In this document: piece after piece, positions 1-64,000 of the stretch
Position numbering within the stretch: position 1 is the stretch's first letter
How the letters are laid out: the number at the start of each line of letters is the position of its first letter
From: an uncultured Planctomycetales bacterium
Lineage (GTDB): Bacteria; Omnitrophota; Gorgyraeia; Zapsychrales; JANLHA01
NCBI GenBank assembly: GCA_964489065.1
Contig: CAZAXH010000001.1
Span: 21,106-85,105, forward strand
Direction of reading: 5' to 3'
DNA: 64,000 nt
Made by a program: the position numbers and the translations under genes
Notes under the pieces: model-generated
What the model was told of the DNA's origin: nothing
The model's database searches: none
Seen by the model: the letters and a program-made list of their open reading frames with translations, nothing else

Positions 1-279
1 TACGGAGGAGAAGAGTTCGCCGTTATTTTATGCGGGGCGAATTTGGATCAGGGCTGGGATATTGCCGAGCGTCTTAGAAAACGCATTGAAGAATTCAAAT
101 TCCCATCTCCTGACGGGCAGAATTCAATCCCCCTCACCATCAGCGTCGGATTAGCGAATTTCCCGGATGACGCCGCGAACAAAGAAGAACTTATCGCCAT
201 GGCGGATAAAGCGATGTACATCGCCAAATTCAGCGGGAAGAACAAGACCTGTTTTGCTAACCATTATAAAGAAGGCTGA
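1..279 (+). CDS. Diguanylate cyclase (GGDEF domain), C-terminal fragment; 5' end outside window
   Basis: Frame 1 from base 1 reads YGGEEFAVIL..., containing the GGEEF active-site motif. The ORF continues to a TGA stop at 277-279. This is the only plus-strand gene. Confidence 0.75.
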   Translation, partial: YGGEEFAVILCGANLDQGWDIAERLRKRIEEFKFPSPDGQNSIPLTISVGLANFPDDAANKEELIAMADKAMYIAKFSGKNKTCFANHYKEG

Positions 280-328
280 AAACACGCCGTTCCCCTCAAA
301 GGCGGTTCTCAACCAAAGACATATTCGA

Positions 329-3300
329 TTATACGCCGGCAGGAACTTCCTGCAGCTTTTCTGAGGAAGGGTCTTCCTTGGAAGCGAATTTCACGGACAC
401 AATTTTGGACACACCTGTCTCCTGCATTGTGATGCCGTACATCACTTTAGCGGAAGCAATCGTTTTCTTGTTGTGAGTGATGACAATAAACTGGGCGATC
501 TGCGCGAAGTCTTTCAGCAAATAGCTGAACCGCCCCACGTTTGATTCATCCAAAGCCGCATCGATCTCATCCAGGACACAGAAGGGGCTGGGATTCACCT
601 TAAACACGCCGAAAATAAGCGCGATCGCCGTCAAGGTCTTCTCCCCCCCGGACAACAGGCTGATATTCTGCAATTTCTTACCCGGAGGCCTCGCGATAAT
701 TTCAATACCGGATTCCAGGACATTTTCCGGGTCTATCAGAACAAGCTGGGCTTCCCCACCGCCGAACAACATCCGGAAATAAATGCGGAACTCTTCGCTG
801 ACCTTCGTAAACGTTTCCATAAACATTTGGCGGGTCTGGCGGTTAATCTTGACGATTGTCTGCTGCAACGAATGCTTGGCCGAAATTAAATCGCTCTGCT
901 GCGTGGTTAAAAACTCGAATCTTTGTTTAAGTTCTTCAAACTCCTCGATGGCAACCAAATTCACCGAGCCGAAAGCATCGCACCGTTTACGCAGACGAGC
1001 AATCATATCCTGCAATTCCTCCCGCCCCAAAGCCGCCTCCGGGGCTGCGCTCTCCTGTCCTTCGGCCGGGGAAGGGAGAACATAATTTTCGAAATCAATT
1101 TTATAGGCCTGCATTAACCGATCCCTGATTTCTTTCATTTTAAAAGAAATCTCCTGCTCCCGGAACTGGTCCTGATGCATATGATTACGTAATTCTTCCA
1201 GATCAGAGTTATGGGCCGTGATGTTCATACGGGCGCTGTTGATCCGGCGGCAGACATCGTCTTTCTGCCGCTCATAATCCCCCAGGACATGCCGCAAAGA
1301 ACCCTTACGTTCTTTAATAGACGCAATGGCGTCTTTCAGGGTGGTGATTTCCGCCTCAAACTGCCCGCGTTTCGATAAAAGATCTGATTCTTCCTGCTCC
1401 AGGCGGGCCATTTCCTTGGCACTGTTCTCCAGCGTTTCTTTATACAGGCTTAAATTCTCGTGATAACTGTGTTTCTTTTCCTGCTCCGCATTAATCGTCG
1501 ACTGAATCTGAGCTATGGCGATCGTGGTGCTTTCCCGCTGTTGCGCGTTCTCTGCCACAAGCGCCTGGCATTCCTGGATGCGGATCTGGCATAAAGAAAG
1601 CTCCTGGGACAGCGAATCCAGGGTCACTGTTAATTCCTCCTCCGATTTCTTGAGCGACAACAACGTCCCGGCGACCTCCTCCAATTCTATCCGGACAAGA
1701 TCCAGTTCCTCCTTGAGCTTGCTGGTCTCCTGCAGGACATCATTCTTCTGAGCCTCAAAGATGGACAAAATCTTCTCCTGCTCCTGAATCTCCGTCTCAA
1801 TCTGTTCCATGGCCCGCTGCATCCCTCCGAGTTCCCTCAGCAAAACATGGCGCTCCGAGGTCCGGGACTCAATGTCCCGTTCCAGCTCAACAATTTTGCT
1901 TGAAATCTGCTGCGGATCCAATTCTATAAATTTCGCTTCACAAATAATCTCGTAAACGCGCTCGCAATCCTCCCCAAGGCAGGATCTCATCTGCGCCAGC
2001 CTTTCCCCCTCGGAAATGGATACTTCTTTAACCTTCCCAATAATTCCCGTGTGCTGCTGAGACGGGGCGCTGGACGTTATAAAACGGCCCGGCACGACCG
2101 GATCCGGAATATCCTGATACTGGACACGCAGCTTCTCTATAAATTCCCGCTGGGATATTAAAAACAATTTCTTTTTCTCAAGCTCATTAATCGTGGCATC
2201 CAAAGAGTCCATCTGTTCCTGAAGGGCTTTTAACTGCCCATGCTGCGTTTCTCTCCGTCCCCGCAAATTTTGAATAACCTGATTCGCCGTTTCGGTCTTC
2301 TGGCAAATATCGGAAAACTTATGGTCCACCAACTCCTTTTCCTGCGTCACTTTCGTATCTTCCATCTCCAGCCGGCGTTTCCGCGCCAAGCCCCCCTGAA
2401 CTTCCTTCATTACTTCTGTTAAACGGTTGCGCACCTGGACCTGGTTGGCGGTGATCACAAGGATTTTCTCTTCTTCCCTCCTCATCGTATCACGGGCCGA
2501 ACCGATAGCGTCGGCCACACTATTTAAATAAGTTTTTTTAGCCTCCAGTTCCACCGTTTTCTCCTGAAGCACATGTTCCAGCCGGGATAATGATTGGCGC
2601 AAATCCGTCAGCTTCTCTTCCTGAATCCGGCGCCGCTCCTCAATCTGGCCTTTCTGCTGAGCGATCCGGCCCTGACTCGCCATCGCGTTCGCGATCCGCT
2701 CTTCATTAAACTCAATCTGCCGTTGCTGCAAGTCGACCTGGCCGTCGAGCTTAATAGCTTCCGCTGTCAACTCGTTCACCTTTTCATCGAGCTCTTCCAT
2801 AAACTGTGTTTCATTGTCCAGCCGTTCAGTCATCTCCCGGATTGTTTCATTTAAACGGGATTCCTGTTCTTTCTTCTCGACCATGTGCCGGGAAAGCTCC
2901 TGAAATTGCCGGGCCAAGTCGTTAATTTCCAGCCCCGCGTAACGAACCTCCAACTCCTTTAATTTTTCAAACTCTTCTTTATACTTTCTGGCCTTATTAG
3001 CCTGACGTTCCAAAGAAGAAATCTGGCGTTTAACTTCCGTGATAATATCATTGATCCTCAGTAAATTATTCTCCGTATCCCGTAACTTATTTAAAGCTTC
3101 CTTGCGTTTGGATTTATATTTGGTAATTCCCGAAGCCTCATCCAAGATGATCCGGCGGTCTTCGGGTTTAGCGCTGACCACAAGATCCACCTTGCCCTGC
3201 TGGACCAGGGAATACGCCTCCGCCCCGACCCCTGTTCCCATAAAAAGCTCAGTGATGTCCTTCAGACGTACAGGAGTCTTGTTAAGCAGATATTCGCTCT

Positions 3301-3625
3301 CACCCGAGCGGAAAAGCCGGCGGGTGACCGTGACCTCATTATAATCCACCGGCAAAGAATGGCTGTCATTCGAGAAGCTCAGGCTGACTTCCGCAAATCC
3401 GAGGGAAGGTTTTTTCTCCGTCCCGTTGAAAATCACATCTTCCATGGAAGCCCCGCGCAGATCCTTAACACTCTGCTCTCCCAGCACCCAACGAATGGCA
3501 TCAAAGACATTACTCTTCCCGCACCCGTTGGGTCCCACTACGGCCGTAATACCCGGGCCGAAATTCATGACAGTCTTATCGGCAAAAGATTTAAATCCAA
3601 AGATTTCCAATCTTTTAAGAAGCAC
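329..3625 (-). CDS. smc: Chromosome segregation ATPase SMC
   Basis: 1098 aa. The N-terminus FGFKSF...GPNGCGKSN is a Walker A motif. There is a long coiled-coil middle with a hinge, and a C-terminal LSGGEKTLTAIALIFG...VLDEID signature/Walker B. Confidence 0.9.
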   Translation of the reverse strand: MLLKRLEIFGFKSFADKTVMNFGPGITAVVGPNGCGKSNVFDAIRWVLGEQSVKDLRGASMEDVIFNGTEKKPSLGFAEVSLSFSNDSHSLPVDYNEVTVTRRLFRSGESEYLLNKTPVRLKDITELFMGTGVGAEAYSLVQQGKVDLVVSAKPEDRRIILDEASGITKYKSKRKEALNKLRDTENNLLRINDIITEVKRQISSLERQANKARKYKEEFEKLKELEVRYAGLEINDLARQFQELSRHMVEKKEQESRLNETIREMTERLDNETQFMEELDEKVNELTAEAIKLDGQVDLQQRQIEFNEERIANAMASQGRIAQQKGQIEERRRIQEEKLTDLRQSLSRLEHVLQEKTVELEAKKTYLNSVADAIGSARDTMRREEEKILVITANQVQVRNRLTEVMKEVQGGLARKRRLEMEDTKVTQEKELVDHKFSDICQKTETANQVIQNLRGRRETQHGQLKALQEQMDSLDATINELEKKKLFLISQREFIEKLRVQYQDIPDPVVPGRFITSSAPSQQHTGIIGKVKEVSISEGERLAQMRSCLGEDCERVYEIICEAKFIELDPQQISSKIVELERDIESRTSERHVLLRELGGMQRAMEQIETEIQEQEKILSIFEAQKNDVLQETSKLKEELDLVRIELEEVAGTLLSLKKSEEELTVTLDSLSQELSLCQIRIQECQALVAENAQQRESTTIAIAQIQSTINAEQEKKHSYHENLSLYKETLENSAKEMARLEQEESDLLSKRGQFEAEITTLKDAIASIKERKGSLRHVLGDYERQKDDVCRRINSARMNITAHNSDLEELRNHMHQDQFREQEISFKMKEIRDRLMQAYKIDFENYVLPSPAEGQESAAPEAALGREELQDMIARLRKRCDAFGSVNLVAIEEFEELKQRFEFLTTQQSDLISAKHSLQQTIVKINRQTRQMFMETFTKVSEEFRIYFRMLFGGGEAQLVLIDPENVLESGIEIIARPPGKKLQNISLLSGGEKTLTAIALIFGVFKVNPSPFCVLDEIDAALDESNVGRFSYLLKDFAQIAQFIVITHNKKTIASAKVMYGITMQETGVSKIVSVKFASKEDPSSEKLQEVPAGV

Positions 3626-3679
3626 CCTGAACTCCTCTCTTGAGTGAGATTGGCTTAAAGAAAGGCTCGAGAAAATTCC

Positions 3680-3943
3680 TCACGACTTCTTCCCCAGCAG
3701 CTCCTCGACAATTTTAATAGTGGCGTTAAGGTTAACGAATTTCGCCAAAGTATCCTCTGGGATGACAATACGATACTTCTTTTCCAAACCGGCCAGAATT
3801 TCCAACGCCATCATAGAATCCATCCCCAGATCCTGCACAAACCTGGCGTTCCCGTCAATGTCCTCCGCTTCGGTTTCCAGAATATCAGCGACAAGTTTTC
3901 GTATATCCTGTTCAACATTGCCCCTAGCCCCTGAATCCGTCAT
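3680..3943 (-). CDS. Acyl carrier protein
   Basis: 87 aa, acidic. It has a DLGMDSMMALE phosphopantetheine-attachment motif with the conserved Ser. Confidence 0.75.
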   Translation of the reverse strand: MTDSGARGNVEQDIRKLVADILETEAEDIDGNARFVQDLGMDSMMALEILAGLEKKYRIVIPEDTLAKFVNLNATIKIVEELLGKKS

Positions 3944-4175
3944 TCAAATCTCCCTTTTCGTGATTTTTTTCAACTCGAATTTGATTTATAAAACGCTGTT
4001 GCGCTTCAAGCCATGAATCGATCATTTCTTTTTTGAACCGCCATTGCCCCACAGTTTTAATGGCCGGGATTTTATCCTTTTTCAGCCAATCATAAACTGT
4101 TCTCTTTTTTACCCTTAAATACAAGGCCACTTCATCAATGGTCATTAACTGATTCGGGTCCATAATTTTTTCCAT
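3924..4175 (-). CDS. Helix-turn-helix DNA-binding protein (excisionase/MerR-like HTH family)
   Basis: 83 aa. MTIDEVALYLRVKKRTVYDWLKKDKIPAIKTVGQWRFKKEMIDSWL matches the excisionase-family DNA-binding domain pattern. It overlaps the ACP start by 20 nt. Confidence 0.55.
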   Translation of the reverse strand: MEKIMDPNQLMTIDEVALYLRVKKRTVYDWLKKDKIPAIKTVGQWRFKKEMIDSWLEAQQRFINQIRVEKNHEKGDLNDGFRG

Positions 4176-4330
4176 TCCATTATTATTTTAATTATTTAAT
4201 TTCAATGTATTAGAACATTAATCCGTTGTCAATCTTTAAATAAAATTTTTAACTAGAAACAAACAACAGCAACCAGGCGAAGGATGTCGCTTTTTGCTGT
4301 TTTATAACAATATTTACCAACGAAATGCTG

Positions 4331-4360
4331 GTTTCCCAAAATAAAAACCGGCCGGCCAAC
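4331..4360 (-). terminator. Possible intrinsic terminator after fabV
   Basis: On the minus strand, immediately after the fabV stop: a GC palindrome (ggccggccgg) followed by a TTTTTATTTT run. Confidence 0.35.
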
Positions 4361-4363
4361 CTA

Positions 4364-5575
4364 TCAAGGCTGGATGGATACAGAATTATAATCCGGGAAC
4401 GGGAGATCGATCTCTACATCGGCCTGATAATCCACCCCAGCCAATCCGAAACCAAATAATTTCAGAAAATCCTTGTGATACCCGGTCAAATCCGAGCATT
4501 GCGCAATGTTAGAATCCGACACTTTTTCCCAAAGCGCCCTGACTTCACTTTGTATGTCCGGACGCATCTCCCAATCATCGATACGGATGCGGCCTTCCTC
4601 GTCAATGGGAATGTCCCCGCCGGTATACAGGCGATCCTTGAATAACCGGGCCATCTGGTGGATGCAATCTTCATGCACCCCTTTCTCTTTCATCACTTTC
4701 ATCAGGATCGTAAAATAAAGAGGAATAAATGGGATTGCGGAACTTGACTGCGTGATGAGCGCTTTATTCACAGAAACAAAAGCCCGCCCCCCTTGGGATC
4801 TCAGGCGCTTATCCATCTGCCGGGCCGTCTCTTCCAAATGGTCCTTGGCCGCCCCGATGGTGCCATTACGGTACACCGGCATCGTTACCTCCGGCCCGAC
4901 ATAAGAATAGGCCAAAGTCAAAAAGCCGCTCGCCGTCAAATGCGACTCTTCCAACGCCTTCACCCACATGTCCCAGTCCTCCCCCCCCATAACGTCAACG
5001 GTCTGCCGGATTTCCTCCTCTGTCGCCGGGGGAAGCGTCACCGTGATGACCCTATCAGCGGAAAAATCAATGGATTTATTGGTGTAGGGGATCCCTTTGG
5101 GTTTTAAGGTGGATTTCGACACCTGCCCGGTCCGGGGATGCTGCCTTCTCGGGGAAGCCAGGCTATAAATCAAGAGGTCAACACCTCCCCAGTCTTCACG
5201 GATGGTCTCCAAAACCCGGCTTTTCATCTCATCACTAAACGCGTCTCCGTTAAAACTTTTGGCATATAAACCCTCTGCCAGAGCGGCCCGGTCAAAGGCG
5301 ACCGAGTTATACCAGCCGGCCGTCGCCGTCCGCTTCCCTTCCGCAGGCTTCTCGTAAAAAACCCCGATCGTCTTGGCTTGATATCCAAATGCGGCCACGA
5401 TGCGGCTGGCTAGTCCGTACCCGGTTGAAGATCCCACAACGAGCACACGCTGAACGCAGCACGGCCCAAAGCCCTGCCGCTTGACATAATCAATCTGGTC
5501 CTGTACGTTCCGGGCGCACCCGACAGGATGGGCGGTCGTACAGATAAACCCTTTAATTTTCGGCTGTACAATCAT
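4364..5575 (-). CDS. fabV: Trans-2-enoyl-CoA/ACP reductase FabV
   Basis: 403 aa. The N-terminus MIVQPKIKGFICTTAHPVGC is the hallmark of the FabV/Ter family, and the length is typical. Confidence 0.85.
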   Translation of the reverse strand: MIVQPKIKGFICTTAHPVGCARNVQDQIDYVKRQGFGPCCVQRVLVVGSSTGYGLASRIVAAFGYQAKTIGVFYEKPAEGKRTATAGWYNSVAFDRAALAEGLYAKSFNGDAFSDEMKSRVLETIREDWGGVDLLIYSLASPRRQHPRTGQVSKSTLKPKGIPYTNKSIDFSADRVITVTLPPATEEEIRQTVDVMGGEDWDMWVKALEESHLTASGFLTLAYSYVGPEVTMPVYRNGTIGAAKDHLEETARQMDKRLRSQGGRAFVSVNKALITQSSSAIPFIPLYFTILMKVMKEKGVHEDCIHQMARLFKDRLYTGGDIPIDEEGRIRIDDWEMRPDIQSEVRALWEKVSDSNIAQCSDLTGYHKDFLKLFGFGLAGVDYQADVEIDLPFPDYNSVSIQP

Positions 5576-5605
5576 ATCCGTCCTTTCTCTTTAAATCTTA
5601 TTTCT

Positions 5606-6832
5606 TCAATCCTGGATCAAAACCCTTTTGGGCACAATGACGATGCCTGACGTCGTCACATCAAATCTTTTCCGGTCTTTCGCCAAATCATACCCGATCT
5701 GCGCTCCCGACGGGATGCAGACTTCTTTATCAACAATGGCGTTTTTAATTTTCGCCCGAGCGCCAATCGTCACGCCCTCCATAATCACTGAATTCACGAC
5801 ACAGGCACGGGCGCTGATATTGACGTTGGGGGAAAGAATCGACCCCATAATTTTGGCCCCCTCGATGATGCAACCCCCCGCGATGAGCGAATCAACAACT
5901 TCCCCGTGTATCGGCTTCCCGTCTTCTTCAGCATGAATCAGCTTAATGGGCGGGAACTGCTCATGCAGGGTCCTAACCGGCCAAGACCGGTCAAATAAAT
6001 TGAAATCCGGGGTCCTCCGGACCAAGTCCATATTCGCCTGGTAATAAGCGTCACGCGTTCCTATATCCCGCCAATAACCAGGCTTATTATCCTTGTCCAC
6101 GAAATTATAAACCACGATCTTTTTGCCGTTTTTCAACATCTGCGGGATCACATTTTTCCCGAAATCATGTTCGGACGTCAAAGAACGGGCGTCTATTTCC
6201 AGTTCCTGCAACAAAACATCTTTTTTAAAAAGATAAATCCCCATCGAGGCAAAAACACGATCCGGATCGCTGGGAATTGTTTTGGGGTTCTTCGGCTTTT
6301 CCCGGAACCCGCAAATAAGGCCTGCCTGATCGACTTCTATGACACCGAAGCTAACCGCGCTCTCCACCGGCATAGGAATGCAGGAAACGACCATATCCGC
6401 ATCTGTTGCTTTTTGATACGCAATCATTTTTTCATAGTTCATTTTATACACATGATCCCCGGCCAGGATCAGGATCAGGTCCGGGTTGTGGTCCTGGATC
6501 GTATACACATTCTGATGAATCGCGTCGGCCGTGCCCCGGTACCAATCCGAGCTGATCCGCTGCTGAGCGGGAATCACGTCGATAAATTCTCCCAGCTGGC
6601 TGGAAACGATATCCCCCCAACCAGCCAGCACATGCTTTTGTAAAGAAAAAGATTTATATTGAATCAGAATATAAATTCTTCTCAGGCCGGAATTGATACA
6701 GTTACTCAAGGTAAAATCAATAATCCGGTAAATGCCGCCAAACGGGACAGCCGGTTTCGCCCGGTCACGCGTCAAAGGGTTCAACCGCTCCCCCTTGCCA
6801 CCCGCCAGAATATACGTTAAAATTCCCCGCAT
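5606..6832 (-). CDS. glgC: Glucose-1-phosphate adenylyltransferase
   Basis: 408 aa. ILAGGKGERLNPLTRDRAKPAVPFGG nucleotidyltransferase N-terminus, and a left-handed beta-helix C-terminus typical of GlgC. Confidence 0.85.
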   Translation of the reverse strand: MRGILTYILAGGKGERLNPLTRDRAKPAVPFGGIYRIIDFTLSNCINSGLRRIYILIQYKSFSLQKHVLAGWGDIVSSQLGEFIDVIPAQQRISSDWYRGTADAIHQNVYTIQDHNPDLILILAGDHVYKMNYEKMIAYQKATDADMVVSCIPMPVESAVSFGVIEVDQAGLICGFREKPKNPKTIPSDPDRVFASMGIYLFKKDVLLQELEIDARSLTSEHDFGKNVIPQMLKNGKKIVVYNFVDKDNKPGYWRDIGTRDAYYQANMDLVRRTPDFNLFDRSWPVRTLHEQFPPIKLIHAEEDGKPIHGEVVDSLIAGGCIIEGAKIMGSILSPNVNISARACVVNSVIMEGVTIGARAKIKNAIVDKEVCIPSGAQIGYDLAKDRKRFDVTTSGIVIVPKRVLIQD

Positions 6833-6883
6833 ACGAGAAAGTCCTTCCTTCCCAACCTGATTTTCAAAATATTTAATGACCTG

Positions 6884-9268
6884 TTATTCGGATTCCCCTG
6901 CCCGGCTTCCTGTCAAGGGACCAGGGGCATCCGGAGCGGCCAGCCGGTTCTCCGCGATAACCTTTTGCTCTTCCTGAAAATGCAGTTCCGTGTTTTTTTC
7001 ATCCCCGAGAGCCTGATAAACCAGTCCAATTTGATGATGCACCTCTGCTAATTTCAAACCTGTCTCCAGGCCAAGCTGAAAAACTTCCAGCGCCCGGGTA
7101 TGCTGCTGTTGGGCCTCCAGCATTTCACCGAGACTCAAAAGATCTTTTATGTTCTTAGGTTGCAGCTCATGAGCGACCCGGATAAACTCCATCGCGATAT
7201 CATACTGTTCCATCCTGATAAGACAGCGGGCCATCAAGAAATGCGCCTTAGGGTTTTTCGGCCATTGATTAATAATACGCTGATACTGGTCGGCCGAATA
7301 TTTAAACTCACCCAAATCGTAGTAGGCCAAGGCAAGGTTATGCCGCATGTCTTGGTCATAATGGTCAAACAGCACCGCGATCCGGAAATTCTCAAACGCC
7401 TGCTGATATTGTTTATGTTTCGCAAAAATTTTTCCCATCAGTTTATACGGTTCCTTGTAAACAGGGGTCACTTTAAGAGCAGCTTGAATCTCCCTCATAG
7501 CCGCTTTGTCGTACCCCAGAGACTCCAGCGTATAAGCCCGGTTCATATTTTGATAAGGCACCACCTTCTTGGAGCCCAAACGATAAAGATCCAAGCTCTT
7601 CCCTTCCCAGGAAGAAAAATCAATGGCAAATTTTTCAATAACCTCCCGGTTTTGCGGAACATCCTTAAGATAAATAACACCGTCATAGTCAAAATAAACC
7701 GGGACCCATTCTTTATGATCTTCCAGATAATTAATGATCCGGGGCGGAATCGGCTGCTGCACACAGTTCAATAAAGCCCCGGTAATATTAAATTTTTCCA
7801 AAGCCTCCGCAAACACCTCCGGGGTATCTTTTTCCCAAAGCTGGACATAATAATTAAAGAAACCCGGGCCGTACACTTCCGTCCTCCCGTCGATAAATAC
7901 TTTAATGTCCGGGAAGCAACGCCCCACCAGATAAGCCCCGGTGTTAAAATCATTGAAGAAATTCCCCTTCACCTTGTTTTCCACAAGAAAATCAACCGCT
8001 TTGATGGGATAGGAGCGCAGGGAAATTCCTCCAAACTCGCTTTTACGTTCATACGCATCAAAATCAAAATATCCGTTTTTGGAAATATCAGACCAATACT
8101 GCATCACCCAAACCAAAAGAAAAACCTTAAGCAAGATGGCCGTCAGATAAAAGAATTTCTTATCCATAACCCGGATAGGAACAATGTCGCGCATGGTTAA
8201 CATGTGGGCATTGCTCATGAACACAATATAAGCGGCAAAACCGAAAAAGATCAGGTTCCGGACCGCCGCCAGGGAAAAGAAAAGGAAAATAAGCCAGAAG
8301 ATCAGGCCGGCGATATCGAGCCGGAAACGGTTAAAAAACAGACTGACAAAGGACAACAAAAGCAACAATTTATAATAAGGATACACGGAGGGAGAAAACA
8401 GGGACTCCGCCTCAATCGGTTTTTGTAGTTCAATGATCTTATCGAAGAAAACCCGGTGCTCGCCGGAAATTTTAAAAAAGACCCCTATCGGATACCATGC
8501 CCCCTCAAATGTCAGGGGGTTCAGGAGACACGCCAAGACGACAGTGACGAAAACCCAGGCCATGCGGCCGTATTCGTCATCTGAGAGCCGGCCGATTTTA
8601 TTCCATTCATACGGTAAGGGGATATGCCGTTTTATCCACTCTGAAATCAGCCCGATAAAAACAAAAAGCGGGCCAAAAAAGAAAAATCCATGCAAATTCG
8701 TCCACAGGATCTGCGCAATAAATAAAACATACAATGACCACTTTCTGTCTATATAAAACGAAAGTATAAAAAGATAGAACGCAAAGAAGAACAGGCTGTA
8801 AAGATCCGGGCGAATCGTAAAACGGTTTTCATAAACCAAAGAAACAAGCAGCAGCATGAAAATTGAACCCAACTGCCGTTTTTTGCTATAACCCATAAGC
8901 AGAAGAATGGTCATCGTGAGGGTAACGATGACCACCTGCATATTAATGAGCCCTTCCGGTCCCCAGCGCGAAAAAATCAAGTACACGATAACCTGAAAAA
9001 GCCATTCATGATTAACCCAGGGGACCCCGGCAAAGGTACAGGACAAAATATCCGCGGCAGGAACTTTAAAACCATTTTCCAAGAGATAACGCCCCATCCC
9101 CAGATGAAGCCAAAGATCAAGGTCTTTAATCTCCAGATTAGCGACAAAAATCAATAATCCGAAAATAAAGCCGATGACAAACAGGCCGCAAATAATATTT
9201 AAACGTTTCCAGAACGCATTACTCATTGTTTTCTCCGGGCAAGGGGGATTAATATTCCGCATGAACAC
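6884..9268 (-). CDS. Polytopic membrane protein with C-terminal TPR repeats (function unknown)
   Basis: 794 aa. It has more than 10 predicted transmembrane helices in the first ~520 aa, then TPR-like repeats (ALAYYDLGEFKYSADQYQRI..., AHFLMARCLIRMEQYDIAMEF...). The start may be the internal MSNAFW at 9226. Confidence 0.5.
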   Translation of the reverse strand: MFMRNINPPCPEKTMSNAFWKRLNIICGLFVIGFIFGLLIFVANLEIKDLDLWLHLGMGRYLLENGFKVPAADILSCTFAGVPWVNHEWLFQVIVYLIFSRWGPEGLINMQVVIVTLTMTILLLMGYSKKRQLGSIFMLLLVSLVYENRFTIRPDLYSLFFFAFYLFILSFYIDRKWSLYVLFIAQILWTNLHGFFFFGPLFVFIGLISEWIKRHIPLPYEWNKIGRLSDDEYGRMAWVFVTVVLACLLNPLTFEGAWYPIGVFFKISGEHRVFFDKIIELQKPIEAESLFSPSVYPYYKLLLLLSFVSLFFNRFRLDIAGLIFWLIFLFFSLAAVRNLIFFGFAAYIVFMSNAHMLTMRDIVPIRVMDKKFFYLTAILLKVFLLVWVMQYWSDISKNGYFDFDAYERKSEFGGISLRSYPIKAVDFLVENKVKGNFFNDFNTGAYLVGRCFPDIKVFIDGRTEVYGPGFFNYYVQLWEKDTPEVFAEALEKFNITGALLNCVQQPIPPRIINYLEDHKEWVPVYFDYDGVIYLKDVPQNREVIEKFAIDFSSWEGKSLDLYRLGSKKVVPYQNMNRAYTLESLGYDKAAMREIQAALKVTPVYKEPYKLMGKIFAKHKQYQQAFENFRIAVLFDHYDQDMRHNLALAYYDLGEFKYSADQYQRIINQWPKNPKAHFLMARCLIRMEQYDIAMEFIRVAHELQPKNIKDLLSLGEMLEAQQQHTRALEVFQLGLETGLKLAEVHHQIGLVYQALGDEKNTELHFQEEQKVIAENRLAAPDAPGPLTGSRAGESE

Positions 9269-9332
9269 CGGCCTTACCGCCCTGCCAAACCGGACATCGG
9301 TTTTACCTGGCCGGGTTTACCTATAATTTTTG

Positions 9333-10199
9333 TTAGTTTATCACAAAATGACCGTTTCCAAGATCATTTAAATAAGAATTTTTATCAAACTCTATTTCTA
9401 ATTCCGTTGCGGAAGCCTCATAGTTCACCGCCGCGGCCAGCAATGCGCGTGTATAAGAGTGCTGCGGATTATTAAAAATGGCTTCACTCGGTGCCAGTTC
9501 CACGATTTTTCCTTTATACATCACCGCGATCCGTTTACACAATTTTCTGACCACTCTCAGATTATGGGTTATAAATAAATAGGTAACATCGTACCTTTTC
9601 TGCAAGTCTTTCAATAATGCCAGGATCTGTTCCTGAACCAGCACATCCAGAGAAGACACAGCTTCATCAAGGATCAGCAGCCGCGGATTCATTAAAAGGG
9701 CACGGGCGATCGCCACCCGCTGTCGTTCCCCCCCGCTGAACTCATGGGGGAAACGGTTGAGGCTTTCTCCCGGAAGCCCCACCGCCTTCAGCATTTCAAT
9801 CATTTTAAGTTCCTGCGCGTTCCGGCCCGGATAAGGAGTCAAAGGCACAAATGCTTCTTTTAGAATATCCCGGACCGTAAAACGGGGATCCAAACTGCTG
9901 TAAGGATCCTGGAAAACCATCTGCACTTTCTTTCTCAGCAAGCGCCGGACCCGTTTGCTCCGGAGGGAAACGTCCTCCCCCTCCAAGAGGATGCGGCCTT
10001 TATCCAAGGGATACAATTGAACCACAAGCCGCCCCAGCGTCGTCTTCCCTGACCCGGATTCCCCCACCAGCCCCAGGTCCTCTCCGGCTTCCATGCTCAG
10101 ATCAATCCCATCCACGGCCCGGATAAATTTCCGATGCCAGCCCCCCCAGCCGTGCTTTAACGGGAAATATTTTTTGGCTTTCTGTATTTCCAACAACAT
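9333..10199 (-). CDS. Peptide ABC transporter ATP-binding protein (OppF/DppF-like)
   Basis: Walker A GESGSGKTTLGR, LSGGERQRVAIARAL signature, and an oligopeptide-type C-terminal extension. The start is taken at the internal MLLEIQK (10199), which abuts the upstream stop. Confidence 0.85.
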   Translation of the reverse strand: MLLEIQKAKKYFPLKHGWGGWHRKFIRAVDGIDLSMEAGEDLGLVGESGSGKTTLGRLVVQLYPLDKGRILLEGEDVSLRSKRVRRLLRKKVQMVFQDPYSSLDPRFTVRDILKEAFVPLTPYPGRNAQELKMIEMLKAVGLPGESLNRFPHEFSGGERQRVAIARALLMNPRLLILDEAVSSLDVLVQEQILALLKDLQKRYDVTYLFITHNLRVVRKLCKRIAVMYKGKIVELAPSEAIFNNPQHSYTRALLAAAVNYEASATELEIEFDKNSYLNDLGNGHFVIN

Positions 10200-10200
10200 A

Positions 10201-10977
10201 TTACTTCGCCGCCTCCAGAAGCTGCTGTGTATAACTATGGCGGGGATGCTGCAAGACCTCTTCCACAGGGCCTCCTTCCACGACTTCCCCCGAGGAAAGA
10301 ACCACCATGTGGTCCGCCAGGCTCCGCACCAGCCCCAAGTCATGGGTAACAATCAAAACCGTCAACCCCAGTTCATCACGGAGTTTCTTAAATAACATCA
10401 AAATCCTAGCCTGGACAGTCACATCCAGATTGCTCGTGGGCTCATCGGCAATAACGAGCTTGGGGCTGGCCGCGATCGCCTGGGCCAGCATCGCCCGCTG
10501 ACGCAACCCCCCGCTCAACTGGTAAGGATAGGACTGGGCCACACGCCCCGGGTCCCTGATTTCCACCTGCCTTAAAAGCTCCTCCACCCGCTCTTGGCGC
10601 TGCACCTTGGTCAAACCCGTATGGAACTGCAGGACTTCCTCGATCTGAGCGCCGATACGGAACACAGGGTTAAACGCATACAAGGGTTCCTGAAAAACCA
10701 TCGCCATCTGTTTCCCCCGATACCCCCGGAGGGCTTCCTCCGGCAAAGATAAAATATCCTGTCCCCCAAAATAAATCCGCCCCGAAACGACGCGGAGCCC
10801 CGGAGACAGCAGACGCATGATCGCCAGCCCGGTCGTGGTTTTCCCACTCCCGGAGCCCCCGACCAATGCGGTAATATTTTTCTCCGGCACCGAAAAACTG
10901 ACATGATTGACGATTGTTTTACAACCCTGTCCGGCTTTCGCGTCAATAGTCAAATTCTGAATATCCACCAGCGCCAT
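10201..10977 (-). CDS. Peptide ABC transporter ATP-binding protein (OppD/DppD-like)
   Basis: Walker A GGSGSGKTTTG and LSGGLRQRAMLAQAIA signature. The ORF opens at 11082, but the plausible start is MALVDIQNL at 10977. Confidence 0.8.
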   Translation of the reverse strand: MALVDIQNLTIDAKAGQGCKTIVNHVSFSVPEKNITALVGGSGSGKTTTGLAIMRLLSPGLRVVSGRIYFGGQDILSLPEEALRGYRGKQMAMVFQEPLYAFNPVFRIGAQIEEVLQFHTGLTKVQRQERVEELLRQVEIRDPGRVAQSYPYQLSGGLRQRAMLAQAIAASPKLVIADEPTSNLDVTVQARILMLFKKLRDELGLTVLIVTHDLGLVRSLADHMVVLSSGEVVEGGPVEEVLQHPRHSYTQQLLEAAK

Positions 10978-11023
10978 CGGTCCGTCATCTCCTCCCCGGC
11001 TGAAATCCAAGGTTATCGTGAAT

Positions 11024-12124
11024 TTACAGAGTGTCATCCACCCGGAAATGCGGGTCCAGGCAATCCCGCAGGGTGTCGCCAAGCACGTTAAAACACATGA
11101 CAGCCAAAAAAATAAAAAAGCCGGGCAGCAAAATCCACGGCGAAAAATTAATCTGGATGATCCCCATGGCTTCAGACAACAGGTTCCCCCAAGACGCGTA
11201 CGGATCCTGAATGCCTAACCCGATCAGGCTGAGCGCGGATTCAGCCAGAATATACCCCGGGATGGACAGCATAATCGCAATAATAGAATAAGAAAGCGTG
11301 TGCGGCAAGACATGCCTGACAATGATGCGAAAATCCGAAAGCCCCATCACCTTCGCGGCGAGGACAAATTCCCGCTCCCGGATGGAAAGGCACATCCCGC
11401 GGATAATCCTGGCCAGGCTCGCCCAGCCGATAAAAGACAGGATCACAACGATGGAAAAATAAACCTGAACGGAATTGAAATCCGCCGGCACCATGGCCCG
11501 CAGGGCCAGCAAAAGATAAAACCCGGGAATCATCATAAACATTTCGCAGACCCTCATGAGGATATCGTCGACGCGGCCCCCATAATAACCGGCAATGCCT
11601 CCGACAAGCAACCCGATTGAGAACGAAATCGCCACCCCCAATAAGCCGATAGAAAGAGAAACCCTCCCGCCGTAAACGATGCGGGAGAACAAGTCCCGTC
11701 CGCGCGCATCCGCCCCCCAAAGCATCAGGCGACCCGGCGCGTCAACCCCGAACAAATGCCGGGACGCCGGGATCAAGCCGAGGAATTGATAGCTGTCCCC
11801 TTTAACCCAAAATTTCAAAGGATATTTCTCCTCTGTGTTTATGACATGGCTCCTCTTATGATATTCATCGAACGCAATCTTCACCCCATACACAAACGGC
11901 CGGGTCAGCCGCCCCTGCTCATCCAGAACATGGATTGTCATCGGAGGGCAGTAAGAGTAATTCCGGTCCTCGTTCTGATACGAGTACGGACTGACCAGGT
12001 CGGCCAGCAAAGCGCCGGCGTAAAACACCCCTAAAATAATCAAACAGCAGGCCGCCCAGGGATTTTTTTGAAAACTCCGTAGGCCGCCGGGCTGCAAAGC
12101 CAGGGATTGTTTATCTTTACTCAT
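11024..12124 (-). CDS. Peptide ABC transporter permease (OppC/DppC-like)
   Basis: BPD-transport permease with an EAA-like loop region. The start is chosen at the internal MSKDKQ (12124), giving an ATGAGTAA-type overlap with the upstream stop. Confidence 0.8.
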   Translation of the reverse strand: MSKDKQSLALQPGGLRSFQKNPWAACCLIILGVFYAGALLADLVSPYSYQNEDRNYSYCPPMTIHVLDEQGRLTRPFVYGVKIAFDEYHKRSHVINTEEKYPLKFWVKGDSYQFLGLIPASRHLFGVDAPGRLMLWGADARGRDLFSRIVYGGRVSLSIGLLGVAISFSIGLLVGGIAGYYGGRVDDILMRVCEMFMMIPGFYLLLALRAMVPADFNSVQVYFSIVVILSFIGWASLARIIRGMCLSIREREFVLAAKVMGLSDFRIIVRHVLPHTLSYSIIAIMLSIPGYILAESALSLIGLGIQDPYASWGNLLSEAMGIIQINFSPWILLPGFFIFLAVMCFNVLGDTLRDCLDPHFRVDDTL

Positions 12125-13085
12125 ACCGAATCCTCGGGTCCATGCGGGCCAGGAGAATGTCCGCCAGCAGATTTCCCAGCAAAAACAAAACACTGCCCAT
12201 CATAAAACTGGCCATCACCAGATAAATGTCCTTAGACCGGACCGCCGTCAGCATCAGTGCCCCCAGCCCGGGCCAGCTGCAGATAATCTCCAGTAAAGCC
12301 GCCCCGCTTAAAAGATTGGCAAATTCATACCCCAGAAGGGTGATGAGTGGGTTGACCGCGTTGCGCAGCGCGTGCCGGTAAATCACCCGGCTTTCCGGCA
12401 AGCCTTTGGCCCGGGCCGTGAGAATATACTGCTGGCGCAGGACCTCAAGCATATTCCCCCGCATGATCCTTTGCAAAGCCCCGATGGACCCGACGGACAA
12501 AGTGACCGCCGGGATCGCCAGGTGCCGCAGCAAATCCCAGACCTTCCCGGCAAAACCCAGGTCATCATACTGCGCGCTATGCATCCCTCCCAAAGGGAAA
12601 AATCCGGTCCGGCTGGCCCAAAACAACAACAGCATCGCCAGAAAAAAACTGGGTGTCGCTAGTCCTATGTACGACAACAATTGAATGACACGGTCGAACC
12701 AGCGGTTGTGATGAACCGCGGCGATAATCCCCAGGGGAATCGCGATGACCCAAGTCAAGACGATACTGCAAAACGAAAGGACAAACGTGTTCCAGAGACG
12801 GCCGGTGATCAGATTCACCACGGGTACGTTGTAATAAAAAGAATAGCCGAATTCCCCCCGCAACAGGTTCCACACCCACTGTTTATATTGGACCAACACC
12901 GGCTTGTCCAACTGATACATCTGAATATAACGGTTAATCGTTTCCTCGGAAATCTGGGGATCAAGCCGAAGCATGTCATAAAAACTCCCGGTCGTCTTCT
13001 GCATGAGAACAAAAGTCAAAAGGGTCATCATCAGCAGCAAGGGCAAGGACACGATAAGGCGCCGGATGACGTAACGAAGCATCAT
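12117..13085 (-). CDS. Peptide ABC transporter permease (OppB/DppB-like)
   Basis: 322 aa. MMLRYVIRRLIVSLPLLLMMTLLTF is the typical OppB/DppB N-terminus, with six transmembrane segments. Confidence 0.85.
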   Translation of the reverse strand: MMLRYVIRRLIVSLPLLLMMTLLTFVLMQKTTGSFYDMLRLDPQISEETINRYIQMYQLDKPVLVQYKQWVWNLLRGEFGYSFYYNVPVVNLITGRLWNTFVLSFCSIVLTWVIAIPLGIIAAVHHNRWFDRVIQLLSYIGLATPSFFLAMLLLFWASRTGFFPLGGMHSAQYDDLGFAGKVWDLLRHLAIPAVTLSVGSIGALQRIMRGNMLEVLRQQYILTARAKGLPESRVIYRHALRNAVNPLITLLGYEFANLLSGAALLEIICSWPGLGALMLTAVRSKDIYLVMASFMMGSVLFLLGNLLADILLARMDPRIRYE

Positions 13086-14857
13086 GGCCGGCCCTCCTTT
13101 AAAATATAAATCTCTTCAATGTTATGAAAAGCTCCCGCATAACTCGACGGCTTTAAATTCCCGAATTTATTGCGCACGGCGAAGATATTACTCCCCAGGA
13201 TCGTGTAAATAAACGGCAATTCCTCCGCCACGATTTTCTGCCATTCATCATAAAGAATTTTACGTTTGTGATCATCCAATTCCTGCACACCCGCGGCGAA
13301 GATTTCGTCAATCCTTTCTTCCCATTCCGTGGCGGGAGTTTCCTGCCCCGGATACCACATGTGTAACTGCCCGCTGGAATCCCAGACATTTTTCCCGAAA
13401 TGCGGCTCCACCCCGCCGGTCAGCCCCAGGATGATGGCGTCCCAGTCATACGTGGCGTTCAGCTTGCTGACCAGGGAATTAAATTCAAGGGCCAAAAAAT
13501 TCACCTTCATCCCCAGCGACTGCAAATCATGCCGGATAATCGCCGCGATTTGAACCCGTTCCGCGTTATTCGAATTCGTAAAAAGGTTGAACTGGACGGG
13601 ATTCCCGGACGTGTCTTCCAAAACCCCGTCAGCATCCCTGTCGATAAAGCCGTTTTTCGACAGAAGCTCCCTCGCCTTGTCAAGATTATAATCATACCGG
13701 GTGACCTCGGGATTATAAAAGAACCCCGCGCTGGGGCTCAAGGCTCCGTCCTGCGGATAGCCGAGCTGATTTTTGAGAATATCAATCATCCGCGCCTTGT
13801 CAATGGCATGAGCCACCGCCCGCCTGAAATCCGGGTTCCTGAACCAGGACAGCTTAACAGGATCGACAAACGGGGACCCTGTTTCGGGGTTCGTGCCCTG
13901 GTTCTGGTTGAAAACCAAAAAATTGGTTCCGAAATTCGGCCCCGCCTCATAAATCGTAAAATCCTTCTCGGCCTCCAGGGGCTTCAGCAAAGGATAATCA
14001 TTGCCCCGGCTTATCACACAATAATCTATTTCACCATCAAAAAATTTAAGGATTTCCACATCCTGGTTCTGAACAATCAAAAAAATGATCCGGTCTAAAT
14101 AAGGCAAGGCGTCCCCCTCGGCCGACCGCTGCCAATACCGTTCGTTCCGCTGCAAAACAATCCTTTCCCCCGGGCGGTATTGTGCAAGCTTAAACGGCCC
14201 GGTTCCGACAATATCTTCCGGAGGCGTATCAATGCCCCAGGTAAAATTGAACTTGCCGTCCCTTACCGCATGGAGAAGCCGGTGCTTCGGCAGGATCGGC
14301 TGCCCCATGGCCCGCAGGAAAGGAGCGAACTTCACCGGGAGATGGAACTGCACGGTATAGTCATCAAGTTTCAGGACGTCAAACGGTTTATCCTCAATCG
14401 TAAAAATATCCCGCGAAGAGGTGGGCACCGTGTCATTGTATATCAGATCATTAAAGGTAAAAACCACATCGTCCGCGGTAAAAGGGTAACCGTCATTCCA
14501 AAGGACGTCTTCGCGCAGATAAAACGTCCAGGTCAAGCCGTCTTCGCTGACTGCCCAGTCCCGGGCTAAAAAGGGTTCCACCTGAAGAGTAAATGCGTTG
14601 GTTTTGGTGAGCCCCTCAAAAATAAGAGAGGTGACAAGAGAAGAGGAGGTTTCTTTCGCGACGATATCATTAAAAGATTTCGGATCAGACACGGTGGACA
14701 AAACCAGCGTCCCCCCGTGTTTTTCCGTTAAAGGAGGGTCTGCGGCAGGGATTAAGCCGGGGCAAGCCAAGAGAAAAAAACAGCAAAACAGGAAACGCCC
14801 TATCCTTTTCAGGAAAGCAGTCGAAAAAAAACACGTTGTGAATGAGTATTTTTTCAA
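13082..14857 (-). CDS. ABC transporter substrate-binding protein, family 5 (peptide/nickel)
   Basis: 591 aa with an N-terminal signal peptide. The size and the position at the head of the oppBCDF-ordered operon fit a family-5 solute-binding protein. Confidence 0.75.
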   Translation of the reverse strand: MKKYSFTTCFFSTAFLKRIGRFLFCCFFLLACPGLIPAADPPLTEKHGGTLVLSTVSDPKSFNDIVAKETSSSLVTSLIFEGLTKTNAFTLQVEPFLARDWAVSEDGLTWTFYLREDVLWNDGYPFTADDVVFTFNDLIYNDTVPTSSRDIFTIEDKPFDVLKLDDYTVQFHLPVKFAPFLRAMGQPILPKHRLLHAVRDGKFNFTWGIDTPPEDIVGTGPFKLAQYRPGERIVLQRNERYWQRSAEGDALPYLDRIIFLIVQNQDVEILKFFDGEIDYCVISRGNDYPLLKPLEAEKDFTIYEAGPNFGTNFLVFNQNQGTNPETGSPFVDPVKLSWFRNPDFRRAVAHAIDKARMIDILKNQLGYPQDGALSPSAGFFYNPEVTRYDYNLDKARELLSKNGFIDRDADGVLEDTSGNPVQFNLFTNSNNAERVQIAAIIRHDLQSLGMKVNFLALEFNSLVSKLNATYDWDAIILGLTGGVEPHFGKNVWDSSGQLHMWYPGQETPATEWEERIDEIFAAGVQELDDHKRKILYDEWQKIVAEELPFIYTILGSNIFAVRNKFGNLKPSSYAGAFHNIEEIYILKEGRP

Positions 14858-14929
14858 AACCTGTCAAAGGGCTTAAAATAACGGTTTCAGCTGCGGCACG
14901 CAGAACACATCCGGGGCCAAAAAGGCAAT

Positions 14930-15274
14930 TTATTGAGCCGTCGCCGGCCCCGGTTTTTGCGGGACCGCCGCCTGGGGTTCGCTCTTCTCCATAGGGATAT
15001 TCATCGTCTTCATCCGGCCGACGTCCTGCATCAAGGAGCGCTCTTTCTTCGAGTTCACATACGCCAGGCTTAAATTGGTCACAAGAAAAATAGCCGCCAG
15101 GATAGTTGTGGCGCGCACCATAAACTCGTTGGTCCGCGCTCCAAACATGGACTCGGCAGAAGCAAAACTTTCGGTCAATCCCCCTCCCCTCCCGGACTGC
15201 ATCAGAATAACCGTAATCAAAAGAACCGCCGTCAAAACATGAATCACAATTAGTAACACACCCATAATCAGCAC
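14930..15274 (-). CDS. secG: Preprotein translocase subunit SecG
   Basis: MLIMGVLLIVIHVLTAVLLITVILMQSGRGGGL is the SecG signature, with an extended Pro/Ala-rich C-terminal tail. Confidence 0.8.
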   Translation of the reverse strand: MLIMGVLLIVIHVLTAVLLITVILMQSGRGGGLTESFASAESMFGARTNEFMVRATTILAAIFLVTNLSLAYVNSKKERSLMQDVGRMKTMNIPMEKSEPQAAVPQKPGPATAQ

Positions 15275-15275
15275 C

Positions 15276-16043
15276 TCATTTTTTTATATCAATACTATTT
15301 TTTACAATCAAAGAAAAAGAATCGCTTTTCAGGCTGGCTCCCCCCACAAGCGCACCGTCAATATCCGGTTGGGACATTAAGTCCTTGGTGTTTTCTGGCT
15401 TAACGCTCCCGCCGTATTGAATGCGTATGCCCGCGGCACACTCTGCCCCGAACATCTTGGCGAGCAGGTCCCGAATAAACTTGTGAACCTCCTGGGCCTG
15501 CTGAGGCGTCGCTGTTTTGCCCGTCCCGATCGCCCAAACCGGCTCGTAAGCGATAATAATTTTCCGCATCTCGTCTTTGGTTAACCCTTTCAAAGACCCC
15601 TCACACTGAGTCCGGATGACGTCCATCGTGCGGTTCTGCTCCCGCTCTGCGAGGCTCTCCCCGATGCAAACAATAGGCAGCAAGTCATGTTTAAGGGCCG
15701 CCCGAATTTTCTTATTGACCGTTTCATCGGTTTCCCCGAAAAACTGCCGCCGCTCGGAATGGCCGATAATAACATACGTTGCCCTCAAATCTTTCAACAT
15801 GGGGGCTGACACTTCCCCGGTAAAAGCACCGCTGTCTTCCCAATAGAGATTCTGTGCCCCAATCCTGATATTGGACTCATCCAGGGTATCGCGGACGTCC
15901 GCCAAAGCGGTAAAAGGCGGACAAACAACCATATCCACCTCGGTTACATCGGCAACCGCCCTTTTCAGCAAATTAACCAATTCAATAGCCTCCAAGGAGG
16001 TTTTATACATTTTCCAGTTTCCAGCAATAATAATTTTTCTCAT
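15276..16043 (-). CDS. tpiA: Triosephosphate isomerase
   Basis: 255 aa. The N-terminus IAGNWKMYKT, the IGHSERR motif and the AYEPVWAIGTG active-site loop are present. Confidence 0.9.
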   Translation of the reverse strand: MRKIIIAGNWKMYKTSLEAIELVNLLKRAVADVTEVDMVVCPPFTALADVRDTLDESNIRIGAQNLYWEDSGAFTGEVSAPMLKDLRATYVIIGHSERRQFFGETDETVNKKIRAALKHDLLPIVCIGESLAEREQNRTMDVIRTQCEGSLKGLTKDEMRKIIIAYEPVWAIGTGKTATPQQAQEVHKFIRDLLAKMFGAECAAGIRIQYGGSVKPENTKDLMSQPDIDGALVGGASLKSDSFSLIVKNSIDIKK

Positions 16044-16078
16044 AAGATTATCCTTTAGTTCCCTGTCGAATAAGATGT

Positions 16079-17269
16079 TTACGCATTGTTTAAGACCGCC
16101 ACCCCGGGGAGTTCCTTCCCTTCCAGAAATTCCAGGGAAGCGCCGCCACCTGTCGAGATATGCGTCATACCGGCTTCAACGTTAAATTTGGCCACGGCGG
16201 CCGCCGAGTCCCCGCCCCCGATAATGGACGTGACTCCTTTAAGCCCGGCGATATATTCCGCAATACATTTAGTCCCTTCCGCGTAAGCATCAATTTCAAA
16301 AACCCCCAACGGACCGTTCCACACGATCGTCTTGGCTTTTGCCAGCACTTCTTTGAACTTCCGGCGGCTTTCCGGTCCGATATCGACCCCCTGCCATCCG
16401 TCCGGAATTTCACCCGCAACCGTCTTTCGTCCTTCAGGTTTATCAAAATCTTCCACCACAATAAAATCAGATGACAGGACCATCTGCACCCCCGTCGCCT
16501 TGGCTTTGTCCAAAACCGCCTTGGCGGTAGAAATCTTATCCTCTTCCAAAAGGGAATGGCCGATATTCTTCCCCTGGGCCTTCAGGAACGTATACACCAT
16601 GCCCCCGCCGATAATAAAAGCGTCCGCCTTGGGCAACAGGTTTTCAATAAGGGCGATCTTATCGGAGACCTTCGCTCCGCCAAGAATAATCACAAAAGGC
16701 TTCTCCGGGTTCTGCACGGCTTTCCCAAGATAAGTGATCTCTTTCTCAAGCAGGAACCCGGCCACTGACGGGAGATAGGCTGTTATCCCCGCGGTCGAAG
16801 CATGGGCGCGGTGCGCGGAACCGAAGGCATCATTCACATACACGTCCGCCAGAGAGGCGAGTTGTTTGGAAAATTCAGGATCATTTTTCGTTTCTTCCTT
16901 ATGGAAACGCAAATTTTCAAGCAGGATCACCGGCTCAGAGCTCGTGTTCACGGCCGCTTGGACCTTCGGGCCGACACAATCATCCAACTTCAAGACCTTT
17001 TCGCCCAAAAGTTCCGCCAATCGCTTCCCCACCGAAGTTAACCGCATAGATTCAATCACTTCCCCTTTAGGCCGGCCCAAATGGCTCATAAGAATCATTC
17101 TTGCAGGCTTTTGTTGCAGAATATATTGCAAAGTAGGCAAAGCGGCCCTGATGCGACGGTCATCAGTGATTTTAAGATCCTTATCCAAAGGGACATTAAA
17201 ATCCACGCGGACAATGACTTTCTTCCCTTTAAGCGCAACATCTTTGACCGTTTGTTTTTTCATCCCCAA
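16079..17269 (-). CDS. pgk: Phosphoglycerate kinase
   Basis: 396 aa. RVDFNVP N-terminus, with GGGASLE and GKELPGV C-terminal motifs. Confidence 0.9.
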   Translation of the reverse strand: MGMKKQTVKDVALKGKKVIVRVDFNVPLDKDLKITDDRRIRAALPTLQYILQQKPARMILMSHLGRPKGEVIESMRLTSVGKRLAELLGEKVLKLDDCVGPKVQAAVNTSSEPVILLENLRFHKEETKNDPEFSKQLASLADVYVNDAFGSAHRAHASTAGITAYLPSVAGFLLEKEITYLGKAVQNPEKPFVIILGGAKVSDKIALIENLLPKADAFIIGGGMVYTFLKAQGKNIGHSLLEEDKISTAKAVLDKAKATGVQMVLSSDFIVVEDFDKPEGRKTVAGEIPDGWQGVDIGPESRRKFKEVLAKAKTIVWNGPLGVFEIDAYAEGTKCIAEYIAGLKGVTSIIGGGDSAAAVAKFNVEAGMTHISTGGGASLEFLEGKELPGVAVLNNA

Positions 17270-17370
17270 CCCTCTTTCTTTAAAGATACTATAGATTATT
17301 TAACTAAAATAACTTATATATTATACTCACCAAAGCTAATTTGTCAATGAACTGGTTCCGAATGGACAGA

Positions 17371-18852
17371 TCAGTCCTGGCCGACTTCCCCCACGTGGAT
17401 GGAAACGATAACCATACCCATGACAAACCAAAACAGCGTATTCAGCTGAACCGAATACAGATTCGTGTCAAAAAAACTCTGCACGAGAAACCCCGAAAGC
17501 CCGGTCAGCCCCCCCATCGCCAAAGACAATAAAAACCGGTCCTGCACCTTCATGATCCGGGACCAACTCCACCACAGGAAAACCAAAAGCAGCCACAGGA
17601 AGCTGGCCAGTCCGACAAGCCCGGTTTCAGCGGCCATGTGCAGATAACAATTATGCGGATATCCTCCCCAATTAATCCGGTAGCGGGGAGCAACCTCAGA
17701 GTAAGTATTGAGCCCGGCCCCAAACAGCGGGTAATCCTGAATAATCAAAAGCGCTTCCTTCCAAAAATTAAACCGCCCCATGCTCTTGCCCACGATAACT
17801 TCAAACGCTGTCATAACCTTATTAAACACAGACCAACACCGTGTTGTCTCCCGTTCCTCTTCATGAGCAGGAACAGACAGCGCTGCAGGGGAAGGTTTGC
17901 TTTCATCCGCAGGCAAAATGATTGTTTTCACATCCTTCGGCTGCATGACAATTCCTTTTGTGTCATATACTCTCAAATTTTTTCCCCGGACTTTATACAG
18001 TTGAGGATGGAAAATAACAATAAAAAGCACACACACGCACAACAACAGGAAGAAAGCCCTGCGCCGGAAAAAAGACAAACCTAACGTCGCCACGATAAAT
18101 CCCAGCCAGGCGCCCCGGGAAAACGTCAATCCCAGGCTCCATAGCACAGTCACGAACAAAAAACCCAACCAAACCCACACAAAAACACACCGGGGCAGAG
18201 AATGTCCTGAAGAGGCGCCCTTTTGACCGCGCCGCAAAAGCAGGTCAAAAATTCCGGCAAGGATAAAAGATAATATAATGCTGCTGGCCACAACAAGAAA
18301 CCCGCCAAAATCGTTGGGGTGCTTAAAAGAGGATGTCACCCGGGCCTGTTCCACGATCTCGAAGCCGCGCACGAAGCCGCGCCCCGTCCAGGATTGGTAT
18401 AATGCGTCAAGGGAGGTCAGGGTGACGGACAGGAAAAAAGCGGTCACCACCATTTTTAAATGCTTCCGGGTGGCCATCGTCGCGCAAAAGGCAAACAAAA
18501 GAATTAACCCCTCACTCAATTTAAAAAATAATGCCTCAAAACTTTTCAGGGGATACTGGCTTGTCACGGTCGATACAACATTCGCCGCCAGGAAAATTCC
18601 GCAGGCATAGATAAAAGCCCTTCCGGGGAACGGAACCATTCCAGGGAGAGACATCCCCGGGGGAAGCCCGGGACCGTTGCCCTTCCGGGATCTTAATAAC
18701 CGGACATACTCTCTCCCCGCCAGGAACAAATAGCCCCATATAATTAAAGTCGCAAAAATCTCCACTAAACTGATCGATATTGGAAGAAAATACGCCAGGG
18801 CATAAAAAGAATAAGGGATCCCCCGTTCGCACCATCCCGGGAATTTCTGCAT
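17371..18852 (-). CDS. O-antigen ligase / polymerase family (Wzy_C domain) membrane protein
   Basis: 493 aa, polytopic. Conserved motif ...LFGAGLNTYSEVAPRYRINWGGYPHNCYLHMAAETGLVGL... characteristic of the WaaL/Wzy_C family. Confidence 0.7.
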   Translation of the reverse strand: MQKFPGWCERGIPYSFYALAYFLPISISLVEIFATLIIWGYLFLAGREYVRLLRSRKGNGPGLPPGMSLPGMVPFPGRAFIYACGIFLAANVVSTVTSQYPLKSFEALFFKLSEGLILLFAFCATMATRKHLKMVVTAFFLSVTLTSLDALYQSWTGRGFVRGFEIVEQARVTSSFKHPNDFGGFLVVASSIILSFILAGIFDLLLRRGQKGASSGHSLPRCVFVWVWLGFLFVTVLWSLGLTFSRGAWLGFIVATLGLSFFRRRAFFLLLCVCVLFIVIFHPQLYKVRGKNLRVYDTKGIVMQPKDVKTIILPADESKPSPAALSVPAHEEERETTRCWSVFNKVMTAFEVIVGKSMGRFNFWKEALLIIQDYPLFGAGLNTYSEVAPRYRINWGGYPHNCYLHMAAETGLVGLASFLWLLLVFLWWSWSRIMKVQDRFLLSLAMGGLTGLSGFLVQSFFDTNLYSVQLNTLFWFVMGMVIVSIHVGEVGQD

Positions 18853-18857
18853 ACAAA

Positions 18858-19886
18858 TTATCCTTGCTTTTTATGGAAACTCTTTTGCCCGTAAAGCTGC
18901 CGTTCCACCAGCTTCAGATCCGCATCCACCATCATGCGGACCAATTGTTTAAAATTAACGCGCGGCTTCCATTTAAGCTGACGCCGGGCTTTAGAACTGT
19001 CGCCGACAAGAAGATCCACTTCCGTCGGACGGAAATATTTCTTATCGATCACCACATATTTTTTCCAGTCCAGCGCCTGATAAGAAAACGCTTCGTCCAG
19101 GAATTCCCGGACCGAACGGGTTTCCCCTGTGGCGATCACATAATCATCCGGCTTATCCTGCTGCAACATGAGCCACATCGCTTCCACATAGTCCCCGGCA
19201 AACCCCCAATCCCGTTTGGCATCCAGGTTCCCCAGATACAGTTGATCCTGCACGCCGTGCTTGATCCTGGCCAGGGCCATGGTAATTTTCCGGGTTACGA
19301 ATGTTTCTCCCCGGCGAGGGGATTCATGATTGAACAGGATGCCATTACAGGAAAAAATATTATAAGCCTCCCGGTAGTTTACCGTCATCCAGTACGCATA
19401 GACTTTTGCGGCCGCATAAGGGCTCCGCGGATAAAAAGGAGTTTTTTCCGTCTGGGGAACCGCCTGAACTTTTCCGAACATCTCACTGCTGGAGGCCTGG
19501 TAAAAACGGGTTTTAATCCCGGAATCCCGGATCGCTTCCAAAAGCCGGGTCGTTCCCAGGCCCACGATTTCCCCGGTATATTCCGGGACCTCGAAACTCA
19601 CTTTCACGTGGCTCTGCGCTCCCAGGTTATACACTTCATCCGGCCGGACCGTGCGCATGATGCGGTTCAAAGAACTGGCGTCATTCAAGTCACCATATAA
19701 CAATCGCAGCTGCACGTTTTTTTCATGGGGGTCCTGATAAAGGTGATCTATTCTGGACGTATTAAAGGTACTGGAACGGCGGATCAGCCCGTAAACTAAA
19801 TACTTCTTTTTTAATAAAAATTCCGATAAATACGCCCCGTCCTGCCCGGTAATTCCGGTAATAAGAGCGACTTTCTTCCTCGCCAT
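18858..19886 (-). CDS. gmd: GDP-mannose 4,6-dehydratase
   Basis: 342 aa. [34 protein letters not shown]-terminus, a [19 protein letters not shown] catalytic region, and C-terminal features typical of Gmd. Confidence 0.88.
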
Positions 19887-19901
19887 AAGTTCCCTCCTGG
19901 T

Positions 19902-21341
19902 TCAGGCGTCCTTCATCCCGGGGACGCCAGCCCCGCCATGAAGAAGCCGAATTATAGACATTAGTATACCGGCAATAAGCCAAAAGTAAACGGATAGTTG
20001 CAAAGAATAAAAATGCACGTCGAAAAAGCTGTGCACAAGAAAGGCCGTCACCCCGGACAGGGTCCCTAGCAAAAGAACCACAAGCGCCTGAGCCTCCGGG
20101 GCAGGACAAAATCGCCGGAGTGTTTTAAACGCCGCCCCTGCCAGCGCCCCCAAAACCCACAAGAATCCGGCCAGCCCGGCCAGCCCCGTTTCCACCAAAA
20201 CCTGGACAAAACAGTTATGCGCGTAAATCGGATATTGCCCCGCCGGCGTACGCTGAATCACATCCATATACGTATTCAACCCGTACCCAAACCAGGGCTT
20301 CCCCTTGACCAGAGAGAAGCTTTCTTTCCATACGTGTGTTCGCCACCGGACATCATCCAGCACAATTTCCGGGCGGGTCCGGGTGCGCTTACGCACTTCT
20401 AAAGGCGAAAATTTTACAAAACACCACGAACACACGAGAGCCACGAGGACAAGTCCCGTTAGAATCCTCCTGTTCCGGAAAGACAAAAAAACCAGTATCC
20501 CCACCAACGCCGCCAGCCAGCCGGCCCGGGAAAAAGTCAAGATCAAGGTCCCGGCAACAAGGTTCCATAAAAGGATCAAAATAAAACGGTGCCACGGCTT
20601 TCTCAAAGGAAGGAAACATAAGGCGAAAAAAAACGGGACAGCAATCACACAATACCCCGCTAAACTATTAGGGTGCGGGAAAGCCGCCGTAACCCCGTCC
20701 CGCAGCATGGCGCGGTTTCTAAAGATATCGTGCCCCAGCCAAAAAAATTGCAGGAAAGCATCCATGGCGGTCACCAGCGTGGTGAACGCATAAACTTTAA
20801 CCACCCTATAAATATGCTTGCGGTCCGAATAAAGTCCTGTCACCAGATAGAAAACAACAAACCATTCTAAGGTCTTTGTGACGAAACCCCGCAGAGATTT
20901 GGCCGGGTCCACGCTAAAGACGACCGAGAGAAAACAAACAGACAAAAAAAACAAAACCGCTTTGTCAATAGGCGTCCGCGGGATAAAATCCCACCCCAAG
21001 AACCGGGGGGCCGGGGAAAACGTCGGCGGCCTCCGGGAAGAACAGGAATGAATCCGGGTCAAGGGAAAAGTCCACAACACAAGCGCCCCGATAACACAAA
21101 TTTCAATCACCGCTTTACTGTAGGGCAAAAAAAAGACAAGAATTAACAGTAAAACCCGCGCCGCAGCCGTCACCTTGTTCCCTCCGGCCGGCGGAGTATC
21201 TTTTTCCCAATCATCAATACGCCCCTTTTCCTTTAATAACAGCCGGGACGGTCCAAAGCATAATCCGCAAATCCAATCCAAAAGACCAATTATTGATATA
21301 CCACAGATCCCATTTAACCCACCGCTTGAAGGAAAGGTCAC
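19902..21341 (-). CDS. O-antigen ligase / polymerase family (Wzy_C) membrane protein, start uncertain
   Basis: WFGYGLNTYMDVIQRTPAGQYPIYAHNCFVQVLVETGLAGL motif. The ORF as drawn overlaps the upstream WbaP-like gene by 128 nt and has no internal ATG for 190 codons. The true start is probably a downstream GTG/TTG. Confidence 0.6.
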   Translation of the reverse strand: MTFPSSGGLNGICGISIIGLLDWICGLCFGPSRLLLKEKGRIDDWEKDTPPAGGNKVTAAARVLLLILVFFLPYSKAVIEICVIGALVLWTFPLTRIHSCSSRRPPTFSPAPRFLGWDFIPRTPIDKAVLFFLSVCFLSVVFSVDPAKSLRGFVTKTLEWFVVFYLVTGLYSDRKHIYRVVKVYAFTTLVTAMDAFLQFFWLGHDIFRNRAMLRDGVTAAFPHPNSLAGYCVIAVPFFFALCFLPLRKPWHRFILILLWNLVAGTLILTFSRAGWLAALVGILVFLSFRNRRILTGLVLVALVCSWCFVKFSPLEVRKRTRTRPEIVLDDVRWRTHVWKESFSLVKGKPWFGYGLNTYMDVIQRTPAGQYPIYAHNCFVQVLVETGLAGLAGFLWVLGALAGAAFKTLRRFCPAPEAQALVVLLLGTLSGVTAFLVHSFFDVHFYSLQLSVYFWLIAGILMSIIRLLHGGAGVPGMKDA

Positions 21342-22623
21342 TGCGGCCGCGCACCTGGGAGAGGCAGGTCACGCCAGGGCGGATCGATAAACGCTGAAGG
21401 TCCTGCTGATTATACTGCTCCACTTCATCCGGTGTCGGCGGACGCGGCCCCACCAGGCTCATGTCGCCCTTAAAAACATTATAAAGCTGCGGAAGTTCAT
21501 CCAGGCTGAAACGGCGCAGCACCCGGCCCACCCTTGTCACGCGAGGATCTTTCTTCATTTTAAAAATCACCCCGTCCTTAACTTCATTGTTGTTCAGCAG
21601 GCTGGATTTCAGTTGCTCGGCGTTGTTCATCATGGAACGGAACTTAAACAGCCTGAAGCGTTTCCCCTTTAATCCCACCCGTTCCTGGACATAAAAAACC
21701 GGGCCCGGGGAATCGAGCCGGACCAGGATGGCGATCAAAAGGAAAACCGGAGAAAGAAGGGCCAGAAGGGCCGAGGACAAAAGGATATCGGAAAACCGCT
21801 TCAGGGCGAACTCGGTCGGATGATGTTTCCTCTGTTTATAAGTTAAAAGAGGAATGATCCCCATATAACTGATCTCAATGAAAGACAGCGGGCCCTCAAA
21901 ATTTTCAGGGACGATCCTCACCCCTAAATGCATCGTTTGGGCTTTTTTGATAATATCACCGATCAATTCTCGCTCCGATGGGATCGTTACGACAATCTCA
22001 TCTACAAAATGTCTCCGGGCCACATAGGGGAAATCCCTCACCTTGCCCAGCACCGGGAACCCGTCGATCTCCTCCTTATGATCATCGAGGAACCCGACGA
22101 CATGAAACCCCCATTGCGGGTTCTGGCAGACTTCTTCCAGGACAACCCCTCCGACCTTCCCCGCCCCTACAATCAGGACATTAATATTATGGAACCCCCC
22201 GGCGATGAGCTTGCGGACAATCAGCCGTTTAATCACCCTCCAGCCGCTCAAAAACAGGCACAACAGCAGGAAATTCTCTCCGAAAACTTCACGGGAAAAA
22301 AATTTGTATTGGGCGAAAAAGATAATCGCGGCCATAAGGACACTTACGTAAAAAAGGTTCAGAATGACCCGGGCGATTTCTTTCGGAATCGGGAGACTCC
22401 GGTCCGTAGCATACAGGCCTTTGCGGTGAAGAAACCCCATGATAAAAATCGCCCACAGCACAAAAATAAAAATATATTGATCCGAATTAGGCAGGGTGAC
22501 GCTCTGGAAAATATCCGCCAGAGCGTTATACTTCAAATAATAAGGGACCAAAAAACCGATCCAGATAAAAATAAAATCGATAAAAAGATACAGCGGATAG
22601 ACTTTCCTGATGGAGGTAATCAT
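21214..22623 (-). CDS. Undecaprenyl-phosphate sugar phosphotransferase (WbaP/exopolysaccharide polyprenyl glycosylphosphotransferase family)
   Basis: 469 aa. N-terminal transmembrane segments and a central Rossmann-like region. C-terminal bacterial sugar-transferase domain: DSPGPVFYVQERVGLKGKRFRLFKFRSM...DELPQLYNVFKGDMSLVGPRP. Confidence 0.85.
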   Translation of the reverse strand: MITSIRKVYPLYLFIDFIFIWIGFLVPYYLKYNALADIFQSVTLPNSDQYIFIFVLWAIFIMGFLHRKGLYATDRSLPIPKEIARVILNLFYVSVLMAAIIFFAQYKFFSREVFGENFLLLCLFLSGWRVIKRLIVRKLIAGGFHNINVLIVGAGKVGGVVLEEVCQNPQWGFHVVGFLDDHKEEIDGFPVLGKVRDFPYVARRHFVDEIVVTIPSERELIGDIIKKAQTMHLGVRIVPENFEGPLSFIEISYMGIIPLLTYKQRKHHPTEFALKRFSDILLSSALLALLSPVFLLIAILVRLDSPGPVFYVQERVGLKGKRFRLFKFRSMMNNAEQLKSSLLNNNEVKDGVIFKMKKDPRVTRVGRVLRRFSLDELPQLYNVFKGDMSLVGPRPPTPDEVEQYNQQDLQRLSIRPGVTCLSQVRGRSDLSFKRWVKWDLWYINNWSFGLDLRIMLWTVPAVIKGKGAY

Positions 22624-22695
22624 ATTTTAAAACCAACGGCCCTCTTGCGGCACCTGATTCCAAAGTTTTTTTCTTTAATTCTACCCGTGGATAAA

Positions 22696-22709
22696 ATATT
22701 GCGCAATAT
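22696..22709. promoter_or_regulatory. Perfect 14-bp palindrome ATATTGCGCAATAT, candidate operator upstream of the WbaP-like gene
   Basis: Exact inverted repeat seen directly in the sequence, ~70 nt upstream of the 22623 start codon, inside an AT-rich 235-nt intergenic region. Confidence 0.35.
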
Positions 22710-22858
22710 CAAATACAGGCGCGGCACTTCCTGTCTCCAGCCCTGTGGGGGCTCATCGTTGTCCAGGAACTCCCTTCCCGGCCCGGTCTCTCATCCCCGC
22801 CTTAAATAAAAGCGGGGAATTCCCGCCAGGACTTAAAAATCCCCGTGGGGGAAAATCT

Positions 22859-23626
22859 TTAAGGAACCCGTGATTTCCTGAGCCTGGCCCCCACGAATTC
22901 CCGGACCACCAGCCTGATAAAAGAGGTGTTCCCGATCAGATACCTCTTCCACATCCGTTTCGGTTCCTGAAAAAAACGGAACAGCCACTCCAGCCCCCAA
23001 CGCTGCATCCACCGTGGTGCCCGGCGCGTTTTTCCCGCCACGACGTCAAAACTTCCGCCGACGCCCATGACAAAAGGCACACCCAGCTGCGACCGATAGC
23101 GGCTTAAGAAAATCTCTTTCTGCGGGGACCCCATGGCCACGAAAAGGATATCCGCCGAAGAACGTCTGATCTGCCGAACAAGCCCGGCTTCTTCCTCCGG
23201 GGTCCAGTAGCCGTTGCGGTATCCGGCGATCTTTAACCCCGGGAACCGGACCCGATAGATATCAGCGACCGCCTCCACAACCGGCTGGCGGGCCCCCAGG
23301 AAAAAGACCGAGTATTCCCGCCGAGCCGCGAGCGCGACCAAATCTTCCATTAAATCAATCCCCGTCACGCGCTCTTTCAGCGGAAGGCCAAACCAACGGG
23401 ATACCCAAACCAAAGGCATACCGTCCGCATTAATAATGTCGCAGGCCGAAATGATATCATAAAATGCCGGATCCTTGCGGACCTTTAAAAGCTTATCCAC
23501 ATTGACCACGACATGCTGACAGGACCGGCGCTCTTTGATCCACCGGTCAATACGGTCAACGGTTTCGGCCCGGCTCAAGTTGTCGATCGGGCAACCGAAA
23601 AGATAAATACGTTCCGAAGGGGTCAT
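22859..23626 (-). CDS. WecG/TagA/CpsF-family glycosyltransferase (N-acetylmannosaminyltransferase-like)
   Basis: DKLLKVRKDPAFYDIISACDIINADGMPLVWV...FFLGARQPVVE...FVAMGSPQKEIF...WLFRFFQEPKRMWKRY matches the family. The start is taken at the internal MTPSERIY (23626), giving an ATGA overlap with the wecB stop. The ORF extends to 23827. Confidence 0.8.
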   Translation of the reverse strand: MTPSERIYLFGCPIDNLSRAETVDRIDRWIKERRSCQHVVVNVDKLLKVRKDPAFYDIISACDIINADGMPLVWVSRWFGLPLKERVTGIDLMEDLVALAARREYSVFFLGARQPVVEAVADIYRVRFPGLKIAGYRNGYWTPEEEAGLVRQIRRSSADILFVAMGSPQKEIFLSRYRSQLGVPFVMGVGGSFDVVAGKTRRAPRWMQRWGLEWLFRFFQEPKRMWKRYLIGNTSFIRLVVREFVGARLRKSRVP

Positions 23627-24729
23627 GAAAACGCCCTCACCAGTATTCGGATAATCCGTTTCGAAGCTTTCCCATCCCATAAAGCAGGAACACGTCCCTG
23701 CCGGGCCTGCCCCCGGAGAATCCGACGGACAAGCCCCGGCACGCGGGCGATTTTGTCCCCGACAAGAATATTGGTCCCCTCCCGTAGGGTGACCGGCCGC
23801 TCCGTGCTGGACCGCAAGGTCAAGCACGGAACATGCAGAAACGTCGTCTCCTCCTGGATGCCGCCGCTGTCCGTTAACACAAATTTCGCGTCCCGGCAGA
23901 GAGACAAAAACTCAAGATATCCCAACGGTTCAAGGCAATGCATCCGCGCCGGGATCCGGATGCGGAAGGTTTCCATAGTCTTCCGGGTCCGCGGATGTGC
24001 GGGAAAAACAACCGGAACCTGTTGGGCCACGTCGGCGATCATCGAGATCAGCCGTTTTAACTGCCGTTTATCATCAACATTCACGGGGCGGTGTAGGGTC
24101 AGGACACCGTATGTTTTCAAAAATTCCGTTAAAGGGGCGCTCGCCCAAGAACTTTTGTCCGCCTCACGGATTTTTTCAAGCCCCACGATAAGGCTGTCAA
24201 TCATCGTGTTACCGACGAAGTGAATCGTATCCGCCGCATGCCCTTCTCTCCGGAGATTGTCCACCCCGCTTGCTTCTGTCACAAACAGAAAATCCGAAAT
24301 GCTGTCCGTAACGATACGGTTCACTTCTTCCGGCATCGTCCGGTCAAAGCTTCTCAAGCCGGCCTCGACATGCGCGACCGGGATATTCAACTTTTTCGCC
24401 GCCAGGCACGCGGCCACGGTGGAGTTAACGTCCCCGACCACCACCACAACCGCAGGTTTTTCTTTAAGACAAACACGTTCGAAAGCGGTCAGGACCTTTG
24501 CCGTTTGTTCAGCGTGAGAGCCGGAACCAGCCTCCAGACAATACTGCGGGGCCGGGATGTCCAAGTCTTTAAAAAACCTGTCCGACATCGCCGCGTCATA
24601 ATGCTGGCCGGAATGCACCAGGACAGGGCGGACCGCCGGCTGGCAGCGGCATTCTTTGAGCAGACAGGCAATTTTCATAAAATTCGGCCTGGCCCCGGCG
24701 ACAAAAACAATCTTTTGTTTCCTTTTCAT
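23623..24729 (-). CDS. wecB: UDP-N-acetylglucosamine 2-epimerase (non-hydrolysing)
   Basis: 368 aa. KIVFVAGARPNFMKIA...VHSGQHYD...VVGDVNSTVAACLAAKKLNIPVAHVEAGLRSFDRTMPEEVNR. Confidence 0.88.
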   Translation of the reverse strand: MKRKQKIVFVAGARPNFMKIACLLKECRCQPAVRPVLVHSGQHYDAAMSDRFFKDLDIPAPQYCLEAGSGSHAEQTAKVLTAFERVCLKEKPAVVVVVGDVNSTVAACLAAKKLNIPVAHVEAGLRSFDRTMPEEVNRIVTDSISDFLFVTEASGVDNLRREGHAADTIHFVGNTMIDSLIVGLEKIREADKSSWASAPLTEFLKTYGVLTLHRPVNVDDKRQLKRLISMIADVAQQVPVVFPAHPRTRKTMETFRIRIPARMHCLEPLGYLEFLSLCRDAKFVLTDSGGIQEETTFLHVPCLTLRSSTERPVTLREGTNILVGDKIARVPGLVRRILRGQARQGRVPALWDGKASKRIIRILVRAFS

Positions 24730-24732
24730 AGC

Positions 24733-25926
24733 TTAGCGTCCTTCATCCTTCTGGGAGGCCAGCCCGGATCTCTGCAAATAATGAAAATAATAACTCAACG
24801 CGAAAAACATCCACGCCTGCGACCAGCGCATATAAGGGATCGTTATCCGGTAGAACCGTTTCTGCTGATAGCAAAAAAATCCGCTGGCCGTTTGCATGTG
24901 GCAGACCGTCCAGCCGATGACCTTTTCAATCAAAGCGGCGTAATCTTCCACCAAACCGGCAGTGACCGCCAGCGAAAGCAAACTGGCGGTGGCATGCACA
25001 TCCACCGGATAAACCCGGTTATTATAATACTTCGGAATGCCTTCCGGACTAAAAAAATGTTTAAAATAATAATCCAGCCCTGCCGAAAAATATTTTTGAA
25101 AACGAGTGTCTTGACTCCAGAGCTGATACCGATAGAGCGCTTCCAGGTTATAGGCCGTATGGAAGCTGTCGATCCACTGCTGATTCGGCTGTGTCCCATA
25201 AAACCAGCTCCCGTCGGGATTTTGCAGCCGGCAGCAAAAGGCCACCGAGCTCTGCGCCGCCTTAAGAAGCGCCGGATCTTTTTTATGGCAAGAAACCCGC
25301 GCCAGGAACGCGGACGCCAGCAAAGACGCGTTAATAATCCGCGAGCGGTCCACGGGCGTATAGGAAAAACAAACGTTGCCGGCGTCGTCCTCACTGCGAT
25401 TCAGGTCGTTTTGGATAAAATCCGCGACCGACAGGGCAGTACGGCACAGATCGTCCTCCCCGGTCAGTTCGTAAGCGTCCAACAACGCGTGCCCGGAAAA
25501 AGTCGAAACGATGACGTTGGGCACCCCCTGGGGGACAAAAAACGCGCGCGACTGCCAGTCAAAAGGGTATCCCCAGCAGGCGCCCGCATACCCCGTCGAT
25601 TGCCGGTCCTTGAGTATCCGGCTCAGGGTCTTTATATATTGATACGCCGGTCCCTCGGCAAACGCACGATACAGATACGTATACCCGCTCAAGAATAACG
25701 CCACGCCCTTCGGATTGTAATCCTTGGGCACCTGCAAAAACAAACGCAGGTTGACCGGGCACCGCTTGAAAAACTGCAGCCAAGCGATCCTGGCCCAGGC
25801 GTGTTCCCTTAAAAAGCTACGCTGAAAAATCCGGGAACGTAAACCGTCAAAAGGGTCCCACCCCTGAAAATTTTCCGCCTCGCAGGCCCCCCTCAAACGG
25901 TTCAAAGAATCAAGGATATAATTCAT
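24733..25926 (-). CDS. Heparinase II/III-like (alpha/alpha toroid) family protein, function unknown
   Basis: 397 aa, rich in W/Y/F. The call rests on its position next to a bi-domain oxidoreductase and asnB, a recurring neighbourhood for this family in polysaccharide loci. Confidence 0.4.
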   Translation of the reverse strand: MNYILDSLNRLRGACEAENFQGWDPFDGLRSRIFQRSFLREHAWARIAWLQFFKRCPVNLRLFLQVPKDYNPKGVALFLSGYTYLYRAFAEGPAYQYIKTLSRILKDRQSTGYAGACWGYPFDWQSRAFFVPQGVPNVIVSTFSGHALLDAYELTGEDDLCRTALSVADFIQNDLNRSEDDAGNVCFSYTPVDRSRIINASLLASAFLARVSCHKKDPALLKAAQSSVAFCCRLQNPDGSWFYGTQPNQQWIDSFHTAYNLEALYRYQLWSQDTRFQKYFSAGLDYYFKHFFSPEGIPKYYNNRVYPVDVHATASLLSLAVTAGLVEDYAALIEKVIGWTVCHMQTASGFFCYQQKRFYRITIPYMRWSQAWMFFALSYYFHYLQRSGLASQKDEGR

Positions 25927-28066
25927 GGAGATCGATATCTTGAGGAGCCCGGGTTTCCAGACTTTTTAAAATTTTTAATGTCGTCAAAGAAACAAGCAGG
26001 ATGTCCTCAAGGGGAATCGGGCTCCCGCCTCCTTTATGAACCGCATCGATAAACGCCCGCACCTCTTCCCGGTGCCCCTTTCCCGGGAAACGGGCTGTTT
26101 CTTCCCGCCCCTGGATATATCCCGTTCCCTGGCGGAAATCCTGAATCACAAAACTGTTACCGGCGGTAAATATTTCGCAGCGCTCTTTGGGCATCCGTCC
26201 GGAGCCCATAGCTGTATATAAAATATGGCCTGCCGAACCGTTTTTAAAGGCCAGTTGAACAAGCAGATTATCTTCCGGTTGCCATTTCCCGCTCCTAGAG
26301 GTGACTCCCGTCGCCATGACCCGGACCGGTTCTGCCCCGGCCCAATAAAGCATCAAGTCCACGAAATGGCACATCTCCCCCAGTACCCGCCCGCCTCCGA
26401 TGTCCGGAAGCTGAATCCAGGAATCCGCCGGAATGTACCCGGCGTTAACCCGGATGTCCATCATGACCGGGCAGGCCTGCGGCTCAAGATGACTTTTCAC
26501 CCAGGTGCTTAGCGGCGCGAACCGCCGGTTATACCCGACCATCAGCCCCGGGTTCTCACGCCCCAGGGCGGCCGTCATTTTCAATTCCTCCATCGTCAGG
26601 CACAACGGTTTTTCCACAAAAACCCGTTTCCCCGCCTTAAGACAGGCGTTGGTATACAACCCGTGCGTATTGTGGCGGGTCGCGATAAAAACGGTATTCA
26701 GGACTTCCGATGCGATAATGGCGTCCGGATCGGTAGACGCGGTGTTAAACCCGAATTTCTCCGCCACGTTCCGGGCGGATATCCCTTTCGTGGTGACGAC
26801 AGTATCCAGCGACACGTTCAAATCTTTCAAGGCCGGGAGCAAATACCCCTGGGCAAAACTGCCCGCCCCGATAAATCCGACATTCACCGCCTTGAGCGGC
26901 TCCGATCCGACGGGAACCGAACGCCTGGCCAAAGGCCCGGGCGCGCGCTCGTAGGTCAGGAGAATCCCGATATAGGGCTCTCTTCGGGTCATCATCAGGT
27001 CATACGCGCCTAAGGCGTCTTTAAAATCAAACACCTGGGTTATCAGGGGTTCAACCTTCACCATGCCACGGGCGATCATTTGCACAACCACATCCATGTT
27101 CCGGTTCTCGGTGAACCGCACATACGGATAGGGATAATCCTGCCCGCGCTCCTCATAAAGCGGATCATAACGTCCCGGGCCGTAGGAGGTCGCCATCTTA
27201 ATCTCAAGTTCCTTCCGGTAAAAATGGGGCTCCCGGGGCACCGCAACCGGGACATCCCCAACGATAACAATAAGGCCTTTCTTGCGCAGGATTTCCGTCG
27301 CCAGAAGGACAGGATCATTATCCGCAGAGGACGCGGTGATGATGACCTTATCAAACCCGTGCGGCCCGGCAAACGAATCAAGCGCGCGCGAAAGCCCGGA
27401 AGACGTCCGGTTCTCCGCCGCGTGAATCCCCATCTCCCTCGCCTTGGCCACCGTATAATCGGAAACATCGATACCGAACACAAAACAGCCGTTGGCTTTT
27501 AAAATCTGGGCAACGAGTTGCCCGATCAGACCCAACCCGACCACACAGACATTATCTCCTATTTTAACGTCCGCCTGCCGCACCCCCTGCAGGGCGATCG
27601 CTCCAACGGTGGTAAAGCACGCCTCCCGGGGGGAAACCCCCGCCGGCACTTGAACGGCAAGGTTCCGGGGCACGCAAACGACTTCGGCGTGCGAGGCGTA
27701 ATCCTGCCCGGCGCAAGCCACCAGGTCGCCGGGGCGAAACCGTTCCCCTTCTGCGGCCTCCAGGACAACCCCGCAGCTGCTGTACCCCAGCGCCTTGGGC
27801 CAGTCCAGCTTATTCTTCACTTTATGAATGGTCGACAACAGCCCTTCCTTGCGGATATTGTCCATCACCTGCTTAACAAGGTCCGGCCTTTTCTTCGCCT
27901 TCCCCAGCAAAGACAGTTTCCCGGTATGAACCGTTGAACGCTCCGTCCCGGCGCTAATCAGCGACACATGGTTCTGCACCAGCACCGCTGCAGGCAAAAG
28001 GGCCGGAACCGGCACCTCCTGCAGATTTAAATCACCGGTTTTTAAATTCTGCACCAATTGTTTCAT
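25910..28066 (-). CDS. Bi-domain oxidoreductase (N-terminal Zn-type medium-chain dehydrogenase domain fused to Gfo/Idh/MocA domain)
   Basis: N-terminus ...LVQNHVSLISAGTERS..., then GxGxxG (VVGLGLIGQL). A second Rossmann domain VNVGFIGAGSFAQGYLLPAL...EKPLCLT has the Gfo/Idh/MocA EKP motif. The start is taken at MKQLVQNL (28066). Confidence 0.75.
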   Translation of the reverse strand: MKQLVQNLKTGDLNLQEVPVPALLPAAVLVQNHVSLISAGTERSTVHTGKLSLLGKAKKRPDLVKQVMDNIRKEGLLSTIHKVKNKLDWPKALGYSSCGVVLEAAEGERFRPGDLVACAGQDYASHAEVVCVPRNLAVQVPAGVSPREACFTTVGAIALQGVRQADVKIGDNVCVVGLGLIGQLVAQILKANGCFVFGIDVSDYTVAKAREMGIHAAENRTSSGLSRALDSFAGPHGFDKVIITASSADNDPVLLATEILRKKGLIVIVGDVPVAVPREPHFYRKELEIKMATSYGPGRYDPLYEERGQDYPYPYVRFTENRNMDVVVQMIARGMVKVEPLITQVFDFKDALGAYDLMMTRREPYIGILLTYERAPGPLARRSVPVGSEPLKAVNVGFIGAGSFAQGYLLPALKDLNVSLDTVVTTKGISARNVAEKFGFNTASTDPDAIIASEVLNTVFIATRHNTHGLYTNACLKAGKRVFVEKPLCLTMEELKMTAALGRENPGLMVGYNRRFAPLSTWVKSHLEPQACPVMMDIRVNAGYIPADSWIQLPDIGGGRVLGEMCHFVDLMLYWAGAEPVRVMATGVTSRSGKWQPEDNLLVQLAFKNGSAGHILYTAMGSGRMPKERCEIFTAGNSFVIQDFRQGTGYIQGREETARFPGKGHREEVRAFIDAVHKGGGSPIPLEDILLVSLTTLKILKSLETRAPQDIDLHELYP

Positions 28067-29964
28067 GAATCCAGGAACCTCCTCATCCATAATTCACAGG
28101 TCAAAAACTGATAAATCCGGTAAGCGTTATCCTCCCGGCCGCAGCGGTCGGCATCAATCAAGGCGCGCACCCTATCCGGATTCAATAAGCCGCGCTTTTT
28201 TATATTACCATAAGATAAAACATCGTCCACTAATTCGCGTAAATCTCCGGCCATCCACGCGCGCAGGGGCATCCCGAAAGACGCTTTCGGACGGTATACA
28301 ATCCGCTTCGGCAGCACATCTTCCGCGGCCTTTTTAAGCAGATACTTCGCCGTGCGGTCTTTAATCTTAAACCGGCCCGGCAGAGCCATCGCCCATTCAA
28401 CCACGGTTTTATCGATAAAAGGAACCCGCACTTCCACCGAAGCCGCCATGGAAGCCCGGTCCGTGTACGTCAGATTCAAGCCGGTCATAAACATATGGAT
28501 ATCCGTAAAACACATCCGGTTAATATCATCCCGATCCGGATTCTTATAAAAAAGCTCATCATGCTGGGCGAAGAGAGCATCGACCTGGGAATCAAACTGC
28601 CGGTTGAAGAGATCGCACAATTCCAACCGGCCGTAATAGGAATAGCTCCGCATATACGCCTCCCCCCAGGGCATGTCCGCAAAAGAGAAAAACCGTTTCG
28701 CCCAACGGACCGGCCGCAAGCCCCAGCGGCCCAGCCGCACCGGCATCCCTGACAGGGCGGTGGAACACGTCGCCTTGACCGGCCCCGGCCAGCGGCGGAT
28801 TTTCCGACTCAAAAGCGTGGCATAATGGCGCCGATACCCGGCAAAAATCTCATCCGCGCCCATACCCGAAAGCAGCACTTTCAGTCCCCGCTGGCGGGCG
28901 CATTGACAGATCAGATACGTATTGATGGCCGCCGGATCCCCGATAGGCTCATCCAGGATGGAGACCATATCCTGGAGAGAATCCACCACCGAGGGCGTGA
29001 CCGGGATATCCGTGTGTCGGACTCCCAAAACCCGCGCGATATCAGCCGCGTATATATTATCGGCCGGCATGCGCTCGACCCGCTGGTCCCGGCGGGACAC
29101 AGTGATGGTAAACGTGGAAAGATCCGGGTTTCCTTGTTTGGCCAAAGCCGTGATATACGAAGAATCAAGCCCTCCGCTCAAGAACGCCCCCACCGGCACG
29201 TCCGCAACAAGATGCCTTTTTACGCTCTCTTTCATGACCTGGCGCAAATCTTCGATCAGTTTTTTTTCCGGCAGAACGGCTGGCGGCCCGCTAGGCAATT
29301 CCCAGTAGCGGTGCTGGCTTAAAGAAACGTCTCCCGCGGCCAACCGGACTTTCAAGAAATGCGCCGGCGGGACCTTATACACATCCTTGAATATGGATTC
29401 GTTTCCCGACGGCCAAAGATAATTCAGGCAGGACACCAGCACAGAGGGGTTCACCTCTTTCCGGATCCCGGGGAGCCCCAAAAACGCTTTCAATTCCGAA
29501 GAAAAAATAAAGCACCCCGGGATCCCCCTGGAGTAAAAAAGCGGCTTGATCCCGAAATAATCCCGAACCAAATACAATTCGTTTTTGAAACGGTCCAGCA
29601 GCCCGAACGCGAACATCCCCTGCAGCATGGCGAAACTGTTCTGGCGATAACAGCGGAACAGCTCAAGCACCACCTCGGTATCGGAACCCGTTTGAAAGCG
29701 GACTCCCCGCCGTTCAAGCGCAGACCGCAGGTCCCGGTAATTATAAATTTCTCCATTATAAACAATCACCAGCCCCTCCTTTTCCATGGGCTGGTTCGCG
29801 TTTTCAGAAAGGTCAATAATCGCCAGCCGCCGGTGGCCCAGCGCCAGACCGCCGTCCTGCCAAAGGCCCTGCGCATCAGGGCCCCGGTGCCGCAGAACCT
29901 GATTCATCGCTTTCACGTGTTCGTGGGCGTCCGGCAGGCCGAAAATCCCGTTTATCCCGCACAT
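28063..29964 (-). CDS. asnB: Asparagine synthase (glutamine-hydrolysing) family amidotransferase
   Basis: Ntn glutaminase start MCGINGIF (Cys2), RGPD motif, and a PP-loop SGGLDSS in the synthetase domain. The start is at the internal Met-Cys (29964). Confidence 0.88.
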   Translation of the reverse strand: MCGINGIFGLPDAHEHVKAMNQVLRHRGPDAQGLWQDGGLALGHRRLAIIDLSENANQPMEKEGLVIVYNGEIYNYRDLRSALERRGVRFQTGSDTEVVLELFRCYRQNSFAMLQGMFAFGLLDRFKNELYLVRDYFGIKPLFYSRGIPGCFIFSSELKAFLGLPGIRKEVNPSVLVSCLNYLWPSGNESIFKDVYKVPPAHFLKVRLAAGDVSLSQHRYWELPSGPPAVLPEKKLIEDLRQVMKESVKRHLVADVPVGAFLSGGLDSSYITALAKQGNPDLSTFTITVSRRDQRVERMPADNIYAADIARVLGVRHTDIPVTPSVVDSLQDMVSILDEPIGDPAAINTYLICQCARQRGLKVLLSGMGADEIFAGYRRHYATLLSRKIRRWPGPVKATCSTALSGMPVRLGRWGLRPVRWAKRFFSFADMPWGEAYMRSYSYYGRLELCDLFNRQFDSQVDALFAQHDELFYKNPDRDDINRMCFTDIHMFMTGLNLTYTDRASMAASVEVRVPFIDKTVVEWAMALPGRFKIKDRTAKYLLKKAAEDVLPKRIVYRPKASFGMPLRAWMAGDLRELVDDVLSYGNIKKRGLLNPDRVRALIDADRCGREDNAYRIYQFLTCELWMRRFLDS

Positions 29965-31094
29965 AACTCCTCCTCGCCAGCGGTACCCCGGGATGTCCAT
30001 TCCTTCAAAAAGCGCCGCATACGGCCGTCAAAAACTTCAAAAGTGTATTCCCGCAAGAACTTGAGCCTGGCCTGTTCTCCCATATTCCACCGCCACGCGT
30101 CCTCCTGCATCAAAAATTCAATCTTTTCCGCCAACGCCGGAGCGTCCCCAGGAGGGATCACAAATCCCGTTTGATTAACATCAACAATATCCGGAATCGC
30201 CCCCTCGTCGGTCGTCACCACCGGCAAGCCATACTGCATGGCCTCCAGCAGGACAAGAGGAAAGGTGTCGTTCTGCGTCGGATAAACAAAAATGTCCGCC
30301 GACCTGAAGGCAGCGGCCTTGTCCGCCCCGCCCAGGAAACCAGGAAACGAAACCTCGCGCATCATCCCCTTTTCCTTTGCCCAAAGAGACAAATCCTTTC
30401 GGCTGACGTCAAAATCGCCTCCGGCGATACAAAGACGGAAGGGCAGTCCCTTCTCTTTCAGGTTGAAAGCAGCCTCCATCACGGTCCCTATCCCCTTGCT
30501 CCTCACCAAATTTCCCAAGAACAGAATCGTGAAAAGATGCGGCCTTTTCCTTTCTTCCCGGAGCTCCTCCCATTCCTCCTCCGGACAGGCCAAAGCCACC
30601 CCGTTGGGAACGACAGCCACCTGCGAACGGGAAACATAAGCTTGAATATCCGGATAAAGGCTCTCCGAAAGAAGAATCACCCGGGTGGCGGAAAAACAGT
30701 TTTTATATAAAAACCTCCACAACACACCCTGCCGGGAACGGACTCCCTTCCCGTGTAAATGATAGACCAGCCTCGCCCGGAAGGCCTTCACGACAAAAAC
30801 CAAAAACAGATCTTTCAAGAATCCGATTCCCGTCGGGGTAAGCGTCATATAAACGAGAGCGGGCCGTTTTCTCCGCATCATCCGTGCCAGTCTTGCGGCT
30901 AGAAGGATCGCGCCAATGGCCTTGCGCCAGGAAAAACGGTTGATCTCTTTCATCCGGGAAGATGTGTTGAGCGGCAAGACCTCGCAAGAAAATTCCGTTT
31001 GAAGGCCAGGGCTGGCCAAGAGGGCCTCATTCACCGCCGCCGGACCTATCCAGGGAGGAGGCAGGTGAACCAAAAAAAGGATTAACGGTTTCAT
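29952..31094 (-). CDS. Glycosyltransferase family 4
   Basis: GT-B with C-terminal ...FVYPTQNDTFPLVLLEAMQYGLPVVTTDEGAIPDIV... (E-x7-E motif). The start is taken at MKPLILFLV (31094). Confidence 0.8.
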   Translation of the reverse strand: MKPLILFLVHLPPPWIGPAAVNEALLASPGLQTEFSCEVLPLNTSSRMKEINRFSWRKAIGAILLAARLARMMRRKRPALVYMTLTPTGIGFLKDLFLVFVVKAFRARLVYHLHGKGVRSRQGVLWRFLYKNCFSATRVILLSESLYPDIQAYVSRSQVAVVPNGVALACPEEEWEELREERKRPHLFTILFLGNLVRSKGIGTVMEAAFNLKEKGLPFRLCIAGGDFDVSRKDLSLWAKEKGMMREVSFPGFLGGADKAAAFRSADIFVYPTQNDTFPLVLLEAMQYGLPVVTTDEGAIPDIVDVNQTGFVIPPGDAPALAEKIEFLMQEDAWRWNMGEQARLKFLREYTFEVFDGRMRRFLKEWTSRGTAGEEELCAG

Positions 31095-33049
31095 CGCGTT
31101 TCGCCGGGTTGTCCCAACGGCCGTGTCTCCGATGGACGAGAGACAAGGGACCACAATCCGGCCAGGTTCCCGGCCAACCGGTCAAAATAAATTCTCTTGT
31201 TCCGGGACAGCGCCATATACAGATTTTCCAACATCTGCCCGAAAGAAGACCACAAAAAAAGAAGTTTAGAAAATTCCTTAAATTTCCTGACGATATAAAA
31301 ACGGTTCACGATCTGCATTTTCCCGAAAAGGACATGGTCATTGCCTTCGGTATAATCCTTAATATGCTGCACCCGGGCCTCCGCAATCACAGCGAGCTTA
31401 TACGCCTTGCCCACATTATAACTGAAATCCAGGTCCTCCCCGTATCCGTAGCCTTCAAACCATTCGTCAAACCGGTACCGCTGAAAGATCTCCCGGCGCC
31501 AGACCGTCGCCCCCCCGAAAATCCAATCCGTAAAGATACTGTCATCCACCGGAGACAGCATGGCGCCGTAGCCGGACCGCATAATCCGACCTTTGGCTTC
31601 GCTTCCGGTCAAAAAAATCTTTTTCATAAAAGACGTCTTCCTCTTTTCCACATTGATAATGTTAAAAGCCGCCCCGCCCACCTCTTCCCCATTCTCTTCC
31701 CAGAACTGCAGCATATTTCGCAGGGCGCCGTCTTCCAGAATAATGTCATCGTCAAAAAAGCAGACCAGATTCACATCGGCCGCGACATGAGCCAGCCCCT
31801 GATTTTTCTGCTTGGTCAGGCAGGCATGGGAAGCCCGGACATAATAAATGGATAACTGGGGGAATCCCTCCACAAGATCTGCCACAGGTACATTCCCTCC
31901 GTCCACAATAATAATCTGCGCGATCAAATCTTTCTGAGGCACCGCACTCTCCAGAAAACGCGCGAGCACACGGCTCCGGTCGGCGGTAGGAATAATCAGG
32001 GCCATCCGCAAGGGAGCGGGCTTGCGGCCGTTATAATGCAGGCACACCGCCAGTGAGGGCGGTTTCGGGTTCAGATAAAACATGCGGGACGTGATCAACC
32101 GCAGTTTTAAATACTGGGTAAACCGTGAAGGGTATTTATGAAAAATCAACACCCCGAAGAAGCACCCCCAGGTCCTTAAGTTAAGCGGAAAAACCCGCAA
32201 GGACTGAAGAAATTCCCGGACAGCCAGCCGATAATTATCCTGCTGCCAGAGGCGCATCGCCTGCTGGCTGATTGACTGGGCCCGGAATTTCCGGTCATAC
32301 CAGAACGCGTAACGCCGCAACTTGGTTTTGACCTGCGCCAAGCCGACCGGATGGCTGCGGATCTTTTTACGGTGGACCTGGTTGGCGATCCAAAAATATT
32401 GCAGCTGCTCGACGGAACGTTCCGAGCTGATCCGCCCCCAACGGTAATCCAACAAAATTTCCTCCACCACCCCGACCCGGCCTTTCTGCTGGAGGCGCAG
32501 CCAGCAGTCATAGTCCTGGCTCACCGGGAAGTCAGGGGAATATCCGCCGATGCTTCTCAAGGCCTCCATGCGCCCGCACCAGGCTGAATGAGCCGGACGG
32601 GACCAGGGGCGATTAAAATAATCTGCGGGACAGGAGGAATGAATCGGCTGACCATCATTATTGATAATCCGGATCCAGGTCCCGACCAAAACCGTTGTCG
32701 GATACCGCAAGAGATATTCCACTTCTTTCATAATCCTCTCGGGATAAGCCCGGTCATCGCTGTCCATGCGGGCAAAGAAAACCCCCCGGGCCTGCGGGAT
32801 CAACGTGTTGAGCGCCCGGGCCAGGCCCACCCCGGGCCCCCGGAAGACTCTGATCCGGCTATCCGCCCGGGCCTGCTGAAGCAGCCATTCATAATTAGCG
32901 CAAGACAGAGAGCCGTCATCCATAATCAGGAATTCCCAATGCGTGTATATCTGACGGCAGATGCTCTCCACCGCTTCTTTCAGGTAAAGAGGGTTTTCAT
33001 CCCTGGTCGCCATCAGGACGCTCACCAAAGGCCAATCTCTCTTCGTCAT
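31091..33049 (-). CDS. Tandem two-domain family-2 glycosyltransferase
   Basis: Two GT-A modules. The first is VSVLMATRDE...MDSDD; the second is ALIIPTADRSRVL...IIIVDGG...FFDDD. The ORF extends to 33163, but the likely start is MTKRDW (33049). The upstream part lies in a repeated non-coding element. Confidence 0.75.
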   Translation of the reverse strand: MTKRDWPLVSVLMATRDENPLYLKEAVESICRQIYTHWEFLIMDDGSLSCANYEWLLQQARADSRIRVFRGPGVGLARALNTLIPQARGVFFARMDSDDRAYPERIMKEVEYLLRYPTTVLVGTWIRIINNDGQPIHSSCPADYFNRPWSRPAHSAWCGRMEALRSIGGYSPDFPVSQDYDCWLRLQQKGRVGVVEEILLDYRWGRISSERSVEQLQYFWIANQVHRKKIRSHPVGLAQVKTKLRRYAFWYDRKFRAQSISQQAMRLWQQDNYRLAVREFLQSLRVFPLNLRTWGCFFGVLIFHKYPSRFTQYLKLRLITSRMFYLNPKPPSLAVCLHYNGRKPAPLRMALIIPTADRSRVLARFLESAVPQKDLIAQIIIVDGGNVPVADLVEGFPQLSIYYVRASHACLTKQKNQGLAHVAADVNLVCFFDDDIILEDGALRNMLQFWEENGEEVGGAAFNIINVEKRKTSFMKKIFLTGSEAKGRIMRSGYGAMLSPVDDSIFTDWIFGGATVWRREIFQRYRFDEWFEGYGYGEDLDFSYNVGKAYKLAVIAEARVQHIKDYTEGNDHVLFGKMQIVNRFYIVRKFKEFSKLLFLWSSFGQMLENLYMALSRNKRIYFDRLAGNLAGLWSLVSRPSETRPLGQPGETR

Positions 33050-33080
33050 AACTCTTTTTCTCCCTGACAAGGGAACCCCC

Positions 33081-33240
33081 CGCCCATAGGCGTGGCCCCC
33101 AGAAACAATGCGCTCCGCGGAATAATCTGCTTCGTAACATACGCGCGGAGATCCCCGGAGCAACAGACCTTATTAACCTCCCGCGTTCATCCACGGGCAT
33201 GCCCGTGGTCGTCTGCAAAGGCGGATAAAAATCCATGTCA
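33081..33240. repeat. Copy A of a ~150-nt repeated leader element (second copy at 59929-60080)
   Basis: Direct alignment of the two regions shows long identical runs (caat.cgct.cgcggaat.atc..gcttc.taaca.acg.g......ccccg.a...aga.gaccttattaacct..cgc.ttcatcc.cgggcat.ccc). Identity is about 72% over ~150 nt. The core contains an 18-nt perfect palindrome ccacgggcatgcccgtgg (33191-33208). Confidence 0.6.
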
Positions 33241-35650
33241 GAAAAGCCATGGAAATAACCATTCCCCATTTAAAAACCGCGGGCCGAAAAACAAACCGGA
33301 CCGTATGCTCTCCAGCCGGGACGCCCACCGCCCACATGCACCCGTTGGCTTTCAGTAAATTTTCCCGCCGGCCGTCCACATAACAGGCCCACCCCGGATA
33401 CCACGTATTGCTGACGACCAGAAACCCGGCCCGCGGGCTGCTGACGCGATAAGCGATTTCTTCCGGAGCGTAACGCTCCGGAAGAATGCTGCTTGTCCCG
33501 GGTGCACCCTCTTTTTCCGCAGGATAAACATGTTGCCCTGGCTCCGGGGATAAAAACACCTTGTTTCCGGGGCAGACCCGGCCGTCATAAAAACCAGCCC
33601 AAAAATCCCTCTCCGGCATAACGCCGGAATCATATCTGAAAAAAGCCCGCGAGACAAAAAGATCATTCCGGTATATCCTGATCCCTCCCTCTCCTTCCCA
33701 CACCAAATGGAAATGCGCGTCATGAAGAGGGGTGTCTTCGTGAGTCAAAATATATTTCACGTTACACAGCCCTAACACTTCCGGGTCAAGCCCGCGCGCC
33801 AGGCTGCGGACCGTTCTGGGCTCCACGCTTTCATAGCCGTTGATCGTTTCAATCCCATACATAGAAAGGATATTCGGGGAATAAATCGGCTTATAATTTC
33901 TACTCATGTTATAAATCAAAACTCGGTATAAATCCTGATCTTTTTTCAAAAAATGCACGGATGAAGTCGATGGGTACAACGGGGACTCCCGGGAATCCGT
34001 CATCGGAAGCCAGTCCCGGGCGAAAAACGCGAGCTGCAACACGTTAAGAACAAGAATACCGGCCATAAAAGCCGGGTTCCTCAGGCGGCCCTGAAGATGG
34101 CCCCAAAGCAAAGCCAATCCCAGGAACATCGTTATTAACGGAAATAACATGTGCGGCGATGAAAAACGGAAATGCTCCAGGAGCTTCTCCACCCGGCTGA
34201 AATACCACGGTTGGTTTCCGGCTTGCAGGTTCGCCATCTGCATATGATTTTTCACGTAATCCATGGCCAGGTTATGCACCTGACCATAGTGCGTCAGAAG
34301 TAAAAAATTGGCGACCCCCAGTGCCGTGACCACTCCCAAAAAGACGGCAAAAAACTTTTTGACAAAAGGGCGGAACACTCCGCGGTCTTTTTGACCCAAA
34401 TAAAAAGACAGGCCAAAGGCAGACAGCACGCTCATGGCGAAAATATAAACGATAAAGAACCGATGATAAACATATTTGAGAAACGGAGTCAGCAACGGGA
34501 CGCCGATCCCCAGGGTCGCGATTCCCCAATAAACGAGAATCCTTTTATCTTGCCGGATCCCTTTGACGCTGAACACACCGAAAACAAACGGCAAAAACCC
34601 GATAAACCCGTTATAAAACATCATCGTCGTGGAGGCCAGTTTAGTTAAATCAAACGCGCGGACGTTCCCGGCCAACTGGGGAAAAACAAAACTTATCAAC
34701 CCGACAATACCCCAAAACCTCTGACTCAAAGGGACCGGCCCCTGCCCGACCTGCGCCCACTGTCCGTTTTGAAAAACATCGTAATAAAACAGCTCCAGAG
34801 TCGGAGCCAGCATCACCGCCGCGCTCCCCACGGCCAGGGCAGAAATCATCACAAACCGTTTGAGTACCGTCCTTGCCGGCGGGCGCGGCCCGCCGGCAAG
34901 CCACCCCAGGACCGCATACGCCAAAGTCAAAAACACCAAAAAACTCATCGTCTGAACAGAAGACGCCAACATCGCTATTCCCAGAAACAAACCGCATGCG
35001 GCGATATCCCTCTCCCTTCCCTCTCCCGGCTTGAGACTCCGATCCAAAAACAGGATCACCAGCGGCATCCAACAAAACGGGCCCAGAATCCAGGGGAAAA
35101 AAGCCGTGGTGACAAACATGCTATTCAGCATATAGGAAAGGCCGCCCATCAGAGCCGCTTCCCAGACAAGACCGTAATGCCTGAGCAGACCGGACATCGA
35201 CAAACCGGCGATCAGAAGCAGCGAGAAAATCTGCCAGAAATAAGCCCGTTCGACCGGGAAACCCAGCAGATAGATAATATTCGTCACATCAAAATTCCCG
35301 GCCATCGTCAGCGCATATTGCGGAAATCCCCCCAGGATAAACGGATTCCAGTAGGCGCCGCGGCCTGACTGCCAGGCGGTTTGCATGAATTTCTTATACG
35401 GCAAATACTGCACCACCACATCATTTAGAAAATGATTATACACCTGGGTGGATTTGGCCTGGGCGTACGGGAGGATCAGGGTGTTCAGCAAATCTCCGGG
35501 GAAAAGATTCTTGTCCCCTTTGAGGACAGGGACAAACAGGAGGGCCAGCATCAACACGAAAAACGTGAAAGCGCCCGGCCAGCCCCGCAATTTTTTGTCA
35601 AAAAAAACATTCTCTCTCATGAATAAATCAAACGCTCTCTTTAGTTTCAT
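33173..35650 (-). CDS. YfhO-family membrane glycosyltransferase (GT-C)
   Basis: 825 aa, with the typical YfhO N-terminal region (FVPVLKGDKNLFPGDLLNTLILPYAQ...QYLPYKKFMQTAWQSG) and more than 12 transmembrane helices. Its last ~22 codons lie within repeat copy A. Confidence 0.75.
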   Translation of the reverse strand: MKLKRAFDLFMRENVFFDKKLRGWPGAFTFFVLMLALLFVPVLKGDKNLFPGDLLNTLILPYAQAKSTQVYNHFLNDVVVQYLPYKKFMQTAWQSGRGAYWNPFILGGFPQYALTMAGNFDVTNIIYLLGFPVERAYFWQIFSLLLIAGLSMSGLLRHYGLVWEAALMGGLSYMLNSMFVTTAFFPWILGPFCWMPLVILFLDRSLKPGEGRERDIAACGLFLGIAMLASSVQTMSFLVFLTLAYAVLGWLAGGPRPPARTVLKRFVMISALAVGSAAVMLAPTLELFYYDVFQNGQWAQVGQGPVPLSQRFWGIVGLISFVFPQLAGNVRAFDLTKLASTTMMFYNGFIGFLPFVFGVFSVKGIRQDKRILVYWGIATLGIGVPLLTPFLKYVYHRFFIVYIFAMSVLSAFGLSFYLGQKDRGVFRPFVKKFFAVFLGVVTALGVANFLLLTHYGQVHNLAMDYVKNHMQMANLQAGNQPWYFSRVEKLLEHFRFSSPHMLFPLITMFLGLALLWGHLQGRLRNPAFMAGILVLNVLQLAFFARDWLPMTDSRESPLYPSTSSVHFLKKDQDLYRVLIYNMSRNYKPIYSPNILSMYGIETINGYESVEPRTVRSLARGLDPEVLGLCNVKYILTHEDTPLHDAHFHLVWEGEGGIRIYRNDLFVSRAFFRYDSGVMPERDFWAGFYDGRVCPGNKVFLSPEPGQHVYPAEKEGAPGTSSILPERYAPEEIAYRVSSPRAGFLVVSNTWYPGWACYVDGRRENLLKANGCMWAVGVPAGEHTVRFVFRPAVFKWGMVISMAFLTWIFIRLCRRPRACPWMNAGG

Positions 35651-35681
35651 CCATTTTGATTCCAGAGGATCAAATTTCAGG

Positions 35682-37256
35682 TCAACGCCGAACCCAAGAC
35701 ACGTCCTTACCGTAGGCCCACGTCAGCCCTAAAAGACACCAAAACGGGATGGCAAAGAAAGGAAGTTCCAGCGTAACGAGGAAGTTCGCGACCACAATCC
35801 AATACACTAAAATGGCCACTAAAAAAAAACCGGTCGTGTCACTGGCCCGGCTGAACCGCAATGTCAGATAGATCACCGCCCACAGAAGCAAGGAAATCAT
35901 CCCCAGCCCCAGCCACCCCGCCCGGTAAAAAATGTGCACATAAGAGTTGTGCGGCTCCATCCAGCCGACACTTTCTAACTCCATCCTGTTCCAGCCCATA
36001 ATTTCAATGCTGGAGGAACGGAAGGGTTTCCCAAAATGCATGCCGAAAACCGGCTGCGTCCGGGACACATCCCTCAACATGTCCCGCCACACCAATAACC
36101 GCCACAGGATGTTATTCGTCGGCTCATTGGAAAAAGGCCGCTTTTCTTCATGAACGCCCTCTCCCTCTGCCGTCAGAGCAGCCAGTGTTTCCGGTGAATC
36201 GGGGACCGCAGAAGAAGCCGAATCCGGAACCGCAGAAGAAGCCGCAACCAAGACGGGCTCCCCGGAATCCTTGACCGGAACAGGCGCAACTATCTCTTGT
36301 TTTATCTTTTTCAACATGACGACCGTGTCTGTTTCTAAAATCCTACCGTCATCATTCATAAAATCCACCGTCGTATCTTTAGCATATAATTGGACAGGAA
36401 CATCCCGCATGACATAACCTGACTGCTGCTCCCGGATGTACTGGTCAGCTTCCTTAAACTGCGCCACCAGGGATTTGATCCGCGTCACGCTGGCGATTTC
36501 TTCCGGGCGGCTGAACGTTCCCACTAAAAGCACAGCCACGGCCACAAAAATTATGCCTCCCAGAACAATCCTTAAAAAACGGACTTTGGTCATGTGCTGA
36601 ATCAGCTTTAAGCCCGAAAAGACCCCCAGCCCGATGAAACAGGCCAAGATGTTAGCCCGGGAACTGCTCAAAAGCGTCAAGTATGGCAGAAACAGCAGCA
36701 AAAAACCTACCAGGAACCACCGGATTTCGGCAAACCGCACACGAGAGATCAGGACCAGGCTTAAAAAAACATAGCTGAACATAAAATATGTGTAACAGTG
36801 CATAGAGCGGATGACTAAGAAGGTCAACAGAAAAATCAGCAGTATCGTATTGATAACCGGATTAAAAAATTTCTTATTATAAAAAGATGCGGCAAACCAG
36901 GAAAAAAACGCATAATAAAATAACGCCGCGTTCCGCAAAGCCAACGCACCGTGTTCCTGATATCCGATAAAAACCTTCAGAAAGATGAAAATCCCGAGAA
37001 CGGCAGCCCCCCCCCTATACAAAGAGAGCGGGGGACGGAAATCCGGGAACCCCCGGACGGCTTCCTTTCCTATCCAGAGCAGAAAACAGAAAACGAGCAG
37101 AACCTCGCCGACAAAAACAGGAAAAGGGAGAAAAGGAAGTTGAAGGTGAAGCTGCGCAAAGGACCGATTAAAAAGGGAATACCCGGCGGCGAAAAAACAC
37201 AGCGCGCTCAGCGCAACATAATCCAGGATATCCAAAAAAGAAGCCCGATTATTCAT
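35682..37256 (-). CDS. O-antigen ligase / polymerase family (Wzy_C) membrane protein
   Basis: 524 aa, polytopic. It has ...WMEPHNSYVHIFYRAGWLGLGMISLLLW... and a long periplasmic loop. Confidence 0.6.
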   Translation of the reverse strand: MNNRASFLDILDYVALSALCFFAAGYSLFNRSFAQLHLQLPFLPFPVFVGEVLLVFCFLLWIGKEAVRGFPDFRPPLSLYRGGAAVLGIFIFLKVFIGYQEHGALALRNAALFYYAFFSWFAASFYNKKFFNPVINTILLIFLLTFLVIRSMHCYTYFMFSYVFLSLVLISRVRFAEIRWFLVGFLLLFLPYLTLLSSSRANILACFIGLGVFSGLKLIQHMTKVRFLRIVLGGIIFVAVAVLLVGTFSRPEEIASVTRIKSLVAQFKEADQYIREQQSGYVMRDVPVQLYAKDTTVDFMNDDGRILETDTVVMLKKIKQEIVAPVPVKDSGEPVLVAASSAVPDSASSAVPDSPETLAALTAEGEGVHEEKRPFSNEPTNNILWRLLVWRDMLRDVSRTQPVFGMHFGKPFRSSSIEIMGWNRMELESVGWMEPHNSYVHIFYRAGWLGLGMISLLLWAVIYLTLRFSRASDTTGFFLVAILVYWIVVANFLVTLELPFFAIPFWCLLGLTWAYGKDVSWVRR

Positions 37257-37291
37257 TCAAATAGCCATCCGGAGGCAAGACACAAGAAGCA

Positions 37292-37978
37292 TCATCGGAC
37301 ACGCATCTTGAGCATCAGCCCCATAATTTTAAAACCGTCTTTTAACGCGCTTAATTTAGACCGGCTCCCTTCCGGCCGCTTGCGATAAATAACTGGAGGC
37401 TCCTCGACACGAAGGCTGTTCTTAACGGCCTTCGCCGTAATTTCGGTTTCTATTTCAAAACCTTTGCTGGTAAAATTCATTTTTCGCGCCGCCTCAGAGG
37501 ACAGGGCGCGATAGCCGGACAGGATATCGGAAAACCTGGTCCCATACAATAAATTGAAAAAAGAACAAATCATCTTGTTCCCCAAAACACGATGCTGACG
37601 CCAGACCTCGCTGTTGGCCGCGTTCAAACGGTTTCCCACGACCATATCGGCCCGGCCTGCCAAAATGGGGTCAATGATCTTTCGGATATCAGACGCGCTG
37701 TACGTCGCGTCGCCGTCAACCGTAACATAAACATCCGCTTCAATTTTTTCAAACGCAATCTGCATGACACTCCCTTTTCCCTGGGTATGTTCACGCATCA
37801 CCGTCGCGCCCGCAAGCTCGGCCACATCGCACGTGCGGTCTGTAGAACAATTATCTACAACAAAAACCTCGGCCTCAGGTAGAGTGTCTTTAAAATCCCG
37901 AACCACGTCCCCGATGGTCAATTCTTCGTTAAAACAAGGAACAATGATCGCTATGCGCGGCGAGGGCGAACGCTTCAT
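37292..37978 (-). CDS. Family-2 glycosyltransferase, polyprenol-phosphate sugar transferase-like (DPM1/CsbB/GtrB type)
   Basis: 228 aa. IAIIVPCFNEELTIGDVVRDF...VFVVDNCSTD...VTVDGDATY matches the GT-A polyisoprenyl-phosphate glycosyltransferase pattern. Confidence 0.7.
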   Translation of the reverse strand: MKRSPSPRIAIIVPCFNEELTIGDVVRDFKDTLPEAEVFVVDNCSTDRTCDVAELAGATVMREHTQGKGSVMQIAFEKIEADVYVTVDGDATYSASDIRKIIDPILAGRADMVVGNRLNAANSEVWRQHRVLGNKMICSFFNLLYGTRFSDILSGYRALSSEAARKMNFTSKGFEIETEITAKAVKNSLRVEEPPVIYRKRPEGSRSKLSALKDGFKIMGLMLKMRVR

Positions 37979-38690
37979 CCGTCTTTTCCTTTCTTGCTTC
38001 CCGGCCGACAGCAGCCAGGCAGTAAAGTTCCCCGAATTTCCTCTCGCATATCAGGATATCCAGTCCCACCGCTTTCAATTCCGCGGCAAGGGTTTCATCC
38101 GTATATTCAATCTCATGCGTCGGATCCAGCCGCCACTCCAACCCGGCTTCCCTTTTATACAAAGTAATCCAATCCCGGTCAATGACCGGCACCCGGATTA
38201 AAAGCCGTGTCGTTCTTCGCAAAAGGGCCTGCAGAAAAGCCGGCCGGTCAACAATATGTTCCAGGACATTCGACAGCACAACCGCGTCAAAAACCCTGTC
38301 CCCCAGGCAGTCCGGCGCCTTCCCCACAACATATTCAATGTTGCCCAAATCATAATGCGCCCGGGCTTCCGCGATATTGGCCGGGTTTTTATCGACCGCG
38401 ACAATCTGATGACAAGAGCAGGCCAGGTCGTAGGTCAAGGCCCCGTTGCCGCACCCGACATCCAAGACAATCCAGTCTTTCTGAACATGATCAACAAACC
38501 ACTTATGGTAATTAATAAGCCGGTGCTTGGGGTGAAGGCCGCCCGGCTCCAGGCAACAGGAGAACCGTCCGGCATACCGGTAAGCAAGGTTATGCAGCTG
38601 CAAGGACCGGCGGACGATAAACCGGGCAAAAGGCTTATGGCAAAAAACAGCGATGAGTATCTTCTTAACAACCTGACTTAATGTTCGCAT
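37929..38690 (-). CDS. Class I SAM-dependent methyltransferase
   Basis: Motif I VLDVGCGNGALTYDL and post-I VDKNP. The start is taken at MRTLSQ (38690). Confidence 0.75.
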   Translation of the reverse strand: MRTLSQVVKKILIAVFCHKPFARFIVRRSLQLHNLAYRYAGRFSCCLEPGGLHPKHRLINYHKWFVDHVQKDWIVLDVGCGNGALTYDLACSCHQIVAVDKNPANIAEARAHYDLGNIEYVVGKAPDCLGDRVFDAVVLSNVLEHIVDRPAFLQALLRRTTRLLIRVPVIDRDWITLYKREAGLEWRLDPTHEIEYTDETLAAELKAVGLDILICERKFGELYCLAAVGREARKEKTDEAFALAAHSDHCSLF

Positions 38691-39792
38691 AAATCTCTTT
38701 CTCCTGCTGTAAAATAGCATCCAGGCTATGCGTTTCTTCAATATATTTCCGGGCCGCCTGCCCCAGGCAGGACTGAAGGGCGGAGTCCACCATAACCGTA
38801 CAGATCGCCTTCAGAATCGACGCTTCGTCCGTACGGCATAAATAACCGGTTGCCTCATGTCGAATGATATTATTGATCCCTTCAATATCGCTTCCGATCA
38901 CCGCCAAGCCGCAAGCCATGGCCTCCAGCAACGTCTTGGGCATCCCTTCACAAAATGACGGTAAAATATAGACCCCATACCGGTTGTAAACCTTCGGCAA
39001 TTCGCTATTGGACACCTTCCCCAACAGGTTGGCCTTTATATTATTTTTTTTAATATAACTTGTCAACTCCTCTTTTAACCGCCCTCCCCCCACCACATCC
39101 AGAGTGTATGGCGTCTGGCGCACCGCATCCAGCAGAGTGAAAAGGTTTTTTTCTTTTTCCAGCCGTCCAACAAACAAAATCCGGTCCGAAGCCCGCGTTT
39201 GAGTCAACGGCTTAAACCGGTCTGTCTCCACATAATTATATTGCACTTTGATCTTTTTTCCCGGAACTTTAAAATATTTTTTTATGAACTCTTTGCCGAT
39301 CTCGTTGGATATCACGACAACGTCGGCGATCCAATACGATAAAAGCGCATTGAAATAGGTAAAAATCTTAAAAGACCAGGACATGTTCATCAGCAACGCG
39401 AACCGGAACTGCTCATACCCGCAGCGGATGATCAGCGGTTTTTTATAAAGAAATTTGGCAAGCCCCGGCACCCAGCTGCCCCACATCTGATTGGTTTTGT
39501 AAATATCCGGAGCCGTAAAATCCTCCTTAAGGCGGAAGGGGAGCGTAAAGCTGTGCAGATACCGGAGCAGCGAACGCCGGGGATTCTTAAGATATGCGTA
39601 CATGGGCACAATCCGGACCCGCCCGCATTTCTCCTGATAATCATAGTCTGAACGGTCCCCGTACGTAAAAAAAATGACCTCATGCCCATCCTCGGCCAGT
39701 TGCCGGTACAGCGCGACCTCCCGATCGATCATGCCGTATTCATGCCATTTTTTTAAAGAAGTATTAAAGGTAAAAAAAACACCGATCTTCAT
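38665..39792 (-). CDS. Glycosyltransferase family 4
   Basis: 375 aa, GT-B. C-terminus ILFVGRLEKEKN...YILPSFCEGMPKTLLEAMACGLAVIGSDIEG. Confidence 0.8.
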   Translation of the reverse strand: MKIGVFFTFNTSLKKWHEYGMIDREVALYRQLAEDGHEVIFFTYGDRSDYDYQEKCGRVRIVPMYAYLKNPRRSLLRYLHSFTLPFRLKEDFTAPDIYKTNQMWGSWVPGLAKFLYKKPLIIRCGYEQFRFALLMNMSWSFKIFTYFNALLSYWIADVVVISNEIGKEFIKKYFKVPGKKIKVQYNYVETDRFKPLTQTRASDRILFVGRLEKEKNLFTLLDAVRQTPYTLDVVGGGRLKEELTSYIKKNNIKANLLGKVSNSELPKVYNRYGVYILPSFCEGMPKTLLEAMACGLAVIGSDIEGINNIIRHEATGYLCRTDEASILKAICTVMVDSALQSCLGQAARKYIEETHSLDAILQQEKEIYANIKSGC

Positions 39793-40607
39793 GGCGACTC
39801 CGCGGGGGCAACGACAGGTTTTTCAAATTCGATAAAAACTTGGGTGGCGAACAAATGGATAAGGGGCCAATAGTCCAAACCAGCAAACCCGAAACGGGAA
39901 CGCCATCTTCTCGGGAAATACCGTTCCCCCCGGAATGAAAAAGAAAAAAAAGTCGTCATCTTTAAACCGCTAGCCCTGGCCAAAACACGGGCTTCAGACA
40001 GGGTCAAAAAATGATGCGTCCCTAGATTACCCCGATTCATCCACCATGTTTTCTTATGATAAGTCTTTAGATATTTCTTTAAAAGCTGTATGACCCTCCA
40101 TAGGCCATGTTTAGGTTCAATCACCACAACCCGGCCCCCGGGATTAAGCAAAGCCGCGCATTTCTTAAAATAATCCTCCCGGTCCGGGATATGGTGAAGA
40201 GAGGAAACAAAAAGGATAAGGTCAAAAGTTTGCCCCAAAGGATGTTCAAGGAACGATCCACAGACGACCGCGGCCTTCAAACCCGAACGCCCCGGGAACA
40301 CATTCTCTTTTATATATTCGACGAACGGACGGACGATGTCAATCCCTAAATACCGTTTGAGTGCAGGCTGTTTGAGAATGAGGCGGGTATAAAATCCGTT
40401 GCCCGGCCCGATTTCCAGCACCGATGACGGCGCTTGACTCCGGAGAATATCGAACAGGATTTTCCCTTCTTTCGTTTGTCCCGCATCCGTCTGCCTCTTA
40501 TGGGCGGCATCATAATCTTCCGGCCTCCTATAATGAGCATTATTATGGGCATGACAGGACCGTAATACTATTTGCCTCTCGTCTTTACTGAGCAGACGCC
40601 AGACCAT
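39789..40607 (-). CDS. Class I SAM-dependent methyltransferase
   Basis: Motif I VLEIGPGNGFYT, and motifs LNPGGRVVVIEP. The start is probably MVWRLL (40607); the ORF extends to 40658. Confidence 0.75.
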   Translation of the reverse strand: MVWRLLSKDERQIVLRSCHAHNNAHYRRPEDYDAAHKRQTDAGQTKEGKILFDILRSQAPSSVLEIGPGNGFYTRLILKQPALKRYLGIDIVRPFVEYIKENVFPGRSGLKAAVVCGSFLEHPLGQTFDLILFVSSLHHIPDREDYFKKCAALLNPGGRVVVIEPKHGLWRVIQLLKKYLKTYHKKTWWMNRGNLGTHHFLTLSEARVLARASGLKMTTFFSFSFRGERYFPRRWRSRFGFAGLDYWPLIHLFATQVFIEFEKPVVAPAESP

Positions 40608-40795
40608 GTAATTTGGCAGTAAATAATATAAGAGAATCCCACACGGATGATTTAACATACACGAACCTACTAAATATATTTTCAGGTTATTATTCGGCGA
40701 AAAGAACGGATGACATGAAAACCCGTTTGTTTTTGAAACTTAACGAGGCAAAACCTTACATCTTCCTTAAAATTTATTATCCGGTGAAATAAGCA

Positions 40796-41451
40796 TCAGG
40801 ATTTTTTTCTCACAATGGCATCTTGGAATGCGTTGCCGAATTTATTATAATATATAAGTTCTCCCGGGAACAACTTCATTGTATCAGAGAGACCAATGTT
40901 GCCTACCACCCCCACATGTGACGGATCGATTTTTTCCCCCGGGGATCCCAAGATCAAATATCCTCCTGCAGCCAGAACCCGGCACCATTCTTTCGCCGCA
41001 CGGTAAGGATCTTGCGCATGATCTAAGAAATTTGAATAAACAATTTGAAATATCCCTATCCACTCCGAAGGAAGTTCATCAAAACTGACCGTCAGGACAT
41101 CGCGACGCTTCCCGGAACAATATGCTCAACACAACTCATCCCGAATGTTTCGATAGGCCTAAAACGGGAAGAGAAGGCGTATTTTCTTTGTTCAAGAAGT
41201 CTTATGCATGCGATCCTCAAAGGATTACTAAAGAAAACATTGCGGAACAAATCAATTTCTCTCCCGTTACGTGTCCCCAAACACAAAATCGGGCCTTTGA
41301 TAGGGATATTCCTCTCGCACCGGGTGATTACTTTCTTCCATTGCTGTACACACGCAACGCTCACCTTACAAAAAGCGAATTTTTTACGCGAGTGCGCAAT
41401 CTGAGTTGCAAAATACTCCGCACGAGACTGTTCTTGATTGTAAATATGCAT
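40796..41451 (-). pseudogene. Frameshifted class I SAM-dependent methyltransferase (paralog of the 46187-46858 methyltransferase)
   Basis: Minus-strand ORF 41451-41092 carries the N-terminal half with motif I ILCLGTRNGREIDLF and then stops. I hand-translated a different minus-strand frame from 41125 down to ~40798. It gives AYCSGKRRDVLTVSFDELPSEWIGIFQIVYSNFLDHAQDPYRAAKEWCRVLAAGGYLILGSPGE..., the C-terminal half of a methyltransferase. The two halves are joined only by a frameshift near 41095-41125. Confidence 0.5.
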
Positions 41452-41463
41452 ATTAAGTCCTCT

Positions 41464-42432
41464 TTAGATAAAATCCAAAACTTCCCGGAGTACTTTTTCA
41501 TATTGCCGGCACATGGCCGCGGCGTTAAACGGGAACGTCCGCATCCCGGGTTGAAGCCGCGCGTACTGGTCCCGCATTTTAAATAAAGCGACCGGGAAAG
41601 ACCCGGCCGTGTATTCAATCCCCGCCTCCCGGCACGTTTCCACGACCCCGCCCCCTTCGTTGATATACAACACCGGCAGCCCGCAACAGGCCCCTTCCAA
41701 CTGGTGCATCCCGCAAGATTCCCAACGCGCGGCCGTCAAATACACGTGATGAGACCGCAACTCCTGCGCCAGTTCGGTGCCGAAAAGTGGGGGCACAGTG
41801 CGCGTATACCGGAACTCGGTTCCAGCCGGATATCTACCGACATACGTGAACTGGAACTGGCCCTGCATCCAAGAATCCTCAAGCAGTTTATCAAAATAAC
41901 GGTAAACATCAATGCCTTTCATGGGATTATTCGACCAGTGATGCGTGACGATTTTCATCGGCTCCCCGTTGTGCCAAGGCCGATACCCCTGAGCATGAAA
42001 TATATTTTCATCCGGGCCGTTGCGCACCACGTAGGCAGGCACCAGGGGATCCAGTCCTTTCTGCCTGTAATATTCCCTCACCCATTCGCTGATAAACACA
42101 AAGGCATCAGCCACTTTATTCGCCTCCAGCCGCAGGCGGTCGATGTGGCGGGTGTTTTTTGCCCGGTCAGTTTCGTTAATCCGATGAATCACCTTGACAC
42201 GCGGATGAGTCTTTTTATATCTTTTGATGTCCTTGTGCGTGAACGTCCCGCTTCCGGGGTGAGGATTGATCAGGATAATCACATCCAGCCCTTCCTCTAA
42301 ATGATGGACAACGCGCGCGCCCTTCCCTTCAAAATATTTCTTAAACGAGATCAAGAATTGGTTCCCCCCGCCCCAGGGGCCGTCTGTAATCTCATTGCCT
42401 AAAGCGATCTTTAACTCTTTAAAAGTGTCCAT
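41464..42432 (-). CDS. Putative GT-B-fold glycosyltransferase (family unclear)
   Basis: 322 aa. The C-terminal GLPVLYINEGGGVVE resembles the GT1/GT4 donor-binding region. The N-terminus is not recognisable. Confidence 0.4.
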   Translation of the reverse strand: MDTFKELKIALGNEITDGPWGGGNQFLISFKKYFEGKGARVVHHLEEGLDVIILINPHPGSGTFTHKDIKRYKKTHPRVKVIHRINETDRAKNTRHIDRLRLEANKVADAFVFISEWVREYYRQKGLDPLVPAYVVRNGPDENIFHAQGYRPWHNGEPMKIVTHHWSNNPMKGIDVYRYFDKLLEDSWMQGQFQFTYVGRYPAGTEFRYTRTVPPLFGTELAQELRSHHVYLTAARWESCGMHQLEGACCGLPVLYINEGGGVVETCREAGIEYTAGSFPVALFKMRDQYARLQPGMRTFPFNAAAMCRQYEKVLREVLDFI

Positions 42433-42521
42433 AGTTATAGTTATTAATCACATTCCCGGTTCAAAAGTATGTGTTTCTATCCGTATGGGGCTAGCGTTTA
42501 ATGCGTACGATCAAAGCCGTT

Positions 42522-44021
42522 TTAACTCATCTCCGGGACTTGCTTGCGGATGCGGTAATAATAAAAATCTAACAGATAAAACTCGAACGGAAGCCGGTAA
42601 AAAAGCCAGCGCAGGCGCAGTTTGGAAATGATCGTCAAGAAGAGGAGCCACAACCCTTTAAAAGGGTTTTTCCGGATTTTCTCCCAGACAAAAGCATAGG
42701 TGTTGGTAGCGGCTTTTGTACTGGTCCACAAATACTTATTGAAGGTCATGTTCTTAATCCAGGGAGGTTCGGCGCCGCCTAAGATTTCGGCGTGCTCCCA
42801 TTCCTCCAGCGTCTCCGGCATCTTGAGGCCGTAATCGCGCACGCACATATCGTACAATTCTCCCCCCGGATACGGCCGGTAATTTGCCGGGCCGTTAATA
42901 AAAGCCCGGGGCTGAATCCGCAAAATCTCCCGGATGAGCCTTAACGTCTGCATCTGTTCAGCTTTCGTTTCGGTGGGAATGCCGGTCATAAACGCGACCA
43001 AAGGGATGATGTTGAATTTCTTGGTCCGCCGGACAAAATTCAAGATATCCTCAACCTTGATGCCTTTACGCAAAAGATCCAGGATCCGTTGGGACCCCGA
43101 TTCCCCCCCGCATTGCAGTTTGTTGCACCCCGAGTCAGCCAGCAGCTTAAGATAATCATCACCGACATAGGACTCCCGCAGATATTCAACCCGCGGATTA
43201 GCGAGCCAGGTAATGCGGATGTTACGGTCCAGCAGGCCCTGCGCGATCTCCCGGACCTGCTGCTTGTTCGACATAAACACTTCATCCCGGAACCCGACGC
43301 GCTGGATATTAAATTCCCGGAATAAGAATTCAATCTCGTTCAAAACGTTTACGGGGTCCCGGTAACGCATCTTCCGATTCTTGGTCAGCACGTTAATACA
43401 AAACGCGCAGCGGTACGGGCAGCCCCGGCTGGCCTGCACCCGGATAATACTCCGCTTGACGACAGACAGCACTTCGGGTTTAAGCATGGACCAGTCCAGG
43501 ATCGGAAGTTTATTCACATCAACAAACGGCCGGGCCGGCGTCGTGACGACGCCCCCGTTTTCCTTAAAGCAAATCCCATCCACCTTATGCAGATCAAGCG
43601 TGCCTGATTCGATCCGGCGGACGATATCCAGCATGACATCTTCCCCTTCCCCGGGGACAACGATATCCGCCAGCGGGCTCCGCGCGGTTTGCTCCGTGAA
43701 CAGAATTGCGTGAGGCCCCCCCCAGATAATCTTAACCCGAGGATTCTTTTGCCGAAGCCGCCGCAGTTCCGGCAGAAGGTAACGGATATGGACGCTCATC
43801 GCATACACGCCCAAAAGATCCGTATCGACAATTTCCCGGTCCAGGATATCCTGATATTCCGGCTCTACGGAACAATCCACCAGCTTAACCCTATATCCTT
43901 GCTGTTTAAGGACGGTCGCAATATAGAGAAGGCCGGTCGGAGTATTATAGGTGCCGATCGTGCCGGTCGGCGGGTAAATCAACAAGACCTTGACCGTATC
44001 TTTCTTAATCGCTGGCTTCAA
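42522..44021 (-). CDS. B12-binding domain radical SAM protein (class B radical SAM)
   Basis: N-terminal Rossmann-like cobalamin-binding region (VLLIYPP...IIWGGPHA), then a CxxxCxxC cluster ASRGCPYRCAFCIN and a radical SAM TIM-barrel core. 499 aa. Confidence 0.8.
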   Translation of the reverse strand: MKPAIKKDTVKVLLIYPPTGTIGTYNTPTGLLYIATVLKQQGYRVKLVDCSVEPEYQDILDREIVDTDLLGVYAMSVHIRYLLPELRRLRQKNPRVKIIWGGPHAILFTEQTARSPLADIVVPGEGEDVMLDIVRRIESGTLDLHKVDGICFKENGGVVTTPARPFVDVNKLPILDWSMLKPEVLSVVKRSIIRVQASRGCPYRCAFCINVLTKNRKMRYRDPVNVLNEIEFLFREFNIQRVGFRDEVFMSNKQQVREIAQGLLDRNIRITWLANPRVEYLRESYVGDDYLKLLADSGCNKLQCGGESGSQRILDLLRKGIKVEDILNFVRRTKKFNIIPLVAFMTGIPTETKAEQMQTLRLIREILRIQPRAFINGPANYRPYPGGELYDMCVRDYGLKMPETLEEWEHAEILGGAEPPWIKNMTFNKYLWTSTKAATNTYAFVWEKIRKNPFKGLWLLFLTIISKLRLRWLFYRLPFEFYLLDFYYYRIRKQVPEMS

Positions 44022-44037
44022 ACCTATCCCCTTTCCT

Positions 44038-45381
44038 TTATCGATACGGGGTCTCTTCGTATAAACGTAAACCCTTTATCTCCTTATACGCCGATCCATA
44101 CCGTTTCTTAAACTGCGCGAAAAAATCCTGGACCGCTTGGTCACGCAAGTAACGATATTTTTCATTATCCAAACAGCGGACGATCCGATATTCCCGGGAA
44201 CGGCACAGCCGACAGATGAGGTTGGGATGCGAGGAATTCACCGTCTCCCTTAAAAACTGAAACACTTTATGATTCCAAATATCGTTAAAATTGTTGTCAG
44301 GGTCAGAAAAAAACTCCTTATAATTGAGCAATAACGGCTCCAGCCGGTTGCAAACCGAAACATAATGGGAATCCGGATAATCCAACGCGCCTTTAAACTG
44401 GATCAGGCGCCAAGGTTGCAGGCAACAGCGGTCGCCTTCCGATGTTAAATGGTCCAAGTCAACCGCATTGACATCCTCCATGGCATGATAATAACATGGC
44501 TGGGAAGGAGTCAATGTGACATTCCGCTCCCGGGCATAATGATAAATCTCGTCCAGCAGGTGGTTCCCCTCGGCCGGATCAAAGTAATATGACACGTCAC
44601 GGCTTAATTTGTTCCTTACATCATAGTAACTATTAACCGAAACGTAATCCAATTTGTGTTCGCAAGCGAAGTCAATAATCCTGCGCGTATTGTGGGCGTT
44701 AAGCCGGTTCAACATAAAATTAATGCCCAACCGGTTTCTTCGGCCCTTACGGGTGGTATAATAACGGATATTAGCCACGACCCGGTCAAAATCCCCGCCC
44801 AACAGCTTCTTATACGTTTCCTTGTCCGCGGCGTGCAGCGAAACAAGAATATTATCGAACCCGCAACGGATCAAAGCGTCGGCCGTCTCCGGCACCAAAA
44901 AAAAACCGTTGGTGTTCACGCTCAAATTCAACTGTGGATATTTTTCTTTAAGAGAGCTGGCGATCTCAACAAAATGGGGATTGATCATCGGCTCCCCCAC
45001 AGACCCATAAAAGCTCAAACTCGACACATGGCGAATCCATGCTTCGTATTTCTTAATCATATCCAGATCAATGATGTTTTTATATTTGACCGGGATTTTT
45101 TCATGCACGTGGTGAATCTCGCAAAAGGCGCAACGGTAATTGCAGATATCGGTGAGATTCAAGACCCCCTGGGTGGGCATGCAACCCGTGCAAGCCGTCC
45201 CGCGGCAGGCATCACGGATCGCGTGAACGGTCTTGAGGGGCCCGGGGTAGAACTTCTCAAACAAAGACGCGGATTTATACAAAACCTCATGCCCCGCCAC
45301 ATAGGCCATGACCCTTTTTTTATTCTCCGGGGATATTGGCGAGGTAAACCCTAACATAATGATTTCTCCATCACCTGACAT
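44038..45381 (-). CDS. Radical SAM protein with Cys-rich C-terminal (SPASM/twitch-like) domain
   Basis: CNYRCAFCE CxxxCxxC motif, then the GSVGEPMINP glycine-rich SAM motif. C-terminal cysteines CCLQPW...CNRL...CRLCRS are consistent with an auxiliary Fe-S domain. Confidence 0.7.
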   Translation of the reverse strand: MSGDGEIIMLGFTSPISPENKKRVMAYVAGHEVLYKSASLFEKFYPGPLKTVHAIRDACRGTACTGCMPTQGVLNLTDICNYRCAFCEIHHVHEKIPVKYKNIIDLDMIKKYEAWIRHVSSLSFYGSVGEPMINPHFVEIASSLKEKYPQLNLSVNTNGFFLVPETADALIRCGFDNILVSLHAADKETYKKLLGGDFDRVVANIRYYTTRKGRRNRLGINFMLNRLNAHNTRRIIDFACEHKLDYVSVNSYYDVRNKLSRDVSYYFDPAEGNHLLDEIYHYARERNVTLTPSQPCYYHAMEDVNAVDLDHLTSEGDRCCLQPWRLIQFKGALDYPDSHYVSVCNRLEPLLLNYKEFFSDPDNNFNDIWNHKVFQFLRETVNSSHPNLICRLCRSREYRIVRCLDNEKYRYLRDQAVQDFFAQFKKRYGSAYKEIKGLRLYEETPYR

Positions 45382-46190
45382 CCGGCGGTAGGACCCCCGT
45401 CATCCAGCAGCAAGTCTTTTATGAACACGATATCCCGATCGGCGTAGGAGTTCAGCAAGGCCTTAAACCAAGGCACTCCGCCGCGGATAATATTCCAATC
45501 ATGAAAAAGGAAGACGTTGGGATCTCCCACATAAGTCAAGCCATTATTCTTTCTCCCCGTAGGGGATAACGCTTCAGTGGAGGATAGATATCGAAGCCCG
45601 GATTCGCAGGCGAACCGTTCTGTGTCCGCAGTCCACACGTTCCCCGGAGGGATAAAGGTCACCACCTCGCAGCCGAAATACTCTTTCAAATACCGCTGGG
45701 ACACCCGCAGATGGTCCCGGTGAGTTTCCGCCGGAAGCCAATCCCAGAACTCCCGATGAGCGAGACGGTTAGGCTCCCGCCAGCGCGGCCGGTGCTGTCC
45801 AACGACACAATGGGTCAGCCCGTGATTGGCGATCTCCAAGACCCCCTGTGCAACTCCTTGTTTCAAAACCGCGGCGGCTTCCGGAAACTTCTGAAAAAAA
45901 GGGACCAGTTCTCCGGAGTACTCTACCCACGCGGCAGTCACGCCGACGGTCAATTTCGCGTTATGGGACACCAGCAGCTTTATAATCTGCTCCCACTCTC
46001 CGGCCCTTAATTCCCGATAGGGCAGGCGCTTCCGTAAGCCCGGGCAATATTTCATCCATAAAAAATTTGATATCCGGGTCACCGGCCAAACGCGGCCCAG
46101 GAACTTAACGGTATCCTTCCCGTAAATTTCAAACTTTTTCGTGGAAGCAAAGACATCATCCATGCGTAAAGCTATGCGTTCTTTGGTCAT
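45351..46190 (-). CDS. Polysaccharide deacetylase-like (NodB/CE4 superfamily) protein
   Basis: LRMDDV (a TFDDG-like Asp-Asp motif) and ANHGLTHC (HxxxH-like). 279 aa. Assignment is tentative. Confidence 0.45.
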   Translation of the reverse strand: MTKERIALRMDDVFASTKKFEIYGKDTVKFLGRVWPVTRISNFLWMKYCPGLRKRLPYRELRAGEWEQIIKLLVSHNAKLTVGVTAAWVEYSGELVPFFQKFPEAAAVLKQGVAQGVLEIANHGLTHCVVGQHRPRWREPNRLAHREFWDWLPAETHRDHLRVSQRYLKEYFGCEVVTFIPPGNVWTADTERFACESGLRYLSSTEALSPTGRKNNGLTYVGDPNVFLFHDWNIIRGGVPWFKALLNSYADRDIVFIKDLLLDDGGPTAGCQVMEKSLC

Positions 46191-46858
46191 AATCCTTTTC
46201 GCAAACGTGTCTCACACACAAACAAATACCCCATGGGGAACCGGGAGTTCTGGTCCCTCCGATCCAATCCAAGGACTAATAATTTCGTACAATACAAAAA
46301 CGGCAACATAAAAAGCTTCCCCCATCGCCCGTAAGTGTTTCTGACCTTTTCAAAAAAGAAATCCCATATGACCGTGTACCGTCCGCCCAGGAGGATCCGT
46401 TCCCGCACATAAAAATGAACCTCAAGGAAAATCCGCCAGGATTTTTCCGTATACCGGACATTATCTACATCCCCATGCACAGGATCAAGGAAAGGCACGG
46501 AAAAAAGGAAAACCCCATCGGGCTTCAAAACCCTGGCTATTTCTTTTAGAACCCGCGGTGTCTCTAAAACATATTCCATGACCTCAAAAGAAACAACCGC
46601 ATCAAAAACTTCAGGCCCAAACGGCAGCGCCCGCGCGTCCGCCGCGATCACGTCTTTCCCCTTTTCCGGCTTAAGGTCAACGGCAATCATGTCCCGCGCC
46701 CCTGGGAAAAAAGAATCGTAACGGCGGTTACGCGACCCCACATCCAAAACGCGCCCCCGGACCGCAGGCGCACACCGACGGATCGCCTCGTTGAGCAACT
46801 GGCGATGCAGGGAACAGCCGTAAAAACCGCCGATTTTCTTTTGAATGACCTTCAACAT
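46187..46858 (-). CDS. Class I SAM-dependent methyltransferase
   Basis: Motif I VLDVGSRNRRYDSFF, motifs DAVVSFEVMEYV and LKPDGVFLF. The start is taken at MLKVIQ (46858). Confidence 0.75.
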   Translation of the reverse strand: MLKVIQKKIGGFYGCSLHRQLLNEAIRRCAPAVRGRVLDVGSRNRRYDSFFPGARDMIAVDLKPEKGKDVIAADARALPFGPEVFDAVVSFEVMEYVLETPRVLKEIARVLKPDGVFLFSVPFLDPVHGDVDNVRYTEKSWRIFLEVHFYVRERILLGGRYTVIWDFFFEKVRNTYGRWGKLFMLPFLYCTKLLVLGLDRRDQNSRFPMGYLFVCETRLRKGL

Positions 46859-46878
46859 ACAATTTTGGCAACCAGCTT

Positions 46879-47835
46879 TCAAGTCAGAGACACGGCTTTC
46901 GGGTGTGGCCAAGGCGCCGTATTCTTAAGTTTTCTAGTGATGGCGGCAACGACCTCTTCAACTTGAATAGACGCCAGGCACTTCTTATGAAAAGGGCATT
47001 GAACCCTTAATCCACAAGGAGCGCAATCAACATGATGGTAAATATTAATATTATTGTGGTAGGCCGTTAGTTCAAGGGGCGTGTATCCGCCGTATAAAAT
47101 AACACTGTCTATGCCCACGGCCTGCGCGGCGTGCATCAGCCCGCCGTCCGTACCCACAAAAAGCTTCGCGCCTTTCAACAGGCAGGCCGTATCACGGAAG
47201 GAACCCAACCCCCGGAAATCCACCACGCGTTTCAACAAGGCCTTCCCCGGCAACCCCACCTGGACAACCGTGATCAATTCGGAAACCTGATCCACCACCG
47301 CCTGCCATCTTTCAAAAAACCAGCTCTTATTGGGCGTGTAATCATCTTTGGCGTGTGGCTCGAGCGCGATGAAATCATCAAGCCCCTCCATCCAGCGTGC
47401 CACCCGCCGGAGTTCTTCTTCCGTAAAAAACAACTCCGGCCGGGGAGGCGAAGTCACATCGCAACCGAAACGCTTACACAGCATGGTGATCGCGTTCCCG
47501 GATTTAAAGACAAGCTTCTCCGGCGTGCAGGAAACGGCATAGGAGTTTTGATTATCGTTACAGTCTATAATAATGGCCCTCTTTCTCTGTCGCCGGTCTA
47601 AGGCGTCCGCCGGGATAAGATGCGGATTGTTCGTGAAGATTTCATCCAGAGGTTTGGTTTCCCAAAACAGCCTTTTATTGACCTTATGGAAAACCGGATT
47701 CTGTTTCAAGCCCACCGGAGCACACCGCTCCAAGGGAGTCGGGATGGTGTGTTTAAAAATAACCGGCCGGGCGGGATAGCGCCGTTTTAATTCCCCTATC
47801 ACCGCCGTCCAGATTAAAGATCCGCCGTAGCCCAT
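46879..47835 (-). CDS. Glycosyltransferase family 9 (heptosyltransferase-like)
   Basis: C-terminal GTDGGLMHAAQAVGIDSVILYGG is the GT9 donor-site signature. 318 aa. Confidence 0.75.
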   Translation of the reverse strand: MGYGGSLIWTAVIGELKRRYPARPVIFKHTIPTPLERCAPVGLKQNPVFHKVNKRLFWETKPLDEIFTNNPHLIPADALDRRQRKRAIIIDCNDNQNSYAVSCTPEKLVFKSGNAITMLCKRFGCDVTSPPRPELFFTEEELRRVARWMEGLDDFIALEPHAKDDYTPNKSWFFERWQAVVDQVSELITVVQVGLPGKALLKRVVDFRGLGSFRDTACLLKGAKLFVGTDGGLMHAAQAVGIDSVILYGGYTPLELTAYHNNINIYHHVDCAPCGLRVQCPFHKKCLASIQVEEVVAAITRKLKNTAPWPHPKAVSLT

Positions 47836-47868
47836 AAATATCTCTTCCTTAATTTAATGGAATCCATT

Positions 47869-48735
47869 TCACACAATCACGATTTCGCGGTCCCCACTGA
47901 ACACCGGCCCCGGGATTTTCCGGCACCCATCCCTGGGCAGGCAGATCATATTCGTCTGTTCGCGCCGGCAGTCATACGCGAAGCGTTTAAACTGTTCCAG
48001 CAGAAAAGGCAGCCCCTGCCCGGCCGGATAATACATCGGATGGATTTCAAAAACGATCACCGGCCGGTGCTTCTCTAAATACCCCGCCGCCGCGAAATCG
48101 GCGAAAACGTCCCGTTCGAATCCTTCTATATCCATAAAAATATAATCCGGGACAAAATTAATGTCCCGCAAAAATTCAGTCACCTTAATCGCCTTGACCC
48201 CGGTCATCCCCCCTGTCGGGCCTTCTTGTTGTTTCATACGACGAATAGCGTCATAAGGGTGTTTTTCATGATCATAAAAATGCACCTGCCGGGCCTCCGA
48301 ACTAATAAAAGCGTTATAAATCCGCACATTCTTAAGCCCGTTTAAAGCCACATTCTCCGAAAGAATTCGGAAATTATTGGGAGTCCCTTCGATAGAAACA
48401 ACCTGCCCGGACGCTCCCGCGCAGAAGGCCATGATGGTCGTAAAATAGCCGTAACATCCTCCCAATTCCAACACCCGGGCTCCGGGATGGACCAACGCTT
48501 TGATGATAGCGGTCGTGGTGGGTTCGCGGACGCCTTCAATGCGCTCCACGATAGGATGGTCCAACTTATAATCCTGGAACGACATACGGAACCGCATGTC
48601 ATCGACCGTAATATTAAAAATGTGGCCCGGCGGGTATTTTGAATATTTCCAAATACCATAACGTTGCGTCCCAAGCCTCATCAAGCGGCGGGCACGTCTC
48701 CCGACGGCCTTTTTTATTTGCGCTAAAGCTTTCAT
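47869..48735 (-). CDS. FkbM-family methyltransferase
   Basis: LELGGCYGYFT...VVSIEGTPNNF...IFMDIEGFE matches the FkbM domain pattern. The start is probably MKALAQ (48735). Confidence 0.7.
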   Translation of the reverse strand: MKALAQIKKAVGRRARRLMRLGTQRYGIWKYSKYPPGHIFNITVDDMRFRMSFQDYKLDHPIVERIEGVREPTTTAIIKALVHPGARVLELGGCYGYFTTIMAFCAGASGQVVSIEGTPNNFRILSENVALNGLKNVRIYNAFISSEARQVHFYDHEKHPYDAIRRMKQQEGPTGGMTGVKAIKVTEFLRDINFVPDYIFMDIEGFERDVFADFAAAGYLEKHRPVIVFEIHPMYYPAGQGLPFLLEQFKRFAYDCRREQTNMICLPRDGCRKIPGPVFSGDREIVIV

Positions 48736-48739
48736 AAAA

Positions 48740-50626
48740 TCACACCTCAACCAGATCTTTCTGCATCTCAAATTGCAGTTGATAAAGCTTCCGGTACAAG
48801 GGGCTGATCGCAAGCAACTCGGTATGCCGGCCCATAGCCTCGATCCGCCCTTTATTCAAAACCACAATCTTGTCAGCGTGCAGGATCGTGGAAAGCCGGT
48901 GGGCGATGACCACGGCGGTGGAACATTCCAGCACGCTGTCAATGGCTTTCTGCACCTGTTGTTCCGACTGCGTGTCCAGAGCGCTGGTCGCCTCATCGAA
49001 AATCAGGATGTCCGGCTTGGCCACAATCGCCCGGGCGATGGCGATTCGTTGCCGCTGTCCGCCGGAGAGACGCACCCCCCGGTCCCCGATAAACGTATGG
49101 TAACCATCGGGCAAATCACAAATAAATTCGTGGGCATTGGCGAGCTTGGCCGCGGCGATAACATCACTCTGGGAAACCCCCTCCCGGCCGAAGACAATGT
49201 TGTTCGCCACGGTGTCATTGAACAACAAACTTTCCTGGGGCACAACTCCAAAAATTTTCCGGTAAGGAGATATCTGGACATCTTTTAAATCAACCCCATC
49301 AATCGTGATCGTACCCTGCTGCGGGTCATAAAAACGCAGCAACAGATCTGTTAAAGTTGACTTACCCGCTCCGCTGGGGCCGACAAAAGCAATGACCTCC
49401 CCTTTCTTAAGCTCAAAATTGATCCGATCAAGGGAAAAGTCTTCGTTGGGCAAATAGCGGAACAGAACATCCCGTACCTGAATCCTGTCTTCAAAGTCTC
49501 TCTTCATAATGGTGCCATCGGGCACTTGGGAGCGTTCCTTGAACAATTCGTCCAGACGCTCATAAGAAGCTAAGAGCGCTTGAGTCCAAGTCAGGCACAC
49601 GGCAAATTTATTCACGGGTTCAATCAAAAGCCGGCCGACGTAAATATAGAGCAAAAACCCCTGCAGGGAGAGGCTCCCTTTCATAAGCTGAAAGGCGGCG
49701 ACCAGGAATATTCCCACAAACGCCGTGGCATCAAGAAACTCGCGGGCATAGGGCTCAACTTGACGGATAAGGCCTTCCCTAAAATCAGCCTTGCTCACTT
49801 CCGCCAGGTCATGGTCAAGCTGACGCAGTTCAAAGGACTCGACCCCGAAAGATTTTATCGCACGGATGTTCGTCATCATTTCCTGCAAAGTAGACGTAAA
49901 ATCCGCAATCCTGTCGAAGAAACACCGGGTCGTCCGGCGAATAGGTCGTTTGATGACTTCCGTCAGCCCGAACTGTAGCATGATCATCCCGAAAGCACAC
50001 AGCGTCATCCAGACACTTGTACTGATGAGATACATACTGTACATGGCAATCAAAATTCCATGATGGATATAGCCTCGCACAAGCGGGCCCAAGCCCTGAC
50101 CGGTGTTCTGGGCGTCCTGGACGACGCGGGAAATCAACTCCCCGGATTTCTGCCGGTTGTAAAACCCGATATTCAGGCTCAAAAGGTGCTGAAGGACGTC
50201 TTTTCGTAGTTTTTCCGTTGAGCGAACACGGATCCAGCGAGTCATCACCAACGCCAGATAATTGATAAGGGCCGACAAAAAAACGCTCACCAGAAAAAGC
50301 GACAGCATAAAAATCAGCATATTCCAGAAATCAGTCCCTTCAAAAGGCACGAACCGGGCCAACAACGCTTTAACCTTGGTGCCAATGTTATTCAGGTTGA
50401 AAACATTGGTCTGTGGCAATGCCTCCGCCGCTTCCATGGCCGCCCCGCCCTTATAGTCCGAGATAAGCTGCACGACCCCCGACACAATAACCGGCTGGAC
50501 CACCGTAAAAAAATTGCCCACAAGAGTAATTACGATCAGCGCGCAGATCTGTTTCCAGAGCGGACGGGCGTAGTCCTTCAACAATTTGGCAAAAGACACC
50601 TTCCGGATAAATTTTTTTTTCTTCAT
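48740..50626 (-). CDS. ABC transporter, fused permease/ATPase (type I exporter, MsbA-like)
   Basis: 628 aa. Six transmembrane helices with Walker A GPSGAGKST, signature LSGGQRQRIAIARAI and Walker B ILIFDEATSALD. Confidence 0.85.
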   Translation of the reverse strand: MKKKKFIRKVSFAKLLKDYARPLWKQICALIVITLVGNFFTVVQPVIVSGVVQLISDYKGGAAMEAAEALPQTNVFNLNNIGTKVKALLARFVPFEGTDFWNMLIFMLSLFLVSVFLSALINYLALVMTRWIRVRSTEKLRKDVLQHLLSLNIGFYNRQKSGELISRVVQDAQNTGQGLGPLVRGYIHHGILIAMYSMYLISTSVWMTLCAFGMIMLQFGLTEVIKRPIRRTTRCFFDRIADFTSTLQEMMTNIRAIKSFGVESFELRQLDHDLAEVSKADFREGLIRQVEPYAREFLDATAFVGIFLVAAFQLMKGSLSLQGFLLYIYVGRLLIEPVNKFAVCLTWTQALLASYERLDELFKERSQVPDGTIMKRDFEDRIQVRDVLFRYLPNEDFSLDRINFELKKGEVIAFVGPSGAGKSTLTDLLLRFYDPQQGTITIDGVDLKDVQISPYRKIFGVVPQESLLFNDTVANNIVFGREGVSQSDVIAAAKLANAHEFICDLPDGYHTFIGDRGVRLSGGQRQRIAIARAIVAKPDILIFDEATSALDTQSEQQVQKAIDSVLECSTAVVIAHRLSTILHADKIVVLNKGRIEAMGRHTELLAISPLYRKLYQLQFEMQKDLVEV

Positions 50627-50634
50627 CAGGGCCT

Positions 50635-51249
50635 CTATTTATGTTTATCTGTCACCGAATTCCCGTGCTTCACATAATTATACAGCGGCACAGGCAAATG
50701 ATATATTTTATCCTTATCAATCCGTTTGAAAAGGTCTGTATCTTCAAATATTTTCTTCTCTGAATTATAGGACCCAATAATCTCCAGATACGATGTGCGG
50801 AACATCAGCCCGCAGGCAATCCCGTTCTCCTGAAAGGATTCTTTGGATAAAATGCGTTCCTCATTGTCGGTGATAAAATAATCGCAGGATACCGCCACGT
50901 ATTTCGGGTTAAATTTCAGAAAATTATACAGCATATACAAAAACGGCGGCTGGACATAATCGTCCGAATCCACCCGGATGAAATATTTCCCCCGGGAATT
51001 GGCCACTCCGATCTGGGCACTGGCGCCGATTCCCAGGTTTTCTTCATTTTTAATAATCCGGATATCCCCCGCCTTAATGAATGTGTCCAGCGCCTTAATG
51101 GAGTCATCCGTGCTACAGTCATCCACCACCACGATCTCATAATGGGATCTATCCAGGTCCTGATTGAGAAGTGACCGGATACACCGGCGGATCAAAGTGC
51201 CGTAATTATGATTCACCACAATCACAGAGATATCAATAAGTCGCATCAT
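50635..51249 (-). CDS. Glycosyltransferase family 2
   Basis: ISVIVVNHNYGTLIRRCIRSLLNQ...EIVVVDDCSTD...VDSDD. 204 aa. Confidence 0.8.
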   Translation of the reverse strand: MMRLIDISVIVVNHNYGTLIRRCIRSLLNQDLDRSHYEIVVVDDCSTDDSIKALDTFIKAGDIRIIKNEENLGIGASAQIGVANSRGKYFIRVDSDDYVQPPFLYMLYNFLKFNPKYVAVSCDYFITDNEERILSKESFQENGIACGLMFRTSYLEIIGSYNSEKKIFEDTDLFKRIDKDKIYHLPVPLYNYVKHGNSVTDKHK

Positions 51250-51276
51250 AGCACTCCTTAAAAAGAATCGGCCGTG

Positions 51277-51999
51277 TCAATCCTCGGCCACATTAATAAA
51301 CTTTTCCATCTCCCGGGACTGCTGGCAGAGGGTGCGCAATTCTTCCGGCGTGGCGCTGCAGACGTGATCCGGCCCCACCAGCCCCTTATTAAGAGTAAAG
51401 TGCTTTTCGATAATCCTGGCACCCCGGGCCACGGCCACCAGAGCCGCCTCAATGCCGATCGTGTGATCGCTGAAGCCGTCGTAAGGAGTGGCTTTAAACG
51501 AAACCGGCAAATGAATATCCTTATACTCCGCGGGATATTTCGCCACGCAATAAAGGTATTTCGCTTTATCATAGGCGTAGGGGACATCATTATCCTCCCA
51601 GAAACCCAATGAAATAAAAACCTCTTTGCCGGTCGCGAATATTTTTTTACACAACTTTTTCTCCTGCACGGTGCGGCTCGCGATTTTATAACGTTTCACT
51701 TGCAGCCGCTCCATCCATTCAAAGCGATCTTCATCAAATACCGAAGCCATAAACTCGATGCCTTCTTCGTCACACCAGGTCTTAAGCCGCCGGGCGTCCT
51801 CAAACCCAAACTGCACGGTCAGGGCAAACCGGTAATTTTCCTCGTCCGGATAGCTCCCCTGCGGCCCGAAGATCTTCGCCGGGTCGTAAAACTGGAACTT
51901 GGCGACATCGGCCCCGCACTGTTTGGCCTGTTTGATCAACTCGTGGGCCAGATGAATACTGCCGTTATGGTTAATTCCAATTTCCGCGATGATAATCAT
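51277..51999 (-). CDS. NeuB-family (N-acetylneuraminate synthase-like) TIM-barrel protein lacking the C-terminal SAF domain
   Basis: MIIIAEIGINHNGSIHLAHELIKQAKQCGADVAKFQ is the NeuB/PseI N-terminal signature. At 240 aa it is ~100 aa shorter than full NeuB homologs. Confidence 0.7.
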   Translation of the reverse strand: MIIIAEIGINHNGSIHLAHELIKQAKQCGADVAKFQFYDPAKIFGPQGSYPDEENYRFALTVQFGFEDARRLKTWCDEEGIEFMASVFDEDRFEWMERLQVKRYKIASRTVQEKKLCKKIFATGKEVFISLGFWEDNDVPYAYDKAKYLYCVAKYPAEYKDIHLPVSFKATPYDGFSDHTIGIEAALVAVARGARIIEKHFTLNKGLVGPDHVCSATPEELRTLCQQSREMEKFINVAED

Positions 52000-52085
52000 A
52001 TTTGTTACCCCTTATTACAAAAATCACTAACCCCATTATTTATATAATTTACACTGAAAACCTTCTATTCCCATCATTTTCTTTT

Positions 52086-52784
52086 CTAAAGCACTTTTCT
52101 GTCGCCTGCCGGAGCATTAATCACATAAAGATAATAAAAAGGGCCTAAAGATGCGGCATGCAACCACAAGGGTTTCTTGGTCCAAGGAACATTCATTTTA
52201 TCGAGTATCTTATCGTAATTCCAAATATACGAGTGCCGGGCAAATTTCTTGTCCGGCCGCTCCAACCCTTTCTTAACCTCTTCCCTCGTTTTGCCAGAAA
52301 CATCACCGTGAATGCCTTCAATAAACGGTTCAAGCAATAATGTCATATTTGAAACACGTACAAGTTCCTGCATCGTCCATTCCACAACGCTTCCATCCGG
52401 GATATGATCCAGCACCGATAAAGTAAATGCCACATCAAAACTCTTCTCGCCAAACTGCCGCAGGCTTTGCTCATCCCCCACAATCCCGCGGAATGTCGGA
52501 TATTGTCCCGACAAGGTCAAAACACACTCATTGACTTCTATGCCAACAGTATGAACAGCCGGAAGTCTATCCATAAAATATTTCAAATTTCCACCGCTGG
52601 CACACCCGAGTTCCAAAATATTGGAAAGAGATTGGGGATCCCGGGACTGGATCACTTTTTCATATATAATATGGGCATTACGCGCTGGGATTGTTAAATT
52701 TTGCCAATAGGTTTTGGCATCTTTAACTTTCCTGTGCATATAGGCTTTTTTAAGCCCCTCGAAGACCTGCATGCCCGCCTCCAT
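52086..52784 (-). CDS. Class I SAM-dependent methyltransferase
   Basis: Motif I LELGCASGGNLKYF and post-II FDVAFTLSVLDHIPD. Confidence 0.75.
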   Translation of the reverse strand: MEAGMQVFEGLKKAYMHRKVKDAKTYWQNLTIPARNAHIIYEKVIQSRDPQSLSNILELGCASGGNLKYFMDRLPAVHTVGIEVNECVLTLSGQYPTFRGIVGDEQSLRQFGEKSFDVAFTLSVLDHIPDGSVVEWTMQELVRVSNMTLLLEPFIEGIHGDVSGKTREEVKKGLERPDKKFARHSYIWNYDKILDKMNVPWTKKPLWLHAASLGPFYYLYVINAPAGDRKVL

Positions 52785-52829
52785 TATAAAAGATATGAAT
52801 CTATAATAGCCCTAATATCCTGAATATTT

Positions 52830-54062
52830 TCACACGAGACGTTTATATTGGATTTCTTTCGCCTCAAAAAAATCCGTGGCTAACATATTCGTATTTAAAT
52901 CAATGTTCTTGCTGACCTTATGAATTTTAATATAATCCCCGGCTGACCGGACCTCAATGTGATTCCGAAAATATGCGTTCAGGTACCGGCACATCCCTGC
53001 CGGGTCATCTTCCCGTTTATAATTCACGAAATTTTTCCTGACACGATGCATGCCGTCAAAAAACCATTTATCAAAACCCAGCCAAGGGGGAAGAAACCCC
53101 CAAATCGGCTCTAGGGCTGTTCCGGAAAAAGGAATGTCCAGAACGTCATAAAGCTGGCGTGCTTCCAGTTTCGCCGAAAATTTTTCCAAAAACGTCCGGC
53201 TGACCAGATGCTGGCAGGAACAGCCGAACCACTCTAAATCATCATCTTCATGAAAAATAATTTTGTCTTTCTCTATAAATTCCGGGACGACTTTTTTCAA
53301 AGAACGCCGGTACGTGTTTTCATAAATGACCTTACCGGATATCGGGAACTCCCGCAAATGACGTAAAGAGCGCAGGCTCTGCCGCAGCCTTTTAAAAACC
53401 GGGTCAAAGACATCCGGGACATGATCCTGGGTGACAAAAGAACAATCCTGGCTCCAGGAAGAAAAAAGTCTTTTAAATTCCGGGTCCCGGCAGAAGACGT
53501 CGTAAACTTCCCTAATTCTCTCATTATGATAAAAATCCAGTTCGGTAGGGTCAGGGTCCCGTGTATTGTAGTTTAAGAAAAGCCCCCGGGAGATCCGCCG
53601 TTTTTCATGGCCGGACGACAGAAAATGGATCCCCTTCTCTTTTAAGAAAGCCAGCGCTGTAGATAAAACATTGGCGCGGGTTAAAAGGGTGCCTTCCTGG
53701 ATCATAAAAGTATAATCGTAGGCCCGCCATTTTCCCGTGCGGATGAATTTATACCACGCGCCGGAATCCAAGGCATGATCATTTTCAAAATGCATCTCCG
53801 TCACGGCTTTGCCTTTCACCTGCCGAAGAATATTTAAGACGCGATCATCCGCCGGGCTAAGCTGAACGTTAATGCCGTATTTTTCCGCCAGGCGGAAATA
53901 CGCCGCGTAAGATGTCTTCTTAAGACACTGGCCGTCCCCGTCTTGAAAAAGGGAAAAAATATCATAGTCCTGAAAATCCTGCAAAGCCAAAGTCAACAGC
54001 GTTGACATGATGAGCCAGGGTTTATGATGACAGCATAACGCTATGGCCACGCGTGCGCTCAT
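52830..54062 (-). CDS. Hypothetical protein (possible novel glycosyltransferase)
   Basis: I recognise no motifs. ATGA overlap with the upstream gene. The start is taken at MSARVAIAL. Confidence 0.4.
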   Translation of the reverse strand: MSARVAIALCCHHKPWLIMSTLLTLALQDFQDYDIFSLFQDGDGQCLKKTSYAAYFRLAEKYGINVQLSPADDRVLNILRQVKGKAVTEMHFENDHALDSGAWYKFIRTGKWRAYDYTFMIQEGTLLTRANVLSTALAFLKEKGIHFLSSGHEKRRISRGLFLNYNTRDPDPTELDFYHNERIREVYDVFCRDPEFKRLFSSWSQDCSFVTQDHVPDVFDPVFKRLRQSLRSLRHLREFPISGKVIYENTYRRSLKKVVPEFIEKDKIIFHEDDDLEWFGCSCQHLVSRTFLEKFSAKLEARQLYDVLDIPFSGTALEPIWGFLPPWLGFDKWFFDGMHRVRKNFVNYKREDDPAGMCRYLNAYFRNHIEVRSAGDYIKIHKVSKNIDLNTNMLATDFFEAKEIQYKRLV

Positions 54063-55417
54063 GCGGCCTGCCTCTCTTTCGATTTTTTCCGGACCGCGGT
54101 TTTCACCGCATCCCAGACGCGCCGGCTGCACAGGCCGTCGCCATACCCCATATAATTCCGGATAAATTCCTGATTCTTCTCTCGGTCCATCTCAAACCTC
54201 TTCAAATGCATTTGCGGAAGCCGCTCAATCACATCCTCAATCTCCCAGGTTTCGATCACCCCGGGATAATTAAACTGCGACCCTTCCTCGGCGGAAAACC
54301 AGAAACGATGCGCCTCGTTGATAAAAAATTCCTTAGGGACGTTAATATTCAGGCAATACACCCCCGCGTAAATAGCGGCCAAAGAGGCGAAACTGTAATA
54401 CATGACGCACATACGACTGACAGTCAGTAATTCTTTCAGCATGGGCGGATTCTGCCGTTTTTCATCATCCCAGACCACCAAATCGGCCTGTTCTTTGACA
54501 TAGTCCGCGACCGGGAATTTCATCCTCGGTTTCACCACAAGATACAGATTATTCCGGGAGCAAAACTGCCGGATCGATTCAAAAACTTTCGCTTCATTCA
54601 TGCCCCGCGCCAAAAACCGGCAGCTTAAGGGGTCCTGTATAATACGCAACAAATTCCAACTTTTTTGAACAAAATCTCTAATGATATAATTTTTTTTATC
54701 ATGCGCATACGAACCGTCCGCAGCCATCGCTGTATTTGCGTAAAGCCCGCAAAAGGCTCTCTCCCATGCGGAGGAACGGTTACGGTTGCAATACGGGAAC
54801 GGCAGATAAAGAAGGACACCTTTCCCTGATGGCAACCCGTATTTCACCCGCACGGCGTCCGGATCAATGGTTTTAAACGCGTCAAACTCCGCATTCCCGG
54901 AGACCAGAATACGGGTCTTATCCGGATAAAGATAGTCCGTATATTCCGGGTGAAAATTTTTCAGGAACGCCTCCCCTTTTTCCGCGTAACTCTCGCTGTG
55001 GACAAGAAAAAGTTCTTTATTCCGCCGTTTTTTCAAAAAACCCAATTTCGGTATATAAAAAAAGTTGTCCGGTCCCGTCATCAGCGTCACCCAGGTGAAA
55101 GGAAATTCATCTAAAGACGCATCCGGGAGAGAAAATTTAAAGGGACAAATAGAAACGACCACGTCAATATTTCTTCCCTCTCTTAGTTTCTTTTCCAAAT
55201 CCTCCGGCCCCTCGAAAACGATCCCCGGCGGCCGCCCCAATCCCGGGAATTCAGGGATATGCTCGGTATCCGGGAAAGAAAAACTTTTGCTCCCCAAACG
55301 GGGAACGCTGTAGTCGTGCCAGCATTCCACACCATAGCCCCGCCGCAACGCCTCCTGAATGACCGGCGTGTAATAACGGTAATAATTCGTCCTATAAACT
55401 AAAAATACGACCCGCAT
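54059..55417 (-). CDS. Hypothetical protein (GT-B-like / capsule-synthesis-like?)
   Basis: 452 aa, soluble. Weak resemblance to TagF/Capsule_synth-type two-domain transferases. No secure motif. Confidence 0.4.
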   Translation of the reverse strand: MRVVFLVYRTNYYRYYTPVIQEALRRGYGVECWHDYSVPRLGSKSFSFPDTEHIPEFPGLGRPPGIVFEGPEDLEKKLREGRNIDVVVSICPFKFSLPDASLDEFPFTWVTLMTGPDNFFYIPKLGFLKKRRNKELFLVHSESYAEKGEAFLKNFHPEYTDYLYPDKTRILVSGNAEFDAFKTIDPDAVRVKYGLPSGKGVLLYLPFPYCNRNRSSAWERAFCGLYANTAMAADGSYAHDKKNYIIRDFVQKSWNLLRIIQDPLSCRFLARGMNEAKVFESIRQFCSRNNLYLVVKPRMKFPVADYVKEQADLVVWDDEKRQNPPMLKELLTVSRMCVMYYSFASLAAIYAGVYCLNINVPKEFFINEAHRFWFSAEEGSQFNYPGVIETWEIEDVIERLPQMHLKRFEMDREKNQEFIRNYMGYGDGLCSRRVWDAVKTAVRKKSKERQAA

Positions 55418-56078
55418 GATCCCTCCACATGTTTTGTGCGATCAAAAAATCTTCTTCCGTATCAATATCAAACAACTCCAGTTTATCATTCAACTCCACC
55501 AGATGAACTTCCTGCCAGTCCCAGTAACGGCCGTGCTGAAAAAAATAGTCCTTGGGAAAAAAATACAAAGCGTGGGCGAACTCATAGACCGGCTCCACGG
55601 TCTTGGTATTGATCGTCTGAAGCGACAAAGAAAAATTCAAAGGGTTCCGCTTCATGTCGAAATAAAAATTATGGCGTTTCACGACGCCAAACGCCGATTC
55701 CCAATTATGGTCACAGCATTGTTCCAGGAAATCAGCAATGGTTTTGACTTTTAAGAAGGGCAAACACCCGTTGATAATCAAAAAATATTGATAAGGAAGC
55801 TCCTTTAAAAAAGACAAAATCTCCGTGATGGGGCCGTCGATCATCACCGACTCCCGGCTGCGCTGGACAAACGGCACGCCGTGCGCCCGGCATTTGTCCG
55901 CGAAATCCTGTTCGTACCCGGCGAAAAACGTGTTGTCCCCCAAGGCCCGCAGCTTTTTCAGCACGATATCGGTGAGGGTCGTGTCCCCGAACGGCCGGGT
56001 CATCTTTTGAGGACAGCGCTGGCTCTGTTTCCGGCCGAAGGAAAAGACCCCGATTGTTTGCCGCTCAACGCGCGCCAT
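55392..56078 (-). CDS. Cytidylyltransferase-family protein (acylneuraminate cytidylyltransferase-like)
   Basis: N-terminal IGVFSFGRKQSQRCPQKMTRPFGDTTL resembles the ArGGSKgipkKN.r.l.g.pL motif of CMP-sugar synthetases. 228 aa. Confidence 0.5.
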   Translation of the reverse strand: MARVERQTIGVFSFGRKQSQRCPQKMTRPFGDTTLTDIVLKKLRALGDNTFFAGYEQDFADKCRAHGVPFVQRSRESVMIDGPITEILSFLKELPYQYFLIINGCLPFLKVKTIADFLEQCCDHNWESAFGVVKRHNFYFDMKRNPLNFSLSLQTINTKTVEPVYEFAHALYFFPKDYFFQHGRYWDWQEVHLVELNDKLELFDIDTEEDFLIAQNMWRDHAGRIFSL

Positions 56079-57027
56079 TCAAAAACTCCTTGAAAGATAT
56101 GTTAGGAATTCCATCGACAGGCAAAGAATATTCAAACGGTTCATAAATATTGACAAAATTCATGCCCTGGTACTTCAGGACTTTTTCCAAAGCGGCAAAC
56201 TCATGCGGCGGCCTCATAAAAGGGCGCTTGTTTTCTTTAAAATTGCCGCTAAACGCCCGCCGCGCCTTTTTAAAAAATTTCCGGTAATGCGCCATGGATT
56301 TAAACGTATAACAGGCGGCATACTCCATACTGCCCAGCATGGACATGTCCATCCCGAGGAAAAACACGGTCCGGAACCCCAAAAAATTCAAAACCGGAAA
56401 AAGGGCGATCGCCGCGGAATTCAGGAAACTGTAGTCCTTGACCCGGGGGATATCCCCGCTCTCATCCAAAGTGAAGTAGTCCCCGAGATCGAACTCCGCG
56501 TCCGCAGGCCCGATCCCGCAGGTATAAACCGGATTGGCGCCGTGGAAGCTCTCCCGGTAAGCCAAAAAATTATCTCGAAAAGCCAAGCAGGCCGTTTCCG
56601 GGAACCGGGATAATAAGTCCAGCGGGGAATCACGCAAAAAGACTTCCGTCTTGTAACGAAACCGCTTGTGCACACCGCGTTCCGGCCGGAAATCCTCGAA
56701 GAACATCCGAAAATTCTCTTTCAGGAACTGGTACTCATCCTGGTATTCATCCCGTATGAGGCCGGTCAAATCAATATCCGCCAAAAACGACTGGAAGACC
56801 ACATGCTGAAACGCGTTGGATTTGCATTTTTCCAAATAAAACATAATATAAAAATCCGGCATTAAACCGGCCTTGATGAAATACGGCGTCAGGGCCTTGC
56901 TTTCCAAAAACACCGTATAACGCGCACGGTCCACCCGTTCCAAAGGCAGCTGGTTTTCAACGATCGAAGGCCCGCCGAAGAACATCAGCGCGTCGCGCCC
57001 CGCATAAGTATTTTTCAGCCGTTTCAT
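56065..57027 (-). CDS. DUF115 / MptE-like (Maf, motility-accessory-factor-type) putative nonulosonate transferase
   Basis: GRDALMFFGGPS, the GxGPS motif near the N-terminus that defines DUF115/6-hydroxymethylpterin-diphosphokinase MptE-like proteins. Confidence 0.55.
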   Translation of the reverse strand: MKRLKNTYAGRDALMFFGGPSIVENQLPLERVDRARYTVFLESKALTPYFIKAGLMPDFYIMFYLEKCKSNAFQHVVFQSFLADIDLTGLIRDEYQDEYQFLKENFRMFFEDFRPERGVHKRFRYKTEVFLRDSPLDLLSRFPETACLAFRDNFLAYRESFHGANPVYTCGIGPADAEFDLGDYFTLDESGDIPRVKDYSFLNSAAIALFPVLNFLGFRTVFFLGMDMSMLGSMEYAACYTFKSMAHYRKFFKKARRAFSGNFKENKRPFMRPPHEFAALEKVLKYQGMNFVNIYEPFEYSLPVDGIPNISFKEFLNGAR

Positions 57028-58076
57028 GACGCAGCAATCAACTCCTTTGCCAAAGGGGTGCCGCGGCGGATATCCTTCACGGCCCTGCGCCCCAAAATCT
57101 TGTCCAGGGCTTTCGGCGGCAGCCCATAGCCCGGGCGGATCGACCGGACATTATCCGGCGTTAAACGCTCCCCGCGTTTAATATCCTGAACGGCAAAAAG
57201 AGAGCGGCGGAACACCCGGCTCTTTTTTTCCCTGTTGGTTTTCATATACGTCGCTGTCCCCAGCGCCTGTTCCGTGATCCGGATATTCTCCACCAGCATT
57301 TTAAACTCCCCCGGCTCGGTGGAAAAAAAACTGTCCGGTGTTTTGTGTTTCCGGGTCAAAGTAAAATGTTTTTCGATCATAACCGCGCCCAGGCACACCG
57401 CGGCCACTGACGCGGCCAAAGTCAGCGTGTGGTCCGAGAGCCCCACCGGGACTTTAAACCGCCTGGCCATGTCCGGGAGGACCTTCAAATTCATCTCCTG
57501 CGGTTGCGCCGGATAATTGCTGACGCATTTAAGTAAAAGAAGATCGCGACTGCCTGCCCGGCGGGCGGCCGCGACCGCATCCTCAATCTCTTCTCTCTCC
57601 GCCATCCCCGTTGACAAGATAAGCGGTTTACCGGTCCGGGCGGCGTACGCGATCAAAGGGATATCCACCAGCTCAAAAGAAGCGATCTTGTGCACCGGGA
57701 CAGCGAGCGTTTCCAGAAAATCAACGGAGGAAGCGTCAAAAGCGGTGACAAAAAACCCGAGGCCGAGGTCATCCGCCACCGTTTTCAATCTTTTAAGCCA
57801 GGACCAGGGGGTATACGCTTTCTGATAAAGCTGATACAGGGTCTGTCCGCCCCATTCCGGATGATGCACGCGAAAATATTTATTACGGGCATCGAGCGTC
57901 ATAGTGTCGGGAGTGTACGCCTGAAACTTCACCGCGTCCGCCCCGCATTCTTTTGCCTTGCGGATCATGGCCGCCGCGCGGGTAAAACTCTGCCCGTGGT
58001 TCGCGGAAATCTCCGCTACGATATACACCGGACATTGGTCTCCCACCAGTCTGTTCCCAATCTTAAACGGTTTCAT
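57024..58076 (-). CDS. pseI: Pseudaminic acid synthase / N-acetylneuraminate synthase family (full length with SAF domain)
   Basis: KIGNRLVGDQCPVYIVAEISANHGQS, and C-terminal SAF/antifreeze-like region RRSLFAVQDIKRGERLTPDNVRSIRPGYGL. 350 aa. Confidence 0.8.
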   Translation of the reverse strand: MKPFKIGNRLVGDQCPVYIVAEISANHGQSFTRAAAMIRKAKECGADAVKFQAYTPDTMTLDARNKYFRVHHPEWGGQTLYQLYQKAYTPWSWLKRLKTVADDLGLGFFVTAFDASSVDFLETLAVPVHKIASFELVDIPLIAYAARTGKPLILSTGMAEREEIEDAVAAARRAGSRDLLLLKCVSNYPAQPQEMNLKVLPDMARRFKVPVGLSDHTLTLAASVAAVCLGAVMIEKHFTLTRKHKTPDSFFSTEPGEFKMLVENIRITEQALGTATYMKTNREKKSRVFRRSLFAVQDIKRGERLTPDNVRSIRPGYGLPPKALDKILGRRAVKDIRRGTPLAKELIAAS

Positions 58077-58088
58077 CTCATTTCCCTT

Positions 58089-58550
58089 TTAGAAATCCCC
58101 ATCATAAGCATACGTTACCACCTCTTTGTCCTCGGAAAAACACCGGTACCCGGCTTTCCTGAATGCTTTGACAGACGCCTCGTTCCTTTTGATAATCCTG
58201 GCGATAACCGTGACCGCCCCGATCTCCTTCAAAAACTGTTCTGTCCCGGCCCGGATGACCCGGGATCCCAGCCCCTGCCCCAGACAGGCGGGATTGAGAT
58301 GAACGCTCACCTGCGCGCCCTGCCCCTCCGGCTCAAAACGGATGACCCCGACTTTTTCTTCCCCCCGGCGGGCGATGTAAATCCGGCAACGGGAATCGGA
58401 CATTTTCTGTTCAAACCACCGCTGATGTTCATCCCAGGGGACCACGGCGGTGTTAAAAAAGTTTTTACGGACGTCCGGGTGATTACGCCACTCCCAGATA
58501 TCCCGCATGTCCTCTTCCCAAGCCAAAGATATAACAATGTCTTCCTTCAT
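58089..58550 (-). CDS. pseH: GNAT N-acetyltransferase, PseH-like (UDP-4-amino-4,6-dideoxy-N-acetyl-beta-L-altrosamine N-acetyltransferase)
   Basis: Small GNAT (..VGVIRFE...LGQGLGSRVI..). Its position between pseI and an LmbE deacetylase in a pse cluster supports the call. The start is taken at MKEDIV (58550). Confidence 0.6.
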   Translation of the reverse strand: MKEDIVISLAWEEDMRDIWEWRNHPDVRKNFFNTAVVPWDEHQRWFEQKMSDSRCRIYIARRGEEKVGVIRFEPEGQGAQVSVHLNPACLGQGLGSRVIRAGTEQFLKEIGAVTVIARIIKRNEASVKAFRKAGYRCFSEDKEVVTYAYDGDF

Positions 58551-59227
58551 CGGACCGCCCTCACCACCTGAAAAGCTTCCGCGTACATGCATCCAGAAAC
58601 GCTTCCCCACCGCTGCGCGATGGCCAACAAACTCTTTACAGAACGGGGATGCGGCGCCGGCCGCATTTCCGATCGGTAACACCGCATCGCTTTTATTTTC
58701 TGCATAATAGTCCTCTCGACATCCATGTAAAGCGTCGGGTCAAAACTCCGGGGATACGCCCACTCCGAAGAAGACGGGACTTCGAATGCGTAAATGTCCC
58801 TGACCGGCTCTCCCTTCAGGGGCCGGCAGGCGGTCATCACCGCGTTATACGTGATACGGTGGTCAATGTTCAAATCTCCCCAATGATGCGTAAAAACCGT
58901 GTCGGGCCGGACCCGCCGTTTGATCTCTTCCAGACGCTGGACAATCCCCAAAAGGGAAACCGTGTCCAGTTTGTTGTCAGGAAGGTCGAGCTGATGCACA
59001 TCCTTCACGCCTAAGACCTGGTTGGCGGCCGTCATCTGCTCTTTCAATTTTTTCTTTTCCCGGGCCTGTTTCGCGGAAGCGCCGTCGCTGTAACGCGCGG
59101 TCACGCCTTCCCCCAGAATGACCGTGGTCACGCCATGCCCTTCTTGAACGAGCCGGGCGACCGCCGCCCCGCAGCCCAGCACCTCATCATCCGGGTGAGC
59201 CGCAACGACCAAGATTTTCTTTTTCAT
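58547..59227 (-). CDS. PIG-L/LmbE-family N-deacetylase
   Basis: ILVVAAHPDDEVLGCGAAVARL is the LmbE HPDDE zinc-binding motif. Confidence 0.8.
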   Translation of the reverse strand: MKKKILVVAAHPDDEVLGCGAAVARLVQEGHGVTTVILGEGVTARYSDGASAKQAREKKKLKEQMTAANQVLGVKDVHQLDLPDNKLDTVSLLGIVQRLEEIKRRVRPDTVFTHHWGDLNIDHRITYNAVMTACRPLKGEPVRDIYAFEVPSSSEWAYPRSFDPTLYMDVERTIMQKIKAMRCYRSEMRPAPHPRSVKSLLAIAQRWGSVSGCMYAEAFQVVRAVR

Positions 59228-59919
59228 GCCGCCTCCTTTAGGCCTATTTCGACCCGTGCGGTCAGCCGCCGGCCTTTCTTCTCCGCCGCAAAGAATTCAA
59301 ACCGCAACGCCCTGGTTTCCAGAAAAGCCCGGGGGTAACCTTCTGCGTCCAGCATGCGGATCCTATCATAGGCTTCCGGCACGGACGCCACCGGGATAAG
59401 GCTGCTTTCTTCCGGCGTCCTCCGGCGAAAAACGACCGCCTTGCCCTTCTGGGGCCGAAGGCGTATCTTGCCGCGGATAATTGCCGGCATCATACTGCCA
59501 AAAATAACAGCCGTGGCCCGCCGGTAAATTTCCTCGGCCGATCCCCGCAAACACAGCGCGCGCTTCAGATACACCGGCCCGGCGTCGAACTTTTCCGTAA
59601 CCCGGATCGCGGTGATTTTTGTCGACCGGTGTCCCCGGACAATCAGATTCTGCAAAGGGCTCCCTCCCCGTCCGTACGGCAAGTCTGTCATATGAAACGC
59701 GACGCACGGATACGCCGCATAAATATCCCGGGGGATCTTCCAGGACCAATGCGGGAAAAATATAAAATCCGGGTTGAACATTTTGACCGACGCGAGGCAT
59801 AAGTGCTCCCGGCCTGAAATCAAACGCATGGAAACGTCCGGGTTGTGTCTCCGGAAATTCCGTGCCGCTTCAATATTCCAACTTTTAACCGTCGCGATGA
59901 TAATCTTTTTCTTTTTCAT
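59224..59919 (-). CDS. Formyltransferase-family protein (Fmt N-terminal-domain-like)
   Basis: 231 aa. Formyl-transferase fold pattern (...FFPHWSWKIP..., HMTDLPYGRGGSPL). Commonly found in nonulosonate clusters. Confidence 0.55.
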   Translation of the reverse strand: MKKKKIIIATVKSWNIEAARNFRRHNPDVSMRLISGREHLCLASVKMFNPDFIFFPHWSWKIPRDIYAAYPCVAFHMTDLPYGRGGSPLQNLIVRGHRSTKITAIRVTEKFDAGPVYLKRALCLRGSAEEIYRRATAVIFGSMMPAIIRGKIRLRPQKGKAVVFRRRTPEESSLIPVASVPEAYDRIRMLDAEGYPRAFLETRALRFEFFAAEKKGRRLTARVEIGLKEAA

Positions 59920-59928
59920 GGAGCCTCG

Positions 59929-60080
59929 CGCCCACGGGCGTGTTGCCTATTAACAATTCGCTTCGCGGAATCATCCGGCTTCTTAACACACGTGCCGTCC
60001 CCGAAAGAGAAGACCTTATTAACCTTTCGCTTTCATCCCCGGGCATACCCCCGGTCTTCGGCGAAGAGGGATGAAAACTA
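59929..60080. repeat. Copy B of the ~150-nt repeated leader element (first copy at 33081-33240)
   Basis: Aligns to 33081-33240 at about 72% identity, including the shared block gaccttattaacct. Here it is fully intergenic, between the pseG stop (60078) and the formyltransferase start (59919). Confidence 0.6.
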
Positions 60081-61091
60081 CCGAAACTGCATCGCCCTCT
60101 TGTTAACCACCGCGTCCACGATCCGGAACGCGCCCTGGCCGTCCACGCAGGCTTGCCCGGCAGCGGCTAACCTTTGACGCGGCGCTTTATCTTTATGCTT
60201 TCTTAAAGCCTCCCGCAACCGGGCGGACACGCCGGGATCACCGATTCTACCGCAATCCTCAATAACGCCCTTATGCTTTAACCCGCGGATGTTCGCGGCC
60301 TGATTATCCGCCACACACACCGCCAAGGCCGGGACCCCGCACCGGGCCAATTCATACAAAGTCTGTCCACCCGCCGAAACCGCCAGATCCGCTTCCAGCA
60401 TGCGGGCCTTCATCTGTTGGGCATCCAGGGCCGCGATAAACTCGGTCTGCCCGTCCGCCTGTCCAAAAAAATCGGCGGCAGGCGCACAACCGTGTCCTAA
60501 AACAACCGTCTTCCTGGCAGAAGGATACTCCGCTTTGACCGTCTGATAACAAAGCGGCGTAGCCTGTTTCATATCGCTGCCGCCCAGCGTCAACAAAATA
60601 TGCCCGACACTTTCGCTAACAGACCTTGGGGGGACGTCCCAGAACACCAAGCGTAAAGGCACATAACCTTCCCCCAGCAAATAAACAGTCCCTTCCCGGG
60701 CTGGGTATGAAAACTGTTCCGGATAGGCCGCGGCGTTGACGACAAACCCGGACGGATAAGATAACCGCTCATAGTCATCCAGGAAAACAGCGACACGCAC
60801 GGCTTCCGACACCGTGCGGTAAACAGCTTCCGGCGCCCAATAGGAATCGATCACAACCACATCCGGCTCCGCGGCGGCCAGAAGCCTGCCCAAATGATTG
60901 CCTTCGAACCAGCATCCCACATCACTGTTCATGCCCTTCGTGAACGCTGCCACCGACCCATCACCGTTAATGACCAGGTGCGGGGTAAAATTCCTGGACG
61001 CAAAAGCCTGGTATAAAGCCGCACACCGGGCGATATGCCCGAACCCGAACTGCGCTCCCCCTTCCGTGAGGATCAAAACTTCGCTCTTCAT
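60078..61091 (-). CDS. pseG: UDP-2,4-diacetamido-2,4,6-trideoxy-beta-L-altropyranose hydrolase (PseG, GT28-like)
   Basis: MKSEVLILTEGGAQFGFGHIARCAALYQAF is the PseG N-terminal pattern. C-terminal GT-B domain. 337 aa. Confidence 0.75.
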   Translation of the reverse strand: MKSEVLILTEGGAQFGFGHIARCAALYQAFASRNFTPHLVINGDGSVAAFTKGMNSDVGCWFEGNHLGRLLAAAEPDVVVIDSYWAPEAVYRTVSEAVRVAVFLDDYERLSYPSGFVVNAAAYPEQFSYPAREGTVYLLGEGYVPLRLVFWDVPPRSVSESVGHILLTLGGSDMKQATPLCYQTVKAEYPSARKTVVLGHGCAPAADFFGQADGQTEFIAALDAQQMKARMLEADLAVSAGGQTLYELARCGVPALAVCVADNQAANIRGLKHKGVIEDCGRIGDPGVSARLREALRKHKDKAPRQRLAAAGQACVDGQGAFRIVDAVVNKRAMQFR

Positions 61092-61823
61092 TTATGGCGT
61101 CCTGGCCTCGCCGGCCATTTGATATTTCATGTAAAACTCTGCTTTCAGGAAATCCTGTTCATAATCAATTTCAGTGGCATAACGCTCGTCATGAACGAGA
61201 AGAGTCACCCGCTCTCCCATATAGGCGTGCACTTTTAAAACTCCGGCCGCCGCCAGCAATGTCTCTCTCTTTAAAACGATAACGGCCCCGTCCAATAAAT
61301 ACAGCGGGGGCAGATCCTGCATGCGGTAAGCGTGCGCCGACGGCATAAAAGGACGGACCAACCCGCTCTCGGGATCCAAGATTTTCATCCATTCCGGCCG
61401 CTGGCCAATTGTGTACGCAGTGGCCACGGCGGTGAAATCAGGGTGGGCCAGCAGTTTTTCCACCGCCTCATCAATCTCCCCCTCCTTGCGGATGGGAACA
61501 TTCGCCTGCAGGGCCACAACAACGTCAAAAATTTTTCCTGTCGCCTTTTCTTGCACTTGTAAGGCATGACGAAGAGCATCGTCGAACGGGGACGTGTCCC
61601 GGGCCAATTCCGCCGGCCGCATCACGACCGCCGCGCCACACTTTTGCGCGACCGCCGCAATCTGATCATTATCGGTGGATACAACCACCTTGTCACAAAG
61701 ACAGCTCTTGAGCGCCATCTCGACCGCATACGCCATAAGCGGCTTGCCGCAAAGGGGCCGCACATTCTTCATCGGCGCGCGTTGGCTGCCGCCCCGGGCG
61801 GGGATCACGCAAAGCACATTCAT
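61092..61823 (-). CDS. pseF: Pseudaminic acid cytidylyltransferase / CMP-nonulosonate synthetase family
   Basis: VIPARGGSQRAPMKNVRPLCGKPLMAYAV is the CMP-NeuAc synthetase-family N-terminal motif. The start is taken at MNVLCV (61823). Confidence 0.8.
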   Translation of the reverse strand: MNVLCVIPARGGSQRAPMKNVRPLCGKPLMAYAVEMALKSCLCDKVVVSTDNDQIAAVAQKCGAAVVMRPAELARDTSPFDDALRHALQVQEKATGKIFDVVVALQANVPIRKEGEIDEAVEKLLAHPDFTAVATAYTIGQRPEWMKILDPESGLVRPFMPSAHAYRMQDLPPLYLLDGAVIVLKRETLLAAAGVLKVHAYMGERVTLLVHDERYATEIDYEQDFLKAEFYMKYQMAGEARTP

Positions 61824-63190
61824 GAGCTCACCTGTTCGCAATGCTTCGTTTTATTCCATGCCCCCAACTCCGCGATCATTTCTTCCTGCGCGGCATAAAG
61901 CTGGGCATCCGACAAATCGGAAAAGTTAACCCGGATCTGTTCACCCTGTTCACCCAGGTTCAGGACATACTCCTCTTCATCCAGGATCTTACCCTGTGCC
62001 ATCGCCAGACGGTAAAGCTCCGTTCCCGGATAGGGGGTCGCAAAGAAAACAACTTCCGGAGCCAATTGAAGATCTTTACAGAAATCAACCGTCTCCCGGA
62101 TCGTTTCATGATTTTCTCCGGGGAGGCCGATCATAAAAGAACAGTCCGCCCATCCCATATGTTTCTGAGTCAGCCGGACAGCGGCTTTGGCGTCCTCAAC
62201 CCGTACCCCTTTCTTCATCACGTCCAGCATCCGCTGGCTCCCGGATTCTATGCCGTAGCAAAGCAATACGCAGCCCGCTTCCGCCATGGCTGCAATTAAA
62301 GATTCCGTCATAAGATTAACCCGCCCCGTACACCCCCACGTAACAGTTCCGCGAAACGTCCGGGTCATCAGGGCGCAGAAGTCCGCCACAAATTTTTTGT
62401 TCAGACAAAACTCGTCATCGATAAAATGGACGTACGGAACCCCGTAACGGCTCCTCAAATATTTTATCTCCTCAACAACATTCTCCGGAGAGCGGTGCCG
62501 GTACCCGTGCCCCATAAAATCGTGATAACAATAAATACATTGATACGGGCAGCCGCGGGTGGCGCTGATGTTCATGGAAAGGCCACCTGCGTCCTCTCCC
62601 CGGCCGTCACTCCATTTATGGCGGTTCGGAGCCCCGACAGGGTTTTTTAGATAAATATCCATCGGAAAAAGATCCCAGGCCGGGAAGGGGATTTCATCTA
62701 AATTTTTAATCGGCGGCCGTGCGGGGTTTTTCCGGATATTCCCGTCCGCCTCTCTAAACCATATTCCCGCCACCGTCCTTAGATCCCTCCTCCCTTCAAG
62801 CGCTGACAAAAGATCCACAAACGTTTCTTCCCCCTCCCCGATACAAACAATATCCGCCGGAGTATTACCCATGATGATATGCGGGATGGAGGTCCCGACA
62901 CTCCCCCCGACCATGATTTTTTTATCCGGCGCCGTGCTTTTAAGGAACTCGATCAGCCATTTGACATATTTATACACCGTAACGATCGCGCCGATACCGA
63001 CGGCATCAAATTCCGCCGCCCGGAGCTTTTCCTGAACGGTCTGACGGTCCCAACGGAAAGCGTTGATATCCATCACCTCCACCTCATGGCCGGCGTTTCT
63101 GGCGACCGCGGCTAAATACCCCAGCCCCAAGGGCAGGACATTAGGCCGGGACCATTCACGGATCGGAGGGTTGATTAATAATATTTTCAT
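61820..63190 (-). CDS. B12-binding domain radical SAM protein (class B)
   Basis: MKILLINPP...IMVGGSVGTS (B12-binding). CxxxCxxC ATRGCPYQCIYCYH and a radical SAM core. 456 aa. ATGA overlap with pseF. Confidence 0.8.
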   Translation of the reverse strand: MKILLINPPIREWSRPNVLPLGLGYLAAVARNAGHEVEVMDINAFRWDRQTVQEKLRAAEFDAVGIGAIVTVYKYVKWLIEFLKSTAPDKKIMVGGSVGTSIPHIIMGNTPADIVCIGEGEETFVDLLSALEGRRDLRTVAGIWFREADGNIRKNPARPPIKNLDEIPFPAWDLFPMDIYLKNPVGAPNRHKWSDGRGEDAGGLSMNISATRGCPYQCIYCYHDFMGHGYRHRSPENVVEEIKYLRSRYGVPYVHFIDDEFCLNKKFVADFCALMTRTFRGTVTWGCTGRVNLMTESLIAAMAEAGCVLLCYGIESGSQRMLDVMKKGVRVEDAKAAVRLTQKHMGWADCSFMIGLPGENHETIRETVDFCKDLQLAPEVVFFATPYPGTELYRLAMAQGKILDEEEYVLNLGEQGEQIRVNFSDLSDAQLYAAQEEMIAELGAWNKTKHCEQVSS

Positions 63191-64000
63191 GACACCGCCT
63201 CGATTAACATCCCCACAATCTGCCGCACGTCGCGTTTACGCAATTGGGGGTAAAGCGGCAGGGTCATCGCCCGTTTGTAATACCGTTCCGCCAACGGAAA
63301 CTGCCCGCGTTTATACCCAAAACGCTTCTGATAATACGGCTGAAGATGAATCGGGATATAATGAACCTGCGGGGAGACCCCCTTCCCCAGCAACGCCTGA
63401 AACGTCCGGTTTCTCAACGCGGCGTCTTTGAATTGAATCACAAAAATATGCCATGCGGCTTTCACGTCTTTCTTTTCCGCCGGGAGGATAAAACGCGGAT
63501 CCCGAGCCAATAAAGCGCGATACGTTTCCACGTGTCCCCTTCTCTGGGCGATGAACAGGTCCAGTTTCTTCATCTGGGACACCCCCAGCGCGCACTGCAG
63601 GTCGGTGATCCGGTAATTATATCCCAGCACCGGCATCTCGTAATACCACGGGCCGTCATTCCTGGTCAACAAATGCGGGGTTTTCGTTATCCCGTGCGTG
63701 CGGAAAATTTGCAGCCGCTCGTAAAGGTCTTTCCGGTTCGTCAGGACGGCCCCGCCCTCGCCGGTCGTGATGTTTTTGACCGGGTGAAAACTGAACACCG
63801 TCATATCCGCATACGCGCCGCCGCCGACCTTTTTCCCGCGGTATTCCGCCCCCAGGGCGTGACAGGCGTCCTCGATCACCAGCAGCTTGCGCTTCCGGGC
63901 GATACGCCGGATCGCCGCCATATCTGCAGGGTGCCCGGCGAAATGCACCGGGATCAGCGCTTTGGTCCTGGGGCTGATCTTTTTTTCAATCTCCGCAGGA
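63187..64000 (-). CDS. pseC: DegT/DnrJ/EryC1/StrS-family PLP aminotransferase (PseC-like), C-terminal portion; N-terminus beyond window end
   Basis: Minus-strand frame is open to the window edge (..PAEIEKKISPRPKALIPVHFAGHPADM..). The Schiff-base region FSFHPVKNITTGEGGAV matches the DegT family. Confidence 0.8.
   Translation of the reverse strand, partial: PAEIEKKISPRTKALIPVHFAGHPADMAAIRRIARKRKLLVIEDACHALGAEYRGKKVGGGAYADMTVFSFHPVKNITTGEGGAVLTNRKDLYERLQIFRTHGITKTPHLLTRNDGPWYYEMPVLGYNYRITDLQCALGVSQMKKLDLFIAQRRGHVETYRALLARDPRFILPAEKKDVKAAWHIFVIQFKDAALRNRTFQALLGKGVSPQVHYIPIHLQPYYQKRFGYKRGQFPLAERYYKRAMTLPLYPQLRKRDVRQIVGMLIEAVS

Follow-up and report, generated by a model that had tools for sequence, protein, structure and literature searches.

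A module of eight genes, shared by many uncultured phyla, lies beside an ordinary pseudaminic-acid (Pse) pathway in what is probably an Omnitrophota genome. The module most likely serves to synthesise, activate and attach a second sialic-acid-like sugar by way of a capping-domain-free synthase lineage. We give about an even chance to the more specific reading that these genes form the central part of a conserved cassette that provides a second CMP-activated 3-deoxy-2-ulosonic acid, in parallel with the CMP-pseudaminic-acid pathway encoded immediately upstream. The genes (Table 1) lie in the window, the whole 64-kb stretch of DNA that was analysed. Every open reading frame that the original prediction listed for positions 51277-57027 was found at the coordinates it gave, on the minus strand, and its second set of a synthase, a cytidylyltransferase and a DUF115-type protein does sit beside a complete Pse pathway. 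What it described as a partial toolkit is instead a cross-phylum cassette that includes a GT2 glycosyltransferase and an ABC exporter and can occur without PseI within 10 kb. The synthesis of a second, non-standard keto-sugar acid, which it had proposed, is still the best reading. One gene inside these positions, the SAM methyltransferase, was absent from that prediction, and two conserved partners, the GT2 and the ABC exporter, lie just outside them.

The genes are packed like an operon: neighbours overlap by 4-26 nt or lie no more than 86 nt apart, and no convincing terminator was found between the genes of the cassette. The predicted ATGA overlap of the two orphan reading frames, at the Orph1 start and the Orph2 stop, is present in the sequence; the remaining overlapping junctions share 4, 14 and 26 nt. 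The start of DUF115L overlaps by 4 nt the stop of PseI, which ends the ordinary Pse pathway directly upstream and is listed for context only.

Table 1. Genes of the cassette and the adjoining pseI gene, with the basis of each assignment.
Feature	Coordinates	Strand	Basis
ABC exporter, 628 aa, fused TMD + NBD, MsbA/HepA type	48740..50626	-	Pfam ABC_membrane + ABC_tran
Small soluble GT2, 204 aa	50635..51249	-	PF00535, E 1.3e-30
sNeuB, 240-aa SAF-less NeuB-family synthase	51277..51999	-	Pfam PF03102
SAM-dependent methyltransferase, 232 aa	52086..52784	-	Pfam Methyltransf_11/25/12
Orph1, 410 aa, N-terminal GT-A core	52830..54062	-	AF2 + Foldseek
Orph2, 452-aa TagB/TagF- and BFO_1060-like GT-B protein	54059..55417	-	AF2 + Foldseek
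CTPL, 228-aa second cytidylyltransferase, NeuA/KdsB/SpsF type	55392..56078	-	PF12804 + PF02348
DUF115L, 320-aa divergent MptE-like/DUF115 protein	56065..57027	-	Weak Pfam MptE-like match
PseI, canonical (NeuB + SAF)	57024..58076	-	TIGR03586, 455.9 bits (cut-off 340.25); SAF domain

The cassette recurs in approximately 18 independent loci, counted as those whose synthase shares 50 % identity or more with sNeuB, from Omnitrophota, Alphaproteobacteria, Planctomycetota, Acidobacteriota, Methylomirabilia and Gemmatimonadota. Among these, the approximate partner counts are 15 for the GT2 (adjoining sNeuB, 65-97 % identical), 15 for DUF115L, 14 for CTPL, 13 for Orph1, 12 for Orph2 and 11 for the ABC exporter (following the GT2, 42-91 % identical). 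Both PseF and CTPL are present in three loci (L004, L008, L012). Identity across phyla is highest for sNeuB (~70 %) and the GT2 (~67 %), followed by CTPL (~55 %, range 49-64 %), the ABC exporter (~46 %), Orph1 and DUF115L (~40 %) and Orph2 (~27 %). This gradient fits a set of small-molecule enzymes followed by acceptor-specific transferases.

The synthase sNeuB matches the Pfam NeuB profile with an E-value of 3.6e-52 (177.6 bits, residues 21-235 of the 241-position profile) and has no Pfam match to a SAF domain, which makes it a genuine NeuB-family barrel without SAF, as had been predicted, and not an unrelated aldolase. As the next gene begins 28 nt past its stop and its best 120 homologues are all 234-272 aa long, the short length is native. 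Rather than a truncated synthase, it belongs to a SAF-less clade of 37 sequences that stands apart from every SAF-bearing enzyme and shows an active-site signature of its own. Like NeuB, LegI and PseI (e.g., N. meningitidis NeuB 1xuu and C. jejuni PseI 8h2c), sNeuB has a TIM-barrel NeuB domain, is accompanied by a cytidylyltransferase gene and keeps the metal-binding His pair, the PEP-binding Lys/Ser and Asp247; metal and PEP ligands are thereby retained, and the NmNeuB residues found in sNeuB are E25, K53, Q55, K129, S132, S154, S213, H215, H236 and D247. Unlike these enzymes, it has no SAF (antifreeze-like) domain and therefore no Arg314 in trans, and NmNeuB Gly133-Glu134 is replaced by Arg109-Thr110 (Arg-Thr/Ala/Ser across the SAF-less clade). 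We infer that Arg109 stands in for Arg314, which in SAF-bearing enzymes comes from the SAF domain of the partner subunit. An acidic residue at NmNeuB position 134 is found in 54 of 58 SAF-bearing homologues and is missing from sNeuB, so its chemistry could differ. Judging by its sequence, sNeuB should condense PEP with an aldehyde; the conserved core contains no dedicated precursor enzymes for its substrate. Its best PDB match and closest solved relative is 6NCS, a SAF-less 'sialic acid synthetase' of Leptospira borgpetersenii (family profile, E 4e-35). This relationship is only moderate. Unlike sNeuB, 6NCS has an Asp in place of Glu134 and no Arg. The missing acidic residue and precursor enzymes of sNeuB count against the main reading, as does a passage in PMC11339185, citing Joseph et al. 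2013, that reports the SAF/AFPL domain of NmNeuS to be essential for catalysis.

CTPL had been predicted to be a second CMP-sugar-synthetase-like protein, and it exceeds two Pfam gathering scores (NTP_transf_3, PF12804, 32.2 vs 27; CTP_transf_3, PF02348, 24.6 vs 22.6). It retains the N-terminal R-x-x-S-x-R-x-P-x-K motif, and its family profile matches mouse CMP-Neu5Ac synthetase 1qwj over the full length (E 2e-4) and also cytidylyltransferase 6oew; the closest solved relative is a CMP-Neu5Ac synthetase. The small GT2 is the tightest partner of sNeuB, and in more than 12 more distant loci the gene adjoining the short synthase is a GT2-CTP_transf_3 fusion. The closest solved relative of the GT2 is the structural-genomics entry 6P61, a small glycosyltransferase that is likewise from L. 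borgpetersenii (E 1.5e-44); no published function of 6NCS or 6P61 was found in the literature searched. The small GT2 behaves as a member of the biosynthetic core and not as a variable polymer-building enzyme. It may be either a transferase coupled directly to CMP-activation or a nucleotide-sugar cleaver that feeds the synthase, like PseG/NeuC. Two points count against the main reading here: GT2 enzymes normally take NDP-sugars, not CMP-sugars, and the cassette of one locus (L008) lacks the small GT2.

The suggestion that the two unassigned orphans could be glycosyltransferases is borne out by structure prediction, which gives a GT-A core in Orph1 (pLDDT 94.2) and a TagF-like GT-B fold in Orph2 (pLDDT 93.1). 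The Foldseek PDB matches of Orph1 (TarS, SpsA, TarP, RmlT) extend only over 150-160 residues (E ~3e-5, TMq 0.22-0.28), and nothing solved matches the ~250 aa outside this core. Searches of Pfam, NCBIfam and PDB sequences gave no match and no detectable relatives of known function for Orph1, and all 171 homologues are annotated 'hypothetical'. Its ATG start is confirmed by a 100 % identical database protein of 410 aa. From its model, Orph1 may represent a new family of glycosyltransferases. One homologue (P0126, 640 aa) is fused to a SAM methyltransferase; the methyltransferase is an accessory gene of the cassette that is fused to Orph1 in relatives L001/L005 and L007.

Orph2 has only 23 homologues in 5.8 billion proteins. 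Its top Foldseek PDB match is TagF 3l7j (E 6e-8, TM ~0.5). As a single sequence it has no Pfam match; among 22 family members, 10 match PF04464 and nine match NF046086 (BFO_1060_trans). Like Tannerella forsythia Tanf_01245/BFO_1060 (PMC5420450), it is a TagB-like GT-B protein of similar size (~445 aa) whose gene comes right after a CMP-Pse locus and has a methyltransferase gene close by. Unlike BFO_1060, it has an NF046086 match that is confined to the C-terminal 80 residues and falls far short of the family cut-off (20.6 vs 200 bits), and the HP motif is not conserved in the Orph2 family, where V-V-K-P-R-x-K-F-P is conserved instead. The T. forsythia enzymes, encoded right after the Pse genes, are genetically required for Pse/Leg transfer (PMC5420450), and Orph2 is a candidate ulosonic-acid (Pse) transferase. 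Against this reading, the TagB-like SpsB of B. subtilis is dispensable for Leg transfer (PMC7439481).

The prediction of a Maf-type DUF115 protein with a GxGPS motif stood in part. DUF115L does match Pfam MptE-like/DUF115 (PF01973) weakly (E 0.0034, 17.6 bits, below the cut-off of 34.6), as do 9 of 11 and 15 of 23 family members (best E 1.9e-11), and like Maf/DUF115 proteins it has an N-terminal Rossmann motif and a central NSAAIAL...G-x-D-M-S motif and adjoins ulosonic-acid synthesis genes. The N-terminal motif is F-G-G-P-S, i.e., 'GGPS', and not a strict GxGPS. The Maf label was not upheld: DUF115L, which is half the size of Maf proteins, has phmmer relatives of only ~320-365 aa, the Pfam match is sub-threshold, and HMMER detected no similarity to solved proteins, Maf included, among PDB sequences. 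Unlike Maf, it has no flagellin context and forms a tiny distinct family (58 representative clusters in 1.84 billion proteins). DUF115L belongs to an MptE-like family that is small, highly divergent and distant from canonical Maf. It occurs together with the short synthase and is a candidate CMP-ulosonate transferase. MptE is a pyrophosphokinase. As the link of DUF115L to glycosyl transfer runs through a sub-threshold match, we count it against the main reading.

The ABC exporter, whose best NCBIfam matches (HepA_fam_ABC, MsbA_rel, MsbA) are all below cut-offs, is probably the flippase or exporter of the cassette product. The window further encodes an initiating Bac_transf, WecB, a WecG/TagA-family enzyme, two Wzy_C proteins and YfhO, and these neighbours point to a lipid-linked surface glycan and not to flagellin. 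We infer the catalytic steps, the donor of each transferase and the acceptor as follows. sNeuB would condense PEP with an aldose or aldehyde, CTPL would form the CMP ester of the product, and DUF115L would transfer it. Orph2 would put a Pse derivative on the growing lipid-linked glycan, Orph1 and the methyltransferase would add and methylate a further sugar, and the product would cross the inner membrane via the ABC exporter.

Other explanations were weighed. It is rather unlikely that, taken together, DUF115L is a kinase or pyrophosphokinase like MptE, CTPL yields a CDP-activated (phospho-)compound, Orph2 acts as a TagF-like phosphotransferase/polymerase that assembles a phosphodiester-linked polymer on a ManNAc-GlcNAc linkage unit, this polymer is decorated by Orph1 and the GT2 in the manner of TarS, TarP and RmlT, and the ABC transporter exports it. 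The top structural match of Orph2 (TagF/TarL) and the Glyphos_transf matches in its family would agree with such a teichoic-acid-like route, as would the wall-teichoic-acid glycosyltransferases matched by Orph1, the pyrophosphokinase after which the Pfam family of DUF115L is named, and the invariant Arg109 of sNeuB, which could bind phosphate. However, the motif of CTPL and the solved proteins nearest to it belong to the CMP-ulosonate synthetase type, not to TagD or TarI/IspD, no invariant residues of the Orph2 family correspond to the catalytic histidines of TagF, and the core has no phosphatase or recognisable sugar kinase. WecB, WecG/TagA, Bac_transf and YfhO also suit this route, but WecB and WecG serve ordinary Gram-negative glycans too.

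Equally improbable is a variant Pse branch, in which sNeuB and CTPL are isozymes for a differently N-acylated or C-methylated 6-deoxy-hexosamine, made with the formyltransferase, the deacetylase and the B12-radical-SAM enzymes that this locus encodes, so that two Pse derivatives and no new sugar are made. Here and in L004, L005, L008, L012, L015 and L016 the cassette comes immediately after pseI, PseG-like and B12-radical-SAM genes recur in 6-7 loci, and the methyltransferase weakly resembles the Pse-associated methylase TIGR03587 (E 4.8e-9, below cut-off). Yet at least four loci (L002/L006, L013, L084, L085) have the core without a SAF-bearing synthase within 10 kb, sNeuB has a better score with the NeuB/Leg-type model than with that of PseI (189.8 vs 139.4 bits), and the SAF-less clade stands apart with an altered active site. 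Still less probable is the target favoured by the original prediction, direct glycosylation of flagellin, pilin or S-layer protein by a Maf-type DUF115 protein. Transfer by Maf enzymes is possible for several ulosonic acids, Kdo among them (bioRxiv 10.1101/2020.06.03.131540), the Wzy_C-family proteins could be O-oligosaccharyltransferases, and a distant short synthase with a GT2-cytidylyltransferase fusion lies between flgE and fliF, only in Rhodospirillales MAGs. However, the 64-kb window contains no flagellin, pilin or flagellar gene, the conserved partner is a lipid or glycan exporter of the MsbA/HepA type, and the size and relatives of DUF115L argue against Maf.

The same enzyme classes as in the cassette are found in the sps spore-crust operon of B. 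subtilis (SpsA GT2, SpsB TagB-like, SpsE synthase, SpsF cytidylyltransferase, rml genes; PMC7439481). Unlike the cassette, sps has no DUF115 protein or ABC exporter, and SpsE, the synthase for legionaminic acid, carries a SAF domain. In relative L001/L005, rmlA-D-like genes are inserted beside the short synthase.

The open reading frames on which the original prediction was based are all present on the minus strand, and its observation is confirmed. The whole region lies on this strand and its genes are tightly packed (see table below). The junctions that lead from PseI through the DUF115-like protein (DUF115L), the second cytidylyltransferase (CTPL) and the protein Orph2 to its neighbour Orph1 are overlaps of 4, 14, 26 and 4 nt, and from Orph1 onward to the ABC exporter the genes are separated by short gaps. 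The ATGA overlap of Orph1 and Orph2 was borne out in the sequence, and the ATG start of Orph1 is backed by a 410-aa database entry that is 100 % identical. A scan for promoters and terminators found no clear operon boundaries. The nearest genomic relatives are Candidatus Omnitrophota MAGs, in which the short synthase is 97, 93 and 88 % identical to the NeuB-family protein of the window (sNeuB). The GC content is 0.44 at 52001-54000, which covers Orph1 and the methyltransferase, versus 0.50-0.56 in the flanks; part of the cassette may have been acquired horizontally. The upstream Pse genes include three additional tailoring genes within 58547-63190, which imply that the pseudaminic-acid derivative is modified with N-formyl and/or C-methyl groups.

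Genes of the cassette and its surroundings, with the number of independent loci (of ~18) that encode a counterpart; partner counts are minima because several contigs are short
Feature	Position	Strand	Remark	Loci
Upstream Pse genes in transcription order: cut DegT/PseC-type aminotransferase, B12-radical-SAM, PseF, PseG, formyltransferase, PIG-L deacetylase, PseH, PseI		-		
B12-binding radical-SAM	61820-63190	-	tailoring gene	
Formyltransferase	59224-59919	-	tailoring gene	
PIG-L-type deacetylase	58547-59227	-	tailoring gene	
PseI	57024-58076	-	last gene of ordinary pseudaminic-acid pathway	7-8 (SAF-bearing PseI-like synthase)
DUF115L	56065-57027	-	DUF115-like, 320 aa	~15
CTPL	55392-56078	-	cytidylyltransferase-like, 228 aa	~14
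Orph2	54059-55417	-	no family match	~12
Orph1	52830-54062	-	no family match	~13
Methyltransferase	52086-52784	-	after short gap	
sNeuB	51277-51999	-	NeuB-domain protein, 240 aa	
Small GT2	50635-51249	-	204 aa	~15
ABC exporter	48740-50626	-		~11
Protein without Pfam/NCBIfam match	41464-42432		322 aa	
Protein without Pfam/NCBIfam match	35682-37256		524 aa	
Protein without Pfam/NCBIfam match	24733-25926		397 aa	
Bac_transf, WecG/TagA, WecB; YfhO-family membrane protein	21214-24729 and 33173-35650			
Two Wzy_C proteins, Gmd	~17.4 kb to window end		context genes	
Initiating Bac_transf, WecG/TagA-family transferase, non-hydrolysing epimerase WecB	~17.4 kb to window end		context genes	
AsnB-like amidotransferase, GT4 and GT2 enzymes, YfhO, several methyltransferases	~17.4 kb to window end		context genes	
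Radical-SAM enzymes, polysaccharide deacetylase, GT9 enzyme	~17.4 kb to window end		context genes	

As predicted, the 240-aa protein is a NeuB-family barrel that lacks the SAF domain: it matches PF03102 at 177.6 bits (cut-off 22.1), and no match was found in it to the SAF/antifreeze-like domain that donates Arg314 to the active site of the partner. Its C-terminus lies 5 residues past the NeuB domain, and 28 nt separate it from the next gene start. The metal-binding His pair and the PEP-binding residues of the N. meningitidis synthase (NmNeuB), within the set E25, K53, K129, S132, S154, S213, H215, H236 and D247, are conserved among the SAF-less sequences in 14/14 of the close relatives and in 23-26 of the 26 distant ones. 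The intact NeuB domain and its ligands rule out an unrelated aldolase, and a truncated pseudogene is rejected by hundreds of homologues of the same length, by ~70 % identity across phyla and by the lack of space for a SAF remnant. In a search of 5.8 billion proteins, each of the best 120 matches is 234-272 aa long and contains PF03102 only, at 66-93 % identity. sNeuB remains below the equivalog cut-offs of TIGR03569 (189.8 versus 399.65) and TIGR03586 (139.4 versus 340.25).

A neighbour-joining tree without bootstrap was created from the 98 NeuB-domain sequences in the fetched loci. Of the 40 sequences in this tree that lack a C-terminal extension, 37 fall into a single clade with no SAF-bearing member, and the close relatives of sNeuB are found in a sub-clade of 14. 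The two groups also differ in the active site. At NmNeuB position 134, occupied by Thr110 in sNeuB, 36/40 SAF-less sequences carry T/A/S and 54/58 SAF-bearing sequences carry E/D; in the same proportion of SAF-less sequences (36/40), Gly133-Glu134 is replaced by Arg-Thr/Ala/Ser, and Arg at 133 occurs in none of the 58 SAF-bearing ones. Judged by its length, its position in the tree and this signature, the short synthase is a distinct SAF-less lineage and not the truncated synthase that had been proposed. A report on the N. meningitidis enzyme (NmNeuS) describes how the SAF/AFPL domain caps the barrel of the partner subunit, and calls the domain essential because it supplies active-site residues, notably Arg314 (PMC11339185). 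We infer that Arg109 of sNeuB takes the place of Arg314 in cis. sNeuB is a predicted PEP-condensing synthase that may act on a hexosamine. In a large survey, ~30 % of the NeuB-family sequences, mostly from environmental organisms, lacked SAF, and no function was assigned to them there (PMC8208679). The nearest solved structure is 6NCS, a SAF-less Leptospira structural-genomics protein. A literature search on 6NCS and on 6P61, the nearest solved relative of the small GT2, found no functional account.

Next, ORFs were called in 80 genome loci and several metagenome contigs, each with a gene for a relative of the short synthase, and were compared with the window proteins. The synthase is >=50 % identical to sNeuB in ~18 independent loci, which belong to Omnitrophota, Alphaproteobacteria, Methylomirabilia, Planctomycetota, Acidobacteriota, Gemmatimonadota and Rhodobacterales. 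Identity to the window proteins decreases from the synthase (~70 %) through the GT2 (~67 %), CTPL (~55 %), the ABC exporter (~46 %) and Orph1 and DUF115L (~40 %) to Orph2 (~27 %), and this ranking is the same in every phylum.

CTPL exceeds the thresholds of PF02348 (24.6 versus 22.6) and PF12804 (32.2 versus 27) and carries the N-terminal R-x-x-S-x-R-x-P-x-K CTP-binding motif of NeuA/KdsB/SpsF-type enzymes, of which R16, S19, R21 and K25 vary little or not at all. The best PDB match of its family profile is mouse CMP-Neu5Ac synthetase (1qwj, E 2e-4, residues 13-213). CTPL reaches none of the PseF, KdsB or NeuA equivalogs (TIGR03584 PseF, 21.1 bits versus 205.7). The small GT2 is a standard soluble GT2 that matches 6P61 at E 1.5e-44. 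In more distant loci, with short synthases 38-47 % identical to sNeuB (Chloroflexota, Pelagibacteraceae, Elusimicrobiota, Planctomycetia and Rhodospirillales), the gene adjoining the synthase codes for a 450-600-aa GT2-cytidylyltransferase fusion, whose N-terminal 200 residues align to the entire small GT2 and whose C-terminal half is a CTP_transf_3 cytidylyltransferase. This fusion ties the GT2 to a predicted CMP-activation step. Together with the unusually high conservation of the GT2, it fits either of two roles: transfer in direct coupling with a labile CMP-sugar, or hydrolysis of a nucleotide sugar to provide the free aldose. The closest solved relatives of sNeuB and the GT2, 6NCS and 6P61, are both Leptospira borgpetersenii structural-genomics proteins, and the CTPL profile has two PDB matches, one of them 6OEW; a Leptospira counterpart of the synthase/GT2/cytidylyltransferase trio may exist.

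The DUF115/Maf assignment calls for correction. At the family level, 15 of 23 members match MptE-like (best E 1.9e-11), which makes superfamily kinship likely, but the window protein is below threshold (17.6 bits, gathering score 34.6), and neither the Maf-type multi-domain architecture with substrate-binding domains nor linkage to flagellin genes was found for DUF115L. The motif first read as GxGPS is GGPS. The family is small (1.84 billion proteins yielded 58 representative clusters), and its members are all ~290-380 aa long. Attempts to group it with either Maf or MptE failed, as neither of two family profiles matched any PDB protein up to E 10 in HMMER.

Structure prediction with AlphaFold gave confident models of Orph1 (pLDDT 94.2) and Orph2 (pLDDT 93.1), and the folds agree with the suggestion that both could be novel glycosyltransferases. 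For Orph1, 171 homologues were detected, none of which has a name or a Pfam domain; one is fused to a methyltransferase. Its model has 65 Foldseek matches in the PDB at E<=1e-3; the 50 listed are GT-A enzymes (among them TarS, SpsA, TarP and RmlT), confined to the first 150-160 residues, and the remaining 250 residues match nothing. Orph1 has a GT-A core that shows no canonical DxD motif; the invariant N94-D95...D99 could take that role. No Pfam or NCBIfam match (PF00535 or relatives) was found for Orph1, and a divergent GT2 was rejected at the sequence level, as hhalign against the small-GT2 profile gave 0.4 % probability and profile searches of PDB sequences returned only noise.

Orph2 has just 23 detected homologues. 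Its modelled GT-B fold is nearest to the teichoic-acid polymerase TagF (3l7j, E 6.4e-8, TM 0.49-0.55), with UDP-GlcNAc 2-epimerases of similar score. The window protein is below the cut-offs of PF04464 (11.8 versus 22.1 bits) and NF046086 (20.6 versus 200); the best family-level E-values are 1.9e-5 and 8.6e-6, and ~40 % of the members show weak Glyphos_transf and BFO_1060-family matches. Despite the Foldseek scores, a NeuC-like hydrolysing 2-epimerase was rejected, as the profiles match Glyphos_transf/BFO_1060 and never Epimerase_2; the epimerase of the window itself is the non-hydrolysing WecB. The HP and D/E-D/E-G motifs of bacterial sialyltransferases and BFO_1060 were not found, with no conserved HP in the family, whose invariant residues are K296, R298, K300, D312 and E319. 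In Tannerella forsythia, BFO_1060/Tanf_01245, to which we liken Orph2, is encoded just past the Pse genes and, by genetic evidence, is needed to transfer Pse/Leg onto ManNAcA (PMC5420450). A counter-example is B. subtilis SpsB, which is dispensable for Leg transfer (PMC7439481).

The finding of the original prediction is real and its general direction was right, but a more fitting description of the locus is a conserved and uncharacterised ulosonic-acid cassette around a distinct SAF-less synthase lineage. On the best-supported reading, which has about an even chance, this cassette is a self-contained module for the synthesis, CMP activation and transfer of a 3-deoxy-2-ulosonic acid. Its biosynthetic core would consist of sNeuB, CTPL and the GT2. 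Transfer of the two CMP-sugars would fall to DUF115L and Orph2, a further sugar would be added and methylated by Orph1 and the methyltransferase, and the ABC exporter would carry the product out. The set could alternatively be a variant branch of Pse synthesis, given its position directly behind PseI. We consider this unlikely: in four cases (L002/L006, L013, L084 and L085) GT2, CTPL, DUF115L and the short synthase are present and no SAF-bearing synthase lies within 10 kb, and loci with long flanks often contain both PseF and CTPL, which means that the second set neither duplicates the Pse pathway nor is a piece of it. The resemblance of Orph2 to TagF would suit a teichoic-acid-like CDP/phosphodiester route; set beside the CMP-sugar synthetase similarity of CTPL, such a route seems improbable.

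Direct glycosylation of a protein such as flagellin has a still smaller chance. Flagellin or pilin had been proposed as the target on the basis of DUF115/Maf proteins, and no flagellin, pilin or flagellar genes were found in the 64-kb window. The exporter is similar to transporters of the HepA/MsbA type, which export glycolipids and polysaccharides; together with the glycan genes in the surroundings, this indicates a lipid-linked surface glycan. It is possible that a Wzy_C-type oligosaccharyltransferase hands the product to a protein. The Bac_transf, WecG/TagA and WecB genes are typical of a ManNAc-GlcNAc linkage unit, and with YfhO they are predicted teichoic-acid/ECA-like features in a probable Omnitrophota genome. 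In three Rhodospirillales MAGs (L039:5591-13129, L040 and L044), a two-gene unit sits immediately between flgE (hook) and fliF (M ring). It encodes a distant SAF-less NeuB of 240 aa and a GT2-cytidylyltransferase fusion of 586-599 aa, and its position suggests that the same enzyme trio has a use tied to the flagellum.

Sialic-acid-like sugars shape the recognition of bacterial surfaces by phages, hosts and predators, and to our knowledge their biosynthesis always involves a two-domain synthase. The locus gives the SAF-less NeuB group a testable context of fixed partner genes, a fusion of GT2 and CMP activation, and an Arg-for-Glu exchange in the active site by which the group can be recognised. 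It also provides two high-confidence models of glycosyltransferase-fold proteins without characterised relatives; these two families and the DUF115-like family of the cassette all lack a characterised member. More tentatively, and as a single proposal, the SAF-less clade may, with its dedicated GT2 and a separate or fused cytidylyltransferase, make an undescribed ulosonic acid other than Neu, Leg, Pse, Kdn or Kdo. Its precursor would be a non-canonical aldehyde, which may carry a phosphate or have fewer carbons than a hexose, and the active site would be rewired, with the in-cis Arg replacing both Glu134 and the SAF-domain Arg314. The sugar would be attached by DUF115L and Orph1, as two uncharacterised glycosyltransferase families, and would decorate cell surfaces widely among uncultured Omnitrophota, Acidobacteriota and Planctomycetota and, through the more distant loci, among SAR11 and Chloroflexota. 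If the product is a new keto-sugar, surface-glycan chemistry would be extended in hardly cultivated phyla.

A WbpB/E/D-like trio (GFO/IDH/MocA oxidoreductase, DegT aminotransferase and GNAT acetyltransferase) recurs beside short-synthase modules in unrelated phyla (L023:3819-13453; L085:15626-20255), and in L023 a D-2-hydroxyacid dehydrogenase follows the synthase; these genes are possible clues to the precursor. Other lineages contain fusions of Orph1 with a SAM methyltransferase (L005:4667-6640, P0126, 640 aa; L007:422-2605), and in L001/L005 four rmlA-D-like genes sit between this fusion and the short synthase. Among the three window proteins without a Pfam or NCBIfam match, the 322-aa protein was found again near the cassette in L003 and L004, and more distantly in L002.

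Follow-up and report, generated by a model that had tools for sequence, protein, structure and literature searches.

The minus strand of positions 57024–64000 of the window (the whole 64,000-nucleotide stretch of DNA that was analyzed) carries a tightly coupled block of genes encoding PseC, a radical SAM protein of 456 aa (rSAM456), PseF-like and PseG-like proteins, a formyltransferase-like protein, a PIG-L/LmbE protein, a PseH-like GNAT and PseI. All genes named in the original prediction were located at, or very near, the positions it assigned to them, all on the minus strand and with zero internal stops, and the co-directional, translationally coupled arrangement it described was confirmed. 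ATGA overlaps flank the rSAM456 gene (61820..63190) on both sides, between pseC and pseF as had been predicted; further ATGA overlaps join the formyltransferase-like gene to the LmbE gene, the LmbE gene to pseH, and pseI to the downstream orf320. The pseF and pseG genes abut, and the sole gap in the block, 158 bp, separates pseG from the formyltransferase-like gene.

Profile searches supported the gene identities behind the predicted Pse-type pathway with extra tailoring genes. As judged from sequence, the block together with the genes upstream of it is a real operon with a predicted complete pseudaminic acid (Pse) route, PseB-PseC-PseH-PseG-PseI-PseF. PseB, PseC and PseI scored above their NCBIfam equivalog cut-offs, whereas PseF, PseG and PseH were the best matches for their proteins but below cut-off. 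The pseC gene, predicted to encode the UDP-4-keto-6-deoxy-L-AltNAc 4-aminotransferase, runs off the window edge, and its 3′ part (63187..64000, minus strand; the C-terminal 270 codons) matched TIGR03588 with E=2e-99. The upstream continuation and the full-length PseC were taken from L001, a copy of this sequence from a Logan assembly. PseC belongs to the DegT_DnrJ_EryC1 family and, at full length, scored 504.5 bits against the TIGR03588 cut-off of 423.5; pseB, which had been presumed to lie beyond the window edge, is indeed found upstream on the same contig (494 bits, cut-off 408). PseI, the pseudaminic acid synthase (57024..58076, minus strand; 350 aa, NeuB and SAF domains), reached 455.9 bits for TIGR03586 (cut-off 340).

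For the PseF-like CMP-nonulosonate synthetase (61092..61823, minus strand; 243 aa, CTP_transf_3), the top match was TIGR03584 PseF with 130 bits (cut-off 206); its gene starts at the ATG at 61823, not at the TTG at 61841, in a 4-nt overlap with the rSAM456 stop. The PseG-like UDP-sugar hydrolase (60078..61091, minus strand; 337 aa) matched TIGR03590 PseG best, with 121 bits (cut-off 154), and had a weak Glyco_tran_28_C match; PseG orthologues are situated downstream of pseF in 15 related loci. TIGR03585 PseH was the only NCBIfam match of the PseH-like GNAT N-acetyltransferase (58089..58550, minus strand; Acetyltransf_3), with 75 bits (cut-off 93). This protein has 153 aa, the 197-aa reading frame of the mechanical list beginning too early, and 4 nt are shared by the start of its gene and the LmbE stop.

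Compared with the canonical Pse pathway of Helicobacter pylori and Campylobacter jejuni (PseB, PseC, PseH, PseG, PseI, PseF), homologs of all six steps are present here in one operon. Unlike the canonical pathway, three to four extra genes are included (those for rSAM456, the formyltransferase-like protein, the PIG-L protein and a second B12-radical SAM protein), and PseF, PseG and PseH are divergent. In L001, the second B12-radical SAM gene (481 aa) separates pseB from pseC and lies a short way beyond the window edge. The region constitutes the 5′ half of a ~50-kb surface-glycan island of an uncultivated bacterium that probably belongs to the Omnitrophota. The island is of the polysaccharide/O-antigen type in contrast to a flagellar locus, and holds numerous other genes for sugars along with two additional radical SAM genes.

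Downstream of pseI, orf320 (56065..57027, minus strand) overlaps pseI by 4 nt and is translationally coupled to it. Its single weak MptE-like match (E=0.0034, 17.6 bits, below cut-off) points to a possible Maf/MptE-like nonulosonate transferase, and it is conserved in the close relative L026 only. A second, divergent nucleotidyl/cytidylyltransferase-like gene (55392..56078, minus strand; 228 aa; NTP_transf_3 32 bits, CTP_transf_3 24.6 bits) overlaps orf320 by 14 nt and is likewise coupled.

The formyltransferase-like protein (59224..59919, minus strand; 231 aa, 1ZGH/PF21553 family) matched Formyl_trans_C_2 with 60 bits and, more weakly, Formyl_trans_N with 27.8 bits; we propose that it may act as an N-formyl (or other N-acyl) transferase. 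It aligned over its full length with PDB 1ZGH (E=1.5e-68), a structural-genomics entry, presumably from Clostridium thermocellum, that is titled 'methionyl-tRNA formyltransferase' and whose function is only putative. Both proteins share the motif FHMTDLPxGRGGSPLQNLI and are without the Asn of the canonical N-x-H-x-SLLP motif: in VAFHMTDLPYGRGGSP, as read from the sequence, the His and Asp are kept and Ala stands in place of the catalytic Asn, so that the protein reads VAFHMTDLP, as does 1ZGH, its closest solved homolog. The adjacent PIG-L/LmbE-family zinc N-deacetylase (58547..59227, minus strand; 226 aa) matched PF02585 with 96.8 bits and contains AHPDDE and H..D..H motifs; BshB1 was its best NCBIfam match, below cut-off, and among solved structures it is closest to TT1542 and diacetylchitobiose deacetylase. 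The PIG-L deacetylase would strip the N-acetyl group that derives from UDP-GlcNAc; the module that it forms with the formyltransferase-like protein and the GNAT would then re-acylate the amine, probably with formyl, or leave it free.

The original prediction counted the radical SAM, formyltransferase and LmbE genes as non-canonical. This holds for rSAM456; the formyltransferase-like and LmbE genes are not unusual, the formyltransferase-like family having at least 7969 members and its trio with PIG-L and GNAT being a very common module. The trio was found in L026, L030, L031 and L032; among these are clusters of the Pse type from a Lachnospiraceae bacterium, a Thermoplasmatota archaeon and a Planctomycetes bacterium. 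In the Leg-type cluster of Ca. Kuenenia stuttgartiensis (legB/legC/legF/legG), a deacetylase and a formyltransferase have been tied to CMP-nonulosonic acids with one N-formyl group and one free amine (2026 SugarBase preprint, 10.64898/2026.04.20.719630), and genes of this kind had thus already been linked with nonulosonic acids that carry N-formyl and a free amine. The Kuenenia products include 'PseFm', a free-amine compound of 260.10 Da, together with +CH2 and +2xCH2 variants (10.1101/2020.12.03.409086). Like the operon described here, the Kuenenia cluster has its deacetylase and formyltransferase among nonulosonate genes, and its products are those expected from a formyltransferase and LmbE module; unlike this operon, it is described as Leg-type and lists no radical SAM gene, and the +14 Da variants were read by the authors as O-methylation (10.64898/2026.04.20.719630). 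The N-formylated derivative put forward in the original prediction has a precedent in Kuenenia; formyl transfer itself is nevertheless uncertain because the protein lacks the canonical Asn.

rSAM456 combines a B12-binding domain (PF02310, 63 bits) with a Radical_SAM domain (PF04055, 91 bits), and its CX3CX2C motif (C214/C218/C221) is invariant across 39 homologs. It reached no NCBIfam equivalog cut-off; the top matches, HpnJ (192 bits against 578) and BchE, are all far under cut-off and are both non-methylases, which counts against C-methylation. The AF2 model (pLDDT 87.8) has the predicted fold of a class B radical SAM protein. Foldseek gave TsrM, MgmA, AprD4, OxsB and CysS as its top matches, with TokK also among the structural matches, and sequence identity to any solved member is 15–23%. 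Like the class B C-methyltransferases TsrM, MgmA, CysS and TokK, rSAM456 possesses an N-terminal Rossmann B12-binding domain and a radical SAM barrel with CX3CX2C. AprD4, which is of the same length, had the highest TM-score (0.74 both ways), and the fold therefore cannot tell a methylase from a lyase. AprD4 is a radical SAM 1,2-diol dehydratase of apramycin biosynthesis that acts on an amino sugar together with the partner reductase AprD3; its N-terminal domain resembles a B12 domain but binds no cobalamin.

Comparison of gene order across loci revealed that rSAM456 is a conserved member of pse operons. Copies at least 60% identical were found in 27 loci from at least 10 phyla (25 GTDB genome loci, a Cloacimonetes contig and a contig with a protein labelled Altiarchaeales by NCBI), and pseB/pseC lies directly upstream in 27 of the 27. 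In all 25 GTDB loci pseB and/or pseC is the immediate upstream neighbor, and 15 of these continue with rSAM456-pseF-pseG-(pseH)-pseI in the same order as here. The GTDB hosts belong to Omnitrophota, Nitrospirota, Thermodesulfobacteriota, Planctomycetota, Margulisiibacteriota, Elusimicrobiota and Actinomycetota, and include a Dehalococcoidaceae (Chloroflexota) MAG and a CPR Vogelbacteria MAG. A homolog with 54% identity, in L025, has no pse context, which gives the orthogroup a sharp boundary. Median identity within the block was highest for rSAM456 (65%), followed by PseB (59), PseC (54), PseI (52), PseF (44), PseH (38) and PseG (33). Relatives 38–47% identical to rSAM456 occur as fusions, namely B12-rSAM with NeuB and SAF (P0336), Maf_N with B12-rSAM (P0313), and others with glycosyltransferases or an Epimerase_2 domain.

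The Thermoplasmatota cluster L031 has the gene set of the 'context B' loci minus rSAM456, so that rSAM456 is inserted optionally into clusters that are otherwise the same; the downstream enzymes must consequently take the substrate with or without the modification. An optional insertion of this kind suits the addition of a small group, for instance methyl, in contrast to the loss of an amine or hydroxyl. The clusters differ in their N-acyl modules (acetyl, acetamidino, ATP-grasp), and PseH or another N-acylating enzyme is kept in them, which argues that the 4-amino group is not removed.

On balance, we think it somewhat probable that rSAM456 is a cobalamin-dependent C-methyltransferase acting on a Pse-pathway intermediate whose product is still accepted by the downstream enzymes. 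C-methylation, which the original prediction had suggested, is the likeliest chemistry when judged from family priors: the class B fold agrees with it, although AprD4, a non-methylase, fits the fold equally well. Methyl transfer is the activity of most characterized class B enzymes, among them GenK and GenD1, which C-methylate sugars, and Fom3, which has a CMP-activated substrate. Like that of Fom3, the rSAM456 gene belongs to a sugar pathway and adjoins a cytidylyltransferase gene; unlike GenK, GenD1 and Fom3, rSAM456 would have a 2,4-diamino-2,4,6-trideoxyhexose or a nonulosonate as its substrate. We infer the substrate, the chemistry and position of methyl transfer and the use of cobalamin as follows. 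The [4Fe-4S] cluster would split SAM to generate a 5′-deoxyadenosyl radical, which would take hydrogen from an unactivated carbon at the UDP-4-amino-4,6-dideoxy-L-AltNAc stage or of CMP-Pse, and the resulting substrate radical would receive a methyl from methylcobalamin. This would yield a derivative of Pse that is C-methylated, has a ten-carbon skeleton and is still accepted by ordinary downstream enzymes. No C-methylated Pse proven by NMR is known to us, which counts against the proposal, as does the authors' reading of the +14 Da Kuenenia variants as O-methylation.

It is unlikely, in our estimate, that rSAM456 instead acts on the Pse-pathway sugar by radical chemistry of the AprD4, DesII or HpnJ type (dehydration, deamination, epimerization or rearrangement), yielding a nonulosonic acid that has lost an oxygen or has altered stereochemistry. 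AprD4 ranks first among the structural matches by TM-score and second among the PDB sequence matches, but its sequence match is confined to the radical SAM half (residues 207–404), while the N-terminal domain of rSAM456 aligns in sequence with the genuine cobalamin-binding domains of TsrM, CysS and OxsB. AprD4 needs a vicinal diol and its reductase AprD3; a dehydration of this type is disfavored because the Pse intermediates have no vicinal diol, and the 'context A' operons encode no partner reductase. The top NCBIfam match, HpnJ, rearranges a glucosamine moiety, and the placement of a radical SAM protein after an aminotransferase of the DegT family recalls DesI/DesII; deamination, however, would strip the amine that PseH and the ATP-grasp or amidotransferase proteins, whose genes are retained, act on. 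The Planctomycetes cluster L032, with a different, SPASM-type radical SAM protein in the same slot after PseC, also favors non-methylating chemistry, whereas the optional insertion of rSAM456 argues for a change that the downstream enzymes tolerate.

Another point counting against C-methylation of the sugar skeleton is that the acting site could be the N-acyl group. That rSAM456 is a cobalamin-dependent methylase of the N-acyl group (e.g., converting acetyl to propionyl) or of another non-skeleton position, leaving a normal nine-carbon skeleton, seems to us quite improbable. The class B enzymes ThnK/TokK and CysS extend small alkyl groups stepwise, and two of them, CysS and TokK, also matched rSAM456 in structure; Pse and Leg derivatives differ chiefly in their N-acyl groups, and the several distinct B12-radical SAM paralogues that co-occur in these islands would fit multiple small alkylations. 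The slot right after PseC, in many cases ahead of the genes for acyltransferases, argues weakly the other way, as do the very different N-acyl modules alongside rSAM456, which suggest a common target in the sugar skeleton. The richness of the island in other sugar genes and radical SAM genes would also suit an rSAM456 that modifies another component (sugar, lipid or protein) and merely travels with pseB/pseC. We regard this as very improbable, given that the adjacency to pseB/pseC persists in all 27 loci and at least 10 phyla while the surroundings beyond the pse block are wholly different from island to island, that rSAM456 shows translational coupling to both of its neighbors, and that relatives are fused to NeuB and to the Maf N-terminal domain.

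Full-text searches of a literature library for nonulosonic, pseudaminic and legionaminic acid returned no radical SAM step in nonulosonic acid synthesis, the overlap with radical SAM for pseudaminic and legionaminic acid being limited to low co-occurrence outside titles; the original prediction likewise knew of no such step. The new element is a conserved, uncharacterized B12-type radical SAM member of pse operons. If rSAM456 is a C-methyltransferase, the pathway would be a variant of the known Pse pathway with a radical SAM step previously undescribed for nonulosonates.

From ~17.3 kb onward, every sizeable ORF of the window is encoded on the minus strand. The block at 57024-64000 consists, in transcription order, of pseC (63187 to the window edge), the gene for the B12-binding radical SAM protein rSAM456 (456 aa; 61820-63190), a pseF-like gene (61092-61823), a pseG-like gene (60078-61091), a formyltransferase-like gene (FT; 59224-59919), a PIG-L/LmbE deacetylase gene (58547-59227), a pseH-like GNAT gene (58089-58550) and pseI (57024-58076), all on the minus strand. 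None of the eight genes of this block contains an internal stop. ATGA-type overlaps of 4 nt were found at pseC/rSAM456, rSAM456/pseF, FT/LmbE, LmbE/pseH and pseI/orf320 (orf320 being the next gene downstream), and pseF and pseG abut; the sole real intergenic gap is the non-coding 158 bp from pseG to FT (59920-60077). The start of pseF was corrected to the ATG at 61823, instead of the TTG at 61841, and PseH was corrected to 153 aa, instead of the 197-aa mechanical ORF. A promoter and terminator scan of 56000-64000 gave the same counts as shuffled sequence, with no promoter-like or terminator-like site in the 158-bp gap. The Pse (pseudaminic acid) gene homologs, the radical SAM gene, FT and LmbE were thus found with the order and overlaps first described. 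A Logan assembly of identical sequence that runs past the right edge of the window (L001) carries a GDP-fucose-synthase-like epimerase gene, pseB, a 481-aa B12-radical SAM gene and the 5' part of pseC, all upstream; since pseB lies there upstream of pseC, the original prediction was right to place it just outside the window.

Profile searches point to a Pse-type backbone. PseB (L001:1052-2035, on the same contig just outside the window) scored 494.3 bits on TIGR03589 (cut-off 407.75), full-length PseC (L001:3499-4656) 504.5 bits on TIGR03588 (cut-off 423.5; 262 bits on the LegC model) and PseI 455.9 bits on TIGR03586 (cut-off 340.25; 300.8 bits on NeuB_NnaB, under its cut-off of 399.65). Because all three exceed their curated NCBIfam equivalog cut-offs and score higher on the Pse models than on those for Leg and Neu, we assign the backbone to the Pse type with good confidence on profile scores. 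For the remaining three proteins the Pse model was also the top match, below cut-off in each case (PseF-like, 130 bits, cut-off 206; PseG-like, 121 bits, cut-off 154; PseH-like, 75 bits, cut-off 93). By these scores PseF, PseG and PseH are divergent here; the position and order of their genes agree with characterised operons.

At least 7969 matches at E<=1e-10, among the 8000 candidates scored, place the FT-like protein in a very large family. A solved member, the uncharacterised 1ZGH (E=1.5e-68), shares the stretch FHMTDLPxGRGGSP. Canonical formyltransferases carry the motif N-x-H-x-SLLP ... D, with an Asn-His-Asp triad. The FT-like protein keeps the His and the later Asp (VAFHMTDLP; ...FDAGPV), while the Asn is replaced by Ala, and the position is Ala or Val across the protein, 1ZGH and the family. 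It therefore departs from the triad of the N10-formyl-THF-dependent sugar N-formyltransferases (ArnA, WlaRD, VioF type), and the ArnA model gave 47 bits with a cut-off of 777. The protein is not a canonical member, yet it may transfer a formyl group, and the true acyl donor of the 1ZGH-like family may be worth testing. The neighboring gene encodes a predicted PIG-L/LmbE deacetylase (PF02585, 96.8 bits, cut-off 28.2) with the metal-ligand motifs AAHPDDE and HHWGDLNIDH. All three distant FT members picked at random, from a Lachnospiraceae bacterium, a Thermoplasmatota archaeon and a Planctomycetes bacterium, lie in Pse-type clusters beside a PIG-L deacetylase and a GNAT gene, and the same arrangement is found in L026, the close relative from an Omnitrophota MAG. 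The N-acetyl group on hexose C2 (N5 of Pse) derives from UDP-GlcNAc, so it would have to be removed first, before another acyl group is installed; such a deacetylate-then-reacylate logic is plausible.

Published mass spectrometry is in line with this module. The S-layer glycans of Ca. Kuenenia stuttgartiensis contain a nonulosonic acid, 'PseFm' (C10H16N2O6, 260.10 Da), with an unmasked amine, together with +CH2 and +2xCH2 variants (10.1101/2020.12.03.409086). The SugarBase preprint reports matching CMP-sugars and draws attention to deacetylase and formyltransferase genes within a Leg-type cluster of the Kuenenia genome (10.64898/2026.04.20.719630). Its description of that cluster names no radical SAM gene, and a homologue search seeded with a Brocadiaceae orthologue of rSAM456 returned no Kuenenia-named protein; the +CH2 variants were therefore not counted as support for methylation by rSAM456, and the Kuenenia data were used for the FT/deacetylase module only. 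The FT/deacetylase component is real, but it is common, already proposed elsewhere and ordinary. The proposal of a Pse-type pathway with non-canonical tailoring genes is partly supported: the Pse backbone and the radical SAM protein as a new component stand, while FT and LmbE are a recurrent module and not an unusual one.

rSAM456 combines an N-terminal B12-binding domain (PF02310, 63.4 bits, cut-off 32.1) with a radical SAM core (PF04055, 91 bits). The cysteines of its CX3CX2C [4Fe-4S] motif (C214, C218, C221) are invariant across 39 homologues, as are ~130 further positions. The AlphaFold (AF2) model is confident (pLDDT 87.8, pTM 0.88) and has a beta/alpha domain over approximately residues 1-132, and its PDB matches include TsrM, MgmA (9CCB), AprD4 (TM 0.74), OxsB, CysS and TokK, with E values from 1e-16 to 1e-24 at just 15-23% identity. 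Judged from the model, the top matches are all enzymes of class B architecture, and we consider the fold class settled as class B, of a predicted cobalamin type. AprD4 illustrates that such an N-terminal domain can be cobalamin-free. In sequence alignment, the N-terminal domain of rSAM456 aligned with the cobalamin domains of TsrM, CysS and OxsB; the MgmA match is mainly in the radical SAM half, with a marginal second stretch at residues 93-163, and that of AprD4 is confined to the radical SAM half. No NCBIfam model came near its cut-off. HpnJ (192 bits, cut-off 578), BchE (181 bits, cut-off 481) and the AprD4 model NF033070 (94.2 bits, cut-off 500, covering residues 207-430 only) all remained below equivalog level, and ApyD, PhpK and MgmA, also among the best models, were under cut-off as well. 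No hopanoid or bacteriochlorophyll genes were found in the gene surroundings of rSAM456.

The distribution of rSAM456 is broad. At least 134 protein clusters at the 90% identity level contain members at least ~64% identical to it in the protein database, with named hosts in Omnitrophota, Thermodesulfovibrionales/Nitrospirota, Planctomycetota, Phycisphaerae, Cloacimonetes and Margulisbacteria, and in an Altiarchaeales-labelled record. A scan of one genome per GTDB species yielded 27 loci, on which the window proteins were mapped and all ORFs clustered. pseB and/or pseC lies directly upstream of rSAM456 in all 25 loci with a copy at least 60% identical, and two added loci found by exact protein (an Altiarchaeales-labelled contig and a Cloacimonetes contig) follow the same rule. 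rSAM456 is fixed beside pseB/pseC in at least 10 phyla. A 54% identical homologue (L025:10001-11356) lies in a full-context locus with no pse genes nearby, so the boundary of the orthogroup is sharp near 60% identity; this homologue may be a paralogue with another role. It is bordered by genes for an MMPL transporter and a LolA-like protein on one side and by an esterase and a TPR gene on the other, and BNR/sialidase-like and GH3 genes are found near it.

Two gene orders follow rSAM456. In 15 loci including the window (context A), the order is rSAM456-pseF-pseG-(pseH)-pseI, with pseH often fused to pseG; in 10 loci (context B), rSAM456 is followed by a GFO/IDH/MocA oxidoreductase, an SpsF-like cytidylyltransferase and a class III aminotransferase, and then by pseG and pseI. 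A Thermoplasmatota cluster (L031) has the complete context B without rSAM456, which makes the gene an optional insertion into a pathway that otherwise works. Median identity to the window copy was 65% for rSAM456, 59% for PseB, 54% for PseC, 52% for PseI, 44% for PseF, 38% for PseH and 33% for PseG; rSAM456 is the best-conserved gene of the block. The closest genome, the Omnitrophota MAG (L026), has an rSAM456 that is 91% identical, in the same gene order. Four context B loci (L004, L009, L019 and L033) encode a PseC fused to an N-terminal SDR/RmlD-like domain (716-732 aa) and a class III aminotransferase that is GSA-aminomutase-like; their gene set is itself an uncharacterised variant of a Pse-like pathway.

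We propose that rSAM456 would carry out a cobalamin-dependent radical C-methylation of a Pse intermediate, a role that we consider somewhat better than even in its chances, and from the evidence at hand we infer all three of substrate, position of attack and cobalamin use. Among the class B enzymes characterised so far, methylases are the majority; they include GenK and GenD1, which C-methylate sugars, as well as Fom3, whose substrate is CMP-activated. C-methylation is favoured by this family prior and by a B12 domain that looks genuine. It is also favoured because an optional insertion requires the downstream enzymes to take both substrates, which a small addition such as a methyl group would fit. 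Fold cannot serve as arbiter between methylase and lyase, since TsrM, MgmA, AprD4, OxsB and CysS all match with E of ~1e-22 to 1e-24. Non-methylating radical chemistry on the sugar is in our view unlikely, though the strongest of the alternatives. Three points led us to down-weight an AprD4-like dehydratase: a vicinal diol is missing from Pse intermediates, rSAM456 is not accompanied by a partner reductase, and its sequence similarity to AprD4 is confined to the radical SAM half; the absence of the diol and reductase that an AprD4-type reaction needs counts in turn for C-methylation. DesII-like deamination after the aminotransferase was down-weighted since the genes acylating the 4-amino group are retained, a retention that likewise favours C-methylation.

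Methylation might instead be directed at an acyl substituent and not at the skeleton, with the same class of chemistry; we judge this improbable. A function unrelated to Pse is very improbable in our estimate: all 27 copies at or above 60% identity, from at least 10 phyla, keep their place beside pseB/pseC.

In an exhaustive search of 1.84 billion representatives, rSAM456 is surrounded by a large clade of proteins 38-47% identical to it, several of which are fusions: P0336 joins a B12-rSAM module to NeuB and SAF, P0313 joins a Maf N-terminal domain to B12-rSAM, and others are fused to GT9, to GT1 or to an Epimerase_2/Glyphos_transf domain. Tandem double B12-rSAM modules (~1000 aa) and one intein-containing copy were also seen among the relatives; the unusual forms P0336, P0313, P0260, P0264 and P0288 are 32-46% identical to rSAM456. 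Representatives 45% identical to it carried no annotation. The NeuB and Maf fusions connect this wider clade with nonulosonic acid metabolism through evidence other than gene order.

Other B12-radical SAM genes of the same islands are at most 30% identical to rSAM456 and form separate families: a 481-aa gene, the gene at 42522-44021, a 564-aa gene in locus L027 and a family of ~680 aa (c33). The 481-aa gene (L001:2051-3496; 28% identical to rSAM456) lies between pseB and pseC past the right edge of the window. It is missing from L026, where the pseB-pseC spacing is ~220 bp, and it looks like a strain-specific extra tailoring step. The gene at 42522-44021 (minus strand, 499 aa, 30% identical) is the next gene after a non-B12 radical SAM gene (447 aa, within 42522-45381, minus strand), which comes after a polysaccharide deacetylase-like gene (45351-46190, minus strand) of the same glycan island. 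In a Planctomycetes Pse-type cluster, a SPASM-type radical SAM protein of 329 aa (L032:5231-6220) is encoded directly after pseC, in the slot that rSAM456 takes elsewhere, with a methyltransferase next; this suggests that radical chemistry was recruited independently at this stage of the pathway.

The operon is part of one co-directional surface-glycan island covering 17.3-64 kb of the window and ~5 kb past its edge, flanked by pgk, tpi, an opp transporter and SMC. The island encodes an initiating sugar transferase (Bac_transf), a WecG-type transferase, UDP-GlcNAc 2-epimerase, GDP-mannose dehydratase, an AsnB-like amidotransferase, many glycosyl- and methyltransferases and an ABC exporter. It also contains three Wzy_C/O-antigen-ligase-like membrane proteins (17371-18852, 19902-21341 and 35682-37256, minus strand), unusually many for one locus, and a YfhO-like protein (33173-35650). 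A second, SAF-less NeuB-family synthase of 240 aa (51277-51999, minus strand; NeuB_NnaB 190 bits and PseI 139 bits, both below cut-off) and a second, divergent cytidylyltransferase-like gene (55392-56078, minus strand) may together make up an additional ulosonic acid branch within the operon. Three coupled genes without a Pfam family, orf320, orf452 and orf410 (52830-57027, minus strand), are conserved only in L026, the 91%-identity relative. Pfam at relaxed thresholds gave one weak MptE/Maf-like match, for orf320 (E=0.0034), and the three are candidates for nonulosonate transferases of unknown type.

Bacterial surfaces, flagella and S-layers are capped by nonulosonic acids (sialic, legionaminic and pseudaminic), which influence recognition by the immune system and by phages. 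To our knowledge, their described diversity comes entirely from stereochemistry and N-/O-substituents, and we know of no radical or cobalamin-dependent step, or skeleton-altering enzyme, for them. The original prediction likewise knew of no radical SAM step. Full-text literature searches, judged from titles, abstract openings and mention counts, agree with it: they tied no such step to pseudaminic, legionaminic or nonulosonic acid synthesis, the co-mentions being few and absent from titles and abstracts. With its radical SAM component, the Pse pathway has a variant that is both new and widespread, and the function of this component is predicted only.

In Magnetospirillum gryphiswaldense, CMP-activated ulosonic acids whose backbone is longer by one carbon were reported, with a DMB marker at m/z 311.10 versus 297.09, and no enzyme was proposed for the longer backbone (10.64898/2026.04.20.719630). 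By analogy, a skeleton C-methylase in a Pse operon would be an obvious candidate. We only tentatively suggest, as a reading with rather less than even chances, that nonulosonic acid biosynthesis has in rSAM456 its first cobalamin-dependent radical SAM enzyme, which would lengthen the skeleton of a Pse precursor by one carbon to give ten-carbon ('higher-carbon') ulosonic acids as in M. gryphiswaldense.

rSAM456 offers a concrete candidate gene for the C-alkylated or C10 ulosonic acids that were seen by mass spectrometry without a genetic explanation, and its operon, with six known enzymes and one unknown, is directly testable. If the proposal is true, the substrate range of cobalamin-dependent radical SAM enzymes would be wider, and the additional B12-radical SAM paralogues of these islands would perform further C-alkylations. 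C-alkylated sialic-acid-like sugars would then be a widespread surface feature of uncultivated anaerobes, CPR bacteria and possibly DPANN-type archaea among them, and surface-glycan synthesis in organisms with very small genomes (CPR, possibly DPANN) would require cobalamin.
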